NCBI GenBank assembly: GCA_902783725.1
Contig: CACZRV010000037.1
Location: 1-56,476 of the forward strand
Source: an uncultured Lachnospiraceae bacterium
Lineage (GTDB): Bacteria; Bacillota; Clostridia; Lachnospirales; Lachnospiraceae
Direction: 5' to 3'
Length of the DNA stretch: 56,476 nucleotides
Under the pieces are notes generated by a model. The model saw only the letters and a list, made by a program, of their open reading frames with translations, had not been told where the DNA came from and searched no databases. Positions 1 to 56,476 of this stretch are shown in pieces (within the stretch, counting starts at the first letter, position 1; each line of letters starts with the position of its first letter). Made by a program: the position numbers and the translations under genes.

Positions 1-144
1 CTTATAGAAAGAATAGCCGCCGGCGGTGTTGGAAATCAAAGAGAAAAAGCCTTCCATTCCCAGATAGTTGATCCAGGGATACGGAGTCTTCGGGGTAGTG
101 ATGACGTACTCTCTGCGGGAGTCATCAAAATAACCGTACTTCAT
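1..144 (-). CDS. GH94 cellobiose/cellodextrin phosphorylase, N-terminal 48 codons only (gene continues past the window start)
   Basis: Reverse translation from ATG (144..142) gives [48 protein letters not shown], the conserved GH94 cellobiose phosphorylase N-terminus. GGAGGA SD lies 6 nt upstream (151-156 on + strand). Confidence 0.75.
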
Positions 145-431
145 CAAAGGTCCTCCTTCGGAAAATGAAAAATAAATCGCACAAGCCGGTTTCCCTCGGA
201 GCGAAAAGCACCGAAAGCCGATCCGCGAAAACAGCGGAAACGAACCGTCGCTTTATTATAACTTATGCGAAGCAACTTGTCACGCGGAAAAAGACACGGA
301 AACGCGGAAAATAGAAATATACGATATTTGAAGAGAAAGCCAGCAGACATGGAGATTCTTTGGTTAAGAATGGTCGGGTAATTTGTCATTTCTTCTCCAA
401 TCCCGCAGGAAGCAAAAAAAATGAAAATTGA

Positions 432-446
432 TGTGACAAAGTCACA
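432..446. promoter_or_regulatory. Perfect 15-bp palindrome TGTGAC-AAA-GTCACA, candidate operator upstream of the GH94 gene
   Basis: Read directly. On the minus strand it sits just downstream of a CATAAT -10-like hexamer, in the ~300 nt untranslated region ahead of the phosphorylase start. Confidence 0.35.
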
Positions 447-464
447 AACATTATGTAGCATTTG

Positions 465-815
465 TGTTATACTGCAGTCACAGAAACAAACAAGTTCTGT
501 TGTTTTTGTATTTCATGAATAAGCTGATTCATTACTTCTCAGAAGTAATTTCTCCCCCACACAAGCTGCGTTTCATAACTTCGGTTATGAAACGCAGTAA
601 CACTATTAGCGAAAAACGAGCGAAATTAAAGGGCTCCGGAAACAATCGAGATTGTTTCCGGAGCATTTTTAATGAGCGAGATACGGATATGAGCAAGGAG
701 CCATGTGAAACATGGCGAGATTGCGAATGCTCTACGTCGGTGCGGTATCAAGTAGGCGTCGAATTGCGGGAGCGCGAAGCGCGGAGCAATTCGTTTTTTC
801 GCTATTAGCCGTGAA
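465..815 (+). other. Hairpin-dense non-coding region (candidate structured RNA or sRNAs with two intrinsic-terminator-like elements)
   Basis: Extended -10-like TGtTATACT at 465-473. Perfect hairpins at 531-549, 566-597 (14 bp, UUCG loop), 633-664 (15-nt arms, followed by ATTTTT), 700-716 (7 bp, GAA loop) and 762-791 (followed by CGTTTTTT). Flanking segments 604-620 and 791-808 are partly complementary. The only ORFs here (464..808, 626..826) run through the hairpins and have no SD. Confidence 0.35.
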
Positions 816-837
816 TACGCAGTCATGAATTTTCCCC

Positions 838-876
838 AAAGGTGTCGTTCATCAAAAAAAGGTGTCGTTCATCAAA
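838..876 (+). repeat. Perfect tandem direct repeat 2 x AAAGGTGTCGTTCATCAAA (20-bp period)
   Basis: Copies at 838-856 and 858-876 are identical. A CATAAT -10-like hexamer at 905-910 lies ~29 nt downstream of the second copy, ahead of the secreted-protein genes. Confidence 0.8.
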
Positions 877-1077
877 GACTGGTTGCGTTTTCGCCCAAAG
901 AAATCATAATAGATTTAGCAACGTTGCAAATGAAAATTACAGCCTAAGAGAGCCGGATCGATTCGAAAAGATCAGACTCTCTAAAAGCGATACCTTCGGG
1001 AAAGAAATCCGGTGAAAGCAGAGTATACAGCTCTTTCCCGAGAGGACAAGAAAATAAAAAATGAAAGGCAGAATAAC

Positions 1078-1488
1078 ATGCATAAAGCATCAAAGTTGCT
1101 TGCGATTTTATTTGCGGCAGTATTATTATTTAATTCCATCGGTGTTGCGGAAGCCAGCACCAGCAAGCCTACGAGAGTCTGGGATTGGACGAAGGGAGCG
1201 TATTCCTTTGAAGGAACCGCTTCAATGGAAAACCTTTATACGAATTACCGGTTTACCAATATGTCCGTAGCGACCATTAAGGTTACAAATACGTCGTCCA
1301 ATGGGTCCGTTAAGGTGAAACTCAGAGCCATCGGACCGTGGTATCTCGGTGATAAGACCGTGAGTACAGTTACGGTTCCTAAGGACGGAACCACCACTTG
1401 GACGGTGAGAGATTTGGATCCCGACAAACAGTACTATATCATTTTCGAGGCACCTTGTTACTTTAAGGGGAACATTTCCAGACCATGA
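1078..1488 (+). CDS. Small secreted hypothetical protein (136 aa, beta-rich)
   Basis: Internal ATG of ORF 1012..1488 preceded by GAAAGG. N-terminus MHKASKLLAILFAAVLLFNSIGVAEA is a signal peptide. No recognisable catalytic motif. Confidence 0.6.
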   Translation: MHKASKLLAILFAAVLLFNSIGVAEASTSKPTRVWDWTKGAYSFEGTASMENLYTNYRFTNMSVATIKVTNTSSNGSVKVKLRAIGPWYLGDKTVSTVTVPKDGTTTWTVRDLDPDKQYYIIFEAPCYFKGNISRP

Positions 1489-1594
1489 GGTTCAAGTTGA
1501 TTCTCAAAATGGTCGGCCAGGCAGCCGACATCGGAATTCCGATGAAGTGCTGCTTTCGGCGCAACTGATACGATAAAAGAGAAAGGTAAAAACA

Positions 1595-3007
1595 ATGAAA
1601 TTCAAAAAATATTGGGGACTTTTACTGTGTGGGTTGATGATTCTCGGATTGATCGGACCGATGACCCAAACGGCACAGGCAGCGACACCGATAACAATCG
1701 GTCAGAATCAAACGGTAACGAAGACGACAGGACCTGCAGCGTCGAGCTATACGGTCACATTGACCGGGGCTTCTTCGCAAGCTCAGCTCAGGGGAAAGAG
1801 CGAATGGATTTCGTACACGAAGAAAAACGGCAAATATGAGATTACCGCGGCGTTTAATCCGAATGCGTCAACCAGAAAAGGCTCGATTATGTTCTACGAG
1901 GGAAATAAGACCTGGACGCTTCAAATCAATCAGACTTCGAACTCTCTTACCGGAGTTCCGACTTCCTATGCGGTGAGCAATGAGGCGAAGACATATTCCT
2001 TAAATGTAACGAGAGGTGCCGGCCCGGTTAAGTCGGATTCCTCCAACAAGGCATGGCTCACGACTTATGTCAGCGGAACTACGGTATACTATACTGTTAA
2101 GGCCAATGAGACAGGAACGTCGTCTCGTACCGCCAACCTTACCGTAACGGTAGGAAATATCACAAAGACGTGCAAAGTGACACAGAACAAGGCGCGGACG
2201 GACATTTCCTTCCCGTATCAGAGTGATATTGATGCCGACAACTGGACTTCAACCAGAATTGCCAAGCTGTCCGATTTTTATACAAAGCTGATCAATGGGG
2301 CGCAGAACCGCGGCGACACGAAAGCCAAGGACGCGATAACAAGAGCAAAGTACCTGACAGTGTTTTCGTGGAAATGTCTGAAGGATGTCACCTGGACATA
2401 CAGTTCCGGCAAAACGTATCTGGCGGGTCATACGTATTACGGAGCACCTTACCAGCAGGCGACAAATGATTCGCCTACAGATTACATCGGATATGAGATC
2501 ACGCCTCAGACGTTTGTAACCAGATTGCAGAATGCAAACGATAAGTTTTATACAAAGAGGACAACGAGCTCGGGAAATATGGGACCGTATTACGGCACCG
2601 ATTGCAGCGGATTCGTGTCCTACTGCCTGGGACTTTCCTCGAGAAAGACCTCGGGAACGCTCTACAGCGATTTCGCCAAACCGGGAGCGATTCAGTCCAA
2701 TATTTCCTCGGGAGATGTGCTGTATAAGTCCAATCATGTTATGCTTGTCGCAGCGGTGATTCGGGAAAACGGAACACTTAAGGGCGTTGTGCTGCTCGAG
2801 TCGAGAGCCAGAACGACGGCGTCCGGAAGAAACATCTATGTGTACTACGACAATGACGCAACTCTGCGCAAGCTGTTCAACAACGCGGACTTCAGCACTT
2901 GCAGAGATATTCTTCAGAATGTGATTGACAAGTCCAACACCGGAACGATTGCCAATTTTATAAATGCATTTCCGGCAGGAACGTATACGTTGATTCGTAA
3001 GAAATAA
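1595..3007 (+). CDS. Secreted protein with two Ig/BACON-like repeats and a C-terminal NlpC/P60-like cysteine hydrolase region
   Basis: Signal peptide ending in AQA. Two repeats end ...TLQINQ and ...CKVTQ. The C-terminal part carries YYGTDCSGFVSYCLG (Cys motif) and a downstream NHVMLVAAV (His), typical of NlpC/P60-type enzymes. SD AGAGAAAGG upstream. Confidence 0.6.
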   Translation: MKFKKYWGLLLCGLMILGLIGPMTQTAQAATPITIGQNQTVTKTTGPAASSYTVTLTGASSQAQLRGKSEWISYTKKNGKYEITAAFNPNASTRKGSIMFYEGNKTWTLQINQTSNSLTGVPTSYAVSNEAKTYSLNVTRGAGPVKSDSSNKAWLTTYVSGTTVYYTVKANETGTSSRTANLTVTVGNITKTCKVTQNKARTDISFPYQSDIDADNWTSTRIAKLSDFYTKLINGAQNRGDTKAKDAITRAKYLTVFSWKCLKDVTWTYSSGKTYLAGHTYYGAPYQQATNDSPTDYIGYEITPQTFVTRLQNANDKFYTKRTTSSGNMGPYYGTDCSGFVSYCLGLSSRKTSGTLYSDFAKPGAIQSNISSGDVLYKSNHVMLVAAVIRENGTLKGVVLLESRARTTASGRNIYVYYDNDATLRKLFNNADFSTCRDILQNVIDKSNTGTIANFINAFPAGTYTLIRKK

Positions 3008-3020
3008 GAGACAAAAAATC

Positions 3021-3055
3021 AGGGTGTTGTACCGGCTTGACCGGTGCAACACCCT
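3021..3055. terminator. Bidirectional intrinsic terminator
   Basis: Hairpin AGGGTGTTGTACCGG-cttga-CCGGTGCAACACCCT, flanked by AAAAAA (3013-3018) and TGCTTTTG. Lies between convergent genes. Confidence 0.7.
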
Positions 3056-3075
3056 TGCTTTTGCAACGAAACTTC

Positions 3076-3753
3076 TTACTCATTCGCCAGCATCGTGAGT
3101 TCCTCAATCTCACAGAGCCGCACGCGCCCGCGGGAGAGTTTGACGATGCCGGTGTGCTCCCACTGCTTGAGCATCCGGGAGACCACCTCGCGCGAGGAGG
3201 CAATGCTGTTGGCGATGCGCTGGTGCGTGGTGACCACGGACGCCGTGCCCTGCTGGGAGTACTCGAACAGAAGGTGCGCGGCAAGGCGCTGCGAGAGATC
3301 CTGGAACAGGAAATTCTGCATGTCGAAAAGAATTCCGTTGAAGAGGCCGAGCACGGAGCGAAGGACAGTATTTTCAATGCGCAGATCGGAGTGCAGCATG
3401 GTCTCGAAATCGGAGAGCGGCACGATGATGGCGCGGACGTCAACCTCGGCCTCCAGCTCGTAGTTGTTGAGAACCTGCGGCGAGGGGTTGCCGCCGATGT
3501 AAATGATGTCCTCGCGGCGGCTCACGGAGATGGTCACCTGGTGCGCGGACGCGGAGACCAGGGAAACTCTGGCGCGGCCCGAGAGAAAGGCGATCATTCC
3601 GATGCCCGTGCGGCCGAGGTCGGAAATCTTCTCGCCCGCGTACCAGTCCTTGATGGTGGAGTGGGTGCGGAGCGAGTCGGCGACGGCGGGCGTGATAAAC
3701 TCCCGGAACGGGAGAAGATTCAGTAAGGTTTTATAGTCACGTTCGTTTAACAT
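3076..3753 (-). CDS. Crp/Fnr family transcriptional regulator
   Basis: 225 aa from the internal ATG (MLNERDY...) with GAGGAG SD. cNMP-binding-like N-terminal half and C-terminal HTH (TTHQRIANSIASSREVVSRMLKQWEHTGIVKL). The longer ORF to 4035 has an Arg/Pro-rich, non-protein-like extension. Confidence 0.8.
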   Translation of the reverse strand: MLNERDYKTLLNLLPFREFITPAVADSLRTHSTIKDWYAGEKISDLGRTGIGMIAFLSGRARVSLVSASAHQVTISVSRREDIIYIGGNPSPQVLNNYELEAEVDVRAIIVPLSDFETMLHSDLRIENTVLRSVLGLFNGILFDMQNFLFQDLSQRLAAHLLFEYSQQGTASVVTTHQRIANSIASSREVVSRMLKQWEHTGIVKLSRGRVRLCEIEELTMLANE

Positions 3754-3935
3754 GGAAAACTCCTCGATGCGGAAAATGTGCTCTCCCCCCGGAGAACACG
3801 ACGATACCCCAAATGATACCATAAAAGTATCACATACGACATCCAAATTCAACCGGAAAAGGTTGTGAGAAGATGAAAACTGCGATATAATTTTACGTGA
3901 CAGCCGCGGGAAGCGGCGGACAAGGGGGACCGAAA

Positions 3936-4628
3936 ATGGTAATCGGACTGGTGATAGCAATCGAGCGGGAACTGAAGGCATTTCTCGCGGAGGGCGGAGA
4001 CGTGAAGACCGTGAAAGTCGGACGGCGGGAGGCATACCGCACGACGATCAACGGCCATGAGATCTGCGCGGTCCTCTCCGGTTACGGAGAGATCGACGCG
4101 GCTGCGGCGACGCAGTTTCTGATCACTGCATTTGACTGCGACGTTGTGATGAATTTCGGCGTGGCGGGAGCGCTTCGGCGCGGACTCGCCGTGAAGGACC
4201 TCTTTGTGGTTCGCGGCGCCGTGAACTATGATTTCGATACCTCCTGCATCGACGATGTTGCACCGCATCAATACATGGAGTATGCGGATGCGGTGATCCC
4301 GGTGGACGAGGGACTTGCGAAGCTGGCGCTTGCGCTTCGGCCGGACGCAAGACCGACGGTGGTGGCCAGCGGCGAGCGCTTCATCGAAGACCCGGCGGAG
4401 AAGACCGCGCTGGCGTCTCTGGGGTGCGACATCTGCGACATGGAGATCGCGGCCATCGCGAGAGTGGCGGAGCGAAACGGCGTGAGGGCATTTTCCGTCA
4501 AATGCATCAGCGACACCTTCGACGGTGACGGCGGCGACTTTCAGAAAAACGTCGAGGCGGGTGCGGCGAAGGCCTTCGGACTGCTTCGCGACATCCTGCT
4601 TCACATTGACGATACCCCCGAACTGTGA
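3936..4628 (+). CDS. MTA/SAH nucleosidase family protein (PNP_UDP_1 fold)
   Basis: Start MVIGLVIA after AAGGGGGA SD. Motifs SGYGEIDAAAA, NFGVAGAL, SGERFI, DMEIAAIA and VKCISD parallel the MtnN/Pfs conserved blocks. Confidence 0.7.
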   Translation: MVIGLVIAIERELKAFLAEGGDVKTVKVGRREAYRTTINGHEICAVLSGYGEIDAAAATQFLITAFDCDVVMNFGVAGALRRGLAVKDLFVVRGAVNYDFDTSCIDDVAPHQYMEYADAVIPVDEGLAKLALALRPDARPTVVASGERFIEDPAEKTALASLGCDICDMEIAAIARVAERNGVRAFSVKCISDTFDGDGGDFQKNVEAGAAKAFGLLRDILLHIDDTPEL

Positions 4629-4633
4629 TACAA
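4605..4633 (+). promoter_or_regulatory. Sigma-A-like promoter for mntP
   Basis: TTGACG (4605-4610), 17 nt spacer, TACAAT (4628-4633) with a TGa extended -10. Confidence 0.55.
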
Positions 4634-4691
4634 TGACGGCAGTCTAACGTCGGGGGAAAAGCCTCCGGCAACAGAGAGGAAGTCGGAGTAT

Positions 4692-5270
4692 ATGGGATAT
4701 CTGATGTTGTTATTGCTGGCGATCGCACTTTCCATGGATGCATTTGCCATGTCGGCACAAAAGAGCCTCCTGCGGGAGTTCCGCGGGCGGCAGATTGCGA
4801 CGGCCTGCGCCTTCTGGTTCGGTATGTGTCAGGCGTCGATGGTGCTGTGCGGGCGGTTGCTCGGCGGTTTGTTTGATAAGATCTTTCATTACCAATCCTT
4901 CATCTGGGTGCCCTGCGCGGCGCTCGGCATCGCGGGAGTATACATGATCATCGAGTCGTTGTGGACGCGGATTCCGCCGGAGCGGGATTCCATCGACGGC
5001 ATGAACATGGTGGGACCTGCGCTGGCCACGAGTCTGGACGCGCTTTTGGTGGGACTGTTGCTCGTTGCGGAGGATTGGAAGCTCACGATTCTGAGCCTTT
5101 TGATCATCGCGTTCGTGACGGCTTTGGTGTCCATCTTCGGCGTGTGGGTCGGACGGCGCAAGGGCACGCGGTACAACGAGATCGTGCAGATCTTCGGCGG
5201 ACTGATCCTCATCCTTTTAGGTGTGGAGAAGCTTCTGGAGAATCTCGGGGTCATCAAGTTCGTATTGTAG
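4692..5270 (+). CDS. mntP: Manganese efflux pump MntP (DUF204)
   Basis: 192 aa polytopic membrane protein. The N-terminal LAIALSMDAFA motif and duplicated architecture are typical of MntP. Confidence 0.75.
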   Translation: MGYLMLLLLAIALSMDAFAMSAQKSLLREFRGRQIATACAFWFGMCQASMVLCGRLLGGLFDKIFHYQSFIWVPCAALGIAGVYMIIESLWTRIPPERDSIDGMNMVGPALATSLDALLVGLLLVAEDWKLTILSLLIIAFVTALVSIFGVWVGRRKGTRYNEIVQIFGGLILILLGVEKLLENLGVIKFVL

Positions 5271-5303
5271 CAAACAGAATCGGATTTAGTGGAAACGGTC
5301 ACA

Positions 5304-5338
5304 AGCCGGGCATCAGCAAAAGGTGCCCGGCTCTATTT
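5304..5338 (+). terminator. Intrinsic terminator after mntP
   Basis: AGCCGGGCA...TGCCCGGCT hairpin followed by CTATTT. Confidence 0.55.
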
Positions 5339-5368
5339 AAATAACGATGTGCGTAAAGGAGAAACGGT

Positions 5369-8185
5369 ATGGTATTAAACTATGCGGATTACGAGGCACT
5401 TGCGCGGCGTGTCATCGCGGAGGGCGCGGTTTTGTTGAAAAATGACGGCGCACTGCCGCTTGGTTCCCCTGCCCGCGTGGCGCTCTACGGGCGCATGCAG
5501 AGCAGGGAATACATCGCGGGCATCGGCTCGGGCGGACTGGTAAACATCCCCAAGCGCGTGCGCATCCTCGATGCGCTGCAGGCGGAGGAGAGCATCACGC
5601 TGGATGCGGAGCTTCTGGAAATCTACCGCGCGTGGGAGGAGGAAAATCCCCGCGAGGTCGGCATCGGCTGGGGCAAGGAGCCCTGGTCGCAGGCGGAGAT
5701 GCCCGTTACGGCAGAGCTTGCGGAGGCGGTGGCGGCGCGCACGGACGCGGCTGTCGTTTTGATTGGTCGGAGTGCAGGCGAGGATCAGGACAACAAAAAC
5801 CTTCCCGGCTCCTACCTTCTGACCGAGGCGGAGGAATCTCTGATCCGCACGGTGTGCGCGGCATGTCCCCGGACCATCGTCCTGCTCAACACGGGTAACA
5901 TCATCGACATGAGCTTCATCGATACCTGCAACCCCGCTGCGGTGATGTACATCTGGCAGGGCGGCGTGATGACCGGAGCCGGTGTCGCGGACGTTCTGAC
6001 CGGTCGCGTGAGCCCGAGCGGACACCTTGCGGACACCATCGCGTACAAGGCGTCGGACTACCCGGCGGATGCGAACTTCGGAAGCCCGGTTCGCAACATT
6101 TATGCGGAGGATATTTACGTCGGATACCGTCATTTTGAGACGGTTGCAAAGGAGAAGGTCCGCTTCCCCTTCGGCTACGGACTCTCCTATACGACATTTG
6201 CCATCGAGCCCGGCGAGTCGCAGTACGACGGGGAGTATCTCTACGTCTCGGCGACGGTGCGCAACACAGGCGCGCACAAGGGACAATGCGTTGTGCAGGC
6301 GTATGCGGAGGCCCCGACCGGAGCCCTGGGCAAGCCCGCCCGCGTTCTGGCGGGATTCATAAAGACCGGCGAGATCGCGCCGGGAGAGAGCGAGATTGTT
6401 GTGATGACCATCGAGCGAAGAGACCTCGCATCCTACGATGACTCCGGCGTGAGCGGCCACGAGAACTGCTTCGTCATGGAGGCCGGAGAGTATGTCATTT
6501 TCCTCGGGGAAAATGTGCGCGATGCGGCGGAAGCTTTCCGCTTTACCCTTGCGGAGGACGAGGTCGTAGAGGAGTGCGAGTCCGCGATGAAGCCGGTGGT
6601 TGCATTTGACCGCCCGGTGGCGCAGAAGGCTGCCGACGGCACGTATTCCTACGTCTATGAGCCGGTGCCGCTTCGCACCGATTCCTTCGGTTGCGGCAGA
6701 GGCGCGGAGCCCGCGCTTGCGGATGCGCCCGCCTACACGGGCGACCGGGGCTTGCTGCTTCGCGACGTGCGGGACGGCAAGGTTGCGATGGAGGAATTTT
6801 TAGCGCAGTTTACGAACGAGGAGTTGCTGCCGTTTGTGCGGGGCGAGGGCATGGGAAGCCCGAAGGTCACGCCGGGAACGGCGTCCGCATACGGTGGAAC
6901 CAGCGAGGTCTTAAAGGCCCACGGAGTGCCCTGCGGCTGCTGTTCGGACGGCCCCAGCGGGCTGCGCCTCGACTGCGGCGACAAGGCCATGGCAATCCCC
7001 ATCGGAACGCTGATGGCGTGTACCTTCAACCGCGAGCTCGTGGCGGATCTGGCGGAGCAGGTCGGTCGGGAAATGCGCCTCAACAAGGTGGACTGCCTTT
7101 TAGGACCCGGCATGAATCTTCACCGCCATCCCTTCAACGGGCGGAATTTTGAGTATTTCAGCGAGGATCCGCTTCTCACGGGCCGCATGGCGGCCTCGGT
7201 GCTGGAGGGTCTGCAGCGCGCAGGCGTTACCGGAACCGTCAAGCATTTCTGCTGCAACAATCAGGAATTAAACCGCTACGCCTCCGACTCGGTGGTTTCG
7301 GAGCGGGCGCTTCGGGAGCTTTACCTGCGGGGCTTTGAGATCGCGGTCCGCGAGGGCGGCGCATGCACGATCATGACGACCTACGGCCGCGTGAACGGCA
7401 TGTGGACCTCCTGCGATGCGGAACTCAACACAAAGATCCTGCGTGAGCAGTGGGGCTTCGACGGCTTTGTCATGACCGACTGGTGGGCGGCCATCAATGA
7501 AAATGCAGCCACCGGCCGCGCGGAGACCGCCGGCGGAAGCCATACCAATTTTGCGGACATGGTGCTGGCGCAAAACGACACCTACATGATCTGCCCGGAC
7601 GGCTCGAAGAACAACCACGGCGACAATCTTCCGGAGGCGATCGCCTCGGGCAAGGTGTCCCGTGAAGTGTTGCTTCGCACTGCGGCAAATGTGTGCGGCG
7701 TTTTGATGCGACTTCCCACGATGCTTCGCATGTGCGGCGAGGACGAGGAGATCACGGTGCTCGGCCGCGGTCCGGAGTGGGAGACCATGGCGGACAGTAA
7801 CATTGAATACTTCACGGTGACCCGCGACACGACCATCGACCTGAGCCATGTCCGCGCGGTGCGCGGCGCCGACTATTCCTACGGTCTCGACATCGATGAG
7901 ATGGGCGGCTACGAGGTGGAACTCACGGTGACCGGCGAGGGCACGGAGGCAGCGCAGCTGCCGATTACATGGTTCTTCGCGGGAATCCCGGTGTTCTCCT
8001 TCGTGTTCCACGGCACCGGCGGGAAGGAGACATCGCAGAAGGGCAAGCTCTTCTTTAATTCGAATCACGCGGTTCACCGGATGCATTTTTCGTCCGACGG
8101 CCTGAAGCTTGTGAACATGCGGCTTCGTTACCTCGGGACGTTGGCGGAATGCATGGGCGACCCTGAATTTGTGCACGGCAACTAA
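5369..8185 (+). CDS. GH3 beta-glucosidase with permuted domain order (C-terminal-type domain first, catalytic domain last)
   Basis: 938 aa, no signal peptide. The GH3 catalytic block KHFCCNNQELNRY...LRELYLRGFE...TTYGRVNGMW...GFDGFVMTDWWA lies in the C-terminal third. The N-terminal part resembles the GH3 alpha/beta sandwich plus Fn3-like domains. Confidence 0.8.
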   Translation: MVLNYADYEALARRVIAEGAVLLKNDGALPLGSPARVALYGRMQSREYIAGIGSGGLVNIPKRVRILDALQAEESITLDAELLEIYRAWEEENPREVGIGWGKEPWSQAEMPVTAELAEAVAARTDAAVVLIGRSAGEDQDNKNLPGSYLLTEAEESLIRTVCAACPRTIVLLNTGNIIDMSFIDTCNPAAVMYIWQGGVMTGAGVADVLTGRVSPSGHLADTIAYKASDYPADANFGSPVRNIYAEDIYVGYRHFETVAKEKVRFPFGYGLSYTTFAIEPGESQYDGEYLYVSATVRNTGAHKGQCVVQAYAEAPTGALGKPARVLAGFIKTGEIAPGESEIVVMTIERRDLASYDDSGVSGHENCFVMEAGEYVIFLGENVRDAAEAFRFTLAEDEVVEECESAMKPVVAFDRPVAQKAADGTYSYVYEPVPLRTDSFGCGRGAEPALADAPAYTGDRGLLLRDVRDGKVAMEEFLAQFTNEELLPFVRGEGMGSPKVTPGTASAYGGTSEVLKAHGVPCGCCSDGPSGLRLDCGDKAMAIPIGTLMACTFNRELVADLAEQVGREMRLNKVDCLLGPGMNLHRHPFNGRNFEYFSEDPLLTGRMAASVLEGLQRAGVTGTVKHFCCNNQELNRYASDSVVSERALRELYLRGFEIAVREGGACTIMTTYGRVNGMWTSCDAELNTKILREQWGFDGFVMTDWWAAINENAATGRAETAGGSHTNFADMVLAQNDTYMICPDGSKNNHGDNLPEAIASGKVSREVLLRTAANVCGVLMRLPTMLRMCGEDEEITVLGRGPEWETMADSNIEYFTVTRDTTIDLSHVRAVRGADYSYGLDIDEMGGYEVELTVTGEGTEAAQLPITWFFAGIPVFSFVFHGTGGKETSQKGKLFFNSNHAVHRMHFSSDGLKLVNMRLRYLGTLAECMGDPEFVHGN

Positions 8186-8205
8186 TCAAAAGGAGCAATG
8201 AAGAA

Positions 8206-10275
8206 ATGGTATTAAAAGAGGTTTACAAGGACCTGTTCAAGATCGGAACGGCGGTGGAGAGCATCCACGACCGCTTCGAGAACAACGAGATCGGCAATCC
8301 GGACAAGGAGGCGCTGATCGCGCGGGAATTCTCGAGCATGACCTGCGCCAACGAGATGAAGCCGGCGTACAACATGGGCTGGAGCAGCCCGGAGGCGCGG
8401 GAGGATTTTCTGCCCTACGTTATCAATCCGAACGCAAAAAGAATGCTTGACTGGGCGAAGGAGCACGGCATGAAGATGCGTGCCCATGTGATGGTATGGC
8501 ACAGCCAGTGCCCGCAGGAGGCCTTCTGCAAGGGCTACAAGCCCGTCACGATCCCGACGGATCCCGCGAAGCTTGCGGAAAATCCGCGCCTTAAGTTCTT
8601 TGAGCGCCTCGACCCGGTCTGCTTCGTCGACAGGGACACGATGCTCAAGCGCCTGGAGAGCTACATTCACTCGATGCTTGATTACCTTTACAAAAACGGC
8701 TACGCGGAGATCATCTACGCGTGGGATGTGGTGAACGAGGCGATCGAGCTTGCGGACAAGACGGAGACCGGACTTCGCAACAGCTACTGGTATCAGGTCA
8801 TCGGCGATGACTTCATCTACTGGGCGTTCCGCTTTGCCAACGAGGCGGTGGCGGAGTGCATCGGAAAATACGCCGATCTCTACGGCATTGACCCTGCCGA
8901 CGCAGAAGGCGTGAAGCGCATCAAGCCGGTGCTTGTATACAACGATTACAACGAGTTCCAGCCCGACAAGAAGAAGGCGATCATCGACAATCTTCACCGC
9001 GAGGGCCACGGCCACGGCAGCGTGGTGGGCGAGGGCCTCTTGGGCGGTATCGGCATGCAGGGTCACATCTCCGACAACAACGACATCGACGAGTATATCA
9101 CAGCGCTTCGCGATTACGCGGCATTTGCCCCGGAGATCCATATCACGGAGCTGGACGTAAAATGCACCTGCTCTAACATCAACCGCGAGTACTATCAGGC
9201 TGTATTTTACAAAGAGCTGTTCGAGCGCCTGATTGCGGAGCGCAGAAGCGGCGTAAACCTCACCTCCGTGACGCTCTGGGGCCTTACGGACGACAATTCC
9301 TGGATCCGCGGGGCGGACCCGCTGGTGTTCCGCAAGGATCTTTCCAAGAAGAAGTCCTACGATGCCCTGGTGTATGCGGTACAGGGCGGCGACCTCGGCG
9401 AGCCCGAGTATGTGAAGAGGGATCTCTCCGACAGAGTCTTCGATTTCGAGACCCCCGAGGGCACGGAGCCGAAGAAGCCCGAGGAGCTCGGCTTCAAGAT
9501 GCGCGGCTTCGGCGAATGCATCTACACTGCCGACGAGGCCCACAGCGGAAAGACATCGCTCACAACGACGCCCCGCTTCGGCGAGTGGATGGGCATCACC
9601 TACGACATTTCCGATTTCCTGGGGCAGACGATTCAGATCAATGCCTGGGTGAAGAGTGCCGCAAAGGAGGTCTTTATAAGTCTGGATCGCGAGTTCCACT
9701 CGTCAGTGCTCGCGTCTGTCGAGGGAGGGGACGATTGGAAGCTTCTGCAGCTTTCCTACAAGGTGCCTACGGACCAGTATTCCGTCCGTCTGTTCTTCGG
9801 AACCAAAGAGGAGGATCCGCACCATGCAAGCCCGCTGTTCCTCGATGACCTGACGGTTTCGCTTATCGGTCAGGAGGAGAGCTTTGAGGAGGAGACCAAC
9901 ATCGCGGCGATCCGCGGCGCCGGTCACCTGCCGTTTATCTTCGTAACCGATAAGGAGTCCGTGGACGGCAAGGGCCATTCGCTGGGCGTAACGAGACAGG
10001 AGAAGGATGCAACGGTTTCTCTGGATGTGTCCGCGTATATCGGCAAGACCGTCGATGTGACGATGTTTGTGAAGACGTCGGACAAGCTGATCCGCATCGG
10101 CGTGGACGGCTCCGAGCCGGTGTGCATCGCCGAGGTTGCGGCAGCGGCCGACGGCTGGACCGAGATCAACGCGAAGGCGATGCTGCCGGAGGGCGCACTC
10201 TCGGCGAAGCTCTACGTCGAGACCGACGGACGCGCGGACTTCTTTGTGGATGATGTGTTTGTGAGATTGGCATAA
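8206..10275 (+). CDS. GH10 endo-1,4-beta-xylanase with C-terminal carbohydrate-binding-like modules, no signal peptide
   Basis: 689 aa. GH10 acid/base motif WDVVNEA and nucleophile motif ITELDV. About 270 C-terminal residues form two similar beta-rich modules (…FFGTKEE…LFLDDLTV and …LYVETDGRADFFVDDVFV). Confidence 0.8.
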   Translation: MVLKEVYKDLFKIGTAVESIHDRFENNEIGNPDKEALIAREFSSMTCANEMKPAYNMGWSSPEAREDFLPYVINPNAKRMLDWAKEHGMKMRAHVMVWHSQCPQEAFCKGYKPVTIPTDPAKLAENPRLKFFERLDPVCFVDRDTMLKRLESYIHSMLDYLYKNGYAEIIYAWDVVNEAIELADKTETGLRNSYWYQVIGDDFIYWAFRFANEAVAECIGKYADLYGIDPADAEGVKRIKPVLVYNDYNEFQPDKKKAIIDNLHREGHGHGSVVGEGLLGGIGMQGHISDNNDIDEYITALRDYAAFAPEIHITELDVKCTCSNINREYYQAVFYKELFERLIAERRSGVNLTSVTLWGLTDDNSWIRGADPLVFRKDLSKKKSYDALVYAVQGGDLGEPEYVKRDLSDRVFDFETPEGTEPKKPEELGFKMRGFGECIYTADEAHSGKTSLTTTPRFGEWMGITYDISDFLGQTIQINAWVKSAAKEVFISLDREFHSSVLASVEGGDDWKLLQLSYKVPTDQYSVRLFFGTKEEDPHHASPLFLDDLTVSLIGQEESFEEETNIAAIRGAGHLPFIFVTDKESVDGKGHSLGVTRQEKDATVSLDVSAYIGKTVDVTMFVKTSDKLIRIGVDGSEPVCIAEVAAAADGWTEINAKAMLPEGALSAKLYVETDGRADFFVDDVFVRLA

Positions 10276-10295
10276 GGGAAGGAAGGAGAAGGAAA

Positions 10296-11474
10296 ATGTT
10301 CGGATTCCGGTATTTTACGCCTACGAAGGTGGTGTTCGGAAAGGACACGGAGTATCAGGTTGCCGACCTTGTGAAGGAGTTCGGCGGAACGAAGGTTTTG
10401 ATCCATTACGGTGGCGGAAGCGTGGTTCGCTCGGGACTTTTGGCCCGCGTTACGAAGTGCCTGGACGAGGCCGGTATTGCATATATCACTCTGGGCGGCG
10501 CGGTGCCGAACCCGCATCTCTCGCTTGTGTACGAGGGCATTGAGCTGTGCCGGAAGGAGGGCGTTGACTTCCTTTTGGCGGTTGGCGGCGGCAGTGCCAT
10601 CGACTCGGCGAAGGCCATGGGCTACGGCCTCGCCAACGGCGGCGATGTCTGGGACTTCTATGATTACAAGAGAAAAGCAGAGGGTAGCGTGCCCCTGGGC
10701 GTCATCCTCACGATCGCCGCAACGGGCAGCGAGATGAGCGATTCCTCCGTCATCACGAAGGAGGAGGGGCTTGTGAAGCGCGGCTACAGCAGCGATTACG
10801 GCAGACCGAAGTTTGCCATCTTAAACCCCGACCTTACGATGACGCTTCCGGATTACCAGACGGCCTGCGGGTGCACCGATATCATGATGCACACCATGGA
10901 GCGGTATTTTACGAACGGCGGCAATATGGAGATTACGGACGCGCTGGCGGAAGGTCTGCTGCGGACCGTGAAGGAGCAGGCGAAGATCCTTGCGAAGGAT
11001 CCCGGCAACTACGACGCCCGCGCCGAGGTGATGTGGGCCGGAAGCCTGTCCCACAACGGCCTGACCGGCTGCGGCAACGACGGCGGCGACTGGATGACCC
11101 ACAAGCTCGAGCATGAGCTGGGCGGCCTCTACGATGTGGCCCACGGAGCAGGCCTTGCGGCCATCTGGGGAAGCTGGGCGCGCTACGTGTACAAAAACTG
11201 CCTGCCTCGCTTCAAGCGCTTCGCGATCAACGTGATGGGCGTTGCGGACGAGGGAACCGACGAGGAGATCGCGCTTCGCGGCATCGAGGCCATGGAGGAC
11301 TTCTACCGTGAGATCAAGATGCCCACGAACCTCCGCGAGCTCGGCGTGAAGGCCACCGAGGAGGACCTCAAGCTCATGGCGCACAAGTGCGCGGTGGGCG
11401 TGAACGGCGGTAAGGGTTCCGCCAGATTCCTTCGCGAGGAGGACATGCTGGCGATCTTTCGGATGAGCATGTAA
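10296..11474 (+). CDS. Iron-containing (group III) alcohol dehydrogenase
   Basis: 392 aa. GGGSAIDSAKA motif and His-rich metal-site region (HxxxH: HKLEHELGGLYDVAHGAG). SD GGAAGGAGAAGG upstream. Confidence 0.85.
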   Translation: MFGFRYFTPTKVVFGKDTEYQVADLVKEFGGTKVLIHYGGGSVVRSGLLARVTKCLDEAGIAYITLGGAVPNPHLSLVYEGIELCRKEGVDFLLAVGGGSAIDSAKAMGYGLANGGDVWDFYDYKRKAEGSVPLGVILTIAATGSEMSDSSVITKEEGLVKRGYSSDYGRPKFAILNPDLTMTLPDYQTACGCTDIMMHTMERYFTNGGNMEITDALAEGLLRTVKEQAKILAKDPGNYDARAEVMWAGSLSHNGLTGCGNDGGDWMTHKLEHELGGLYDVAHGAGLAAIWGSWARYVYKNCLPRFKRFAINVMGVADEGTDEEIALRGIEAMEDFYREIKMPTNLRELGVKATEEDLKLMAHKCAVGVNGGKGSARFLREEDMLAIFRMSM

Positions 11475-11499
11475 ACATCGCAACAACAGAGAATTCTCG

Positions 11500-11538
11500 G
11501 TTGCAGAGCGGCTTTGGTTACCGCTCTGCAACTTTTTT
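11500..11538 (+). terminator. Intrinsic terminator after the ADH gene
   Basis: 12-bp stem GTTGCAGAGCGG/CCGCTCTGCAAC followed by TTTTTT. Confidence 0.85.
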
Positions 11539-11560
11539 GTAAAAAATTGCAAAATAGTAC

Positions 11561-11589
11561 TTGCAAGATAAAAAAGTGTGTGATATAAT
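11561..11589 (+). promoter_or_regulatory. Sigma-A-like promoter
   Basis: TTGCAA, 17 nt spacer, TATAAT (11584-11589) with TGa extended -10. Confidence 0.6.
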
Positions 11590-11595
11590 CCGCAA

Positions 11596-11615
11596 CAGTT
11601 AGCCGAGGGTAACTG
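11596..11615 (+). promoter_or_regulatory. GTTAGC...TAAC palindrome/5' hairpin, copy 1
   Basis: CAGTTAGCC-GAG-GGTAACTG begins 6 nt after the -10 hexamer, so it would be the first structure of the transcript or an operator at +1. Confidence 0.5.
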
Positions 11616-11629
11616 AAAGAGAGAAAGGA

Positions 11630-11877
11630 ACTTGCGGCACCGGAACGGGATTGTGTAAGGCACAGCCGGCGGGTGCGCGGAGAGGAGAACCGGGTGCCTG
11701 AGGATATGACGATTGTTCGGCTCCTACGGATGGGGCGACGGCGAGTGGATGCGCAACTGGCAGGAACAGTGCTTAAAGGACGGCGCCATCATGGCTGCAG
11801 ACCCTGTCATCTGCAATGACAGCCCGGACGATGCTGCGCTGGAGGAATGCCGCAGTCTGGGAGAGGCGCTGGCGTAA
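11630..11877 (+). pseudogene. Flavodoxin gene remnant (N-terminal part frameshifted/deleted, C-terminal 54 codons intact)
   Basis: The frame from 11713 reads (M)FGSYGWGDGEWMRNWQEQCLKDGAIMAADPVICNDSPDDAALEECRSLGEALA*, the short-chain flavodoxin FMN-loop motif FGSYGWGDG plus C-terminus. A stop lies immediately upstream in that frame. GGCACCGGAACGGGA at ~11634 resembles the SGTGNTE phosphate loop in another frame. Total length is far too short for an intact flavodoxin. Confidence 0.5.
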
Positions 11878-12139
11878 GGAGAGCGTCCCGGTGATACCGC
11901 GAAAGCGGAAAATGAAAGTGTTGATTATCGGCCATTGGAATCCGGGGCTGCGTACGGTCATACGCGCGCAGCCCTTTCCTGTTACAACGAGGGCGGGACG
12001 CGGATTTCAATGAAATGGCACCCCCGTTACTGTGTCGGTTCGGCGTGTTGTTTTCTTGCCATTGTTATACTATTCCGACGGGGGCCTTCCAAAGGGGCTC
12101 CCGTCAGTGTATTTACGAAAAATGTTAGGAGGATTCCGA

Positions 12140-12787
12140 ATGCCAAGAAAGAAATCGGTCAACCACGGAAAGATCGTGGAGGCGGCCAAAAAGGAGTTTG
12201 AGCGGTGCGGCTTTAAGGAGGCTTCCATGCGGAACATCGCGGCGGAGGCGGGGATGAGCGCATCGGGGCTTTACAAGCATTTTCCGAGCAAGGAGGAGAT
12301 GTTTGCAAGCCTTGTGGAGCCGGTGAAGGCGGAGTTTGAGAGAGAGTATCGCGAGCGGGAGCGCAGGGAGTACGCGGAGCTCGGAAGCGGGAAGCCGGAG
12401 ATCTCGGCGGAACAGACCGGGGGAAACCGGTGGGCCATGGAGTACATTTACGACCACCTCGAGGAGTTTCGGCTTTTGGTCATCAAATCCGGCGGGACCA
12501 TGTACGAAAACTATATCCACGATGTGGCGAAGCTTGAGGAGACGTCGACGCTCGCATTTATCAGCGAACTGCGCAAGAAGGGGGAGGCCCCCATCGATCT
12601 GCCGCGCAAGGAGGTGCACCTTTTGGTGACGGCGCAGGTCAATGCGGTGTTCGAGGCGGTGAAGCACGGCTTCTCAAAGGAGGAGGCGCTGCACTACGCA
12701 GATACGCTGGATGGATTTTTCATGCCCGGCTGGCTCCATGTCATGGGTGTGCCCGCGGAGGTTCTGCAGGCGGATGTGAGCGCGTGA
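12140..12787 (+). CDS. TetR/AcrR family transcriptional regulator
   Basis: Start MPRKKS after AGGAGG SD. N-terminal HTH GFKEASMRNIAAEAGMSASGLYKHFPSKEEMF is the TetR signature. Confidence 0.85.
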   Translation: MPRKKSVNHGKIVEAAKKEFERCGFKEASMRNIAAEAGMSASGLYKHFPSKEEMFASLVEPVKAEFEREYRERERREYAELGSGKPEISAEQTGGNRWAMEYIYDHLEEFRLLVIKSGGTMYENYIHDVAKLEETSTLAFISELRKKGEAPIDLPRKEVHLLVTAQVNAVFEAVKHGFSKEEALHYADTLDGFFMPGWLHVMGVPAEVLQADVSA

Positions 12788-12797
12788 ACGCCCGGCG

Positions 12798-12826
12798 TTT
12801 GACAATGCGGGAAAAGATTATTACAA
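12798..12826 (+). promoter_or_regulatory. Sigma-A-like promoter for gpmA
   Basis: TTGACA, 17 nt spacer, TACAAT. A two-part hairpin follows (AAAGGT.CGAAAC...GTTTCG...ACCTTT). Confidence 0.6.
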
Positions 12827-12884
12827 TAAAGGTGCGAAACGCTCGTGTGGTTTCGGAAACCTTTGAAAACAGGAGGGAACGAAG

Positions 12885-13637
12885 ATGCACAAACTGGTTT
12901 TGATACGCCACGGGGAAAGTGAATGGAACAAGCTCAACCTCTTTACCGGCTGGACCGATGTGGAACTGAGCGAGCGGGGCCGCGAGGAGGCGGCGCTGGC
13001 GGGAGATACGCTCAAGGCGGAAGGGTACGATTTCGACGTGTGCTACACGTCGTATTTAAAGCGCGCCATTCACACGCTGCAGATTGCCCTTGACCGGATG
13101 GACCGCGCATGGCTCCCGGTGGTCAAGTCGTGGAAGTTAAACGAGCGTCACTACGGCGCGCTGCAGGGGCTCAACAAGGCGGAGACAGCCGCCAAATACG
13201 GCGAGGATCAGGTGAAAATCTGGCGCCGCTCCTACGATGTGAAGCCGCCGGCACTGACCGATGACGACGAGCGGAGCGCAAAGAAGCAGGAGATGTACCG
13301 CGATGTGGATCCGGCGCTTCTGCCCGCAAACGAGAGCCTCGAGACCACCATCGAGCGCGTGATCCCGTACTATGAGGAAGTGATCAAAAAGGACATGGAG
13401 GCCGGAAAGCGCGTGATCATCGCAGCGCACGGCAATTCTCTCCGCGCCCTCGTAAAATACCTGGACAACCTCTCGCCGGAGGAGATCCTCGGCGTGAACA
13501 TTCCCACGGCGGTGCCGTTAGTGTATGAGCTGGACGACGATTTCAAGGTGATCCGCCACTACTACCTTGGGGATCAGGAGGCACTCAAGGCAAAGATGGA
13601 AGCCGTTGCGAACCAGGGAAAGAAGGCCGCAAAATAA
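12885..13637 (+). CDS. gpmA: 2,3-bisphosphoglycerate-dependent phosphoglycerate mutase
   Basis: 250 aa. [10 protein letters not shown] active-site motif, later HGNSLRAL, overall dPGM pattern. SD AGGAGGGA. Confidence 0.9.
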
Positions 13638-13687
13638 CGCGGTTTCGTTAGCGAACAAAAAGGCACAAGTGTGTCTTGACTCCATCC

Positions 13688-13740
13688 GGCGAACGGTGTA
13701 CTCTTGAGAACGCGAGAAAACATCGTTCGCCTTTGTTTTG
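13688..13740 (+). terminator. Possible gpmA terminator (weak)
   Basis: GGCGAACG...CGTTCGCC (8 bp, large loop) followed by TTTGTTTTG. The loop is unusually long, so confidence is low. Confidence 0.3.
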
Positions 13741-13780
13741 CGATTATCGGGCTGCATTTTGCAGCCTTAAAATATGCGAT

Positions 13781-13802
13781 GCAGTTAGCTGAGGCTAACT
13801 GC
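13781..13802 (+). promoter_or_regulatory. GTTAGC-N4-GCTAAC palindrome/5' hairpin, copy 2 (perfect 9-bp arms)
   Basis: GCAGTTAGC-TGAG-GCTAACTGC starts 7 nt after a TAAAAT -10-like hexamer (13768-13773). It ends immediately before the GGAAAGGAG SD of the ABC exporter gene. Confidence 0.55.
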
Positions 13803-13817
13803 GGAAAGGAGTTCCGA

Positions 13818-15581
13818 ATGGAACAAAACAAGAAGAACGGAAAGGACAGATCGACGCTCGGATGGGTCGTGGAGTTTGCGGGAATTCACCGCATTCACTA
13901 CATCGTAAGCATCATTCTTGCGTTCGGCAGCGTTGTCTGCGGATTTGTCCCGTATCTGTACCTGGGAGACATGGTGAAGGGGCTCGTGGAGCGTACCGCG
14001 GACGAGGCATTCTGCATGGACCGGATCGCCTGGATGGCCCTGTTCTGGATACTGCACCGGCTGTTTCACTGCTTCTCGACGACACTGTCGCACAAGGCGA
14101 CATTTTCCGTGCTCGCGGAGATTCGCCGCCGTCTGACGGCCAAGCTTGCACGCATGCCTTTGGGGGACGTGCTGGAGCAGTCCTCCGGAACGTATAAAAA
14201 CATTATCATCGAGCGCGTCGACTCCATCGAGACGACGCTTGCACATATGATCCCCGAGGTGCTCTCGAACGCGGTGGTGCCGATCGGCATTTTCATCCTC
14301 ATGCTCACCATCGACTGGCGCCTGGCGCTTCTGTCGCTTTTGAGCCTGCCGGTGGGACTCGTGTTCTTCGGCCACATGATGGCGGGCTCCCAGAAGGATT
14401 TTGACAACGCGATCCAGAAGACGAAGGCTTTAAACGACACGGCCGTCGAGTACATCAACGGCATTGAGGTCATCAAGGCCTTCGGAAAATCCAAAACCTC
14501 CTACGAGAAGTTCGTCCGCGCCGCAAAGGAGGGCGCCGACTGCTTCGTCGAGTGGATGCGCCGCTGCAACATCGACCAGAACGTGGGCATGACGCTGATG
14601 CCTGCCCAGCTGCTCTCTCTGCTGCCGTTTTCCGCATGGTTTTACATGACCGGCCGCACAAGCGGACCGGACGTTTTGATGATCATCATCTTAGCGCTCG
14701 GACTGGTGGGCCCCTTCGTGCGCGTCGCAAGCTACATGGACGATGCCAACAAGATGGGCGTCATCATCGGCGAGGCGACCGCAATCCTCAAAAAGCGCGA
14801 CCTGGAGCGCCCGGAGACGTCCCTTGCGACACCCTCCGGCAGCGCCATCGAGCTTCGGGATGTACACTTCGGTTACAAAGATCAGGAGGTTTTGCACGGT
14901 GTCAATCTGAAGATCGCGGAAGGCGAGGTCACGGCGCTGGTGGGACCGTCCGGAGCAGGCAAATCCACGGTGGCGAAGCTCATCGCCTCCTTCTGGGACG
15001 TGGACGGCGGAGAGATCACCTACGGCGGCGCGGACATCCGCAAACTGGCCCTCGCGGAGTACAACAAAAACATCGCGTACGTGTCGCAGGACAATTATCT
15101 TTTTGACGTCTCCGTCATGGAGAACATCCGCATGGGCCGCCCCGGCGCCACCGATGCGGACGTGATCGCTGCGGCGAGAGCCTGCGGCTGCCACGACTTT
15201 ATCAAGGATCTGGAGAACGGTTACCACACCGTTGCCGGCGGTTCGGGAGCGCACCTCTCGGGCGGCGAGCGGCAGCGGATTGCGATTGCCCGGGCGATGT
15301 TAAAGGACGCGCCCGTCGTCATCTTAGACGAGGCGACGGCCTACACCGATCCGGAAAATGAAGCTCTGGTACAGAAGTCGGTTGCAAAACTCGTCAAGGG
15401 CAAGACGCTGATCGTTATTGCACACCGTCTTTCGACGATCGCCACAGCCGATCACATCGTTCTGATCAACGACGGACAGGTGGAGGCGGAGGGCACGCAG
15501 GAGGAGCTTCTTGCGAAGAGCGCATTGTACCGTGAGATGTGGGAAGCCCACAGCAGCACGAAGGATACGGAGGTGGCATAA
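13818..15581 (+). CDS. ABC exporter, fused permease/ATPase subunit (heterodimer partner 1)
   Basis: Start MEQNKK after AAGGAG. Six-TM N-terminal domain, Walker A GPSGAGKST, signature LSGGERQR, Walker B VVILDEAT. Confidence 0.85.
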   Translation: MEQNKKNGKDRSTLGWVVEFAGIHRIHYIVSIILAFGSVVCGFVPYLYLGDMVKGLVERTADEAFCMDRIAWMALFWILHRLFHCFSTTLSHKATFSVLAEIRRRLTAKLARMPLGDVLEQSSGTYKNIIIERVDSIETTLAHMIPEVLSNAVVPIGIFILMLTIDWRLALLSLLSLPVGLVFFGHMMAGSQKDFDNAIQKTKALNDTAVEYINGIEVIKAFGKSKTSYEKFVRAAKEGADCFVEWMRRCNIDQNVGMTLMPAQLLSLLPFSAWFYMTGRTSGPDVLMIIILALGLVGPFVRVASYMDDANKMGVIIGEATAILKKRDLERPETSLATPSGSAIELRDVHFGYKDQEVLHGVNLKIAEGEVTALVGPSGAGKSTVAKLIASFWDVDGGEITYGGADIRKLALAEYNKNIAYVSQDNYLFDVSVMENIRMGRPGATDADVIAAARACGCHDFIKDLENGYHTVAGGSGAHLSGGERQRIAIARAMLKDAPVVILDEATAYTDPENEALVQKSVAKLVKGKTLIVIAHRLSTIATADHIVLINDGQVEAEGTQEELLAKSALYREMWEAHSSTKDTEVA

Positions 15582-17317
15582 TGCTTGCGATATTACGAAA
15601 ATTCTTTGGCTTCTGCAATGAGGAGGACCGCCGCAAACTGCGGCTGTCGATGATCCTCGGAGTGGTAAGGGCGATGTTCACCGCGCTCCGCATTCCCGCG
15701 GTGGGAGTGATCGCCATGGGCATTATAAACGACAACATGAGCGCGAAGCACATCTGGGGTTCCTTCGGAATCATGTGCCTCTCGGTGATCGGACAGATCC
15801 TTGTGTCCTTAAAGACCACGATGCTGCAGTGCGAGGCCGGATACCACAGCAGCTGCAACAAGCGCATGGAAATCGCGGAACACCTTCGCTATCTTCCCAT
15901 GGGATTTTTCAACCAAAACAGCTTAGGACGCATCACCAACATCACCACCAACACGATGGAGGGCCTTGCGGACGTTGCGGCCCGCGTCGTCATGATGACG
16001 ACGCAGGGAATCTTAACGACCGCGGTCATCACGGTCATGATCTTCTGCTTTGACTGGAGGATCGGTGTGATCCTTGTGATCGGCGTCGTGTTGTTCGGCC
16101 TTTTCAATATGCTGATGCAGGCCTCCGCGAAGCGCTCCGCGCCGCGCAAGGCCGTGGCCGACGAGGCGCTGGTGTCGGCGGTCATCGAGTATGTGCAGGG
16201 CATTGCCGAGGTGAAAAACTTCAACCTCACCGGCAAGGAGGCAAAGAAGCTCTCCCGCGCGATCAAAAACAAGTGCAAGGGCGACACGCTTCTGGAATAC
16301 TCCGTCATTCCGTTCATGACACTTCAGAACATCACCACGAAGCTCATGGGAATCGCTATGGCCATCGCTTCGGTGAAGTTTTATTTTGCGGGGACCATGG
16401 ACCTTCTCTACACGATCATGATGACCGTGTCGTCGTTCCTGATCTACGAGAGTCTTGACCTGATGGGCAATTTCTCCGCGCTGCTTCGCACCATCGACAT
16501 CGCGGTGACTCAGGCGCAGGGCGTTTTGGCAGAGCCGGCCATGGACACCGAGGGCGAGGACATCACGCCGAAGCACTATGACATTGAACTTAAGGATGTA
16601 AGCTTTGCATATGAGTCCCGCCGCATCATCGACAACATCTCGCTGCAGATTCCCGAGAAGACCACGACGGCCATCGTCGGACCTTCCGGCGGCGGCAAGA
16701 CGACACTTACGAGCCTGATCGCCCGCTTCTGGGACGTGCAGGAGGGCGAGGTCATGCTCAACGGGCGTAACGTGAAGGAATACAGCTTTGACTCTCTGAT
16801 GCGGAACTTCAGTTTCGTCTTCCAGCGCGTGTATCTCTTTGAGGATACGATCGCGAACAACATCCGCTTCGGCGAGCCCGAGGCGTCGATGGAACGCGTG
16901 ATCGAGGCGGCGAAGAAGGCGCGCTGCCACGATTTCATCATGCAGTTGCCCGACGGCTATGAGACCGTCATCGGCGAGGGCGGCGCATCCCTCTCAGGTG
17001 GCGAGAAGCAGCGCATCTCCATCGCCCGCGCCATCTTAAAGGACAGCCCGATCATCATCCTGGACGAGGCGACGGCGAACGTCGATCCGGAAAATGAGGC
17101 AGAGCTTGTCAAGGCGGTGCAGGAGCTCACCCGCGACAAGACCATCATCATGATCGCACATCGCCTGAAGACCGTGCGCAACGCCGATCAGATCCTGGTG
17201 ATCGACCAGGGGCGCATCGCCCAGCAGGGCACCCACGAGCAGCTGATGCGGAAGGACGGAATTTACCGCCGCTTTGTCTCCGAACGAAGCGAAGCCGCGT
17301 CGTGGAAGATCGCGTAA
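15581..17317 (+). CDS. ABC exporter, fused permease/ATPase subunit (heterodimer partner 2)
   Basis: ATG overlaps the upstream TAA (TAATG). Walker A GPSGGGKTT, LSGGEKQR, IIILDEAT. Confidence 0.85.
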   Translation: MLAILRKFFGFCNEEDRRKLRLSMILGVVRAMFTALRIPAVGVIAMGIINDNMSAKHIWGSFGIMCLSVIGQILVSLKTTMLQCEAGYHSSCNKRMEIAEHLRYLPMGFFNQNSLGRITNITTNTMEGLADVAARVVMMTTQGILTTAVITVMIFCFDWRIGVILVIGVVLFGLFNMLMQASAKRSAPRKAVADEALVSAVIEYVQGIAEVKNFNLTGKEAKKLSRAIKNKCKGDTLLEYSVIPFMTLQNITTKLMGIAMAIASVKFYFAGTMDLLYTIMMTVSSFLIYESLDLMGNFSALLRTIDIAVTQAQGVLAEPAMDTEGEDITPKHYDIELKDVSFAYESRRIIDNISLQIPEKTTTAIVGPSGGGKTTLTSLIARFWDVQEGEVMLNGRNVKEYSFDSLMRNFSFVFQRVYLFEDTIANNIRFGEPEASMERVIEAAKKARCHDFIMQLPDGYETVIGEGGASLSGGEKQRISIARAILKDSPIIILDEATANVDPENEAELVKAVQELTRDKTIIMIAHRLKTVRNADQILVIDQGRIAQQGTHEQLMRKDGIYRRFVSERSEAASWKIA

Positions 17318-17380
17318 GGCATTAACAGTTGCCTTTGGGTTACAAAGACAGAAAGTTCGCTACGAATTGCGAAAAAGCGG

Positions 17381-17409
17381 TTGACAGCAACCCAAAACAG
17401 TGATAGTAT
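17381..17409 (+). promoter_or_regulatory. Sigma-A-like promoter for eno
   Basis: TTGACA, 17 nt spacer, TAGTAT with TGa extended -10. Confidence 0.6.
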
Positions 17410-17418
17410 CGAAAGCGA

Positions 17419-18842
<1,424 letters not shown>

Positions 18843-18852
18843 GGATGATCCC

Positions 18853-19287
18853 ATGTTCAAACGAGTAGCTCCGTATATCGGGGAGTACCGCAAATATACG
18901 ATCCTGGCCGTCATATTTATGGCGGTCGGGATCGTGGCCAATGTGGCCCCGTATTTCTTTCTCTATCAGATCATCGCGCCGCTCTCGGGCGGCGAGCAGC
19001 AGCGCATCTCCATTGCGCGCTGCATTCTCAAGGATTCGCCCATCGTCATCCTCGACGAGGCGACAGCCAGCGTGGACGCGGACAATGAGCGGGCCATCCA
19101 GGAGGCCATCTCCGAGCTGTGCCGCGACAAGACACTTCTTGTCATCGCCCACCGCCTGAGGACGATCCGCGACGCGGATCAGATCCTCGTCATCGCGGAC
19201 GGACAGATCAGGGAGAGCGGCACGCACGACTCCCTGATGGCCGCGAACGGCGCATACGCGCATCTGGTGGAGCTGCAGGCGTCGTGA
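18853..19287 (+). pseudogene. Internally deleted ABC exporter gene (in-frame fusion of first TM segment to the signature-motif/C-terminal end of the NBD)
   Basis: The 144-aa product starts like an ABC exporter TMD (…[30 protein letters not shown]). It jumps directly to [32 protein letters not shown]…LLVIAHRL. Five TM helices, Walker A and the Q-loop are missing. Confidence 0.7.
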
Positions 19288-19333
19288 GCAAAAGAATTCC
19301 GACATGTTGAGACAAGGGTGATATGGGATAGGA

Positions 19334-19363
19334 GAAGCACTGATTCGTCAGTGCTTCTTTTTT
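19334..19363 (+). terminator. Intrinsic terminator
   Basis: GAAGCACTGA-ttcg-TCAGTGCTTC followed by TTTTTT. Confidence 0.85.
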
Positions 19364-19381
19364 ACGCAAAGATAATCATAC

Positions 19382-19442
19382 TTGACGCGCGTCAAATAAA
19401 ATGATACTATGTTGGCAAGACAATATTTGACGTGCGTCAAAT
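19382..19442 (+). promoter_or_regulatory. Promoter with two palindromic operators (TTGACGCGCGTCAA and ATTTGACGTGCGTCAAAT)
   Basis: Palindrome 1 (19382-19395) contains the TTGACG -35 element. A 17 nt spacer leads to TACTAT (19405-19410) with TGa extended -10. Palindrome 2 (19425-19442) lies just downstream of the predicted start site and before the GAGAGGAG SD. Confidence 0.65.
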
Positions 19443-19456
19443 AGAGAGGAGAAGCC

Positions 19457-20284
19457 ATGAACGGAACGGTATGGAGAGAGAAGCAGGACCTGACATATCT
19501 TAGATGGTCCCATATGCGCAATTCCAGCGGTACAGTCGGGACGTTCCTGAAAGCGGAATCGTCGCTGTCCGGGGAGAAGATATATTATAAATTGTCCAAT
19601 TTTGATCCGGTGAGGGGAGTGGTCGGACACGAGTGTGTCAACGAGATTATCGTGGATCGATTGCTGACAATTCTTGGCGTTGAGCATTTATCGTACGATT
19701 TGATCCATGCGGACATCCGCGTGGATGGAAAGACGTACGAGACGTACCTTTGTGCTTCTGCGGATTTTAAGGAGCGCGGCGAGAGCAAGGTGGCGCTCGA
19801 TGACTATTACCGTCTCAATGCGCTGCCCGGGGAATCGCACTACGATTTTTGTGTGCGAAACGGTTGGAAGGATTATGTAGATACGATAATCGCAGTTGAT
19901 TACATCATCCAGAATCGTGACCGGCACGGGGCCAACATTGAGGTGCTGCGCAATGCAAGAGCGCACACCACGAGAATTGCTCCGTTGTTTGATCACGGAT
20001 TGTCGCTTCTGTATTCCTGTGCGACGGACGAGGAAGCAAAGAAGTTTGATGCCATGGCGGACCGGAAATGTCAGAATTTCATCGGCACTTTTTCCTGCAA
20101 AGACAATCTGAAACTGTTGGGAGGCCGGAAAGACATTTTTCCGGGGAAATTGCAGAAGAAGGACAAGGCGACTTTGTTAGCAGGACTGGACGGCGTGCTG
20201 TCGGAGACATTCCTTGAGGCGATCTGGCGCATGATCCACAAGCGATACACATCGTTGGAGAGTGAAATCAATGAAAACGTATGA
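19457..20284 (+). CDS. Short HipA-like serine/threonine kinase (HipA_C-type core only)
   Basis: 275 aa. Catalytic-loop-like IIQNRDRHGANIEVL (D-x-H-x-x-N) and Mg-binding-like IAPLFDHGLSL correspond to the HipA motifs. A Gly-rich segment NSSGTVGTFLKAE sits where the HipA P-loop sits. The ~150-aa HipA N-terminal subdomain is absent. GC is lower than the flanks. Confidence 0.65.
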   Translation: MNGTVWREKQDLTYLRWSHMRNSSGTVGTFLKAESSLSGEKIYYKLSNFDPVRGVVGHECVNEIIVDRLLTILGVEHLSYDLIHADIRVDGKTYETYLCASADFKERGESKVALDDYYRLNALPGESHYDFCVRNGWKDYVDTIIAVDYIIQNRDRHGANIEVLRNARAHTTRIAPLFDHGLSLLYSCATDEEAKKFDAMADRKCQNFIGTFSCKDNLKLLGGRKDIFPGKLQKKDKATLLAGLDGVLSETFLEAIWRMIHKRYTSLESEINENV

Positions 20285-21068
20285 GATTTATGATCAGGAA
20301 AATGACCTGTCGATTGGCGTATTGCTTTGCTACGAGAAGGAAAAAAGCTTTGTCATCGAGCTTGCACCGGATCTTGACGAGTGGACGGCGCCGCTTCTTC
20401 TGACTGCATTGGTCAAACACGGCGTATACACGATACCCCGGGACATCAGCCTCCTTTGGGTAAAAGGACGGGTAGTTCCGAGCGAGCGGCAGAATATTCA
20501 GGCAATCCTGTCTGCACATAAGCTGAAGGAGTATGACGAGATGAAACTGCTGGAGATAACCGAAGGACGATGCCCGCAGGACAGCATGATCATCCGCAAA
20601 ATCGACTCCCTGCCAGGATATGTTACGGAGCGCAGGAAGAAGAATCTAACGGATTGTCTGGTGTCGAACCATGACTACTGGATTTGCTTCTTTGCGGATG
20701 ATACGGTCCGGAAGGTGAGTTTTTTAAAGCTGTGGAGCAATGAAGAACTGCGGCTCCCGGACAAGCCGGAATTGCTCCGCTCCGCCAAGGTCGGTACGGA
20801 CGGCTATTGTGTGACACTTGACGATACTTATGATATTCCGGCGTCAGTGCTGTACGAGACCGGAACCTTGATCCCGCTGAGGCCGGATGACTTTACTTCT
20901 TACGTCACGAACAATGTGCTCGATACCTCGCAGAGCTGTGAGTTGCTCGAGTGCTCGCGGCAGAATCTGTCCTACCTGATCAAACAGGGCCAACTTCAGC
21001 CAATCCGTGAGGAAGTGAAGGGCAGCTTGTTCCGCAAGGGGGATATTTTGCGGAAAATGCAGGACTGA
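20271..21068 (+). CDS. Kinase-associated protein with C-terminal excisionase/MerR-like HTH (candidate antitoxin/regulator)
   Basis: ATG at 20271 follows a GGAGAG SD and overlaps the kinase gene by 14 nt (an alternative GTG is at 20262). C-terminal LDTSQSCELLECSRQNLSYLIKQGQLQPIREEVKGSLFRKGDIL is an HTH_17-like motif. The N-terminal ~200 aa have no obvious known domain. Confidence 0.6.
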   Translation: MKTYEIYDQENDLSIGVLLCYEKEKSFVIELAPDLDEWTAPLLLTALVKHGVYTIPRDISLLWVKGRVVPSERQNIQAILSAHKLKEYDEMKLLEITEGRCPQDSMIIRKIDSLPGYVTERRKKNLTDCLVSNHDYWICFFADDTVRKVSFLKLWSNEELRLPDKPELLRSAKVGTDGYCVTLDDTYDIPASVLYETGTLIPLRPDDFTSYVTNNVLDTSQSCELLECSRQNLSYLIKQGQLQPIREEVKGSLFRKGDILRKMQD

Positions 21069-21090
21069 CCCGGCGAACAGGAAGTCGGAA

Positions 21091-21119
21091 TTGTTTTTCT
21101 CTGGAAAATGTGCTATACT
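21091..21119 (+). promoter_or_regulatory. Sigma-A-like promoter for the ZIP transporter gene
   Basis: TTGTTT, 17 nt spacer, TATACT with TGc extended -10. Confidence 0.5.
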
Positions 21120-21125
21120 TCAGAT

Positions 21126-21143
21126 GGTTAGCGCAGACTAACC
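21126..21143 (+). promoter_or_regulatory. GTTAG...CTAAC palindrome/5' hairpin, copy 4
   Basis: GGTTAG-CGCAGA-CTAACC begins 6 nt after the -10 hexamer and ends just before the GGAAAGAAGG SD. Confidence 0.45.
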
Positions 21144-21161
21144 GGAAAGAAGGCGGCGTCT

Positions 21162-21947
21162 ATGTGGAGTAAGGATGTAATTCTCGGATTGCTGATCCCG
21201 TTCGCGGGCACCGCGGGCGGTGCGGCCTGCGTGTTCTTCATGCGCGGGCAGATGAACGAAAAGGTGCAGCGCGCGCTGACCGGATTTGCGGCCGGCGTGA
21301 TGGTTGCGGCGTCAATCTGGAGTTTGTTGATTCCGGCGATGGAGCAGTCCGCAGGCAAGGGGCGCTGGGCTTTTGTGCCTGCAGTCATCGGCTTCTGGTG
21401 CGGCGTGCTGCTTTTGCTGTTCCTCGACTCGGTCATTCCGCATTTGCATGTGGACAGCGATAAGCCGGAAGGCCTTAAGAGCAACCTGGCGCGGACAACG
21501 ATGATGGTGCTGGCGGTGACGCTTCATAACATCCCCGAGGGAATGGCAGTGGGAGTCGTTTACGCGGGCTTTCTTGCCGACAATGCGGAGATTTCCATCG
21601 GCGCGGCGCTGGCGTTGTCGATCGGTATCGCGATCCAGAATTTTCCGGAGGGCGCGATCATCTCAATGCCTTTGCACGCCAACGGAAAGAGTCGCCTTGC
21701 GGCGTTTCGCGACGGCGCGCTGTCGGGCGCTGTGGAGCCTGTCTTCGGAGCCCTGACGATTCTCGCTGCTGCACTTTTGGTGCCGACGATGCCGTACCTT
21801 TTAAGTTTCGCGGCCGGCGCCATGATGTACGTCGTGGTGGAGGAGCTGGTGCCGGAGATGTCAGCGGGAGAGCACAGTAATATCGGCGTTTTGATGTTCT
21901 CCGTGGGCTTTACGGTGATGATGGCGCTGGACGTGGCACTCGGCTGA
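21162..21947 (+). CDS. ZIP family metal (zinc) transporter
   Basis: 261 aa polytopic protein with the ZIP signature blocks HNIPEGMAVG and QNFPEGAIISMPL. Confidence 0.85.
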   Translation: MWSKDVILGLLIPFAGTAGGAACVFFMRGQMNEKVQRALTGFAAGVMVAASIWSLLIPAMEQSAGKGRWAFVPAVIGFWCGVLLLLFLDSVIPHLHVDSDKPEGLKSNLARTTMMVLAVTLHNIPEGMAVGVVYAGFLADNAEISIGAALALSIGIAIQNFPEGAIISMPLHANGKSRLAAFRDGALSGAVEPVFGALTILAAALLVPTMPYLLSFAAGAMMYVVVEELVPEMSAGEHSNIGVLMFSVGFTVMMALDVALG

Positions 21948-21972
21948 TCAAAGATTTATACGGAAAATGAAC

Positions 21973-22017
21973 ACGGACCGTTCGCTTCCCTTTCGGAAGC
22001 CGCGGTCCGTATTTTTG
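21973..22017. terminator. Bidirectional intrinsic terminator between convergent genes
   Basis: ACGGACCG...CGGTCCGT stem enclosing a second small stem (GCTTCC...GGAAGC), followed by ATTTTTGTTG. Confidence 0.7.
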
Positions 22018-22064
22018 TTGTTATTTACCTGTGTAGCGTTTGACTGCGCTGCCTGAACGGTTCG

Positions 22065-23384
22065 TTACGCCTGAGCGGTGTTGTCCGCAGCCGGTGCTGC
22101 GTCTGTTGCAGCCGCCACAACCTCCTCGGCAGCGATCGCTTCGCCCTCGGGAGCGGTTTCATTTTCCGCGGAATCCGGAACATCGTCGCCCTCCGCACTG
22201 TCGGCCTCGCACTCTGCGTCCTTCCACTTGTTGAAGCACAGCTTTAAGGTGATGGGCGTCACGATGGAGGAGACGATGATCAAAAGGATGACTGCCGTGA
22301 AGTAGTCTGACGACATCAGGCCGACCTTCAGGCCCTTCTGGGAGATGATGAGGGCAACCTCGCCGCGGGTCATCATGCCGCAGCCGATCTTGAGAGCCTC
22401 GTTGTTCTTAAACTTGCACAGCTTGGCCATGACACCGCAGCCGATAACCTTCGTGGCCATCGCGACGATGACGAACAAAACCGAGAAGACGAGGAGACTC
22501 ACGCTCATGGTGTCGATGGAGGTCTTGATACCGATGGAGGCAAAGAAGACCGGGCCGAAGAGCATGTAGGAGTTGATGTCCATCTTCTCCGCGATGTATT
22601 TCGAGTCGCGGACGTTGCACAGAATGATACCCGCGACAAATGCGCCCGTGATGTCCGCAATGCCGAAGAATTTTTCGGCGGAGTAGGAGATCAGAAGGCA
22701 CAGCGCGAGGCCCGCGATGGGGATGCGGCGCGTGTGCGGGTGCATCTGGTCGTATTTGCGGAAGAGGCGGTAAAATACGTAGCCCAAGAGGAACGCAGCG
22801 GCGAAGAAGAGCGCCGTGTTGCGGATCGTCGTCAGGGGACTTAAGGACTCGTCCTTTAAGCCGAGCACGAAGGTGAGCACGATGATGCCGATGACGTCGT
22901 CGATGATGGCGGCGCTTAGGATGGTCGTGCCGACGCGGCCCTTTAAGTAGCCCATCTCGCGCAGTGCCTCAACGGTGATGCCGACGCTTGTGGCGGTCAT
23001 GATGCAGCCGATGAAGATCGCCTCATGAAATCCGGCGCCGGAGAAGGAGTGCACGCCGTAGTAGAGCATATACAATGCCGTGCCGCCCGCCATCGGGACC
23101 GCCACGCCGAAGCACGCGATCAGCGTTGCCACGAGGCCGGAGCGCGCGAGCTGGCGCAGGTTGGTCTCAAGTCCCGCGGAGAACATCAAAAGGACGACGC
23201 CGATCTCCGCCATGGTCGCGAGGAACTCCGATGCCTGCACCCAGCCGAGGACGGCCGGTCCGAGCAAAAGTCCTGCGAGAATCTCACCGACAACCTGCGG
23301 TGCTTTCAATTTTCTTGCGATAATGCCGAACATCTTCGCGAAGATGATGATCAGCGCCAAATCCAGAAATACTTCATAACCCAT
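22065..23384 (-). CDS. Cation:proton antiporter (CPA2/Kef-type Na+/H+ exchanger family) with acidic C-terminal tail
   Basis: 439 aa, ~12 TM. N-terminal block ...ARKLKAPQVVGEILAGLLLGP is typical of Na_H_Exchanger family proteins. Confidence 0.8.
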   Translation of the reverse strand: MGYEVFLDLALIIIFAKMFGIIARKLKAPQVVGEILAGLLLGPAVLGWVQASEFLATMAEIGVVLLMFSAGLETNLRQLARSGLVATLIACFGVAVPMAGGTALYMLYYGVHSFSGAGFHEAIFIGCIMTATSVGITVEALREMGYLKGRVGTTILSAAIIDDVIGIIVLTFVLGLKDESLSPLTTIRNTALFFAAAFLLGYVFYRLFRKYDQMHPHTRRIPIAGLALCLLISYSAEKFFGIADITGAFVAGIILCNVRDSKYIAEKMDINSYMLFGPVFFASIGIKTSIDTMSVSLLVFSVLFVIVAMATKVIGCGVMAKLCKFKNNEALKIGCGMMTRGEVALIISQKGLKVGLMSSDYFTAVILLIIVSSIVTPITLKLCFNKWKDAECEADSAEGDDVPDSAENETAPEGEAIAAEEVVAAATDAAPAADNTAQA

Positions 23385-23557
23385 GTCATCTTACCTCTAG
23401 CGCATAAAGCAACGCCGGACAATCCCGGCGCCCTTACGATTGTAGCGTGTAAAAAATAAAATGCAAGCACATTTTTCGAAATCCGCGAAAAATGGAACAC
23501 TTTTTTGCACATTTTCCGCATTTCTTTGTCTTTTGTGTGAAGTGAGCAAAAGGCAAA

Positions 23558-23586
23558 TTGACGAAAAGGTGGGGTTATGGTATATT
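23558..23586 (+). promoter_or_regulatory. Sigma-A-like promoter
   Basis: TTGACG, 17 nt spacer, TATATT. Confidence 0.55.
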
Positions 23587-23642
23587 CTATGTGTCTTAAT
23601 GCGGAGAAATGTTACTGTGTTTTTTGTTCGGGAAGCGAGGGG

Positions 23643-24044
23643 ATGACGGTGAATATCGGATTAATAGCGGATGATACAAGAAAAGCGCTGATGCAGAATC
23701 TGTGCATCGCGTACAAAGGAATACTGTGCAAGCATGAGTTGTATTCGACCGGCGTGACCGGCCGTATGATCGAGGAGGCCACGAACCTTCACATTCATAA
23801 GTTTCTGTCGGGCAGCCTCGGCGGCGAGCAGCAGCTTGCGATGATGATCGAGCAGAACCAGCTGGATATGGTGATCTTCCTGCGCAACACGGACCGCGCG
23901 GTGAACTACGAGGTGCAGTTCAACTACGTGATCCCGCTGTGCGACGAGTACAGCATTCCGCTGGCGACGAACATCGCCACGGCGGAGATGCTCCTCAAGG
24001 GAATGAACAACGGCGATCTGGAGTGGCGCAACCTGTATCGATAG
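23643..24044 (+). CDS. Methylglyoxal synthase-like protein with substituted catalytic residues
   Basis: 133 aa from MTVNIGLIADD. It aligns by eye with MgsA (LYSTGVTG, SGSLGGEQQ, IPLATNIATAE). The MgsA catalytic positions read AHD->ADD, GGDQQ->GGEQQ, RDP->RNT and PHEPD->NYEVQ. Confidence 0.7.
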   Translation: MTVNIGLIADDTRKALMQNLCIAYKGILCKHELYSTGVTGRMIEEATNLHIHKFLSGSLGGEQQLAMMIEQNQLDMVIFLRNTDRAVNYEVQFNYVIPLCDEYSIPLATNIATAEMLLKGMNNGDLEWRNLYR

Positions 24045-24078
24045 GAGCTCGGTTTACAGAATTGCAAGTGCCGGGCGA

Positions 24079-24107
24079 TTGACTTGAATAACGGAATATG
24101 ATACTTT
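24079..24107 (+). promoter_or_regulatory. Sigma-A-like promoter
   Basis: TTGACT, 17 nt spacer, TACTTT with TGa extended -10. Confidence 0.55.
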
Positions 24108-24109
24108 AG

Positions 24110-24149
24110 TAGATGGATGATTCATGGGGTTTCATCCATCTATTTTTTT
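24110..24149 (+). promoter_or_regulatory. Terminator-like leader hairpin (candidate attenuator) between promoter and SD
   Basis: 11-bp stem TAGATGGATGA/TCATCCATCTA with an 11-nt loop, followed by TTTTTTT and then the GGAGG SD (24153-24157). It starts 3 nt after the -10 hexamer. Confidence 0.5.
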
Positions 24150-24162
24150 ACTGGAGGTGTCT

Positions 24163-24846
24163 ATGAAGAAGGTATTACGGTTACTGGCGATTCTCGCCGC
24201 GGTTCTTCTGTTCGTACTGCCGAACAATCTGGCAAAGGCAAGCGAGGAAGAGGTCGCCGAGATGACGATTTTCTCGGACGGCAGCGGCGGCACACTTGGG
24301 GTCGGAACTCATGCATTTCTGTATTTTGAGAACATCTCAAGTCACAACATTTCGGTTCTCGGGAACGTCGTGGCGCCCGGCAGGGGCATTACGGTGGGAA
24401 CCTTCGGCAACAAGGCCGACGGTCTCGGAATCTACATCAATCTCGAGGCGTACGGCATCGAGCACGGCGACGGTTATGCAAACCGCGTGTCCCTCACGAT
24501 CCGTCTGACGCAGTCGAAGCTTAACCAGGTGAATTCCACCATGGAGGGCAACAACAAGTGGACCCTCACGAAGAACTGCGCCTGGTTCGCGACCCAGGCC
24601 TGGAACAAGGTCTGCCCGTCCAACAAGAAGCTGTCCGCCGGCCTCATTCCGACTCCGGCGACGCTGTCGAAGAACATCAAGAAGGTCTCCGGCTATGTGA
24701 CGAAGAAGAGCGTGGCGAAGGCATATGTAGGCAGCAACACGAGCGCTGTGAAGCGCCACAAGAACGGCACGAACTACGCTGTATCCGCGGGCACGCTTGA
24801 CGGCAGCGGCAACAGTAGCAGCAGCTTCTTCAGCAGCGGCTCGTAA
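24163..24846 (+). CDS. Secreted protein with permuted NlpC/P60 (LRAT-like) His...Cys motifs
   Basis: Signal peptide MKKVLRLLAILAAVLLFVLPNNLAKA. A His motif GTHAFLYFEN is followed ~100 aa later by NCAWFATQAWN, resembling the LRAT/YiiX-type NCEHF Cys motif. Ser/Gly-rich tail. Confidence 0.5.
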   Translation: MKKVLRLLAILAAVLLFVLPNNLAKASEEEVAEMTIFSDGSGGTLGVGTHAFLYFENISSHNISVLGNVVAPGRGITVGTFGNKADGLGIYINLEAYGIEHGDGYANRVSLTIRLTQSKLNQVNSTMEGNNKWTLTKNCAWFATQAWNKVCPSNKKLSAGLIPTPATLSKNIKKVSGYVTKKSVAKAYVGSNTSAVKRHKNGTNYAVSAGTLDGSGNSSSSFFSSGS

Positions 24847-24870
24847 TTCCGTTCGTAATCGAGGCGTAAA

Positions 24871-25149
24871 ATGGGAAACATTCTGGTTCATGTGACCGAA
24901 CAGTCCGAGCAGGGCGCGATGCTCCATCTGGAGTCGTTGTCCTCGGCTGAAAAAATCTGCCGCATCGTGGTGCGCACATCGGGCGACCGGACGATTCTGT
25001 GCGTCCGCACGTCCCTTCTGTGGCCGTTTCGTCAGCGCAAGGATGTGTGGCTTCCGGACGGAATTCCCGACCCTCTGTACGTCGCGGAGAACTCCGGCAA
25101 ACCGTACCGCGTGAACGTGCTGCCGGTGCAGGCGGAAAATGAAACATAA
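24871..25149 (+). CDS. Hypothetical protein (92 aa)
   Basis: ORF with GAGG SD 6 nt upstream and a strong terminator immediately downstream. No recognisable motif. Confidence 0.45.
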   Translation: MGNILVHVTEQSEQGAMLHLESLSSAEKICRIVVRTSGDRTILCVRTSLLWPFRQRKDVWLPDGIPDPLYVAENSGKPYRVNVLPVQAENET

Positions 25150-25157
25150 CAAAATCA

Positions 25158-25199
25158 GCGGACCGACTCCCGGTGTGGGCTTCGGTCCGCTTTTATTTT
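25158..25199. terminator. Bidirectional intrinsic terminator
   Basis: GCGGACCGA...TCGGTCCGC followed by TTTTATTTT and preceded by AAAA. Lies between convergent genes. Confidence 0.8.
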
Positions 25200-25264
25200 G
25201 CTGTCAGTTTCGTAATTTAGCTTCCTGCGTTGGGGCGCGGATTCATTTTCCGCGGGAGCGCCGC

Positions 25265-25744
25265 TCAGGAGTTTTTTGCGATGATCCTCGTTCGCACGAT
25301 CGTGACGATGATGGCAATCAGGAAGAGAACGAGCAGGGCCGGCATCAGGAAGGACGGCGCGTTGCAGTTCTTCACCTGGCACACGAACAGGGTCGTCATG
25401 GTTGCCGTGATGAGCACGAGCATGGTGTTCAGCATGTTGCGGACGCAGGCGCCGAGCAGGGGGGCATTTTCCGCGGTGATGGTGACACCGGGGAGGTTCC
25501 AGCAGACCGGGAACATGCTGACGATGACAAGCACCGGAAGCATGAAGAGCTCGAACGCGGGAAATGTAAAGATTGCGGAGCGGCTTCCGTAGCTGCCGAT
25601 CTTGCCCGTGAGGCCGAACTGCGTCGGGATCTCCTCGGGCAGTTTTTTATAGATGATGATGCACGTGAAGAGCGAGATGAGTGCGGCCAGAATGCACAGG
25701 CTGTATATGATGAGGTCGATTTTGCGCAGCGCGAATCGTTTCAT
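25265..25744 (-). CDS. DUF1648/SdpI-N-like integral membrane protein
   Basis: 159 aa, four TM segments. LPEEIPTQFGLTGKIGSYGSR matches the characteristic 'P.H(F/W)...G.....G(S/K)' motif of DUF1648. Confidence 0.6.
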   Translation of the reverse strand: MKRFALRKIDLIIYSLCILAALISLFTCIIIYKKLPEEIPTQFGLTGKIGSYGSRSAIFTFPAFELFMLPVLVIVSMFPVCWNLPGVTITAENAPLLGACVRNMLNTMLVLITATMTTLFVCQVKNCNAPSFLMPALLVLFLIAIIVTIVRTRIIAKNS

Positions 25745-25768
25745 GAGGATTCTCCTTCGGTTATTTCG

Positions 25769-25963
25769 TCAAATGTCGAACTCCGGCGGAACGTCAAGCT
25801 CCTTCGGGCGCGGGCTGCCGTTCTTCTTTCGCTGGCGGACGCACTCGGTTAAGAGGTACTCAATCTGGCCGTTGATCGACCGGAAATCGTCCTCCGCCCA
25901 GGCGGCAATCGCATTGTACAACTGCTCCGAGAGTCGGAGCGGAATCTGTTTCTTTTCGGCCAT
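25769..25963 (-). CDS. Arc/MetJ-type ribbon-helix-helix DNA-binding protein
   Basis: 64 aa. KQIPLRLSEQLYNAIAAWAEDDFRSINGQIEYLL is a typical Arc-like RHH (beta strand, two helices, RS.N motif). Confidence 0.65.
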   Translation of the reverse strand: MAEKKQIPLRLSEQLYNAIAAWAEDDFRSINGQIEYLLTECVRQRKKNGSPRPKELDVPPEFDI

Positions 25964-26086
25964 GGAAAAACCACGAAAACGGGGGGCTCGTCTTCGCGAT
26001 ACCTCCTTTCTGAATCAGGGGTATGCGGATGGACCGCCGTTAGGGCAGTCCACCCGCGCTTTTATTATGATCTGTTGTCAGCTAAT

Positions 26087-27121
26087 CTAGTACAGGCTTC
26101 CGGAGTTGACCACCGGCTGTGCGTCGTGGTTGCCGCAGAGCACTACCAAAAGGTTCGAAACCATGGATGCCTTGCGCTCCTCGTCGAGCTCGACGGTCTT
26201 GTTCTCGCTGAGGCGGTCGAGGGCAAGTTCCACCATGCCTACCGCGCCGTCCACGATCATCTTCCGAGCGTCGATGATGGCGGATGCCTGCTGGCGCTGA
26301 AGCATTGCCGCAGCAATCTCCGGTGCGTAGGCGAGGTATGTGATGCGCGCTTCGTGGATGCGAAGACCCGCAACGGCCACGCGATCCTGGATCTCCTGAC
26401 GGATGCGGTCCGCCACGATCTCGCTGGAGCCTCTCAGGCTGCCCTCGTCGGCGATGCCGTCGCCGGTGGTGTCCACGCCGGGCGCCACGTCATAGGGGTA
26501 GATCCGGACAATGTTCCGAAGCGAGGTGTCGCACTGCAGCGAGAGATATTCCTTGAAGTTCTCCACGTTGAAGACAGCCTTCGCGGTGTCTCCGATGCTC
26601 CACGTCACGGCGATTCCGATCTCCACCGGCGTACCGAGGCGGTCGTTGATCTTCTGACGGTTGTTGTTGAGCGTCATCACTTTAAGAGAGAGCTTGTTGT
26701 TCGGCAGACCGAAGCCCGCTGCGGAGGAGAGCGTCACAGGCTCGATGGTCTTGACGTCGCCGCTCTGGTTGAGCTGCGTCTTCGCCGCCGGGTTGATGGA
26801 CGAGCAGAACGGGTTGACGAAGAAGAAACCGTCGCCGCGGATCGTGCCGTAGTAGCGGCCGAACAGCGTGAGCACCAGCGCTTCCTGCGGCTTCAGAACC
26901 CGCAGTCCCAAAAGCGGTAACCAGCCGAAGCTGACGATTGCCGCGCCGATCACGATCAGCGGAACGTTGAGCTCGACACAGCCGTACGTGAGTGCCACAA
27001 CGCCGGCCAGGATCAGCAGCAGTGTGAGAAAGAACGCGAGCATGCCGTGTTTCTTTCCGTCCAGAGTAATCTCCTTGCACTCGTTGTTGATAAATGTTAC
27101 TTTCCTGTCATTCGTTTCCAT
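26087..27121 (-). CDS. SPFH/Band 7 (stomatin/prohibitin-like) domain membrane protein
   Basis: 344 aa. N-terminal hairpin of two TM helices, then an SPFH-like core (…[24 protein letters not shown]…) and a C-terminal coiled region [18 protein letters not shown]. Confidence 0.75.
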
Positions 27122-27287
27122 AGGATACCTCCAGTATAGTTTCCGAAACGTTTATAAAGATAATGTTACCGGCCGCAGTCTTGCACAAGACCCCGTTGTT
27201 TCGACCGACGGTGATATCGTTTTGATATCATCTTGAAACTAAAATACCACGATTTTTCGAAAATGTCAACACCATTTAACAAAAAGC

Positions 27288-27316
27288 TTGAAAAACATTT
27301 ACCATTTTGCTAAAAT
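27288..27316 (+). promoter_or_regulatory. Sigma-A-like promoter
   Basis: TTGAAA, 17 nt spacer, TAAAAT. Confidence 0.5.
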
Positions 27317-27370
27317 AAGCGAAAGGACGGCAGCGGTTCACTTGTCGTCCGGAAAATGGGGGTAATTGTC

Positions 27371-28717
27371 ATGGGGAGTACGAGAAGCAAAATAATGGTT
27401 GCGTGCATCTGCGCCGTGGCGCTGGCTGCAGGGGTGGTTTTATTTTTCGCACTTCGGGACCGGAATGATATCAAGGAAACGGTCAGAATTCCGGAGGTGC
27501 CCGAGGGAAGCGTGCTGATCTGGTGCCTGACCGAGGAGTACGATGTCGATGAGAACGGGAAGCAGCAGCTTCTGTTCGAAAGCAAATACGACGACACCGG
27601 CCGGTGTGTCTCCGCGAAGCACTATGTCCTCGGGGGAACGACTTCGAAGGCGGAGAAACTCAGTTACGAGTATGATCTGAAGACTCATTACATCCGCGAG
27701 GTCATCCTGGATGAGGGGCTGGTGATGTATGAGACCATCGATTCTGCGGGCAGAACGAGGGATCTGCGGTACCAGACCGTCGAAAAATCCGGCGCGCTCG
27801 GCGGCGGCAAGATGTATGTGCTGGATGAGAATGCGAGATTTGTCTCGGAGACCTTCTATAACGAAGAGGGTGCCGAGGAGAGCAAAAGAACGCATGATTA
27901 TGATTCCTGCGGTTACGAGATCAGCAGAATCCGGATTGACATAAAAACCGGCGAAGAGCAGGTTGTGAGACGGGCGGAGCTTGATGATCGGGGCAGAGCT
28001 CTGCGGATTTACGAGCGCGACTACGATTCGCCGGAGGAAAAACTGATTCTGGAAGCGGAGTACGCTGCAGACGGCAGCCGACTGGAGCGAAGCTACACGT
28101 ACGATGACTCCGGGAATCCAAGGATCAAGGAGTACAACGCAAACGGAGATCTGGTTACCGATATCATTTACCGCGAGACGGACGACGGCGGGATTCAGAC
28201 AGACAAAACCGTGATCGTGTACAAGGACGGTCGGGAAGCGACCAAAACCGTGTACCTCGATGATGAGATCTCGTCGGTGACGACAACCGTGTATGAGCAG
28301 GGGGATCACAGCAGCACCGTGACTGTTACGGAGGAGTACACCAACATCTACGGGGAGAAGATCAAGCGCGTCAAAACCGAGACCTGCCGCTATTACGGCG
28401 ACAGCCTGCCGGAGGAGGAGAAGTACGAAAACCGGGAGATTCGAAGCTATACCCTGGGGGAGAACGGAGTGAGATACGGCGAAGAGATCACCCTCTATGA
28501 GTTCAAGTACGACGAGTACGGCAACCGCATCGCCTACCGGAAGACGAAAACCGCAGACGGTGAAACCAGGTACTGCCACGGCGGATGCTACGTCTACAAG
28601 CCGATGGTGATCACGAAGGAACAGGCTGCGGAAAATGCAGAATTTTACGACTATCACTTCCACCAGGTTCTGGACGAGGTCAGCTCGAAAGACGCGAACG
28701 AGGACTGGATCTGGTAG
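27371..28717 (+). CDS. Membrane-anchored protein built of YD/RHS-like repeats
   Basis: Start MGSTRSK after GGGGG (an alternative ATG is at 27356). One N-terminal TM, then repeated Y-D-x-x-G-R/N units (YDDTGRCV, LDDRGRALRIYE, YTYDDSGNPRI, YDEYGNRIAY). No recognisable C-terminal toxin or RHS core cap. Confidence 0.6.
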   Translation: MGSTRSKIMVACICAVALAAGVVLFFALRDRNDIKETVRIPEVPEGSVLIWCLTEEYDVDENGKQQLLFESKYDDTGRCVSAKHYVLGGTTSKAEKLSYEYDLKTHYIREVILDEGLVMYETIDSAGRTRDLRYQTVEKSGALGGGKMYVLDENARFVSETFYNEEGAEESKRTHDYDSCGYEISRIRIDIKTGEEQVVRRAELDDRGRALRIYERDYDSPEEKLILEAEYAADGSRLERSYTYDDSGNPRIKEYNANGDLVTDIIYRETDDGGIQTDKTVIVYKDGREATKTVYLDDEISSVTTTVYEQGDHSSTVTVTEEYTNIYGEKIKRVKTETCRYYGDSLPEEEKYENREIRSYTLGENGVRYGEEITLYEFKYDEYGNRIAYRKTKTADGETRYCHGGCYVYKPMVITKEQAAENAEFYDYHFHQVLDEVSSKDANEDWIW

Positions 28718-28794
28718 GAGTTGAACGGGATCGGCGGCAACCTCGCCGGGGCCGGCGGAACTGAGCGGAGTTCGGCAGAAATGAAAAAGAAAAA

Positions 28795-28838
28795 GGGCAG
28801 GTGTGCGAAAGATCGTGTCACCTGCCCTGATTTATTTT
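28795..28838. terminator. Bidirectional intrinsic terminator
   Basis: GGGCAGGTG...CACCTGCCC flanked by GAAAAAGAAAAA and TGATTTATTTT. Lies between convergent genes. Confidence 0.8.
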
Positions 28839-28844
28839 CCGGAT

Positions 28845-30581
28845 TTATTGCGCTGTGCCCGCAAGATACAAAGAGCGGTAGAAGGTGTCGCCGGACATGA
28901 GCGTGTCGTGGGTTCCCTGCTCGATCACATTGCCGTCCTTCATCACTAAGATGAGGTCGGCATTTTTGATCGTCGAGAGCCGGTGGGCGACGATGAAACT
29001 GGTGCGGCCCTTCATCATCACCTGGAAGGCGTCCTGAATCTTCCATTCGGTGCGGGTGTCGATGGAGGAGGTTGCCTCGTCGAGGATGAGGATCGGCGGC
29101 AGGCAGAGCATGACGCGGGCGATGCACAACAGCTGGCGCTGGCCTGCGGATAAGCCGCCGCCGTGTTCGCCGAGAACCGTGTCGTAGCCATCCGGAAGAC
29201 GGCGGATGAAGCTGTGCGCGTGGGCGGCCTTTGCGGCGGCCTTGATCTCGTCGTCGGTGGCTTCGGGTCGGCCCATGGCGATGTTGTCGCGGATCGTTCC
29301 GTCCGAGAGCCACGTATCCTGCAGCACCATTCCGATGTTGCGGCGCAGGTACGATTTCGGGATGTCGGGAAGCGGGATGCCGTCGAAGGTGACGGTGCCG
29401 CTGTCAATCTCGTAGAAGCGCATCAAAAGGTTGATAAGCGTCGTCTTGCCGCAGCCGGTGGGACCGACGATGGCGATGCGTGAGCCGGCGCGAACGGAGA
29501 TGTTCATGTCGGTGATGAGCGGGCGGTCCTTCACGTAGGAAAACGCAACATGCGTAAACGAGATGTCTCCGCGGAGCGACTCGGGAAGATCCGGACCCTC
29601 CTCCTGAACCGCCGGGAGCGGCTCGTCAAGAAGTTCGAAAATGCGCGCCGCGCAGGCCAGTGCATTCTGCAGCTCGGTGACAACGCCGGAGATCTCGTTG
29701 AAGGGCTTTGCGTACTGCCCCGCGTACGCCAGCATCGTGGTCAGCATACCGACCGAGAGGCTGCCGCCGATGACGGCGAAGGAGCCCACCAGCGTGCAGG
29801 CCGCGTAGACGGTGGAGTTGACGAAGCGCGTGCAGGGGTTGGTGAGGGACGAGAAGAACGTCGCTTTCAGGGCGCAGTCGCAGAGCTTTTCATCGCACTC
29901 GTCGAAGCTTTCCGCCGCGCGGGATTCGTAGGAGTATGCCTGCACCACCTTCTGCTGTCCGACGAGTTCGTCAATCAGGGAAGTCTGGGCGCTTCGCGCG
30001 AGGCTCTGCTCGCGGAAGAGCTTAAATGTCCGGGATGCGATGAAGCGCGCGACGAACAGGGAAAGGGGCGTTAAGAGCATGACAACAAGGGCAATCTTGA
30101 CATTGGTCAGGAACATCAAGGTGAGCGTTCCCAGGATGGTCAGAATGCCGGTGAAGAACTGGGCAAATCCCAGGAGCAGGCCGTCCGCCACCTGGTCCAC
30201 GTCGGTGATGACGCGGCTCACGATCTCGCCGTTGCTGCGGCTGTCGAGGTAGGAGAGCGGAAGTCTCGTGATGTGGTTGATCGCATCGTTGCGGATGTCG
30301 CGGACGGTGCGGAAGCAGACGCGGTTTAACAGAAGCGTCATCAGCCACGAGCTGACCGCGGAGATCAGCACGAAAATGCCCGCGGTGCGCAGGAAGCCCC
30401 AGAGCGCGCCGAAGGCCACATCGCCGGGGCCGACGATGGTGTCGATGGCGTCACCGATGCGCTTCGGAACAAGAATCTGCAAAATGACGGACGCGGCTGC
30501 CAGCAGCAGTGCCAGAATAAGCAAAGGCAGGGAGCGGCGCAGATAGCGAAGAAGGCGGGAGAGGATATGACGCATTTTCAT
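28845..30581 (-). CDS. ABC exporter, fused permease/ATPase subunit
   Basis: Start MKMRHIL with ATGA overlap of the upstream stop. Walker A GPTGCGKTT, signature LSAGQRQL, ILILDEAT. Confidence 0.85.
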   Translation of the reverse strand: MKMRHILSRLLRYLRRSLPLLILALLLAAASVILQILVPKRIGDAIDTIVGPGDVAFGALWGFLRTAGIFVLISAVSSWLMTLLLNRVCFRTVRDIRNDAINHITRLPLSYLDSRSNGEIVSRVITDVDQVADGLLLGFAQFFTGILTILGTLTLMFLTNVKIALVVMLLTPLSLFVARFIASRTFKLFREQSLARSAQTSLIDELVGQQKVVQAYSYESRAAESFDECDEKLCDCALKATFFSSLTNPCTRFVNSTVYAACTLVGSFAVIGGSLSVGMLTTMLAYAGQYAKPFNEISGVVTELQNALACAARIFELLDEPLPAVQEEGPDLPESLRGDISFTHVAFSYVKDRPLITDMNISVRAGSRIAIVGPTGCGKTTLINLLMRFYEIDSGTVTFDGIPLPDIPKSYLRRNIGMVLQDTWLSDGTIRDNIAMGRPEATDDEIKAAAKAAHAHSFIRRLPDGYDTVLGEHGGGLSAGQRQLLCIARVMLCLPPILILDEATSSIDTRTEWKIQDAFQVMMKGRTSFIVAHRLSTIKNADLILVMKDGNVIEQGTHDTLMSGDTFYRSLYLAGTAQ

Positions 30582-32347
30582 ACGGCACCTCCTTCCGCGA
30601 CCGCAAGGCCCGAGGCCGCCGCAATCTCGCGGTAGACCGGGCAGGTCGAGAGAAGTTCGTCGTGGGTGCCGTTGCCAACCAGCTCCCCGTCCTCGAGGAC
30701 GAGGATGCGGTCGCACCCCGTGAGGGCGCCGGCGCGCTGGGAAACATAGAGAACGGTCCGGTTGCGCTCCTCACGAAGCGCGCGGCGAAGCTTCTGCTCC
30801 GTCGCATAGTCAAGCGCCGAGCCGGAATCATCCAGGATCAAAATGCGTGCGTCGGTGACGAAGGCGCGGGCGATGGTGAGACGCTGCCGCTGGCCGCCGG
30901 AGAAGTTGCTGCCGCCCTTGGAAACCGGGGCGTCCAGCCCTTCGGGGAGGGCGCGCACAAAATCCGCCGCACAGGATTTTTCGAGAGCCGCCCAGAGTTC
31001 GTCGTCGGTGGCGTTCGGATTTCCGAAGAGGAGGTTGCTGCGCACCGTGCCCGCGAACAGCACCGCCTTCTGCGGAACCACGCGGACCGCAGAGCGAAGG
31101 GAATCGAGGTCATACTCGCCGACGCTGCGGCCGAAGACGGAAAGCGCTCCGTCCGTGATATCATAAAATCTGGGGATCAACTGCACAAGCGAGGTCTTGC
31201 CGGAGCCGGTACCGCCGATGACGCCGACATATTCTCCCGGGAAGATGTCGCAGGAGATGTGCGAGAGCATCTCCGACGAGGCCTTCGCGTAGCGGAGCGA
31301 GACATCGCGGAAGGAAACCACCGGCGCGGCGACGCCTTCTTCGGAAGAGGCGTCGGCAAATGCATCCGCGTCCACGGGGATCGCATTTTCCGGCGAGACC
31401 ACGGAAGGGGTGATCTCAAAGATGCTCTGTACGCGGTTGCCGCAGGCCACAGCGCGGGTAATATTGATGATGAGGTTCGCGAGCTTCACAAGCTCGACGA
31501 GGATCTGGCTCATGTAGTTGTAGAGAGCGATGACCGCGCCCTGGGTGAGAAGACCGGCCTCCACGCGGAGTGCGCCGGTGTAGACTAAAAGAAGGATCGC
31601 CAGGTTGACGAGGCAGTAGGTGAGCGGATTGAGGAGGGCGGAGACACCGCCGACGGTCCGCTGCTCGTGCTCAAGTTCCTTCGTGCGGTCGCCGAAGTCT
31701 TTGCGCTCGGCGGCTTCCTTATTGAACGCCCGCAGCACGCGCACGCCCGCGAGATTGCGGCGAAGCGCGCCGACAACGCGGTCCAGACGTTCCTGGACGC
31801 GGCGGTACAGAGGGATGCTGATGAGCATGATCGCGAAGATGACGATCGCGAGAATGGGGATCAGGCCGGCGAAGACAAGGGCCGCGCGGTGATCCACCGT
31901 ATAGGCCATGACAGTGGCGCCCAGAACGATGAACGGCGAGCGCATCAACAGACGGAGCGTCAGATTCACGCCGTTCTGGATCTGGTTCATGTCGCCGGTG
32001 AGGCGTGTGATGAGGGTGTCCGTTCCGATGGTGTCAATCTCCGTGTAGGAGAGCGTGCCGAGATGCTTGAAAAGGGCGCGGCGGATCCGGCCGGTGAACG
32101 AGACGGCGACCTTCGCGGAGAAGTACTGCGCCGTGACGGCAAAGGCCAGTCCCGCGACACCGAAGAGAACCATCAAAAGAACGCGACGCACGATGAAGCC
32201 GCGGTCGCCCTGCGCGATGCCGGTGTCAATTATGGAAGCGACGATCAGGGGAACCAGAAGCTCCATGACCGCCTCGAAAAATTTGAACAGCGGAGCGGCC
32301 ACGGCCCGGAGCCGGTAACCGTCCATAAAGCGAAGTAATTTGCGCAT
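30578..32347 (-). CDS. ABC exporter, fused permease/ATPase subunit
   Basis: 589 aa. Walker A GGTGSGKTS, signature FSGGQRQR, ILILDDSGSALD. Confidence 0.85.
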   Translation of the reverse strand: MRKLLRFMDGYRLRAVAAPLFKFFEAVMELLVPLIVASIIDTGIAQGDRGFIVRRVLLMVLFGVAGLAFAVTAQYFSAKVAVSFTGRIRRALFKHLGTLSYTEIDTIGTDTLITRLTGDMNQIQNGVNLTLRLLMRSPFIVLGATVMAYTVDHRAALVFAGLIPILAIVIFAIMLISIPLYRRVQERLDRVVGALRRNLAGVRVLRAFNKEAAERKDFGDRTKELEHEQRTVGGVSALLNPLTYCLVNLAILLLVYTGALRVEAGLLTQGAVIALYNYMSQILVELVKLANLIINITRAVACGNRVQSIFEITPSVVSPENAIPVDADAFADASSEEGVAAPVVSFRDVSLRYAKASSEMLSHISCDIFPGEYVGVIGGTGSGKTSLVQLIPRFYDITDGALSVFGRSVGEYDLDSLRSAVRVVPQKAVLFAGTVRSNLLFGNPNATDDELWAALEKSCAADFVRALPEGLDAPVSKGGSNFSGGQRQRLTIARAFVTDARILILDDSGSALDYATEQKLRRALREERNRTVLYVSQRAGALTGCDRILVLEDGELVGNGTHDELLSTCPVYREIAAASGLAVAEGGAV

Positions 32348-32572
32348 GAAACAGAATCCCTCTTTGTTGTGGTGAGTGCTGCCTCCCTAATAATACCTAT
32401 TTTCCGAAGAAATCGCAAGAGGTCGTTATACTGCTGCACGCAGCCGTATGGTTTACCTGCGGTTTGTACAAGAAATCTTTCGCAAATAATTGACAAACCA
32501 GTTTGTTTGTGTACAATGTGTTATACAGTATTGTTGCAATTCGGCATGAATTATGCTGTTGTGGGGGATTAC

Positions 32573-33175
32573 ATGAAAAAGTTAATACGAATCAGTATAC
32601 TTGCAGGTGTTCTGCTTTTTTTCTGTGCATATTTTATAATTTTCATAGTTTTTTCTGTAACGTGGGATCTTACGGATGTCACGTTATCCAAAATTTCACC
32701 GGAACTGTTCGAGTTCCATCAATATCAAAAATATCTCACAAATGATTCTCAACAACAATTTCTGATTGGCGAAGCTCAAGGAAGCGATATGGAGCACTAT
32801 TCTCTTGAGGATTACCTTGAGGTTACAATCTCTGTTTCCTGTAATTCTCGCGTGCCCTCGTTATTGCAAGGAGTTTTCGGAGCACGGAATCCAATGATAA
32901 TTCTTTCAAACCGGAATAAACTGCCGGAGAGGTTGATTTACTGCGATGTCGGAGAGAATGAATCGCAGGAGTTTCTCGGTGAGGAGGATCCGTGTATGTT
33001 TACAATGTTCTTCTTTGTACAGGGACTGACTCCGGAAGAAGCAAATACATATATTTCCGATGCTCTTTCAAAACTTGAGTTTTCCTTGATTTACGAGCAG
33101 GAATTTTTCGGATCGAGGGAGAGGACGATTTGTTTTTCAAACGAAGCAACTCGAAAGATTCATTCGATTGACTGA
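32573..33175 (+). CDS. Single-pass membrane protein, paralog A of an unknown family (low-GC island)
   Basis: Start MKKLIR after GGGGGA. One N-terminal TM. Shares blocks FIVFSVTWDLT, CNSRVP, LPERLIYCD, GLTPEEANTYI and FSLIY with the protein encoded at 34056..34649. Confidence 0.6.
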   Translation: MKKLIRISILAGVLLFFCAYFIIFIVFSVTWDLTDVTLSKISPELFEFHQYQKYLTNDSQQQFLIGEAQGSDMEHYSLEDYLEVTISVSCNSRVPSLLQGVFGARNPMIILSNRNKLPERLIYCDVGENESQEFLGEEDPCMFTMFFFVQGLTPEEANTYISDALSKLEFSLIYEQEFFGSRERTICFSNEATRKIHSID

Positions 33176-33260
33176 AACTGTGCTGATAATCGGGACTTGG
33201 AGTACAACGGAACAGGCACCGGTTCCTTTGTAATACAAAAAATTTTAAGGGGGATTTAAA

Positions 33261-34037
33261 GTGAAAAGATTTAAAAAGATGATGTGTGCGGCGCTTGTTG
33301 CTGTAATGGTTGTCTCCACGGGAGCGCAAGCGAAGGATTATGACGGTTCTAAGGCCGGAAGGTATGCAGACGATCACGCAGATAAGAATTCTTATAATCC
33401 TGAATATCCGGCGTTTGATTCAGATTGTACGAATTTTACGTCGCAGTGCATTGTTGCTGGTGGATTTCCGACAATCGGATTACCGTTGTCGGAGGCAGTA
33501 AAATGCTACAGAATTTTCAGAAGACCGTCAGTATATCACTCATATGCCTATTTCTCGTATGTTTGGTATCAGACAATCCGGGATTATGTTGCAACAACAC
33601 CCTGGACAGTTGCGGGAGCAGCCAGCGGCGACAGTTTCTTTGGGTTTTGGGATTATGTGAAGTATAAAGGGGCTTCGCCAAGAACGTACTACTTCGGAAA
33701 CGACAGCACATATCAACAGAGATTGGAGGAGCTGATTAATCTTGCGGAAGTCGGAGATATCATTCAGATATCACATGTTTCGGACTCGAAGACAGCAAAC
33801 CATAGCTACATAGTTTCCAGAAAGGAAATTGAGAGGACGGTTGATCCGCACCCGGGGAAGAGACATATTTATGTTTGTGCCCATACAAGCAACAGAAGAA
33901 ATGACGACTTTGAACTTCTCGTTACGAAAAATCGGGCAAAGGATGGCGCTGCAATCAAAAAGACTGACACGGTGTATTTGTGGCGAGTTACTGCTATGAA
34001 TATGAACGAGATGGCAAAGAAGAAAGTATACAAATAG
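33261..34037 (+). CDS. Secreted putative amidase (Amidase_6 / NlpC-P60-superfamily cysteine hydrolase)
   Basis: GTG start after AAGGGGGA. Signal peptide …VVSTGAQA. YNPEYPAFDSDCTNFTSQCIVAGG is the characteristic Cys motif of the 'putative amidase domain' family, with a downstream …TANHSYIV His motif. Confidence 0.65.
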   Translation: MKRFKKMMCAALVAVMVVSTGAQAKDYDGSKAGRYADDHADKNSYNPEYPAFDSDCTNFTSQCIVAGGFPTIGLPLSEAVKCYRIFRRPSVYHSYAYFSYVWYQTIRDYVATTPWTVAGAASGDSFFGFWDYVKYKGASPRTYYFGNDSTYQQRLEELINLAEVGDIIQISHVSDSKTANHSYIVSRKEIERTVDPHPGKRHIYVCAHTSNRRNDDFELLVTKNRAKDGAAIKKTDTVYLWRVTAMNMNEMAKKKVYK

Positions 34038-34055
34038 AATTGTTCAGAGGATTTT

Positions 34056-34649
34056 ATGAAGAAGAAAATAATCGTTTCATGCGGCATTGTAGTTCTGGCG
34101 TTAACTGTGTTTGTTTTACGGTTCATTGTGTTTTCGGTTAGCTGGGAATTGACAAGCGCTAAAACAGCGAGCATGCCGGAATATCTGTTTGATCTGGAAT
34201 TGTATGCTCGTTACAACGGTTCGAATGAACAGAACTTTTTTATCGAAACAGCCGAAGGAAGTGACATTAAGCTGTATGCGGCACAAGACTATTTGCTTGC
34301 GAACATCGTTGTGCAATGTAACAGCCGTGTTCCGGGTGTGTTGCGGGAGTTTGTCGGTGAACAGGAGCCAAAGATTGTTTTATGCAGAACTGACTTGCCG
34401 GAGAGATTGGTTTATTGCGATGACGGAGACGGGTCCGACAGTTCCTTTGCGGAACCGGACTCGCCATGCTCGATTCTCTTCATTTTCTTCATAAAAGGTA
34501 TGAGCAGGGAAGAAGCAGATAGTTATGTCCGAAATGCTATTGCCAATATGAAATTCTCGTTGATATATGTACAGAATGGATTCGGTGCCAGAGAGCAAAG
34601 CGTTCACTTTTCAGAAAAGGACTTAAGTATTATGCGTTCCGAAGAATGA
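34056..34649 (+). CDS. Single-pass membrane protein, paralog B of the same unknown family
   Basis: 197 aa, AGAGGA SD. Roughly 35-40% identical by eye to the 32573..33175 product over its full length, with the same conserved Cys positions. Confidence 0.6.
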   Translation: MKKKIIVSCGIVVLALTVFVLRFIVFSVSWELTSAKTASMPEYLFDLELYARYNGSNEQNFFIETAEGSDIKLYAAQDYLLANIVVQCNSRVPGVLREFVGEQEPKIVLCRTDLPERLVYCDDGDGSDSSFAEPDSPCSILFIFFIKGMSREEADSYVRNAIANMKFSLIYVQNGFGAREQSVHFSEKDLSIMRSEE

Positions 34650-34660
34650 TTCGATTTGCG

Positions 34661-34696
34661 GCGGGTCGGAATCCTGTTTGTCCGACCCGCATTTTC
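34661..34696 (+). terminator. Intrinsic terminator (possibly leaky) inside the island
   Basis: GCGGGTCGGA...TCCGACCCGC followed by ATTTTC. Confidence 0.65.
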
Positions 34697-34722
34697 AAAA
34701 CGTATACGAATGAGGTGATGAA

Positions 34723-35388
34723 ATGTCGTTGTTCGAGCTAAATAAAGTTTGCTGTACACTTGGAGAGGGAGAGAGTCAAAAGGAAGTTTTGCGTGGAATA
34801 AGCGGAGTGATAGAGCCAGGACAAGTAGTTTCGATTGTAGGACCGTCAGGTGCAGGAAAAAGCACTTTGCTGAATGTAATGTCGGGGCTGGAACGTATCA
34901 CGTCAGGAGAAGTGCTGTACGGAGGACAGAATATCGCTGCATTGTCGGAGAAGCAGCGAGCACGGTTGCGATTAAAAGAATTCGGCTTTGTGTTTCAGGC
35001 CTTTCATTTGATTCCTTCTTTGACCGTTTATGATAACATCGTCCTACCTGTCGCGATGAATCGAAAAGCGGTTGATCGGGAGTACTATGAAGAACTGATC
35101 GACTGCCTGGGAATCAGTGGGCTGGAAAACAAAAAAGCCTTACAGATCTCCGGTGGAGAGATGCAGAGAGTGGCAATTGCCAGAGCAATGATAAATAAGC
35201 CTAGTGTTCTCTTCGCGGACGAGCCTACGGGGAATCTGGACAGTGCTAACGGTGATCGGGTTTTTTCATTGCTGATACAATGCTCAAAGTCTTTTGGTCA
35301 GACGTTAATCTATGTTACACATGATGGCGAAAAGGCTAAGCTTTCTGATGTTTGCTGGCATATTTTAGATGGGGTGGTGAGCGAATGA
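34723..35388 (+). CDS. MacB/FtsE/LolD-type ABC ATPase
   Basis: 221 aa. Walker A GPSGAGKST, Q-loop, signature ISGGEMQR, Walker B VLFADEPTGNLD (the typical MacB-type D-loop). Confidence 0.85.
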   Translation: MSLFELNKVCCTLGEGESQKEVLRGISGVIEPGQVVSIVGPSGAGKSTLLNVMSGLERITSGEVLYGGQNIAALSEKQRARLRLKEFGFVFQAFHLIPSLTVYDNIVLPVAMNRKAVDREYYEELIDCLGISGLENKKALQISGGEMQRVAIARAMINKPSVLFADEPTGNLDSANGDRVFSLLIQCSKSFGQTLIYVTHDGEKAKLSDVCWHILDGVVSE

Positions 35389-37802
35389 AAACCCGGGGTC
35401 CGGTGGGTATGTTGTTTCGTGTGTTTTTCAGTGACAAACGAAACATTTTTGTAATGATTGTTATCGGTTTGCTGGTTATGTCAGTCGGAACAATAGTTCT
35501 TTCAGCATCGGATTGCTATTTGACCGAAAAAGTTAATTCCGTGGACAGAAGGTTTGGAAAGAGTGTTCTGTCCGTGGAGTCGGATGATGCAGGGCGTCTT
35601 CTTGATGCTGCAAATGAGAATATGGTACAAGATTCGATTCTCTGCCGAGCTGAGTATTATGATGATGGCGTGAACCGTTATTTCGAAGAGTATTATGCCA
35701 CGGAAGATATTTTGGCGATGACTGCCCTTACATTGGTGAATGGACGTTTTCCGGAGGAAGAGAATGAAATTGCCGTAAGTGAATACTATCTCTTGGAAAA
35801 AGGCATAGCCGCGAGGGATATGATTGGCAGCCGCGTGAATCTCGTGCGCGAGGATAAAGAGTATATTGTAACGGGTGTTCTTCGGGATGAAGTAGCTTCC
35901 GGTGGAAGCAGCGTGTTGGAGTTTCGGGTAGTACATCCTCCGATTAAAGAGAACAATACGGTTTTTCTGGAGGTGAAGAATAAGAGAGAAATCGAATCCT
36001 TTTATGCTATTATGGATTCAAAGTATTCTGACTGTGTGTTGCGTGTTTCAATCGGGCAGGTGAGCATGCTTACGAACGAAGAAGGGGAGACAATTTTTGA
36101 AAAGATAGATCAGATTCGAATCGCCATGCTTTGTGTTGTGGTTGCTTATACAGCAGTTATTGTGCTGCTCTTTTCAAGACTGGCACACGAACGAAACAAA
36201 AAGAATATGGCAGTACTTCAGCTGATAGGGGTCGGAAGAAGACAAATACATGTCGTGTTTTTGTCGTTTCAGTTAGTCTTGTACACGGTAGGTTGCATTC
36301 CGGGAATTCTTTTAGGGGAGATCGTGGGGTCCGTGTTTTGCCATTCCAGACTGGGGTGGAGTATAACGGAATACTGGGTAAAATGTCCGTTTGGGCTATT
36401 GTTGCTTTGCTATGGAATGTGTGTAGCAGCGATTGTTCTTCTCCAGTTGCCGGCTATCGTCAGTGAAGGACGGAAGTCCGGAGCGGAAGTGTTCCGCAGA
36501 GAAGTTGGGGCGAGGAAGAAAACAGGATCCCTGTTTCAGAAAACCAATAAAGGCTACCGAAGCATAATGGTCATAAAGAATCTTTCGGAGCATCGCGGAC
36601 TTAGTTTTTTTATGTTGGCGGGTTTCGTTTTGTCAGGGGGAGTACTGGTAGTAGCGGGCTATTTTGCGCATGTTTACGCACAGCAGAAGATAACAAGAGG
36701 AAACGCACCGGATTATGCTGTTTACGAGACGCTGGATCAGGGAGATGAGACCGGCTTTGAAAACGCGATGACAGAACAGTTACTCGGAGAGTTGTCAGAT
36801 TCTGTACACAGGATGGATTACTATGTTACTACCTGTGACAGTAAAGTCCCGGAGGAATGCCTCGGAAAAGGGATGAAAGAATTGCTCTCACAGGACATGG
36901 AGCAGAAAAGACAATTAATGACGCAATCGAAAGTTGAATGTCGGGTATCGATCGTTGCTTATGACAATGAAACCATAGAGCAGGTGTCCCGGAAAGAGAA
37001 TACTCCTCCAATCGGTGACGGGGAAGCGTGGGTTTATCGATACAACTCGTCTGTCAGGAAATTTGCTGCAGAAAATAATTTCAAAAAAGGCGACACGCTT
37101 GACATCTGCTGGTGGGCTGCGGATAACAGCCGATCGGCAAAACTGAAAATACAGGGAGTGTTCGACACGCTTCCGGTCTTGTTAGATTCAGGTGAAGGTG
37201 ACATTCTGGTCGTTTTGTCCCGGAGCTATTTTGAAACACTGTTCCCTGATGTTGAGCGGAGAGCGGTATATTTGTATGCAGATGGGTTGACATCGGAAGA
37301 TGCGGAAATCCTCTTGCGGATGTATCAAATACCGGGCTTATTGATAGAACGACCGAAGGAAGATCTTCAAAATGCGAAGGAACAGGAGCGAACGATTCAA
37401 ATTGTGGTTGTTGCAGGATTTGTCTCGCTGATTTTGATGAGCTTTTTCTTAGTTGCAGGAAATGTTTTCGTCGGAGTTGTTGTCCGGGAGACCGAGTTCT
37501 GTACGTATATGGCTATCGGGGAAACCCCTTTGGGAATAACGCAAATCGCAATCGGCCACTGTGTGATCATATGCTGTGCGAGTGTTATTGTTTCATCGAT
37601 TCTTTCTTGGTTGACAACACGTTTTATGTTCTCACGTGCGTTTGGAAACAAATACCTGCCGTTTTATCAGTTTCCGGCGGGCTTGCTTTTCCTTTCTGTT
37701 TTTGCGATGCTGCTTGTTCTTCTGGGAATGGCGATCCCGGTGTGTGCGGAATACAGAAACAAACGGATCATGGAGGTGCTGAAGGCTTCGGGTCCTGTGT
37801 GA
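35385..37802 (+). CDS. Tandem (duplicated) FtsX/MacB-type permease with two large extracytoplasmic domains
   Basis: ATGA overlap with the ATPase gene. 805 aa arranged TM - ~230 aa loop - 3 TM - TM - ~250 aa loop - 3 TM, i.e. two MacB-like modules in one chain. Confidence 0.75.
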   Translation: MKTRGPVGMLFRVFFSDKRNIFVMIVIGLLVMSVGTIVLSASDCYLTEKVNSVDRRFGKSVLSVESDDAGRLLDAANENMVQDSILCRAEYYDDGVNRYFEEYYATEDILAMTALTLVNGRFPEEENEIAVSEYYLLEKGIAARDMIGSRVNLVREDKEYIVTGVLRDEVASGGSSVLEFRVVHPPIKENNTVFLEVKNKREIESFYAIMDSKYSDCVLRVSIGQVSMLTNEEGETIFEKIDQIRIAMLCVVVAYTAVIVLLFSRLAHERNKKNMAVLQLIGVGRRQIHVVFLSFQLVLYTVGCIPGILLGEIVGSVFCHSRLGWSITEYWVKCPFGLLLLCYGMCVAAIVLLQLPAIVSEGRKSGAEVFRREVGARKKTGSLFQKTNKGYRSIMVIKNLSEHRGLSFFMLAGFVLSGGVLVVAGYFAHVYAQQKITRGNAPDYAVYETLDQGDETGFENAMTEQLLGELSDSVHRMDYYVTTCDSKVPEECLGKGMKELLSQDMEQKRQLMTQSKVECRVSIVAYDNETIEQVSRKENTPPIGDGEAWVYRYNSSVRKFAAENNFKKGDTLDICWWAADNSRSAKLKIQGVFDTLPVLLDSGEGDILVVLSRSYFETLFPDVERRAVYLYADGLTSEDAEILLRMYQIPGLLIERPKEDLQNAKEQERTIQIVVVAGFVSLILMSFFLVAGNVFVGVVVRETEFCTYMAIGETPLGITQIAIGHCVIICCASVIVSSILSWLTTRFMFSRAFGNKYLPFYQFPAGLLFLSVFAMLLVLLGMAIPVCAEYRNKRIMEVLKASGPV

Positions 37803-37821
37803 CAAGCGAATAATACATTTG

Positions 37822-37852
37822 ATGCGGGCTTGTAAAGAGCCCGCATTTGTGT
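37822..37852 (+). terminator. Intrinsic terminator at the right edge of the low-GC island
   Basis: ATGCGGGCT-tgtaaag-AGCCCGCAT followed by TTGTGT. Confidence 0.65.
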
Positions 37853-37892
37853 CATAATGAAAGGACAATATCGAGAGAGGAGATATTGTGCC

Positions 37893-38558
37893 ATGATCTA
37901 TCTGGTGGAAGACGATGACAATATCCGCGAGCTCGTGGTGTACACCCTGGCGCAGTCGGGGTTGAAGGCCGAGGGCTTTGCGTTGCCGCATGAATTTTAT
38001 GAGGCGTGTGCGAAGGAACCGCCGAGGCTGGTGCTCCTTGACATCATGCTGCCGGAGGAGGACGGGCTTTCCATCCTTCGGAAGCTTCGGGCGGACCCGG
38101 CGACGAAGAAACTGCCGGTGATGATGCTGACCGCGAAGGGAAGCGAGTACGACAAGGTCGTCGGGCTGGACCAGGGTGCGGACGACTATCTGCCGAAGCC
38201 TTTCGGAATGATGGAGCTGCTGGCGCGGGTGAAGGCTCTGCTGCGGCGCTCGGAGGGCGCGCAGGAAAGCACGGAGTACCGCGTCGGACCGCTGTATGTA
38301 TGTCCGGAGCGGCACCAGGTGAGCGTCGGAGGGGATGCGGTTTCGCTTACGAAGAAAGAGTTTGATATCCTGTTGATGCTTTTGCAAAATCGCGGGATCG
38401 TGCTCAGCAGGGACAAGCTTCTCAGTACCATATGGGGATATGACTTTGACGGTGAGAACCGGACGGTGGATGTGCATATCCGGACGCTTCGCGCAAAGCT
38501 CGGCGAGGCGGGAGCGCAGATTGAGACGGTGCGCGGTATCGGGTATCGTATCCGATAG
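37893..38558 (+). CDS. OmpR/PhoB-family response regulator
   Basis: 221 aa. Receiver motifs (DD…LLDIMLP…T/A-K) and winged-helix C-terminus …VDVHIRTLRAKL…ETVRGIGYR. Confidence 0.9.
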   Translation: MIYLVEDDDNIRELVVYTLAQSGLKAEGFALPHEFYEACAKEPPRLVLLDIMLPEEDGLSILRKLRADPATKKLPVMMLTAKGSEYDKVVGLDQGADDYLPKPFGMMELLARVKALLRRSEGAQESTEYRVGPLYVCPERHQVSVGGDAVSLTKKEFDILLMLLQNRGIVLSRDKLLSTIWGYDFDGENRTVDVHIRTLRAKLGEAGAQIETVRGIGYRIR

Positions 38559-38606
38559 AGGAAGAGCGGGCGGACGGCGGAGCCGGTCCGCAAAAGGGGT
38601 GAACAT

Positions 38607-40025
38607 ATGAAGGTTAAGGTATTGCAAAATGTTTATATCGTGGCGGTGGCGATCTTTGTGATCACCATGCTTGTCACGCTGCTTATCGAGTACCGGTACG
38701 TCAGTACGGAACAGCAGAAGGAGTTCCGCGAGCAGGCGCAGTACATGAGCGAGCTGATCGAAAAATCAGGCACAAATGTGCTGCAGCAGACGACGTCGAC
38801 GCAGTCGATCCGGCTTCGTGTGACCGTTATCGACAAGGACGGTTCGGTCGCTTACGACAGCCAGGAGATCGCGGCCTCTCTGGAGAACCATGCGGAGCGC
38901 GAGGAAGTGAAGGATGCGTTCGCCAAGGGAACCGGCGAGAGCAAGCGCTATTCCGAGACTCTCCGCCGGCAGACCTTCAACTATGCCGTTCGCATGGCGG
39001 ACGGACGCGTGCTGCGCGTGTCGCAGGAATGTTTTACCATGGGACAGCTGGCGATCCGGTTGATCTATCCGATGTCCATCATGCTCGTTTTGGTGCTTGT
39101 ATTTTCCGCGTTGATCGCGGTTCGGATCGGCCGCAAGGTGACCGAGCCCATCGATGCCATCGACCCGGCGTGCCCCGAGACGAAGGACGCATACCCCGAG
39201 CTGCAGCCGCTGGTGCGCCGCATTCAGGCGCAGAACCGCCAGCTTTACGAGCAGATGAATGAGCTCAAGGAGGAGCACAAGAAGCAGGATACCATGCGCC
39301 GCGAGTTCACGGCAAATGTGTCCCACGAACTCAAGACGCCCCTTACGTCCATCTCCGGTTACGCCGAGATCCTCGGCGCGGGCATGGTCGAGGAGAAGGA
39401 CGTCACGCGCTTTGCGAACAAGATTCACGACGAGGCGCAGCGCCTGATCACCCTCGTCGGCGACATTATCAAGCTCTCGCAGCTCGATGATAAGGACGAG
39501 ACGATCTTAGCAAGCGAGCCGGTGGATCTGTACCGCGTCTCGGAGGAGATGATGTCCGTTCTCTCCGATGCGGCGTCCGCCAAGCACGTGAGCGTGTTCC
39601 TCTCGGGAACCCACGAGGTGGTTCCGGGCTCGCCGCAGATCATCGGCGAGATGGTTTACAATCTGATCGACAACGCCATCAAATACAACAACGAGAACGG
39701 GCGCGTTCAGGTCACGGTCGAGGACGACGGCGACGGCGCGATCCTGATCGTGCACGACAACGGCATCGGCATTCCCAGAGCGGAGCTTCCGCGGGTGTTT
39801 GAGCGCTTCTACCGCGTGGACAAGAGCCACTCGAAGGAGATCGGCGGCACGGGCTTAGGGCTCTCCATCGTCAAGCACGGAGCGGCCTTCCACGGCGCGA
39901 CGGTGCAGCTTGACAGCGAGCTCGGCATGGGCACGAAGATCACAATCCGCTTCCCAAAGAAGGCGGCGGACGAGGCGGCAGCGGTTCCCGGTAAGCCCGC
40001 GGAAAATGAGGCGGCAGCGGAGTAA
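38607..40025 (+). CDS. Sensor histidine kinase (two TM with extracytoplasmic domain, PhoR-like layout)
   Basis: H-box FTANVSHELKTPLTSI, N-box LIDNAIKY, G-boxes DNGIGI and GGTGLGLSIV. Confidence 0.9.
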   Translation: MKVKVLQNVYIVAVAIFVITMLVTLLIEYRYVSTEQQKEFREQAQYMSELIEKSGTNVLQQTTSTQSIRLRVTVIDKDGSVAYDSQEIAASLENHAEREEVKDAFAKGTGESKRYSETLRRQTFNYAVRMADGRVLRVSQECFTMGQLAIRLIYPMSIMLVLVLVFSALIAVRIGRKVTEPIDAIDPACPETKDAYPELQPLVRRIQAQNRQLYEQMNELKEEHKKQDTMRREFTANVSHELKTPLTSISGYAEILGAGMVEEKDVTRFANKIHDEAQRLITLVGDIIKLSQLDDKDETILASEPVDLYRVSEEMMSVLSDAASAKHVSVFLSGTHEVVPGSPQIIGEMVYNLIDNAIKYNNENGRVQVTVEDDGDGAILIVHDNGIGIPRAELPRVFERFYRVDKSHSKEIGGTGLGLSIVKHGAAFHGATVQLDSELGMGTKITIRFPKKAADEAAAVPGKPAENEAAAE

Positions 40026-40040
40026 CGCCTGGGAGGAACG

Positions 40041-40712
40041 ATGGCTACGATCTTTATCATTGACGACGATGTGACAATCAACGAAATGCTCCGTACGGCA
40101 CTGACCAAGCGGGGCTTTTCCGTTGTACAGGCATTTTCGGGGACGGAGGCATTGCTTGCATTTTCCAAAGCACAGCCCGACCTGGTGCTTCTGGATCTGG
40201 GCCTGCCCGGCCTGAGCGGTGAGGACGTATTGCCGAAGCTCGGTACCGTGCCGGTGATCGTCTTAAGCGCCCGCGCCTCCGCGGAGGACAAGGTGGCGCT
40301 TCTTTTAGGCGGCGCGGTGGACTATGTCACGAAGCCCTTCGACCTTCACGAGCTGTTGGCGCGCATCACGGTGCAGCTGCGGGGGAAGGGCGCGGTCGCC
40401 GATACGGAATCCTACAGCTTCGGGGACATCGCCCTGCACGCGGACACCCGAAAGCTTGTGGCGGAGGGGCGGAGCGCACAGCTGACCCGCACGGAGGCAG
40501 CGATCTTACGGCTTCTCATGCAGCGTCCCGGCCAGGTGGTCGCGAAGCTGACAATCCTCGACTGCATCAGCCACGACACCCCGGACTGCACGGAGGATTC
40601 CCTCAAGATACACATTCACCATCTCCGCCGGAAACTGCAGTCCGTGACGGACACCGCGGTCATCGAGGCCGTGTGGGGAATCGGGTACATTTTGAAAACC
40701 GTGAAATCTTAA
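40041..40712 (+). CDS. OmpR-family response regulator
   Basis: 223 aa. Receiver domain plus a winged-helix output ending …VWGIGYIL. Confidence 0.9.
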   Translation: MATIFIIDDDVTINEMLRTALTKRGFSVVQAFSGTEALLAFSKAQPDLVLLDLGLPGLSGEDVLPKLGTVPVIVLSARASAEDKVALLLGGAVDYVTKPFDLHELLARITVQLRGKGAVADTESYSFGDIALHADTRKLVAEGRSAQLTRTEAAILRLLMQRPGQVVAKLTILDCISHDTPDCTEDSLKIHIHHLRRKLQSVTDTAVIEAVWGIGYILKTVKS

Positions 40713-40794
40713 CCGGAAAATAACGCCGGCGTTAACTGTTTTCTTAACCATTTTGCGATATGCTCCTTTCAAACAAACAAAGGGGGTTACCATT

Positions 40795-41709
40795 ATGGAG
40801 TTTGTGCTGACTACCGAAGGGCTGCGGAAGACATATAAGAATTTCAATGCCCTGAACGGTCTGTCCATGCATGTGCCCAAAGGGGCAATCTACGGCTTCG
40901 TCGGCAAAAACGGCGCCGGCAAGACAACCTTGATTCGCCTGGCGTGCGGCCTTCAGTTCCCGACGGACGGCGGGCTTACGCTGTACGGAGCGAAGCATAC
41001 GGACGTTGCGATTCACGAGGCCCGCAAGCGCATCGGTGCGGTGGTGGAGACGCCGTCGATCTTTCCGATGATGACGGCGGAGGATAATCTTAAGCACCAG
41101 TACCGGGTGCTGGGACTGCCGAATTACGACGGTATCAAAGAGCTTCTTGCGCTCGTCGGACTCGCGAACACCGGAAAAAAGAAGGCGGAGCAGTTTTCCC
41201 TGGGAATGCGGCAGCGCTTAGGCATCGCCATCGCTCTGTGCGGACATCCCGATTTCATGATCCTCGATGAGCCCATCAACGGGCTGGATCCGCAGGGTAT
41301 CGTGGATATCCGCGAGCTGATCCTCAAACTCAACCGCGAGCAGGGAATCACCATCCTGATCTCCAGCCACATTCTGGACGAGCTGTCCCGGATCGCCACC
41401 CACTACGGATTTATCGACCGGGGGCGCATCGTGCGGGAAATGAGCGCGGAGGAGCTGACGAACGCCTGCCGCAAATGCGTGAGCGTGCGCGTGACCGATG
41501 TGGATGCTCTGGTGCGTGAGCTGGAGCGCCGCGGTACGGACTACACCGTCACCGGCACGGACAGCGTGGACATCTACGCGCAGCCGAACATCACGGAGCT
41601 GGCGCTGGCGCTTTGGAAGGAAAAGTGCGAAATCCTGACCTGCAGGGAGCAGGACGAGAATCTGGAAGGCTTCTTCCTCTCGTTGGTGGGAGGTGAGAGC
41701 CATGCGTAA
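40795..41709 (+). CDS. ABC-2-type transporter ATP-binding protein
   Basis: Start MEFVL after AAGGGGG. Walker A GKNGAGKTT, signature FSLGMRQR, Walker B FMILDEPINGLD. Confidence 0.9.
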   Translation: MEFVLTTEGLRKTYKNFNALNGLSMHVPKGAIYGFVGKNGAGKTTLIRLACGLQFPTDGGLTLYGAKHTDVAIHEARKRIGAVVETPSIFPMMTAEDNLKHQYRVLGLPNYDGIKELLALVGLANTGKKKAEQFSLGMRQRLGIAIALCGHPDFMILDEPINGLDPQGIVDIRELILKLNREQGITILISSHILDELSRIATHYGFIDRGRIVREMSAEELTNACRKCVSVRVTDVDALVRELERRGTDYTVTGTDSVDIYAQPNITELALALWKEKCEILTCREQDENLEGFFLSLVGGESHA

Positions 41710-42439
41710 ACTGCTGCGAACCGATTTCACGAGACTGGTGAAAACCTTGTTGTTTTATCTGACGCTGGGCGGCGTTACGGCGATCTTTTATCTGTGCCTG
41801 TTCTTCAGTTCCGCGGGAGCGGGCGAATCCAGGGGCGTCGCCGTCTGCAACACGATGTGTTCCCTGGCGGTGCTTCTTGTTCCGCTCGTGGTCTGCGGAG
41901 CGTACATGTTGTTTGTTTCCAATGAGTTTTCGGGAGGTGCGATCCGCAACAAGCTGATCGTCGGACACCGGCGAACGGACGTGTATCTCGCCTGGAGTGT
42001 GGTCGGACTTGTGGACGGACTGATCGTAGCAGCGGTATCCGTAGGCTCCTCTGCGATCCTCATCCGGCTGTTTGCGGACACCACCGGTCTGTCGGCGAAA
42101 AAGGTAGCTGTCGCCGCAGGGATCGCTCTTTGCATGCTGATCTCCAAGATGTGCCAGAGCATCCTGCTCTCCGTGGTCTTACCGGGCGCCAAGGGCATGC
42201 TGGTCAACTATCTTTTGACCTATGCGCTTTTGATGTTCTTCGTGATCATGCAGGACACCGCGCCGGACAGCAAGATCGTTGATCTCCTTGCCCGCTGCTT
42301 CCCCGAGGGGCAGGTCACAAAGCTGAACATCTCGAAGATGCCGGACCGGCCCTGGCTGACGGTTTTGTGCGGCCTCGGATTTGCCGCACTCTGCGTGATC
42401 CTCGGAATACACGTGTTTAGGAAAAAAGATCTTTCGTAA
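41702..42439 (+). CDS. ABC-2 family permease
   Basis: Start overlaps the upstream stop by 8 nt. About six TM segments, no other motifs. Confidence 0.7.
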   Translation: MRKLLRTDFTRLVKTLLFYLTLGGVTAIFYLCLFFSSAGAGESRGVAVCNTMCSLAVLLVPLVVCGAYMLFVSNEFSGGAIRNKLIVGHRRTDVYLAWSVVGLVDGLIVAAVSVGSSAILIRLFADTTGLSAKKVAVAAGIALCMLISKMCQSILLSVVLPGAKGMLVNYLLTYALLMFFVIMQDTAPDSKIVDLLARCFPEGQVTKLNISKMPDRPWLTVLCGLGFAALCVILGIHVFRKKDLS

Positions 42440-42507
42440 GAGAACTGTGATCAAAACCGAAAGAGGCGTTGCGGCTGGCAGCGTCTCTTTTCGCGGAGGA
42501 AAATACC

Positions 42508-43416
42508 ATGTGGATTGCCGTGTCTGTCGCCCTGGCGCTTCTGTGCGCGGGGCTTACGGTGAAAATTGTATTGATGAAGCGGGCGATGAGGCAGATCGCA
42601 GCGGACTTCGGCGCGCGGATGCACGACGAGTCCGACACCTCGGTCGGTTCGCCGGACCGGGACAGGGATCTGTGCCTTCTTGTGGATGTTCTCAACCGTG
42701 AACTCCACACGATGCGCGCGACGGAGCGGACCTGCGGCAAGAGCATGGCGGAATTAAACCGCGCCGTGGCCAACCTCTCCCATGATCTGCGCACGCCGCT
42801 CACGGCGATCCGCGGATATCTGACGCTGCTTGCGGAGGCTGAGGACCCGGCGGAGCGCGAGCAGTACCGGAAGGTGCTTGCCGAGCGCACCGATGTTTTG
42901 CAGCAGCTGGCGGAGGAGCTTTTGCAATACTCGGTCATCGTCTCGGAAAATTCCTCCGGGGAGACGGAGAGCCTCTCTCTCAACACGATGCTTGCGGAGA
43001 GCATCGCGGGGGCCTATCCGATGCTCTCGGAGCGCGGGATCACGCCCGAGGTCTCCCTGCCGAAAGACCATGTGATGCGAAGAGCGAACAAAACGGAGCT
43101 CTCGCGGATGTTTTCAAACCTTTTGACAAATGCCGTCCGCTACAGCGACGGCGATCTCTCGGTCACGCTTGCGGAAAACGGCGATGTGACATTCGCAAAC
43201 ACCGCCTCCGGCCTGGATCCGGTCCTCGCCGGGCAGCTCTTTGAGCGCTTCTTCACAGTGCAGACCGGAACCCGCGGCGTGGGGCTTGGGCTTTCCATCG
43301 TCAGGACCTTAGCGGAGCGCATGGGCGGCAGTGCGGAAGCTGCGTATGCGGAAGGGAGACTGGCGGTCACGGTGCATTTTCCGAAGGAGAGCGATCCGGA
43401 AAATGCAAACATATGA
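42508..43416 (+). CDS. Small membrane-anchored sensor histidine kinase (no extracytoplasmic domain)
   Basis: Start MWIAVSV after GGAGGA. Single N-terminal TM. H-box LSHDLRTPLTAI, N-box LLTNAVRY, G-box GVGLGLSIV. Confidence 0.85.
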   Translation: MWIAVSVALALLCAGLTVKIVLMKRAMRQIAADFGARMHDESDTSVGSPDRDRDLCLLVDVLNRELHTMRATERTCGKSMAELNRAVANLSHDLRTPLTAIRGYLTLLAEAEDPAEREQYRKVLAERTDVLQQLAEELLQYSVIVSENSSGETESLSLNTMLAESIAGAYPMLSERGITPEVSLPKDHVMRRANKTELSRMFSNLLTNAVRYSDGDLSVTLAENGDVTFANTASGLDPVLAGQLFERFFTVQTGTRGVGLGLSIVRTLAERMGGSAEAAYAEGRLAVTVHFPKESDPENANI

Positions 43417-43532
43417 CATGATGTAGCATTTTACAAAGGATGTTGTTTCCTTTGTTTCTTGCCTGCGGGCGCAAAAACGGCGTGACTTTTGAGTGCGAAT
43501 CCCCTATACTGATGGTAACGGAGGTACGGAAT

Positions 43533-44411
43533 ATGGAAGAAATTCGCGGACAGATCCTGACCGGGGAGCGGGCGCTCTTCGGCAGTCAAGATACATTGAT
43601 CACGGACAGCGTGTTTGACAAGGGAGAGTCGCCCTTAAAGGAGAGCTCGGACATCGAGCTTTCGGGGTGTCTGTTCCGCTGGAAATATCCGCTGTGGTAT
43701 TGCAGCAACGTGCGGGCAACGGGCTGCACGTGGTTTGAAATGGCCCGGGCGGGCGTGTGGTACACCGACAACATCGAGGTGACGAACGCCGTGATCCAGG
43801 CGCCGAAAAACTTCCGAAGAAGCAATCACATCCGGCTTACGGACGTGGCGTTTACGAATGCCAAGGAGACGCTCTGGACGTGCAAAAACGTGGCGCTTAC
43901 GAACGTGTCCGTGGCCAACGGGGATTATTTTGCGATGAACTGTGAGGATCTCACGGTCGACGGGCTGACCCTGGACGGAAACTATTCCTTCGACGGGGCG
44001 AAGCGGGCGGTCATCCGCAATTCGCGGCTTCTTACGAAGGACGCGTTCTGGAACAGCGAGGACATCACCGTGTACGACTCGTTCATCTCGGGCGAGTATC
44101 TCGGCTGGAACTCGAAAAATCTGACGCTTGTGAACTGCACCATCGAGAGTCTGCAGGGCATGTGCTACATCGAAAATCTCGTGATGAAGAACTGCAAGCT
44201 CATCAACACGACCCTCGCGTTCGAGTACTCCTCGGTGGACGCGGAGATCTCCTCCGGCATCGAGAGCGTCTTTAACCCGGACTCGGGAACGATCCGCGCG
44301 GAGCGCATCGGGGAGCTGATCCTCGAGAAGGACGAGATCGACCCGGCGAAGACGAAGATTGTGTGCAGAGAGATCGCAAAACAATCCGATCTTCCGGAGT
44401 GGAAGAGGTAA
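43533..44411 (+). CDS. DUF3737 family protein (predicted right-handed beta-helix)
   Basis: Start MEEIRG after GGAGG. GERALF…ESPLKES…F.WKYPLWY…W…N, repeated every ~22 aa, matches the DUF3737 pattern. Confidence 0.7.
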   Translation: MEEIRGQILTGERALFGSQDTLITDSVFDKGESPLKESSDIELSGCLFRWKYPLWYCSNVRATGCTWFEMARAGVWYTDNIEVTNAVIQAPKNFRRSNHIRLTDVAFTNAKETLWTCKNVALTNVSVANGDYFAMNCEDLTVDGLTLDGNYSFDGAKRAVIRNSRLLTKDAFWNSEDITVYDSFISGEYLGWNSKNLTLVNCTIESLQGMCYIENLVMKNCKLINTTLAFEYSSVDAEISSGIESVFNPDSGTIRAERIGELILEKDEIDPAKTKIVCREIAKQSDLPEWKR

Positions 44412-44418
44412 GGGGTTT

Positions 44419-45609
44419 ATGAAATACGATTTTGACACTGTGATCAACCGGCGCGGCACGGACGCCATCAAGTGGGATGTGCCGGACGGAGAGCTTCCGA
44501 TGTGGGTGGCGGACATGGATTTTGCGACGGCCCCCGAGATTTCGGAGGCGCTGTCGGAGCGCCTTTCGCGGGACGTGTTCGGCTATGCGAACGTTCCCGG
44601 GGCGTGGCGCACGGCGTACGCCGACTGGTGGCGGGAACGCCACGGCCTTGCGATGGACAAAGAGGCACTGATCTTCTGCACGGGAGTGATCCCCGCGATC
44701 TCCTCCACGGTCCGTAAGCTGACGACGCCCAACGAGAAGGTGATCATCCAGACGCCGGTGTACGGCACTTTTTACAACTGCATCCGGAACAACGGCTGCC
44801 GCGAGCTGGAGAGCCCGCTTTTATATGACGGAAGCGCCTACGAGATGGACCTCGCGGATCTGGAGCGGAAAATGTCCGATCCCCAGGCGACGCTGATGCT
44901 TCTTTGCAATCCGCAAAATCCTGCCGGAAAGATCTGGGACCGCGAGACCCTGGCGAAGGTCGGGGCGCTTGCGAAGCGGTATCACGTGACGGTGATCTCC
45001 GACGAGATTCACTGCGACATCACTGCGCCCGGAGCGTCCTATGTACCGTTCGCCTCGGTGTCCGACGAGTGCCGCGAGGTGAGCATCACCTGCATTGCGC
45101 CGACGAAGGCCTTCAATCTTGCGGGGCTGCAGACGGCGGCGGTGTACATTCCGAATCCTTTCCTGCGCCACAAGATCTGGCGCGCGTTAAATACCGACGA
45201 GGTGGCCGAGCCGAACTCCTTCGCCACCGCGGCCGCCATCGCGGCGTTTACCAAGGGAGGCCCGTGGCTTGACGAGCTGCGGGAGTACGTCTTTGCCAAC
45301 CGCAGGATGGTCACGGAGGCGCTTGCCGCAGACGTGCCCGAGGTGAGGGTCGTTGCCGGGGAGGCGACGTACCTTCTTTGGATCGATGTCAGTGCATTTT
45401 CCGAAGACAGCCGGAGGATCTCGGAATTCCTTCGAAGGGAAGCCGGGCTCTTCGTGAGCGACGGCATGCAGTACGGCCCGGGCGGAGAGCACCATCTCCG
45501 CATGAATGTCGCCTGCCCCCGCACGCTGTGCGAGGAGGGAACGAGGCGGTTGATCAGGGGACTGCAGCTTCTTCGCAAAAAGAATGCGGGCTGCGAAAAA
45601 AGTTGTTGA
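44419..45609 (+). CDS. PatB/MalY-type PLP-dependent C-S lyase (cystathionine beta-lyase family aminotransferase)
   Basis: MKYDFDTVINRRGTDAIKWD is the hallmark N-terminus of this family. Class I/II aminotransferase length (396 aa) with …PTKAFNLAGL… around the PLP lysine. Confidence 0.8.
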   Translation: MKYDFDTVINRRGTDAIKWDVPDGELPMWVADMDFATAPEISEALSERLSRDVFGYANVPGAWRTAYADWWRERHGLAMDKEALIFCTGVIPAISSTVRKLTTPNEKVIIQTPVYGTFYNCIRNNGCRELESPLLYDGSAYEMDLADLERKMSDPQATLMLLCNPQNPAGKIWDRETLAKVGALAKRYHVTVISDEIHCDITAPGASYVPFASVSDECREVSITCIAPTKAFNLAGLQTAAVYIPNPFLRHKIWRALNTDEVAEPNSFATAAAIAAFTKGGPWLDELREYVFANRRMVTEALAADVPEVRVVAGEATYLLWIDVSAFSEDSRRISEFLRREAGLFVSDGMQYGPGGEHHLRMNVACPRTLCEEGTRRLIRGLQLLRKKNAGCEKSC

Positions 45610-45936
45610 CAGCCGCGGGGTGCCCTGTTATAATCGGCATCAGTAAATCGAATACCGCAAAACCGTTGAAGCGGAGATAACGGCATTGATGCCTTCACAG
45701 AGAGCCTGCGTTGCTGAGAGTCAGGCAAGAAACACATTGTCAAATGGACCGCTGAGGGCGCAGTCAAATGGGACTTCCCAAAGTATTCTGCGACGTGAGG
45801 CAGGCGTAACTTGCCGGGGATATGATGGTATCCTGCAGAGAGCGCAACCGTAACAGGCTGCGAATCAAGGTGGCACCGCGAATAGAGTTGATCATTCGTC
45901 CTTGACAGAAGTGAATTCTGTCAAGGACGATTTTTT
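45606..45936 (+). promoter_or_regulatory. Promoter plus T-box leader (tRNA-Trp-responsive) with terminator, controlling the trp operon
   Basis: TTGACA, 17 nt spacer, TATAAT (45606-45634). AGAGA/GAGA stem I elements. Candidate UGG specifier followed by A at 45745-45748 (a second gtcaaaTGG lies at ~45778). T-box sequence AAGGTGGCACCGCG at 45867-45880. Terminator TCGTCCTTGACAG…CTGTCAAGGACGA plus TTTTTT at 45896-45936. Confidence 0.85.
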
Positions 45937-46132
45937 GTGCGCTAAGCGAGAGCAATCCCGCCGGCGGGCGGCCGGCATCCGGCTGTACAGCGAATCGCGG
46001 AAACAGCGTTTCCGACGATTCGCCGAACAGTCGGATGAAAGCAGACGAAGGCTGCGACGGGATTGCCGAGCGCACGTACATGAGCAGAAGGAGCGAAGCG
46101 AGTTCTGCGAATTTCATCACATGGAGGTTACC

Positions 46133-47599
46133 ATGAACATCACACCGAGTCTTGAGAAACTGAAGGAGCTTGCGGCGGAGGGCCGGTACACGGTCGCGCC
46201 GGTGAGCACGGAGCTGCTTTCCGATTTTACGACGCCCATCGAGGCGCTGCGGGTCTTGAAGAACGTTTCGGACCACTGCTTTTTGCTGGAGTCCGCCAGG
46301 GCGGATGAGACCTGGGGCCGCTACACCTTCTTAGGGTACGAGCCGAAGCGCTCGATCTCCTGCGTAAACGGCGAGCTCACCGACGGCGATAAAGTGATCC
46401 GCACGGAAGACCCTTCCGCATACCTGCGGGAAATTCTGGAGGATTTTAAGGCACCCCGTTTTCCGGAGCTTCCGCCCTTTGCGGGCGGTCTGATGGGCTA
46501 CTGGTCCTACGATTACCTCGGGTATCGCGAGCCGGCGGTCCGCTGCAAAACCGTGGACACGGAGGAGTTCCGCGATGTCGATGTGATGCTGTTTGACAAG
46601 GTGATCGCATTTGACCACGTCAAGCAGAAGGTTGTCATCATTGTCTGCGCAAGACTTGATAACGTCGAGGAGGGTTACCGCGAGGCCGAAGCTGAGATCC
46701 GCAGGATTGCCGATCTTCTTCGAAACGGCGAGAAGAAAAAAGAACCAGGCGGACATTTGACCGGCGAGATAACGCAGCTGTTCAGCAAGGAAGAGTACTG
46801 CGGGATGGTCGAGAAGGCGAAGGAGTACATCCGCGAGGGTGATATGTTCCAGATCGTCCTCTCCAACCGTCTGAGCGCTCCCTTTGAGGGAAGCCTCCTA
46901 AACACCTACCGCGTGCTTCGCACCATCAACCCCTCGCCTTATATGTTCTACCTCTCCGGGACGGACGTGGAGGTCGCGGGCGCATCGCCGGAGACGCTGG
47001 TGAAACTTACGGACGGCGTTTTACACACCTTCCCGCTGGCGGGAACGAGACCGCGGGGGAAGACCATGATGGAGGACGCGGAGCTTGAGTCGGAGCTTCT
47101 GCGGGACGAGAAGGAGCTTGCGGAGCACAACATGCTTGTGGACCTCGGCAGAAATGATCTTGGAAAGATCAGCAAGTTCGGAACGGTCCGCGTCGAAAAA
47201 TACCACCAGATCGAGCGGTTCTCCCACGTGATGCACATCGGCTCGACCGTCCGCGGAACCATCCGCGAGGACTGCGACGCTCTCGATGCCATCGAGGCGG
47301 TGCTGCCGGCCGGAACCCTCTCGGGAGCGCCGAAGATTCGCGCCTGCCAGAGAATCGCAGAGCTTGAGAACAACAAGCGCGGTATCTACGGCGGTGCCAT
47401 CGGTTACATCGATTTCACCGGTAACATGGACACCTGCATCGCGATTCGCATCGCATATAAGAAGAACGGAAAAGTCTTCGTCCGGAGCGGCGCGGGAATC
47501 GTCGCAGACTCCGTGCCGGAGAAGGAATATGAGGAGTGCCGCAACAAGGCCATGGCGTCGCTTCGGGCGCTGCAGCAGGCACAGGAGGTGGATGAATGA
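46133..47599 (+). CDS. trpE: Anthranilate synthase component I
   Basis: Start MNITPS after GGAGG. The longer ORF from 45902 starts inside the T-box terminator. Chorismate-binding motifs …LSNRLSAPF…NPSPYMFY…GAPKIRA…GIYGGAIGY. Confidence 0.9.
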   Translation: MNITPSLEKLKELAAEGRYTVAPVSTELLSDFTTPIEALRVLKNVSDHCFLLESARADETWGRYTFLGYEPKRSISCVNGELTDGDKVIRTEDPSAYLREILEDFKAPRFPELPPFAGGLMGYWSYDYLGYREPAVRCKTVDTEEFRDVDVMLFDKVIAFDHVKQKVVIIVCARLDNVEEGYREAEAEIRRIADLLRNGEKKKEPGGHLTGEITQLFSKEEYCGMVEKAKEYIREGDMFQIVLSNRLSAPFEGSLLNTYRVLRTINPSPYMFYLSGTDVEVAGASPETLVKLTDGVLHTFPLAGTRPRGKTMMEDAELESELLRDEKELAEHNMLVDLGRNDLGKISKFGTVRVEKYHQIERFSHVMHIGSTVRGTIREDCDALDAIEAVLPAGTLSGAPKIRACQRIAELENNKRGIYGGAIGYIDFTGNMDTCIAIRIAYKKNGKVFVRSGAGIVADSVPEKEYEECRNKAMASLRALQQAQEVDE

Positions 47600-48162
47600 T
47601 ACTTTTGATCGACAACTACGACAGTTTTTCCTATAATCTCTACCAGCTCGTCGGGGAGATCAATCCCGACATCAAAGTGATCCGCAACGACGAGATGACG
47701 GTGGAGGAAATTGCAGAGCTTGCGCCGAGCCACATCATCCTCTCTCCGGGACCGGGCCGGCCGGAGGATGCGGGCATCATCATCGAGGCGGCAAAGACAC
47801 TGGGCAAAACCATTCCTCTGCTGGGCGTATGCCTCGGGCACCAGGCAATCTGCGCGGCATTCGGCGCGACGGTCACCTACGCAAAGCAACTGATGCACGG
47901 GAAGCAGTCGGTTGCGAAGCTGGACACGAAGAGCACTCTGTTCCGCGGTTGTCCTCAGGAGGCGCCGGTGGCAAGATACCACTCCTTAGCGGCGGATGCG
48001 GCCACCATCCCGGAGGAGCTCATCGTCACGGCGCAGACCGAAGACGGCGAAGTGATGGCGGTGGAGCACCGCGAATATCCCATCTACGGCGTGCAGTTTC
48101 ATCCGGAATCCATCCTGACGCCGGACGGGGCGAGGATGCTTCGGAATTTTCTGAAGAAATAA
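47596..48162 (+). CDS. trpG: Anthranilate synthase component II (glutamine amidotransferase)
   Basis: ATGA overlap with trpE. MILLIDNYDSFSYNL…, catalytic GVCLGHQ, …QFHPES. Confidence 0.9.
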   Translation: MILLIDNYDSFSYNLYQLVGEINPDIKVIRNDEMTVEEIAELAPSHIILSPGPGRPEDAGIIIEAAKTLGKTIPLLGVCLGHQAICAAFGATVTYAKQLMHGKQSVAKLDTKSTLFRGCPQEAPVARYHSLAADAATIPEELIVTAQTEDGEVMAVEHREYPIYGVQFHPESILTPDGARMLRNFLKK

Positions 48163-48263
48163 CCACTTTCTACAGCAGTAGAACATATAAAACAAGCGGC
48201 ATTTGCCGAAGAAAATAAACTTTGAAGACAACATCGAAAAGACAAGAAAAGGAGAACAAAACC

Positions 48264-49286
48264 ATGATCAAAGAAGCTATTGTAAAGATTGTCAACAAGG
48301 GAGACCTCACCTACGATGAGGCATACACCGTAATGAACGAGATTATGAGCGGCGAGACGACGCCCACCCAGAACTCCGCATTTTTGGCGGCCCTCTCCAC
48401 GAAGAGCGCCCGTGCGGAGACCACCGACGAGATCGCGGGCTGCGCGGCGGCGATGCGCGACCATGCGACGCAGGTGGAGACCGGAATGGACGTGTTCGAG
48501 ATCGTCGGCACCGGCGGAGACAACGCGCAGAGCTTTAACATCTCCACCACCGCGGCTTTGGTTGCGGCGGCAGGCGGTGTGAAGGTTGCCAAGCACGGCA
48601 ACCGCGCGGCGTCCTCTCTGTGCGGCACGGCGGACTGCCTCGAGGCACTTGGCGTGAATATTCAGCAGAGCCCGGAGCGCTGCGTGGAGCTTTTGAAGGA
48701 GGCCGGCATGTGCTTCTTCTTCGCGCAGAAGTACCACACCTCCATGAAGTATGTGGGACCGATCCGCAAGGAGCTCGGCTTCCGCACCGTGTTCAATATT
48801 CTGGGACCCCTCACGAACCCCGGACGTCCGACGATGCAGCTTTTAGGCGTCTACGATGAGTATCTCGTGGAGCCCCTTGCGCAGGTTCTGGTGAACCTCG
48901 GCATCAAGCGCGGAATGGTCGTGTACGGCATGGACAAGCTCGATGAGATCTCCATGAGCGCACCGACGAAGATCTGCGAGATCCGCGACGGATGGTTCCG
49001 GAGCACGACCATCGCTCCGGAGGATTTCGGCTTTGAGCGCTGCACGAAGGAGGACCTTAAGGGCGGCACTCCCGCGGAAAATGCGCGGATTACCCGCGAC
49101 ATCTTGGCAGGCGCAAAGGGCCACAAGCGCAATGCGGTATTGATGAACGCAGGCGCATCCCTCTACATCGCAGGCAAGGCGGAAAGTATGGCAGAGGGCG
49201 TTAAGCTTGCTGCGGAACTGATTGATTCGGGCAAGGCGGCAGAGACCCTTGCGAAGGTGATCGAGATCAGCAACCGCCCGGAGTAA
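48264..49286 (+). CDS. trpD: Anthranilate phosphoribosyltransferase
   Basis: Start MIKEAI after AAAGGAG. Motifs …VGTGGD…FNIST…KHGNRA. Confidence 0.9.
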
Positions 49287-49338
49287 CCGGGGCGGACAGA
49301 CCGCCGGAGGCTGCGGCGGGAAGGAAAGGAAGAAACCG

Positions 49339-50121
49339 ATGAACATACTGGAACAACTTGCGGAGCACGCGAGAGTGCGGACAGAAGAAGCGAAGAGACG
49401 CCTTTCCGTGGAGGATCTCCGGAGAATGGCGGAGTCGCTGCCGAAGCGCCCGGGCCGGTTTGAGGCGGCCCTGTCCCGCGAGGGTATCTCGTTTATCTGC
49501 GAATGCAAGAAGGCGTCCCCCTCGAAGGGATTGATCGCACCGGATTTTCCGTATCTGCACATCGCACGAGAGTACGAAGCGGCGGGGGCGGACGCGATCT
49601 CGGTGCTGACGGAGCCCAAATGGTTTCTGGGAAGCGACGAATACCTTCGCGAGATTGCGGAGGAGGTAAGCCTGCCGTGTCTTCGGAAGGATTTTACGGT
49701 GGATCCGTACATGATCTACGAGGCGAAGCTTCTCGGGGCATCCGCGGTGCTTCTGATCGTGTCGCTGCTTGACGAAGCGCGGATTCGGGAGTATCTTGAT
49801 ATCTGCGGGTCTCTGGGGCTTGCGGCGCTTACGGAGGCGCACGACGAGGGCGAGATCGAGACGGCGCTTAGGGCGGGCGCGGGCATCATCGGCGTGAACA
49901 ACCGCAACCTCAAGGATTTTACGGTGGACATCGAGAACAGCCGCAGGCTTCGCAAAATGGTTCCCGCGAACAAACTCTTCGTCTCGGAGAGCGGCGTTCG
50001 CACCGCAGCGGACGTGGCGGCGGCGCGGGCTGCCGGCGCGGACGCGGTGCTGGTTGGCGAAACCTTGATGCGGGCGGCGGACATCCGCGGCAAGTTAGCG
50101 GAGCTTCGCGGCGACAGATAA
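49339..50121 (+). CDS. trpC: Indole-3-glycerol phosphate synthase
   Basis: …FICECKKASPSKG…ISVLTE…FLG…LRKDF…IGVNNRNLKDF…SESG. Confidence 0.9.
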   Translation: MNILEQLAEHARVRTEEAKRRLSVEDLRRMAESLPKRPGRFEAALSREGISFICECKKASPSKGLIAPDFPYLHIAREYEAAGADAISVLTEPKWFLGSDEYLREIAEEVSLPCLRKDFTVDPYMIYEAKLLGASAVLLIVSLLDEARIREYLDICGSLGLAALTEAHDEGEIETALRAGAGIIGVNNRNLKDFTVDIENSRRLRKMVPANKLFVSESGVRTAADVAAARAAGADAVLVGETLMRAADIRGKLAELRGDR

Positions 50122-50134
50122 GCAGGAAAATGCT

Positions 50135-50800
50135 ATGACACAGATCAAACTTTGCGGGCTTTCCCGCATACAGGACATCGAGGCGGCAAATGCTCTTGCG
50201 CCCGACTACATCGGGTTTGTATTTGCAAAAAAGAGCGCACGATACGTATCCCCGGAGACAGCGGGAGCGCTTCGCGCAAAACTTGCCCCGGGGATCAAGG
50301 TGGTCGGCGTGTTCGTCGACGAGTCGCCGGAAACGGTTGCGGCGCTGGTGCGGGACGGAATCATTGACATCGCACAGCTGCACGGTGCGGAGGACGAAGC
50401 GTACATCGCAGCCCTGCGCCGGCTGACAGACGCTCCGGTCATCAAGGCCTTCCGGCTCGGAAGCACAGGGGAACTGCCCCCTGCGGAGGCGGAAAAGCAG
50501 CGGGAGGCACAGCTTGCGACACTTTGCGAGGCGGCTTCGTGCAGCGCGGATTTCGTGCTGCTTGACTCGGGCGCGGGCACGGGGACGACGCTTCCCTGGG
50601 AGCTGTTGCGGGATTTTTCGAAGAAGTATTTTCTGGCCGGCGGGCTTGCGCCGGAAAATGCGGCGGAAGCCGTTCGGACGCTGCATCCCGCGGCGGTGGA
50701 TGTGAGCTCCGGCATAGAGACCGGAAAAGTGAAGGACGCGGCGAAGATGCGCGCGTTTGTAAATGCAGTGAGAAAGGAAGAAGGCTATGAGCAATCCTGA
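50135..50800 (+). CDS. trpF: Phosphoribosylanthranilate isomerase
   Basis: [11 protein letters not shown]…DYIGFVF…S.RYV…QLHG…LLD…AGGL.P.N pattern. Confidence 0.85.
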
Positions 50801-51977
50801 CGGACGTTTCGGAATCCACGGCGGGCAGTACATTCCCGAGACTTTGATGAACGCCGTGATCGAGCTGGAAAATGCATACAACCATTACAAAAACGACCCG
50901 GAGTTCAACCGGGAACTGACGGAGCTCTTTAACGAGTACGCGGGCAGACCGTCGCGGCTTTACTATGCGGAGAAGATGACGAAGGACCTGGGCGGCGCGA
51001 AGATCTACTTAAAGCGCGAGGACTTGAACCACACGGGCGCACACAAGATCAACAACGTGCTCGGCCAGGCGCTTCTTGCGAAGAAAATGGGCAAGACGCG
51101 GCTGATCGCGGAGACCGGAGCCGGCCAGCACGGCGTGGCAACGGCCACGGCGGCAGCATTGTTCGGTATGGAGTGTGTGGTGTTTATGGGCGAGGAGGAT
51201 ACGATCCGCCAGGCCCTCAACGTGTACCGCATGCGGCTTCTGGGAGCAACGGTGGTGCCTGTAAAGAGCGGCACGGCGACCTTGAAGGACGCGGTTTCGG
51301 AGGCCATGCGCGAGTGGACGTCACGGATCGCGGACACCCACTACTGCCTCGGCTCCGTCATGGGACCGCACCCGTTCCCGACCATCGTGCGCGATTTCCA
51401 GGCGGTCATTTCCAAGGAGATCAGGGAGCAGATGCTGGCGAAGGAGGGACGTCTTCCGGATGCGGTCATCGCCTGCGTGGGCGGCGGTTCCAACGCCATC
51501 GGAAGCTTTTACCATTTTATCGGCGATGAGGGCGTGCGGCTGATCGGCTGTGAGGCTGCGGGCCGCGGCATCGACACCTGGGAGACGGCGGCCACCATCT
51601 CCACCGGAAAACTCGGAATTTTCCACGGAATGAAGTCTTATTTCTGCCAGGACGAGTACGGCCAGATCGCGCCGGTATACTCCATCTCCGCGGGACTCGA
51701 CTATCCCGGCGTGGGACCGGAGCATGCGTACCTGCACGACATCGGCCGCGCGGAGTACGTGCCGGTGACCGACGAGGAGGCGGTGCAGGCCTTTGAGTAT
51801 CTCGCAAAGACCGAGGGCATCATCCCGGCCATCGAGTCCGCACACGCGGTTGCCTACGCACGCAAGATCGCGCCGACGATGGGCAAGGATCAGATCATTG
51901 TCATCACGATCTCCGGTCGCGGCGACAAGGACTGCGCAGCCATCGCGCGCTACAGAGGGGAGGACATCCATGAGTAA
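50787..51977 (+). CDS. trpB: Tryptophan synthase beta chain
   Basis: …GRFG..GGQYIPE…[17 protein letters not shown]…[12 protein letters not shown]…GGGSNAIG. Confidence 0.95.
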
Positions 51978-52749
51978 TATCGCAAAAGCATTTGCCGACG
52001 GCAAGGCGTTTATCCCGTTTATCACCTGCGGCGATCCGGATCTCGCGACCACGGCGGCAACCGTTCGCGCGGCAGCGGCTGCGGGGGCCGATCTCATCGA
52101 GCTCGGCATTCCCTTCTCCGACCCGACAGCGGAGGGTCCGGTGATCCAGGAGGCCAACGTGCGTGCCCTTGCGGGCGGCGTCACCACCGATAAGATCTTC
52201 GATCTCGTCCGCGAACTTCGCAAAGACGTGACGATCCCGTTTGCGTTCATGACCTACGCCAATGTTGTATTTTCCTACGGAGCGGAGCGGTTTATCAAGA
52301 CCTGCAGCGAGATCGGCATCGACGGTCTGGTGCTCCCCGACATTCCCTTTGAGGAGCGGGAGGAGTTCCTGCCGATCTGCCGCAAATACGGCGTTGCACT
52401 TGTGTCGTTGATCGCGCCCACGTCCGAGGACCGCGTAGCCATGATCGCGAAGGAGGCGGAGGGTTTCATTTACCTTGTCTCGAGCCTCGGCGTTACCGGA
52501 ACCCGGGATTCCATCACAACGGACCTCACCGGGATCGTGCGCCGGATCCGCGCCAACACTGCGGTTCCCGTCGCGGTGGGCTTCGGAATCTCGACACCGG
52601 AGCAGGCCCGCGCCATGGCGGAGGTCTCCGACGGCGCCATCGTCGGCTCGGCCATCGTGAAGATTCTGGCGAAGTACGGCACGCAGGCGCCGGAGCATGT
52701 GGGAGAGTACGTGCGCTCCATGAAGGACGCGCTCCGCACGCTTGCGTAG
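51970..52749 (+). CDS. trpA: Tryptophan synthase alpha chain
   Basis: Start MSNIAKAF overlapping the trpB stop (ATGAGTAA). …[11 protein letters not shown]…[18 protein letters not shown]…GFGIS. Confidence 0.9.
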
Positions 52750-52945
52750 GCGCTTCACTGCGGGATTTTTCCCGCGCGGAAAATGCACGGCGAAAATGCG
52801 CGGAATTTAACATAGATTTTACATAACGCTAACGGTCTTTTCACGTTTTTCCGATATCCTTGTCCATGGAACAATGGAACAGAGAATGCCGCACGATCGA
52901 TGCGGAACACGCGTCCGGGGATGACGCGCAAAGGAGAAACGAACA

Positions 52946-54757
52946 ATGACCGGTATGCACGGATTCACAGTGTTAGCTACGACTGCCGCGGGCACGGGGA
53001 TGAGCATGATGAACATCGCCGAGCTCGTTGGCGGTCTTGTTTTTTTCATGTTCGGTATGCGGGTTATGTCGCAGGCACTCGAGAAGATGGCCGGCGGCAG
53101 ACTCGAGAGAATGCTCAAACAGACTTCGGCCAATCCGGTGGTGAGCGTCCTCTTAGGCGCCGGCATTACCATCGCGATGCAGTCGTCTTCGGCGACCACC
53201 GTCATGCTTGTCGGTCTGGTCAACTCGGGCATCATGCAGTTCGGACAGACTCTCGCCGTCATTTTCGGCGCAAATATCGGAACGACCTTCACCGGGTGGC
53301 TTCTGACCCTCGGCTCCATCTCGTCGGGCACATGGTGGCTCACCCTGATGAAGCCTGAATTTTTCGCACCGTTCTTAGCGCTCGTGGGCATCGGCTTTCT
53401 GATGTTCTCCAAGCGCGACAAATACAAGAGCATCGGAACCGTGTTCGTCGGATTTGCCATCCTGATGAACGGTATGAGCATGATGTCGCAGGCGGTGAGC
53501 CCGCTGCGCGACGTGCCCGAGTTCCGCGAGCTGATGACCAAGTTTAACAATCCGCTGTTCGGTGTTTTGATGGGTCTTCTGATCACCGCCGTGATCCAGT
53601 CGTCCGCGGCCACCATCGGTATCCTGATCGCCATCTCCGAGGGCGGAATCCTCACCTATGCGATGGCCATCCCGATCATCATGGGCTTGAACATCGGTAC
53701 CTGCGCGACGTCGCTGATCTCCTGTATCGGCACGAACTACAAGGCGAAGCGCGTGGCGACGGTGCATGTGATGATCAAGATCTTAGGTACCGCCATCTGG
53801 CTGTCGGTCTTCTGCGCGATCCAGGCGGTCACCCCGCCCGCATTTCTGACGCAGTCCATCGGCAGCGTCGGCATCGCCATCGTGCACACCGCGTTCAACC
53901 TTCTGACCACGATCGTGCTGCTGCCGTTTTCCGGCACGCTCACAAAGCTCACGGAGCGCATCGTCAAGCAGCCGAAGGAAGAGTCGGAGATGCAGGAAAA
54001 CTTCAGTTTCCTCGACGTCCGTGTCCTTCGTTCCCCGTCCGTGGCCGTTGCCGAGTGCAACAACTTAACGAAGAAGATGGCCGAGCTTGCGTGCCAGAAC
54101 CTCTTCGATGCCATGAGCCTCTTCGACAACTACAACGAGGCCACCGTCGCCGAGGTTTTGAAGAAGGAAAATGAGCTCGACATGTACGAGGATAAGCTCG
54201 GATCCTTTCTGGTCAACCTCTCCGCGCAGACGGTTTCCGACCACGACGCGCGCATCATCTCCAAGATGCTTCACACCATCGGCGATTTCGAGCGCCTGGG
54301 TGACCACGCGGTCAACCTCTACAAGGCGGCCGAGGAGATCCGGGAGAAGCGCTTGAGCTTCACGCCTGTTGCCTCCGCCGAGCTTCGCGTTCTCACAAAC
54401 GCCATCGATGAGATCCTCACCATGACCACCGAGTGCTACACCAAGGCCGACCTTGATCTTGCATTCCGCGTCGAGCCTCTCGAGCAGGTCATCGACAAGC
54501 TCACCAGCACCATCAAGACGAACCACATCGCGCGCCTGCAGAAGGGCGGCTGCTCCATCGAGATGGGCTTCATTCTCTCCGACCTTCTCAACAACTACGA
54601 GAGAATTTCCGACCACTGCAGTAACATCGCCGTGGCGGTCATCGAGGTCGAGCGAGGCGGCTTTGATACCCACGAGTACTTAAGCGGCATCAAATTCGGC
54701 AACCTCGAGTTTAACCAGATCTACGACTCCTTCGACAAGAAGTATTCGCTGGAGTAA
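52946..54757 (+). CDS. Na/Pi cotransporter family protein with C-terminal PhoU-like domains
   Basis: 603 aa. AAAGGAG SD. Duplicated Na_Pi_cotrans repeats (…QSSSATTVM… and …QSSAATIGI…). The C-terminal helical repeats contain …ERLGDH… and …ERISDH… PhoU motifs. Confidence 0.85.
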   Translation: MTGMHGFTVLATTAAGTGMSMMNIAELVGGLVFFMFGMRVMSQALEKMAGGRLERMLKQTSANPVVSVLLGAGITIAMQSSSATTVMLVGLVNSGIMQFGQTLAVIFGANIGTTFTGWLLTLGSISSGTWWLTLMKPEFFAPFLALVGIGFLMFSKRDKYKSIGTVFVGFAILMNGMSMMSQAVSPLRDVPEFRELMTKFNNPLFGVLMGLLITAVIQSSAATIGILIAISEGGILTYAMAIPIIMGLNIGTCATSLISCIGTNYKAKRVATVHVMIKILGTAIWLSVFCAIQAVTPPAFLTQSIGSVGIAIVHTAFNLLTTIVLLPFSGTLTKLTERIVKQPKEESEMQENFSFLDVRVLRSPSVAVAECNNLTKKMAELACQNLFDAMSLFDNYNEATVAEVLKKENELDMYEDKLGSFLVNLSAQTVSDHDARIISKMLHTIGDFERLGDHAVNLYKAAEEIREKRLSFTPVASAELRVLTNAIDEILTMTTECYTKADLDLAFRVEPLEQVIDKLTSTIKTNHIARLQKGGCSIEMGFILSDLLNNYERISDHCSNIAVAVIEVERGGFDTHEYLSGIKFGNLEFNQIYDSFDKKYSLE

Positions 54758-54777
54758 TCTGCATGGAATCTTCCGGC

Positions 54778-54814
54778 CGCCGGAGGTGCGCGATGCGTGC
54801 CGCCGGCGTTTTTT
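54778..54814 (+). terminator. Probable intrinsic terminator
   Basis: GC-rich stem (CGCCGG…CCGGCG) followed by TTTTTT at 54809-54814. Confidence 0.45.
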
Positions 54815-54839
54815 GATACCGGAACGGAACCGATTTCTC

Positions 54840-54868
54840 TTGACAAAAAAGTAAATATATGTTACTAT
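54840..54868 (+). promoter_or_regulatory. Sigma-A-like promoter
   Basis: TTGACA, 17 nt spacer, TACTAT. A short 5' hairpin follows (TTGCGGC…GCCGCGA). Confidence 0.6.
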
Positions 54869-54936
54869 TTACTAAATGAGTTGCGGCTAGGGGGCCGCGA
54901 TCACGGAAGAAAGGTTAATGACAAAACAGTCGCAAA

Positions 54937-55674
54937 ATGATCCGGAAAATCATCACTGAACAATTGTTGGAAGAGTGCCCGAACTGCGGGGCTCCCCGCG
55001 TCACGGAAGAGAAGATCTGCCCGTACTGCGGAACCGTAATGACGGTGCGCAAGATTGATACCTTGTATCTGAGCACCGTGGACAAAGCAGAGTTTGCGGA
55101 GTTTCTCGAGTCCGGAGAGTACGCCGGAATACTGCGGGAGAAGCGTCGCCGGAAGCAGGTGGACATTGTCTCCACGGTCCGCCCGGCGTCCTGGCACGAC
55201 GCCCGCAGCATCGTGAGACTTGTCGCCGCCGGAATGTTCTTTCTGGCAACCGTCATCCTCGCAGACTATCTGGCTTCGGAAAATGCAGGCCGCACATACA
55301 CTTATGTTCCCGCTGAGGCGCAGCGCGCCTGGGCCGATGTCGGAGCCGTCGTTCTGCTGGCAATGCTCACGGCCTTCGCAGGTGCGGCGCTGGTGATGTG
55401 GTCGGCCGCCTCCGTAAAGCGGTACCGGAACGTACTTAAGTACGGCAAAAAATACACCGCCGTGGTGATCATGCGGGGGGATGAGCTTCGCGGAACGTAC
55501 GGTGCCTTTGACGCAGCAGTCGGAAGAAGCGTGCCGCTCAAGGTGAGATTTGAGCTGGACGGCCGCCCGACCGTGATGCTTTTGACGGGGCCGGCCGGAA
55601 TCGAGATCGGAGAGAGTATTACGATTCTCGGCTACGGGAAAGACTATGTTGTCGCGCCGAGGGACGCGGCATGA
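54937..55674 (+). CDS. Zinc-ribbon membrane protein (N-terminal CxxC…CxxC, two TM, C-terminal beta domain), paralog 1
   Basis: ECPNCGAPRVTEEKICPYCG zinc ribbon, two hydrophobic helices, and a C-terminal region resembling DUF3592-type domains. Confidence 0.6.
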   Translation: MIRKIITEQLLEECPNCGAPRVTEEKICPYCGTVMTVRKIDTLYLSTVDKAEFAEFLESGEYAGILREKRRRKQVDIVSTVRPASWHDARSIVRLVAAGMFFLATVILADYLASENAGRTYTYVPAEAQRAWADVGAVVLLAMLTAFAGAALVMWSAASVKRYRNVLKYGKKYTAVVIMRGDELRGTYGAFDAAVGRSVPLKVRFELDGRPTVMLLTGPAGIEIGESITILGYGKDYVVAPRDAA

Positions 55675-55707
55675 GAATAAAAAGGAAATTGTATTCAGGG
55701 GGGAACT

Positions 55708-56358
55708 ATGGTAAAGAAAGAAACCGTAACACAGAAGATGCTTTGGGAATGCCCGAATTGCGGAGCGCCGAGAGTTGACGAGGAGAAAAACTGCCGGTTC
55801 TGCGGCAGTGCCCTGGTGGCGAAGACGGTTGTCACTGAGGAGATGACGAAGGAGGGCGTGGACCGGCAGTTTATCATCGATAACAGCCATCCGACCATCG
55901 TGTCGGAGCTGAAGCCGGCCTGGCTCAGTGAACCGTCCAGGATTGCGCTGCTGCTTGCCGGCGGGGTTTTTGTCGGATTCGGCCTGTGGCTCGTTTATAA
56001 GACGGTGGCGCAGGGGGCCGGTTTATTGACGGCGGTGGTATTTTCTCTTGCGGCTGCTGCTCTTTTTCTTGCGCTTGCGGTGGTCCCTGTGGTAAAATAC
56101 AGACGCTTTTTGAAATCGGCGCCGGAGTATGAGGCGGCGGTGGTGTCCGTGGACAAACGGCTGGAGCCGGTCGATGGTGAGAGCTTCAGGTCGGAGCCCG
56201 TTGAATTCACCACGATGACGGTTCTGTTTACGTACGAAGGGAAGAAGGTCTTCGGGCTGTTCCGCGTATCCAACAAAATAGGCCGGGGCACGTATGGAAA
56301 AGGCGAAAAAGTAAAAATCAGAGTGAACGACGGCAAGATCGCCCTTTCGGAAGGGTGA
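55708..56358 (+). CDS. Zinc-ribbon membrane protein, paralog 2
   Basis: ECPNCGAPRVDEEKNCRFCG and the same architecture as the preceding gene. GGGGGG SD. Confidence 0.6.
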   Translation: MVKKETVTQKMLWECPNCGAPRVDEEKNCRFCGSALVAKTVVTEEMTKEGVDRQFIIDNSHPTIVSELKPAWLSEPSRIALLLAGGVFVGFGLWLVYKTVAQGAGLLTAVVFSLAAAALFLALAVVPVVKYRRFLKSAPEYEAAVVSVDKRLEPVDGESFRSEPVEFTTMTVLFTYEGKKVFGLFRVSNKIGRGTYGKGEKVKIRVNDGKIALSEG

Positions 56359-56423
56359 CAACGGTGTGTGCCGGAATTTGCTGAAGCCGGGCGCAGGCCC
56401 GAGATTCATTTCGGAGGTAATCA

Positions 56424-56476
56424 ATGGAACCGATTCACAGCATTGACGCGGAGGACGATCCTTTCGCATACCGTTA
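56424..56476 (+). CDS. Start of an unidentified gene (3' partial at window end)
   Basis: ATG 6 nt after GGAGGT; MEPIHSIDAEDDPFAYR… runs open to the window end. Confidence 0.35.
   Translation, partial: MEPIHSIDAEDDPFAYR

Follow-up and report, generated by a model that had tools for sequence, protein, structure and literature searches.

The window, a stretch of 56,476 nucleotides from a rumen-type Lachnospiraceae genome, contains a rare, self-contained and co-inherited envelope cassette, horizontally acquired, accessory and mobile, that encodes a secreted Amidase_6 hydrolase, two paralogs of a previously undescribed membrane-anchored protein, here called X (X-A and X-B), and the ATPase and permease of a Type VII ABC machine (Table 1). 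Our best reading, held tentatively, is a module for antagonism with self-protection, in which a bacteriolysin-type cell-wall weapon is combined with X as its membrane-anchored immunity or inhibitor protein and with the ABC pair as a protective layer. After export by Sec, the small, basic amidase would act on the far side of the membrane, where peptidoglycan or a precursor of the wall is its presumed substrate. X, a single-pass protein present in two copies (A and B), would display its acidic ectodomain on the outer face and would bind and neutralise the enzyme at the surface of the producer itself. The MacB-type ATPase and the double-FtsX permease would form a second, ATP-driven protective or handling layer working by mechanotransmission rather than transmembrane transport, with a logic akin to that of LanI plus LanFEG or of BceAB-type target protection.

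Table 1. Features of the cassette (positions are those of the window)
Feature	Position	Strand	Length	Basis
Low-GC accessory island, whole cassette	32355..37814	.	5,460 bp	GC and borders of alignment to relatives
Promoter-like site, TTGACA-16 nt-TACAAT, upstream of X-A	32490..32517	+		11/12 consensus positions
X-A (paralog A), N-terminal TM helix and acidic ectodomain	32573..33175	+	200 aa from ATG	ORF
Amidase_6 papain-like cysteine hydrolase, secreted	33261..34037	+	258 aa	PF12671
X-B (paralog B), in the conserved slot directly 3' of the amidase	34056..34649	+	197 aa	ORF
Type VII (MacB/LolD/YbbA-clade) ABC ATPase	34723..35388	+	221 aa	ABC_tran, E 1.4e-34
Fused double FtsX/MacB-type permease	35385..37802	+	805 aa	Pfam FtsX x2, hydropathy

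The island is AT-richer than its surroundings (44% versus 58% GC; 0.442 inside, and 0.578 and 0.586 over 10 kb on the left and right, respectively), and a scan in 1-kb windows gave 0.43-0.47 across 32001-38000 and 0.59-0.63 on either side. Its borders were placed where alignment to relatives breaks: homology to the loci L075 and L078 ends at 32354 and restarts at ~37815-37890. The flanking genes are core. In L078-L080 the ABC-exporter and response-regulator genes are adjacent, ~200 bp apart and in conserved synteny, which is the empty site; in the sister species with this empty site the response regulator is 85% identical. The neighbouring two-component system is kept at the empty site too and is core rather than island cargo. 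A closer relative than the sister species carries different cargo at the same site, and the cassettes are AT-richer than their surroundings in every locus with flanks. No integrase or transposase was found among the island ORFs, and no terminal repeats at its ends. The first-pass annotation, which had described a ~5.5-kb AT-rich island between GC-rich core genes, free of integrase and transposase genes and carrying five genes on one strand, is borne out in its island call and its gene inventory. All five genes lie behind the near-consensus promoter-like site, the top-scoring one in the region, whose match to the consensus suggests promoter function.

The amidase, flagged earlier from its DCTNFTSQC motif (residues 55-63), matches Amidase_6 (PF12671) at E 2.7e-20, scoring 73.6 bits where the cutoff is 23.2. 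It carries a signal peptide, MKRFKKMMCAALVAVMVVSTGAQA, read straight from the sequence; residues C56, H181 and H208 are unchanged across five homologues, and a C-terminal helix and basic tail, ITKADMNKMAQKK-like, is conserved. Neither a cell-wall-targeting or wall-binding domain nor a coiled-coil regulatory domain is present. The mature enzyme is basic (pI 8.7 here, 8.7-9.2 across cassettes). Its top fold match, obtained with a query model of low confidence, is B. subtilis YjcM (9a4p). Amidase_6 has been tied to Tae3-type amidase effectors (PMC10318531), and both this literature link and the match to YjcM-YjcN count for the antagonism reading.

X-A and X-B share 40% identity (E 7e-52), far above chance and at the upper end of the ~35-40% first estimated. 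Neither has a closer relative than the other, which makes the duplication lineage-specific. Gene callers elsewhere choose a start that gives X-A 219 aa. The family had gone unrecognised at first reading, and it belongs to no family in Pfam or NCBIfam; X-A has no match in PADLOC or PHROG either, and the confident AF2 model of X-B (pLDDT 86, pTM 0.80), which shows a TM helix (2-25) and an ectodomain of alpha/beta type, resembles no fold in PDB or BFVD. X resembles known immunity families in neither sequence nor fold, and forms ~7 real clusters among 15 billion proteins, a rarity that we count for antagonism. The protein is predicted to face outward, and its ectodomains are acidic (pI 4.4 for X-A, 4.1-4.6 overall). 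The complementary charges of the basic amidase and X also speak for that reading, but weakly, since the permease ectodomains are acidic too.

The ATPase has LolD, YbbA, MacB and FtsE as its best NCBIfam matches, every one under its cutoff (YbbA 194.6 against 336; FtsE 166.9 against 264.85), and YbbA (9ge6, E 1.2e-50) as its nearest solved structure, followed by LolD, YtrE, BceA and MacB. The permease contains two Pfam FtsX stretches and a weak MacB_PCD match (19.9 bits, under the cutoff of 27), and hydropathy predicts 8 TM helices along with a pair of extracytoplasmic domains, each ~200-250 aa long (about 40-245 and 425-672); no PDB sequence matches the permease significantly. By their defining features, the ABC part belongs to none of FtsEX, BceAB and YbbAP.

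Independent lineages repeat the arrangement amidase, X, ATPase, double-FtsX permease, with identities of 22-61%, so that the co-conservation on which the first-pass annotation had staked its proposal is present. In six of the six lineages found of this amidase subfamily (the window, P0003/L010, P0004/L011, P0005/L012, P0006/L081 and L022), an X homologue lies 11-25 nt 3' of the amidase, and the ATPase and ~800-aa permease come next wherever the contig reaches far enough. The window ATPase is 52-61% identical to those of other cassettes and the permease 22-32%. Divergence is congruent in all four parts: L010 and L012 are mutually closest for every part, and the window is nearest to L013 for ATPase, permease and X.

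Judging by the partial cassettes, X is the part that is kept, in a pattern resting on few cases: L013, L017 and L053 each stand for a single lineage. X, ATPase and permease are intact and the amidase is missing in L013-L016, where an HD-domain-like gene lies upstream; X and ABC genes occur without an adjacent amidase in at least seven contigs altogether. In L017 an intact X stands between remnants: on one side only the C-terminal third is left of the amidase, and on the other a short piece of the ATPase. In L053 a distant amidase and an X-like protein, encoded by genes overlapping by 7 nt, persist beside a truncated ATPase, and the permease is missing. An immunity gene kept while its toxin decays is usual for effector/immunity pairs, and X retained beside a decayed amidase matches that pattern. 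Accordingly, of the roles first offered for the paralogs, inhibitor or immunity protein in a toxin/immunity-type cassette is favoured by the partial cassettes.

Tight amidase-X linkage, the persistence of X and the accessory, mobile behaviour of the cassette all count for antagonism, and so do more distant loci. In L039, L043, L049/L050 and L027, the genes that come after Amidase_6 genes of 25-30% identity encode unrelated single-pass membrane proteins, and the one in L027 has a SnoaL_4 match. In L038, of human-gut type, the full architecture is repeated adjoining an AgrC-like GHKL kinase, a LytTR regulator and a CPBP/Rce1-like protein, a neighbourhood typical of quorum-regulated bacteriocin loci; the window cassette itself has no quorum-sensing regulator. 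Against antagonism stands the amidase's lack of a cell-wall-targeting domain, a feature of most secreted bacteriolysins. We know of no bacteriolysin whose immunity combines a protein inhibitor with a MacB-type ABC machine. Known bacteriolysin immunity is FemABX-like wall modification (PMC8538875). Furthermore, the strict operon order and congruent divergence of the four parts would be just as expected of a single physical complex.

Such a complex, possible though unlikely in our estimate, is the main rival: an ABC-docked or ABC-gated hydrolase machine working on the same principle as FtsEX-PcsB/CwlO/RipC or YbbAP-TesA. The permease would hold the soluble amidase on its extracytoplasmic domains, X would serve as membrane tether, adaptor or latch, and ATP hydrolysis would activate the amidase, or extract and present a membrane-embedded substrate; the target would be the cell's own envelope (remodelling, autolysis or lipid-linked amide turnover). 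Besides gene order and divergence, the kinship of the ATPase to YbbA argues for it, as YbbAP binds a Sec-exported soluble hydrolase without any anchor (PMC12646458), and SweC and SweD, small membrane cofactors required by FtsEX-CwlO (PMC6705773), are a precedent for X. In a monoderm host an amidase without a wall-binding domain would diffuse off unless docked, and its conserved C-terminal tail could be the docking element. However, X and the ABC genes are kept intact without an adjacent amidase, an amidase and an X-like protein are kept without a functional ABC, and X alone outlasts decayed partners; X is also predicted to face outward. The system is missing from the sister species and is thus not housekeeping. 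The earlier headline idea of an FtsEX-like mechanotransmitter activating a peptidoglycan amidase is not supported, given the fused permease, the FtsE score, the accessory status and an amidase lacking a coiled-coil regulatory domain; the toxin/immunity alternative named beside it fits better because all three kinds of partial cassette agree with it.

Quite improbable is the reading that the cassette confers resistance to an antimicrobial peptide or lipopeptide from outside, on the model of Nsr plus NsrFP or BceAB: the ABC machine would shield or free a membrane target, X would bind the compound in the manner of LanI, and the papain-like amidase would degrade it. Retention of X and ABC without amidase, an ATPase close to BceA, YtrE and PsdA, and the accessory, patchy distribution would all suit this reading, but it leaves unexplained the near-universal amidase-X adjacency, including that of ABC-less distant pairs. 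The cassette has no BceRS-type two-component system, the adjoining one being core, and the regulator present in L038 is of AgrC/LytTR type. The 8 TM helices and two extracytoplasmic domains of the permease are unlike the BceB layout (PMC12646458). A standard BceAB transporter, raised in the first-pass annotation, is excluded by this layout, by the lack of an own two-component system and by the presence of the neighbouring one at the empty site. That the genes are chance neighbours within a composite island, with no joint function, is effectively refuted by their co-conserved order in at least six lineages (22-61% identity) and differing genomic contexts.

Among known systems, YbbAP-TesA of E. 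coli shares with the cassette the ATPase kinship, a single-chain, internally duplicated permease with two MacB-like extracytoplasmic domains, and an anchor-less Sec-exported hydrolase encoded beside the transporter genes. It differs in that YbbP, a protein with 10 TM helices, is not significantly matched by the sequence of the cassette permease, the cassette ATPase scores below the YbbA cutoff, the cassette hydrolase is a papain-like Amidase_6 enzyme rather than an SGNH esterase, and the cassette has the additional single-pass protein X and a monoderm host. FtsEX-hydrolase systems (FtsEX-EnvC, -PcsB, -CwlO with SweCD, and -RipC) likewise belong to the Type VII ABC superfamily, are tied to an extracytoplasmic cell-wall-type hydrolase and offer, in SweC and SweD, a precedent for small membrane cofactors, but FtsX is a 4-TM homodimer, unlike the fused 8-TM chain of an accessory island, with its sub-cutoff ATPase and a hydrolase devoid of coiled coils. 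LanI with LanFEG, Nsr with NsrFP, and BceAB resemble the cassette in their two layers, a membrane-anchored extracellular binder or hydrolase plus an ABC machine, and in the immunity-only cassettes of non-producers. LanFEG, however, is an ABC-2 system rather than FtsX-type, BceB, with its 10 TM helices and single extracytoplasmic domain, is accompanied by BceRS, and in the cassette a 25-kDa enzyme would take the place of the peptide. Tae/Tai pairs of the T6SS share with the cassette a gene for a papain-fold amidase and, immediately after it, a small cognate gene with a product that resides in the enzyme's compartment, as well as orphan and duplicated 'immunity' genes, toxin decay with retained immunity, and acquired DNA; TipC, for TelC, is a membrane-anchored extracellular immunity protein. 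The cassette enzyme differs in being Sec-secreted, with neither T6SS nor T7SS delivery, and in its coupled ABC machine. Finally, YjcM of B. subtilis is longer (409 aa), 19% identical to the cassette amidase over the fold alignment and has no ABC component, but in the integrative model 9a4p this Amidase_6 protein is complexed with the product of its neighbouring gene, yjcN, which lies in an AT-rich acquired region (PMC2978689).

The cassette lies in DNA of deviating composition, with a GC content of 43–47% in the 1-kb windows of 32001–38000 against about 58–63% in the surroundings. Alignment to relatives places its limits at 32355–37814 (GC 0.442, against 0.58 outside). The first-pass annotation had described here an AT-rich island encoding two paralogous single-pass membrane proteins, a secreted Amidase_6-type hydrolase, an ABC ATPase and a fused double permease, and every element of that description was borne out by open reading frames, base composition, Pfam matches and hydropathy. 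It had also reported neither integrase nor transposase, and indeed no such ORF was found within the island; a search for terminal or flanking repeats likewise returned none.

Features of the amidase cassette and its promoter-like site (window coordinates)
Feature	Position	Strand	Basis
Paralog A	32573-33175	+	ORF
Amidase_6 protein	33261-34037	+	ORF, Pfam
Paralog B	34056-34649	+	ORF
ABC ATPase	34723-35388	+	ORF, Pfam ABC_tran
Permease, 805 aa	35385-37802	+	ORF overlapping the ATPase stop codon; two Pfam FtsX stretches
Promoter-like site, TTGACA-16 nt-TACAAT, near-consensus	starts 32490, 56 nt 5' of the paralog A ATG		consensus match

The island occupies the identical place in a dozen metagenome contigs of the same species. 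In a sister species (L078–L080), whose response regulator is 85% identical to that of the window, the site is empty and the exporter and regulator genes stand ~200 bp apart, within a common synteny of Band_7, DUF1648 and an ABC-exporter pair followed by RR-HK-RR-ABC. A closer relative (L075–L077; regulator 96% identical) carries other cargo at the same intergenic site (window ~32355/37815–37882), 2.9 kb with a flank-like GC of 0.61 that encodes a Y-family polymerase (IMS), a 145-aa ORF and an AlkZ-related protein. In one of its contigs the promoter segment of the response regulator occurs twice (L075, 7044–7111 and 9957–9992). The insertion site looks like a recurrent insertion hotspot. Deviating composition and an empty site in a relative mark the cassette as a genomic island, and wherever a locus has flanks the cassette exceeds them in AT content; mobility genes, att repeats and a tRNA target, further marks of such islands, were not found.

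The sister species, with its empty site, also has the PhoPR-like RR/HK pair that adjoins the island; the pair is therefore core and is ruled out as the regulator of the cassette. A second small module just 3' of this pair (window 40041–43416), comprising an OmpR-type response regulator, an ABC ATPase, a membrane protein of 248 aa that Pfam does not match and a short HisKA kinase of 315 aa, is also core and outside the island, because it is conserved at the empty site. A further low-GC stretch (0.43–0.49) at window 1–3000, which may be a separate acquired segment, encodes a 470-aa BACON-domain protein and a 158-aa ORF without a family. Milder GC dips (0.50–0.53) at 19000–21100 and 27000–28700 hold ORFs of 275 and 453 aa without a Pfam match and one of 268 aa with a weak HTH_17 match.

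The amidase is a single-domain protein that matches Pfam Amidase_6 (PF12671, papain-like/NlpC-P60 clan) with 73.6 bits against a gathering cutoff of 23.2 (E 2.7e-20), over profile positions 2–156 of 163. From its sequence, the N-terminus is a typical Sec signal peptide, with AQA at its end. C56, H181 and H208, invariant across a five-sequence amidase alignment, are the probable catalytic residues. The cassette amidases also have a conserved C-terminal helix and basic tail, LLRITKADMNKMAQKK in the homologues and VTAMNMNEMAKKKVYK in the window (33990–34037), which lies beyond the Amidase_6 domain and could serve as a docking element. Neither the sequence nor a profile of the amidase found a match among PDB sequences. 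Its AF2 model, which shows only short helices, is poor (pLDDT 61), and the sole significant Foldseek match of this model, to be taken with caution, was B. subtilis YjcM in 9a4p (E 2e-4), an integrative model in which this Amidase_6 protein is bound to its gene neighbour YjcN. The yjcN gene lies in an AT-rich acquired region (PMC2978689), the B. subtilis Amidase_6 members YhbB and YjcM are biochemically uncharacterised (PMC10653849), and a survey of papain-like enzymes ties Amidase_6 to Tae3-type amidase effectors (PMC10318531).

Paralogs A and B share 40% identity (E 7e-52) and define the family that we call X. The possibility that they belong to a well-characterised family with an unrelated role, raised earlier as grounds for abandoning the proposal, did not materialise: Pfam, NCBIfam, PADLOC and PHROGs gave no match for either, an X profile matched no PDB sequence, and Foldseek searches of the PDB and BFVD with the confident AlphaFold model of X-B (pLDDT 86, pTM 0.80) returned only noise, such as UNC119 (TM about 0.2) and a Microbacterium phage protein (TM 0.38). 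X thus has no detectable relative in fold or sequence, and the cassette contains a previously undescribed protein family. Hydropathy places a single N-terminal transmembrane (TM) helix in each paralog, and the X-B model consists of a TM helix at residues 2–25 followed by an alpha/beta ectodomain. Together with the N-terminal lysines and the positive-inside rule, these features predict an N-terminus inside and an ectodomain outside. All X ectodomains are acidic (pI 4.1–4.6), and in the core cassettes the mature amidase is basic (pI 8.7–9.2), so the two putative partners are complementary in charge. Two other identities for X were set aside: a truncated MacB TM1 plus periplasmic domain, as Foldseek gave no MacB, LolC or FtsX ectodomain; and a lipoprotein, as the Cys of the X-B motif IVSC (residues 6–9) is too near the N-terminus and is not conserved. 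A phage-defence or prophage reading was also abandoned, as PADLOC and PHROGs gave no meaningful matches.

The ATPase clearly belongs to the Type VII clade. Among solved structures it is closest to YbbA (E 1.2e-50), then to LolD, YtrE, BceA and MacB (PDB matches, to about 1e-43), and in NCBIfam it is nearest to LolD, YbbA, MacB and FtsE, in each case under the equivalog cutoff. One contig of the same species (L005, 5281–5873) carries this ATPase split into ORFs of 87 and 110 aa, owing either to pseudogenisation by frameshift or to an error of assembly. The permease matches Pfam FtsX in two stretches (E 5.3e-15) and MacB_PCD, of the Porter/Sabre fold, weakly (19.9 bits against a cutoff of 27). 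Hydropathy predicts eight TM helices arranged 1+3 and 1+3, with extracytoplasmic domains at residues 40–245 and 425–672 (about 206 and 248 residues). Each half thus has the predicted layout of a Type VII module, four TM helices of FtsX type in which a large extracytoplasmic domain separates TM1 from TM2.

The cassette is genuine, rare and mobile. A word-indexed homology search with paralog B recovered only itself, and when an A+B profile was run with HMMER against all 1.84 billion cluster representatives, seven real clusters emerged (A, B and P0008–P0012). The amidase has just four other clusters, at 35–39% identity. In all four, and in a Lachnospiraceae MAG from goat omasum (L022), X begins 11–25 nt 3' of the amidase (18 nt in the window), and wherever the contig is long enough a MacB-type ATPase and a 757–809-aa double-FtsX permease come next. 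The co-conservation that the first-pass annotation had named as a test is thereby upheld, the four parts recurring together in other lineages. Between cassettes, identities are 40–47% for the amidase, 24–33% for X and 22–32% for the permease, and pairwise identities are congruent for all four parts: L010 and L012 are mutually closest in every component, and the window is closest to L013 (ATPase 61%, permease 32%, X 29–32%). The other cassettes have one X, 3' of the amidase; A and B are mutual nearest relatives, so the second copy in the window is a lineage-specific duplication. No description of this cassette was found in the literature.

Partial cassettes separate the components. In another GC-rich species, found in samples of the same kind (L013–L016, at least seven contigs), X (P0008), ATPase and permease are intact and the amidase is absent, with no remnant by tblastn; the gene 5' of X is HD-domain-like, judging from a sequence motif alone. 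In L017 (GCA_045601665.1), X is intact, the amidase is reduced to its C-terminal third with the catalytic Cys region deleted, and about 25–57 residues of the ATPase remain. A contig of the same metagenome project as the window (L053) encodes a distant secreted Amidase_6 protein of 284 aa and a 200-aa single-pass protein, their genes sharing 7 nt; hhalign relates the latter to X (77% probability, 146 columns). Next comes an ATPase truncated at 120 aa, with no permease. X is thus the part kept most consistently; one lineage can do without the amidase, and others without the ABC part.

Beyond the cassette itself, eight inspected loci encode Amidase_6 proteins only 25–30% identical to that of the window, and in six of the eight a single-pass membrane protein of unrelated sequence follows the amidase. 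One such protein (L027, 10531–11088) matches SnoaL_4 (NTF2-like, E 9e-7), a fold common in immunity proteins of polymorphic toxins. The full architecture appears again in one human-gut lineage (L033–L038, L040), with a 215-aa Amidase_6 protein, a single-pass protein of 217 aa, an ATPase that shares 44% identity with that of the window and an 820-aa, 8-TM double-FtsX permease, for which the identity is 22% over 296 residues (E 1e-14). This cassette is preceded by a LytTR response regulator and a GHKL (AgrC-like) kinase with seven TM helices, and a divergent CPBP/Rce1-like membrane protease adjoins the regulator genes; Agr/Blp-type regulators and CPBP proteins are typical of Firmicutes bacteriocin loci. 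A decayed cassette of the L038 type (L041, 3339–10415) has RR, HK, amidase, X-like gene, ATPase and permease all fragmented, its two-component system broken by IS-like ORFs (3993–5148, minus strand).

Six observations together are best fitted, in our tentative view, by an effector amidase with a cognate membrane-anchored immunity protein or inhibitor, X. These are the universal adjacency of amidase and X, its extension to distant pairs without an ABC part, the occurrence of X in duplicate and as an orphan, the way in which the cassettes decay, their location on acquired DNA and the bacteriocin-like regulatory context of the human-gut relative. Immunity genes that are orphaned or duplicated, beside a decaying toxin, are a mark of effector/immunity systems, and X shows this pattern in A/B, L013–L016 and L017, a small number of cases. 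The toxin/immunity alternative of the first-pass annotation, with the paralogs as immunity proteins or inhibitors, therefore gains from decay, orphan and duplicated X genes and adjacency, and has that same tentative strength. Gene content, joint inheritance, location on an island, the families to which the parts do and do not belong, the predicted topology and the lack of any detectable relative of X are direct results of the analysis. We infer the substrate of the amidase, its binding by X, its toxicity and the role of the ABC part; the Type VII transporter would protect or handle the enzyme as a second layer driven by energy.

The cassette could also be one physical machine, with the amidase docked on or gated by the ABC part and X serving as tether or latch. 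This would account equally well for the congruent co-evolution and for an enzyme that has no anchor of its own; the partial cassettes only weaken it, and we consider it the less likely of the two. More speculative still is a Type VII ABC machine of a new class in monoderms, in which X would keep the Sec-exported amidase latent on the fused 8-TM MacB-type permease and ATP-driven mechanotransmission would release, fire or gate the enzyme; if true, the cassette would be a mobile, energy-controlled wall-hydrolase launcher and not a passive toxin/immunity pair. An antimicrobial-peptide resistance cassette, which would be expected to come with its regulator, is improbable, as that regulator is missing and the amidase–X rule would go unexplained.

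The cassette deserves experimental follow-up. It is a compact, transferable system of 4–5 genes that would allow the joint study of Amidase_6, X, a fused MacB-type permease and protein-based self-protection, the last of these hardly documented for secreted cell-wall-degrading bacteriocins (PMC8538875). As an antagonism module it would represent a new weapon-and-immunity logic for gut and rumen Clostridia; as an ABC-gated hydrolase it would widen the range of mechanotransmission jobs. To our knowledge, FtsEX alone is understood among such Type VII ABC systems in Gram-positives. The pairing of Type VII ABC systems with extracytoplasmic enzymes is a young topic, YbbAP-TesA dating from 2025 only.

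The cassette is not a member of the FtsEX, BceAB, YbbAP or Lcn972 families. An FtsEX-like controller of the amidase, as first proposed, fails on four defining features: FtsX is single-module, whereas the cassette permease is a fused 805-aa double module; the ATPase scores 166.9 against FtsE TIGR02673 (cutoff 264.85); the FtsEX partner has a coiled-coil regulatory domain that the cassette amidase lacks; and FtsEX is a core gene, whereas the cassette is absent from the syntenic site of the sister species. The suspicion that the ABC part might be a standard BceAB transporter is dispelled by the topology of the permease and by the lack of a two-component system of its own. The BceAB permease has ten TM helices and one large extracytoplasmic domain (TM7–8), against eight predicted helices and two domains here, and BceAB travels with a BceRS-like two-component system; the island has none, and none adjoins the cassettes of L010, L012, L013 and L022. 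Against the Lcn972-type profile TIGR03608 (lactococcin-972 bacteriocin ABC), the ATPase scores 178.1, under the cutoff of 254.85. Effector/immunity pairs resemble the cassette in their adjacent, co-directional genes and in a small partner located where the enzyme acts, as the predicted topology of X would have it. The closest mechanistic precedent is YbbAP-TesA, whose permease is duplicated internally, has two MacB-like domains in the periplasm and binds the Sec-exported soluble hydrolase TesA (PMC12646458). YbbP has 10 TM helices against the eight predicted here and shows no sequence match to the cassette permease in a PDB sequence search, and the ATPase scores 194.6 against the YbbA equivalog NF007879 (cutoff 336). 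The partner of YbbAP is an SGNH hydrolase and that of the cassette a papain-like Amidase_6 protein, and only the cassette includes X. The cassette is a new variant, with a putative function, of either a Type VII ABC system coupled to a hydrolase or an effector/immunity system.
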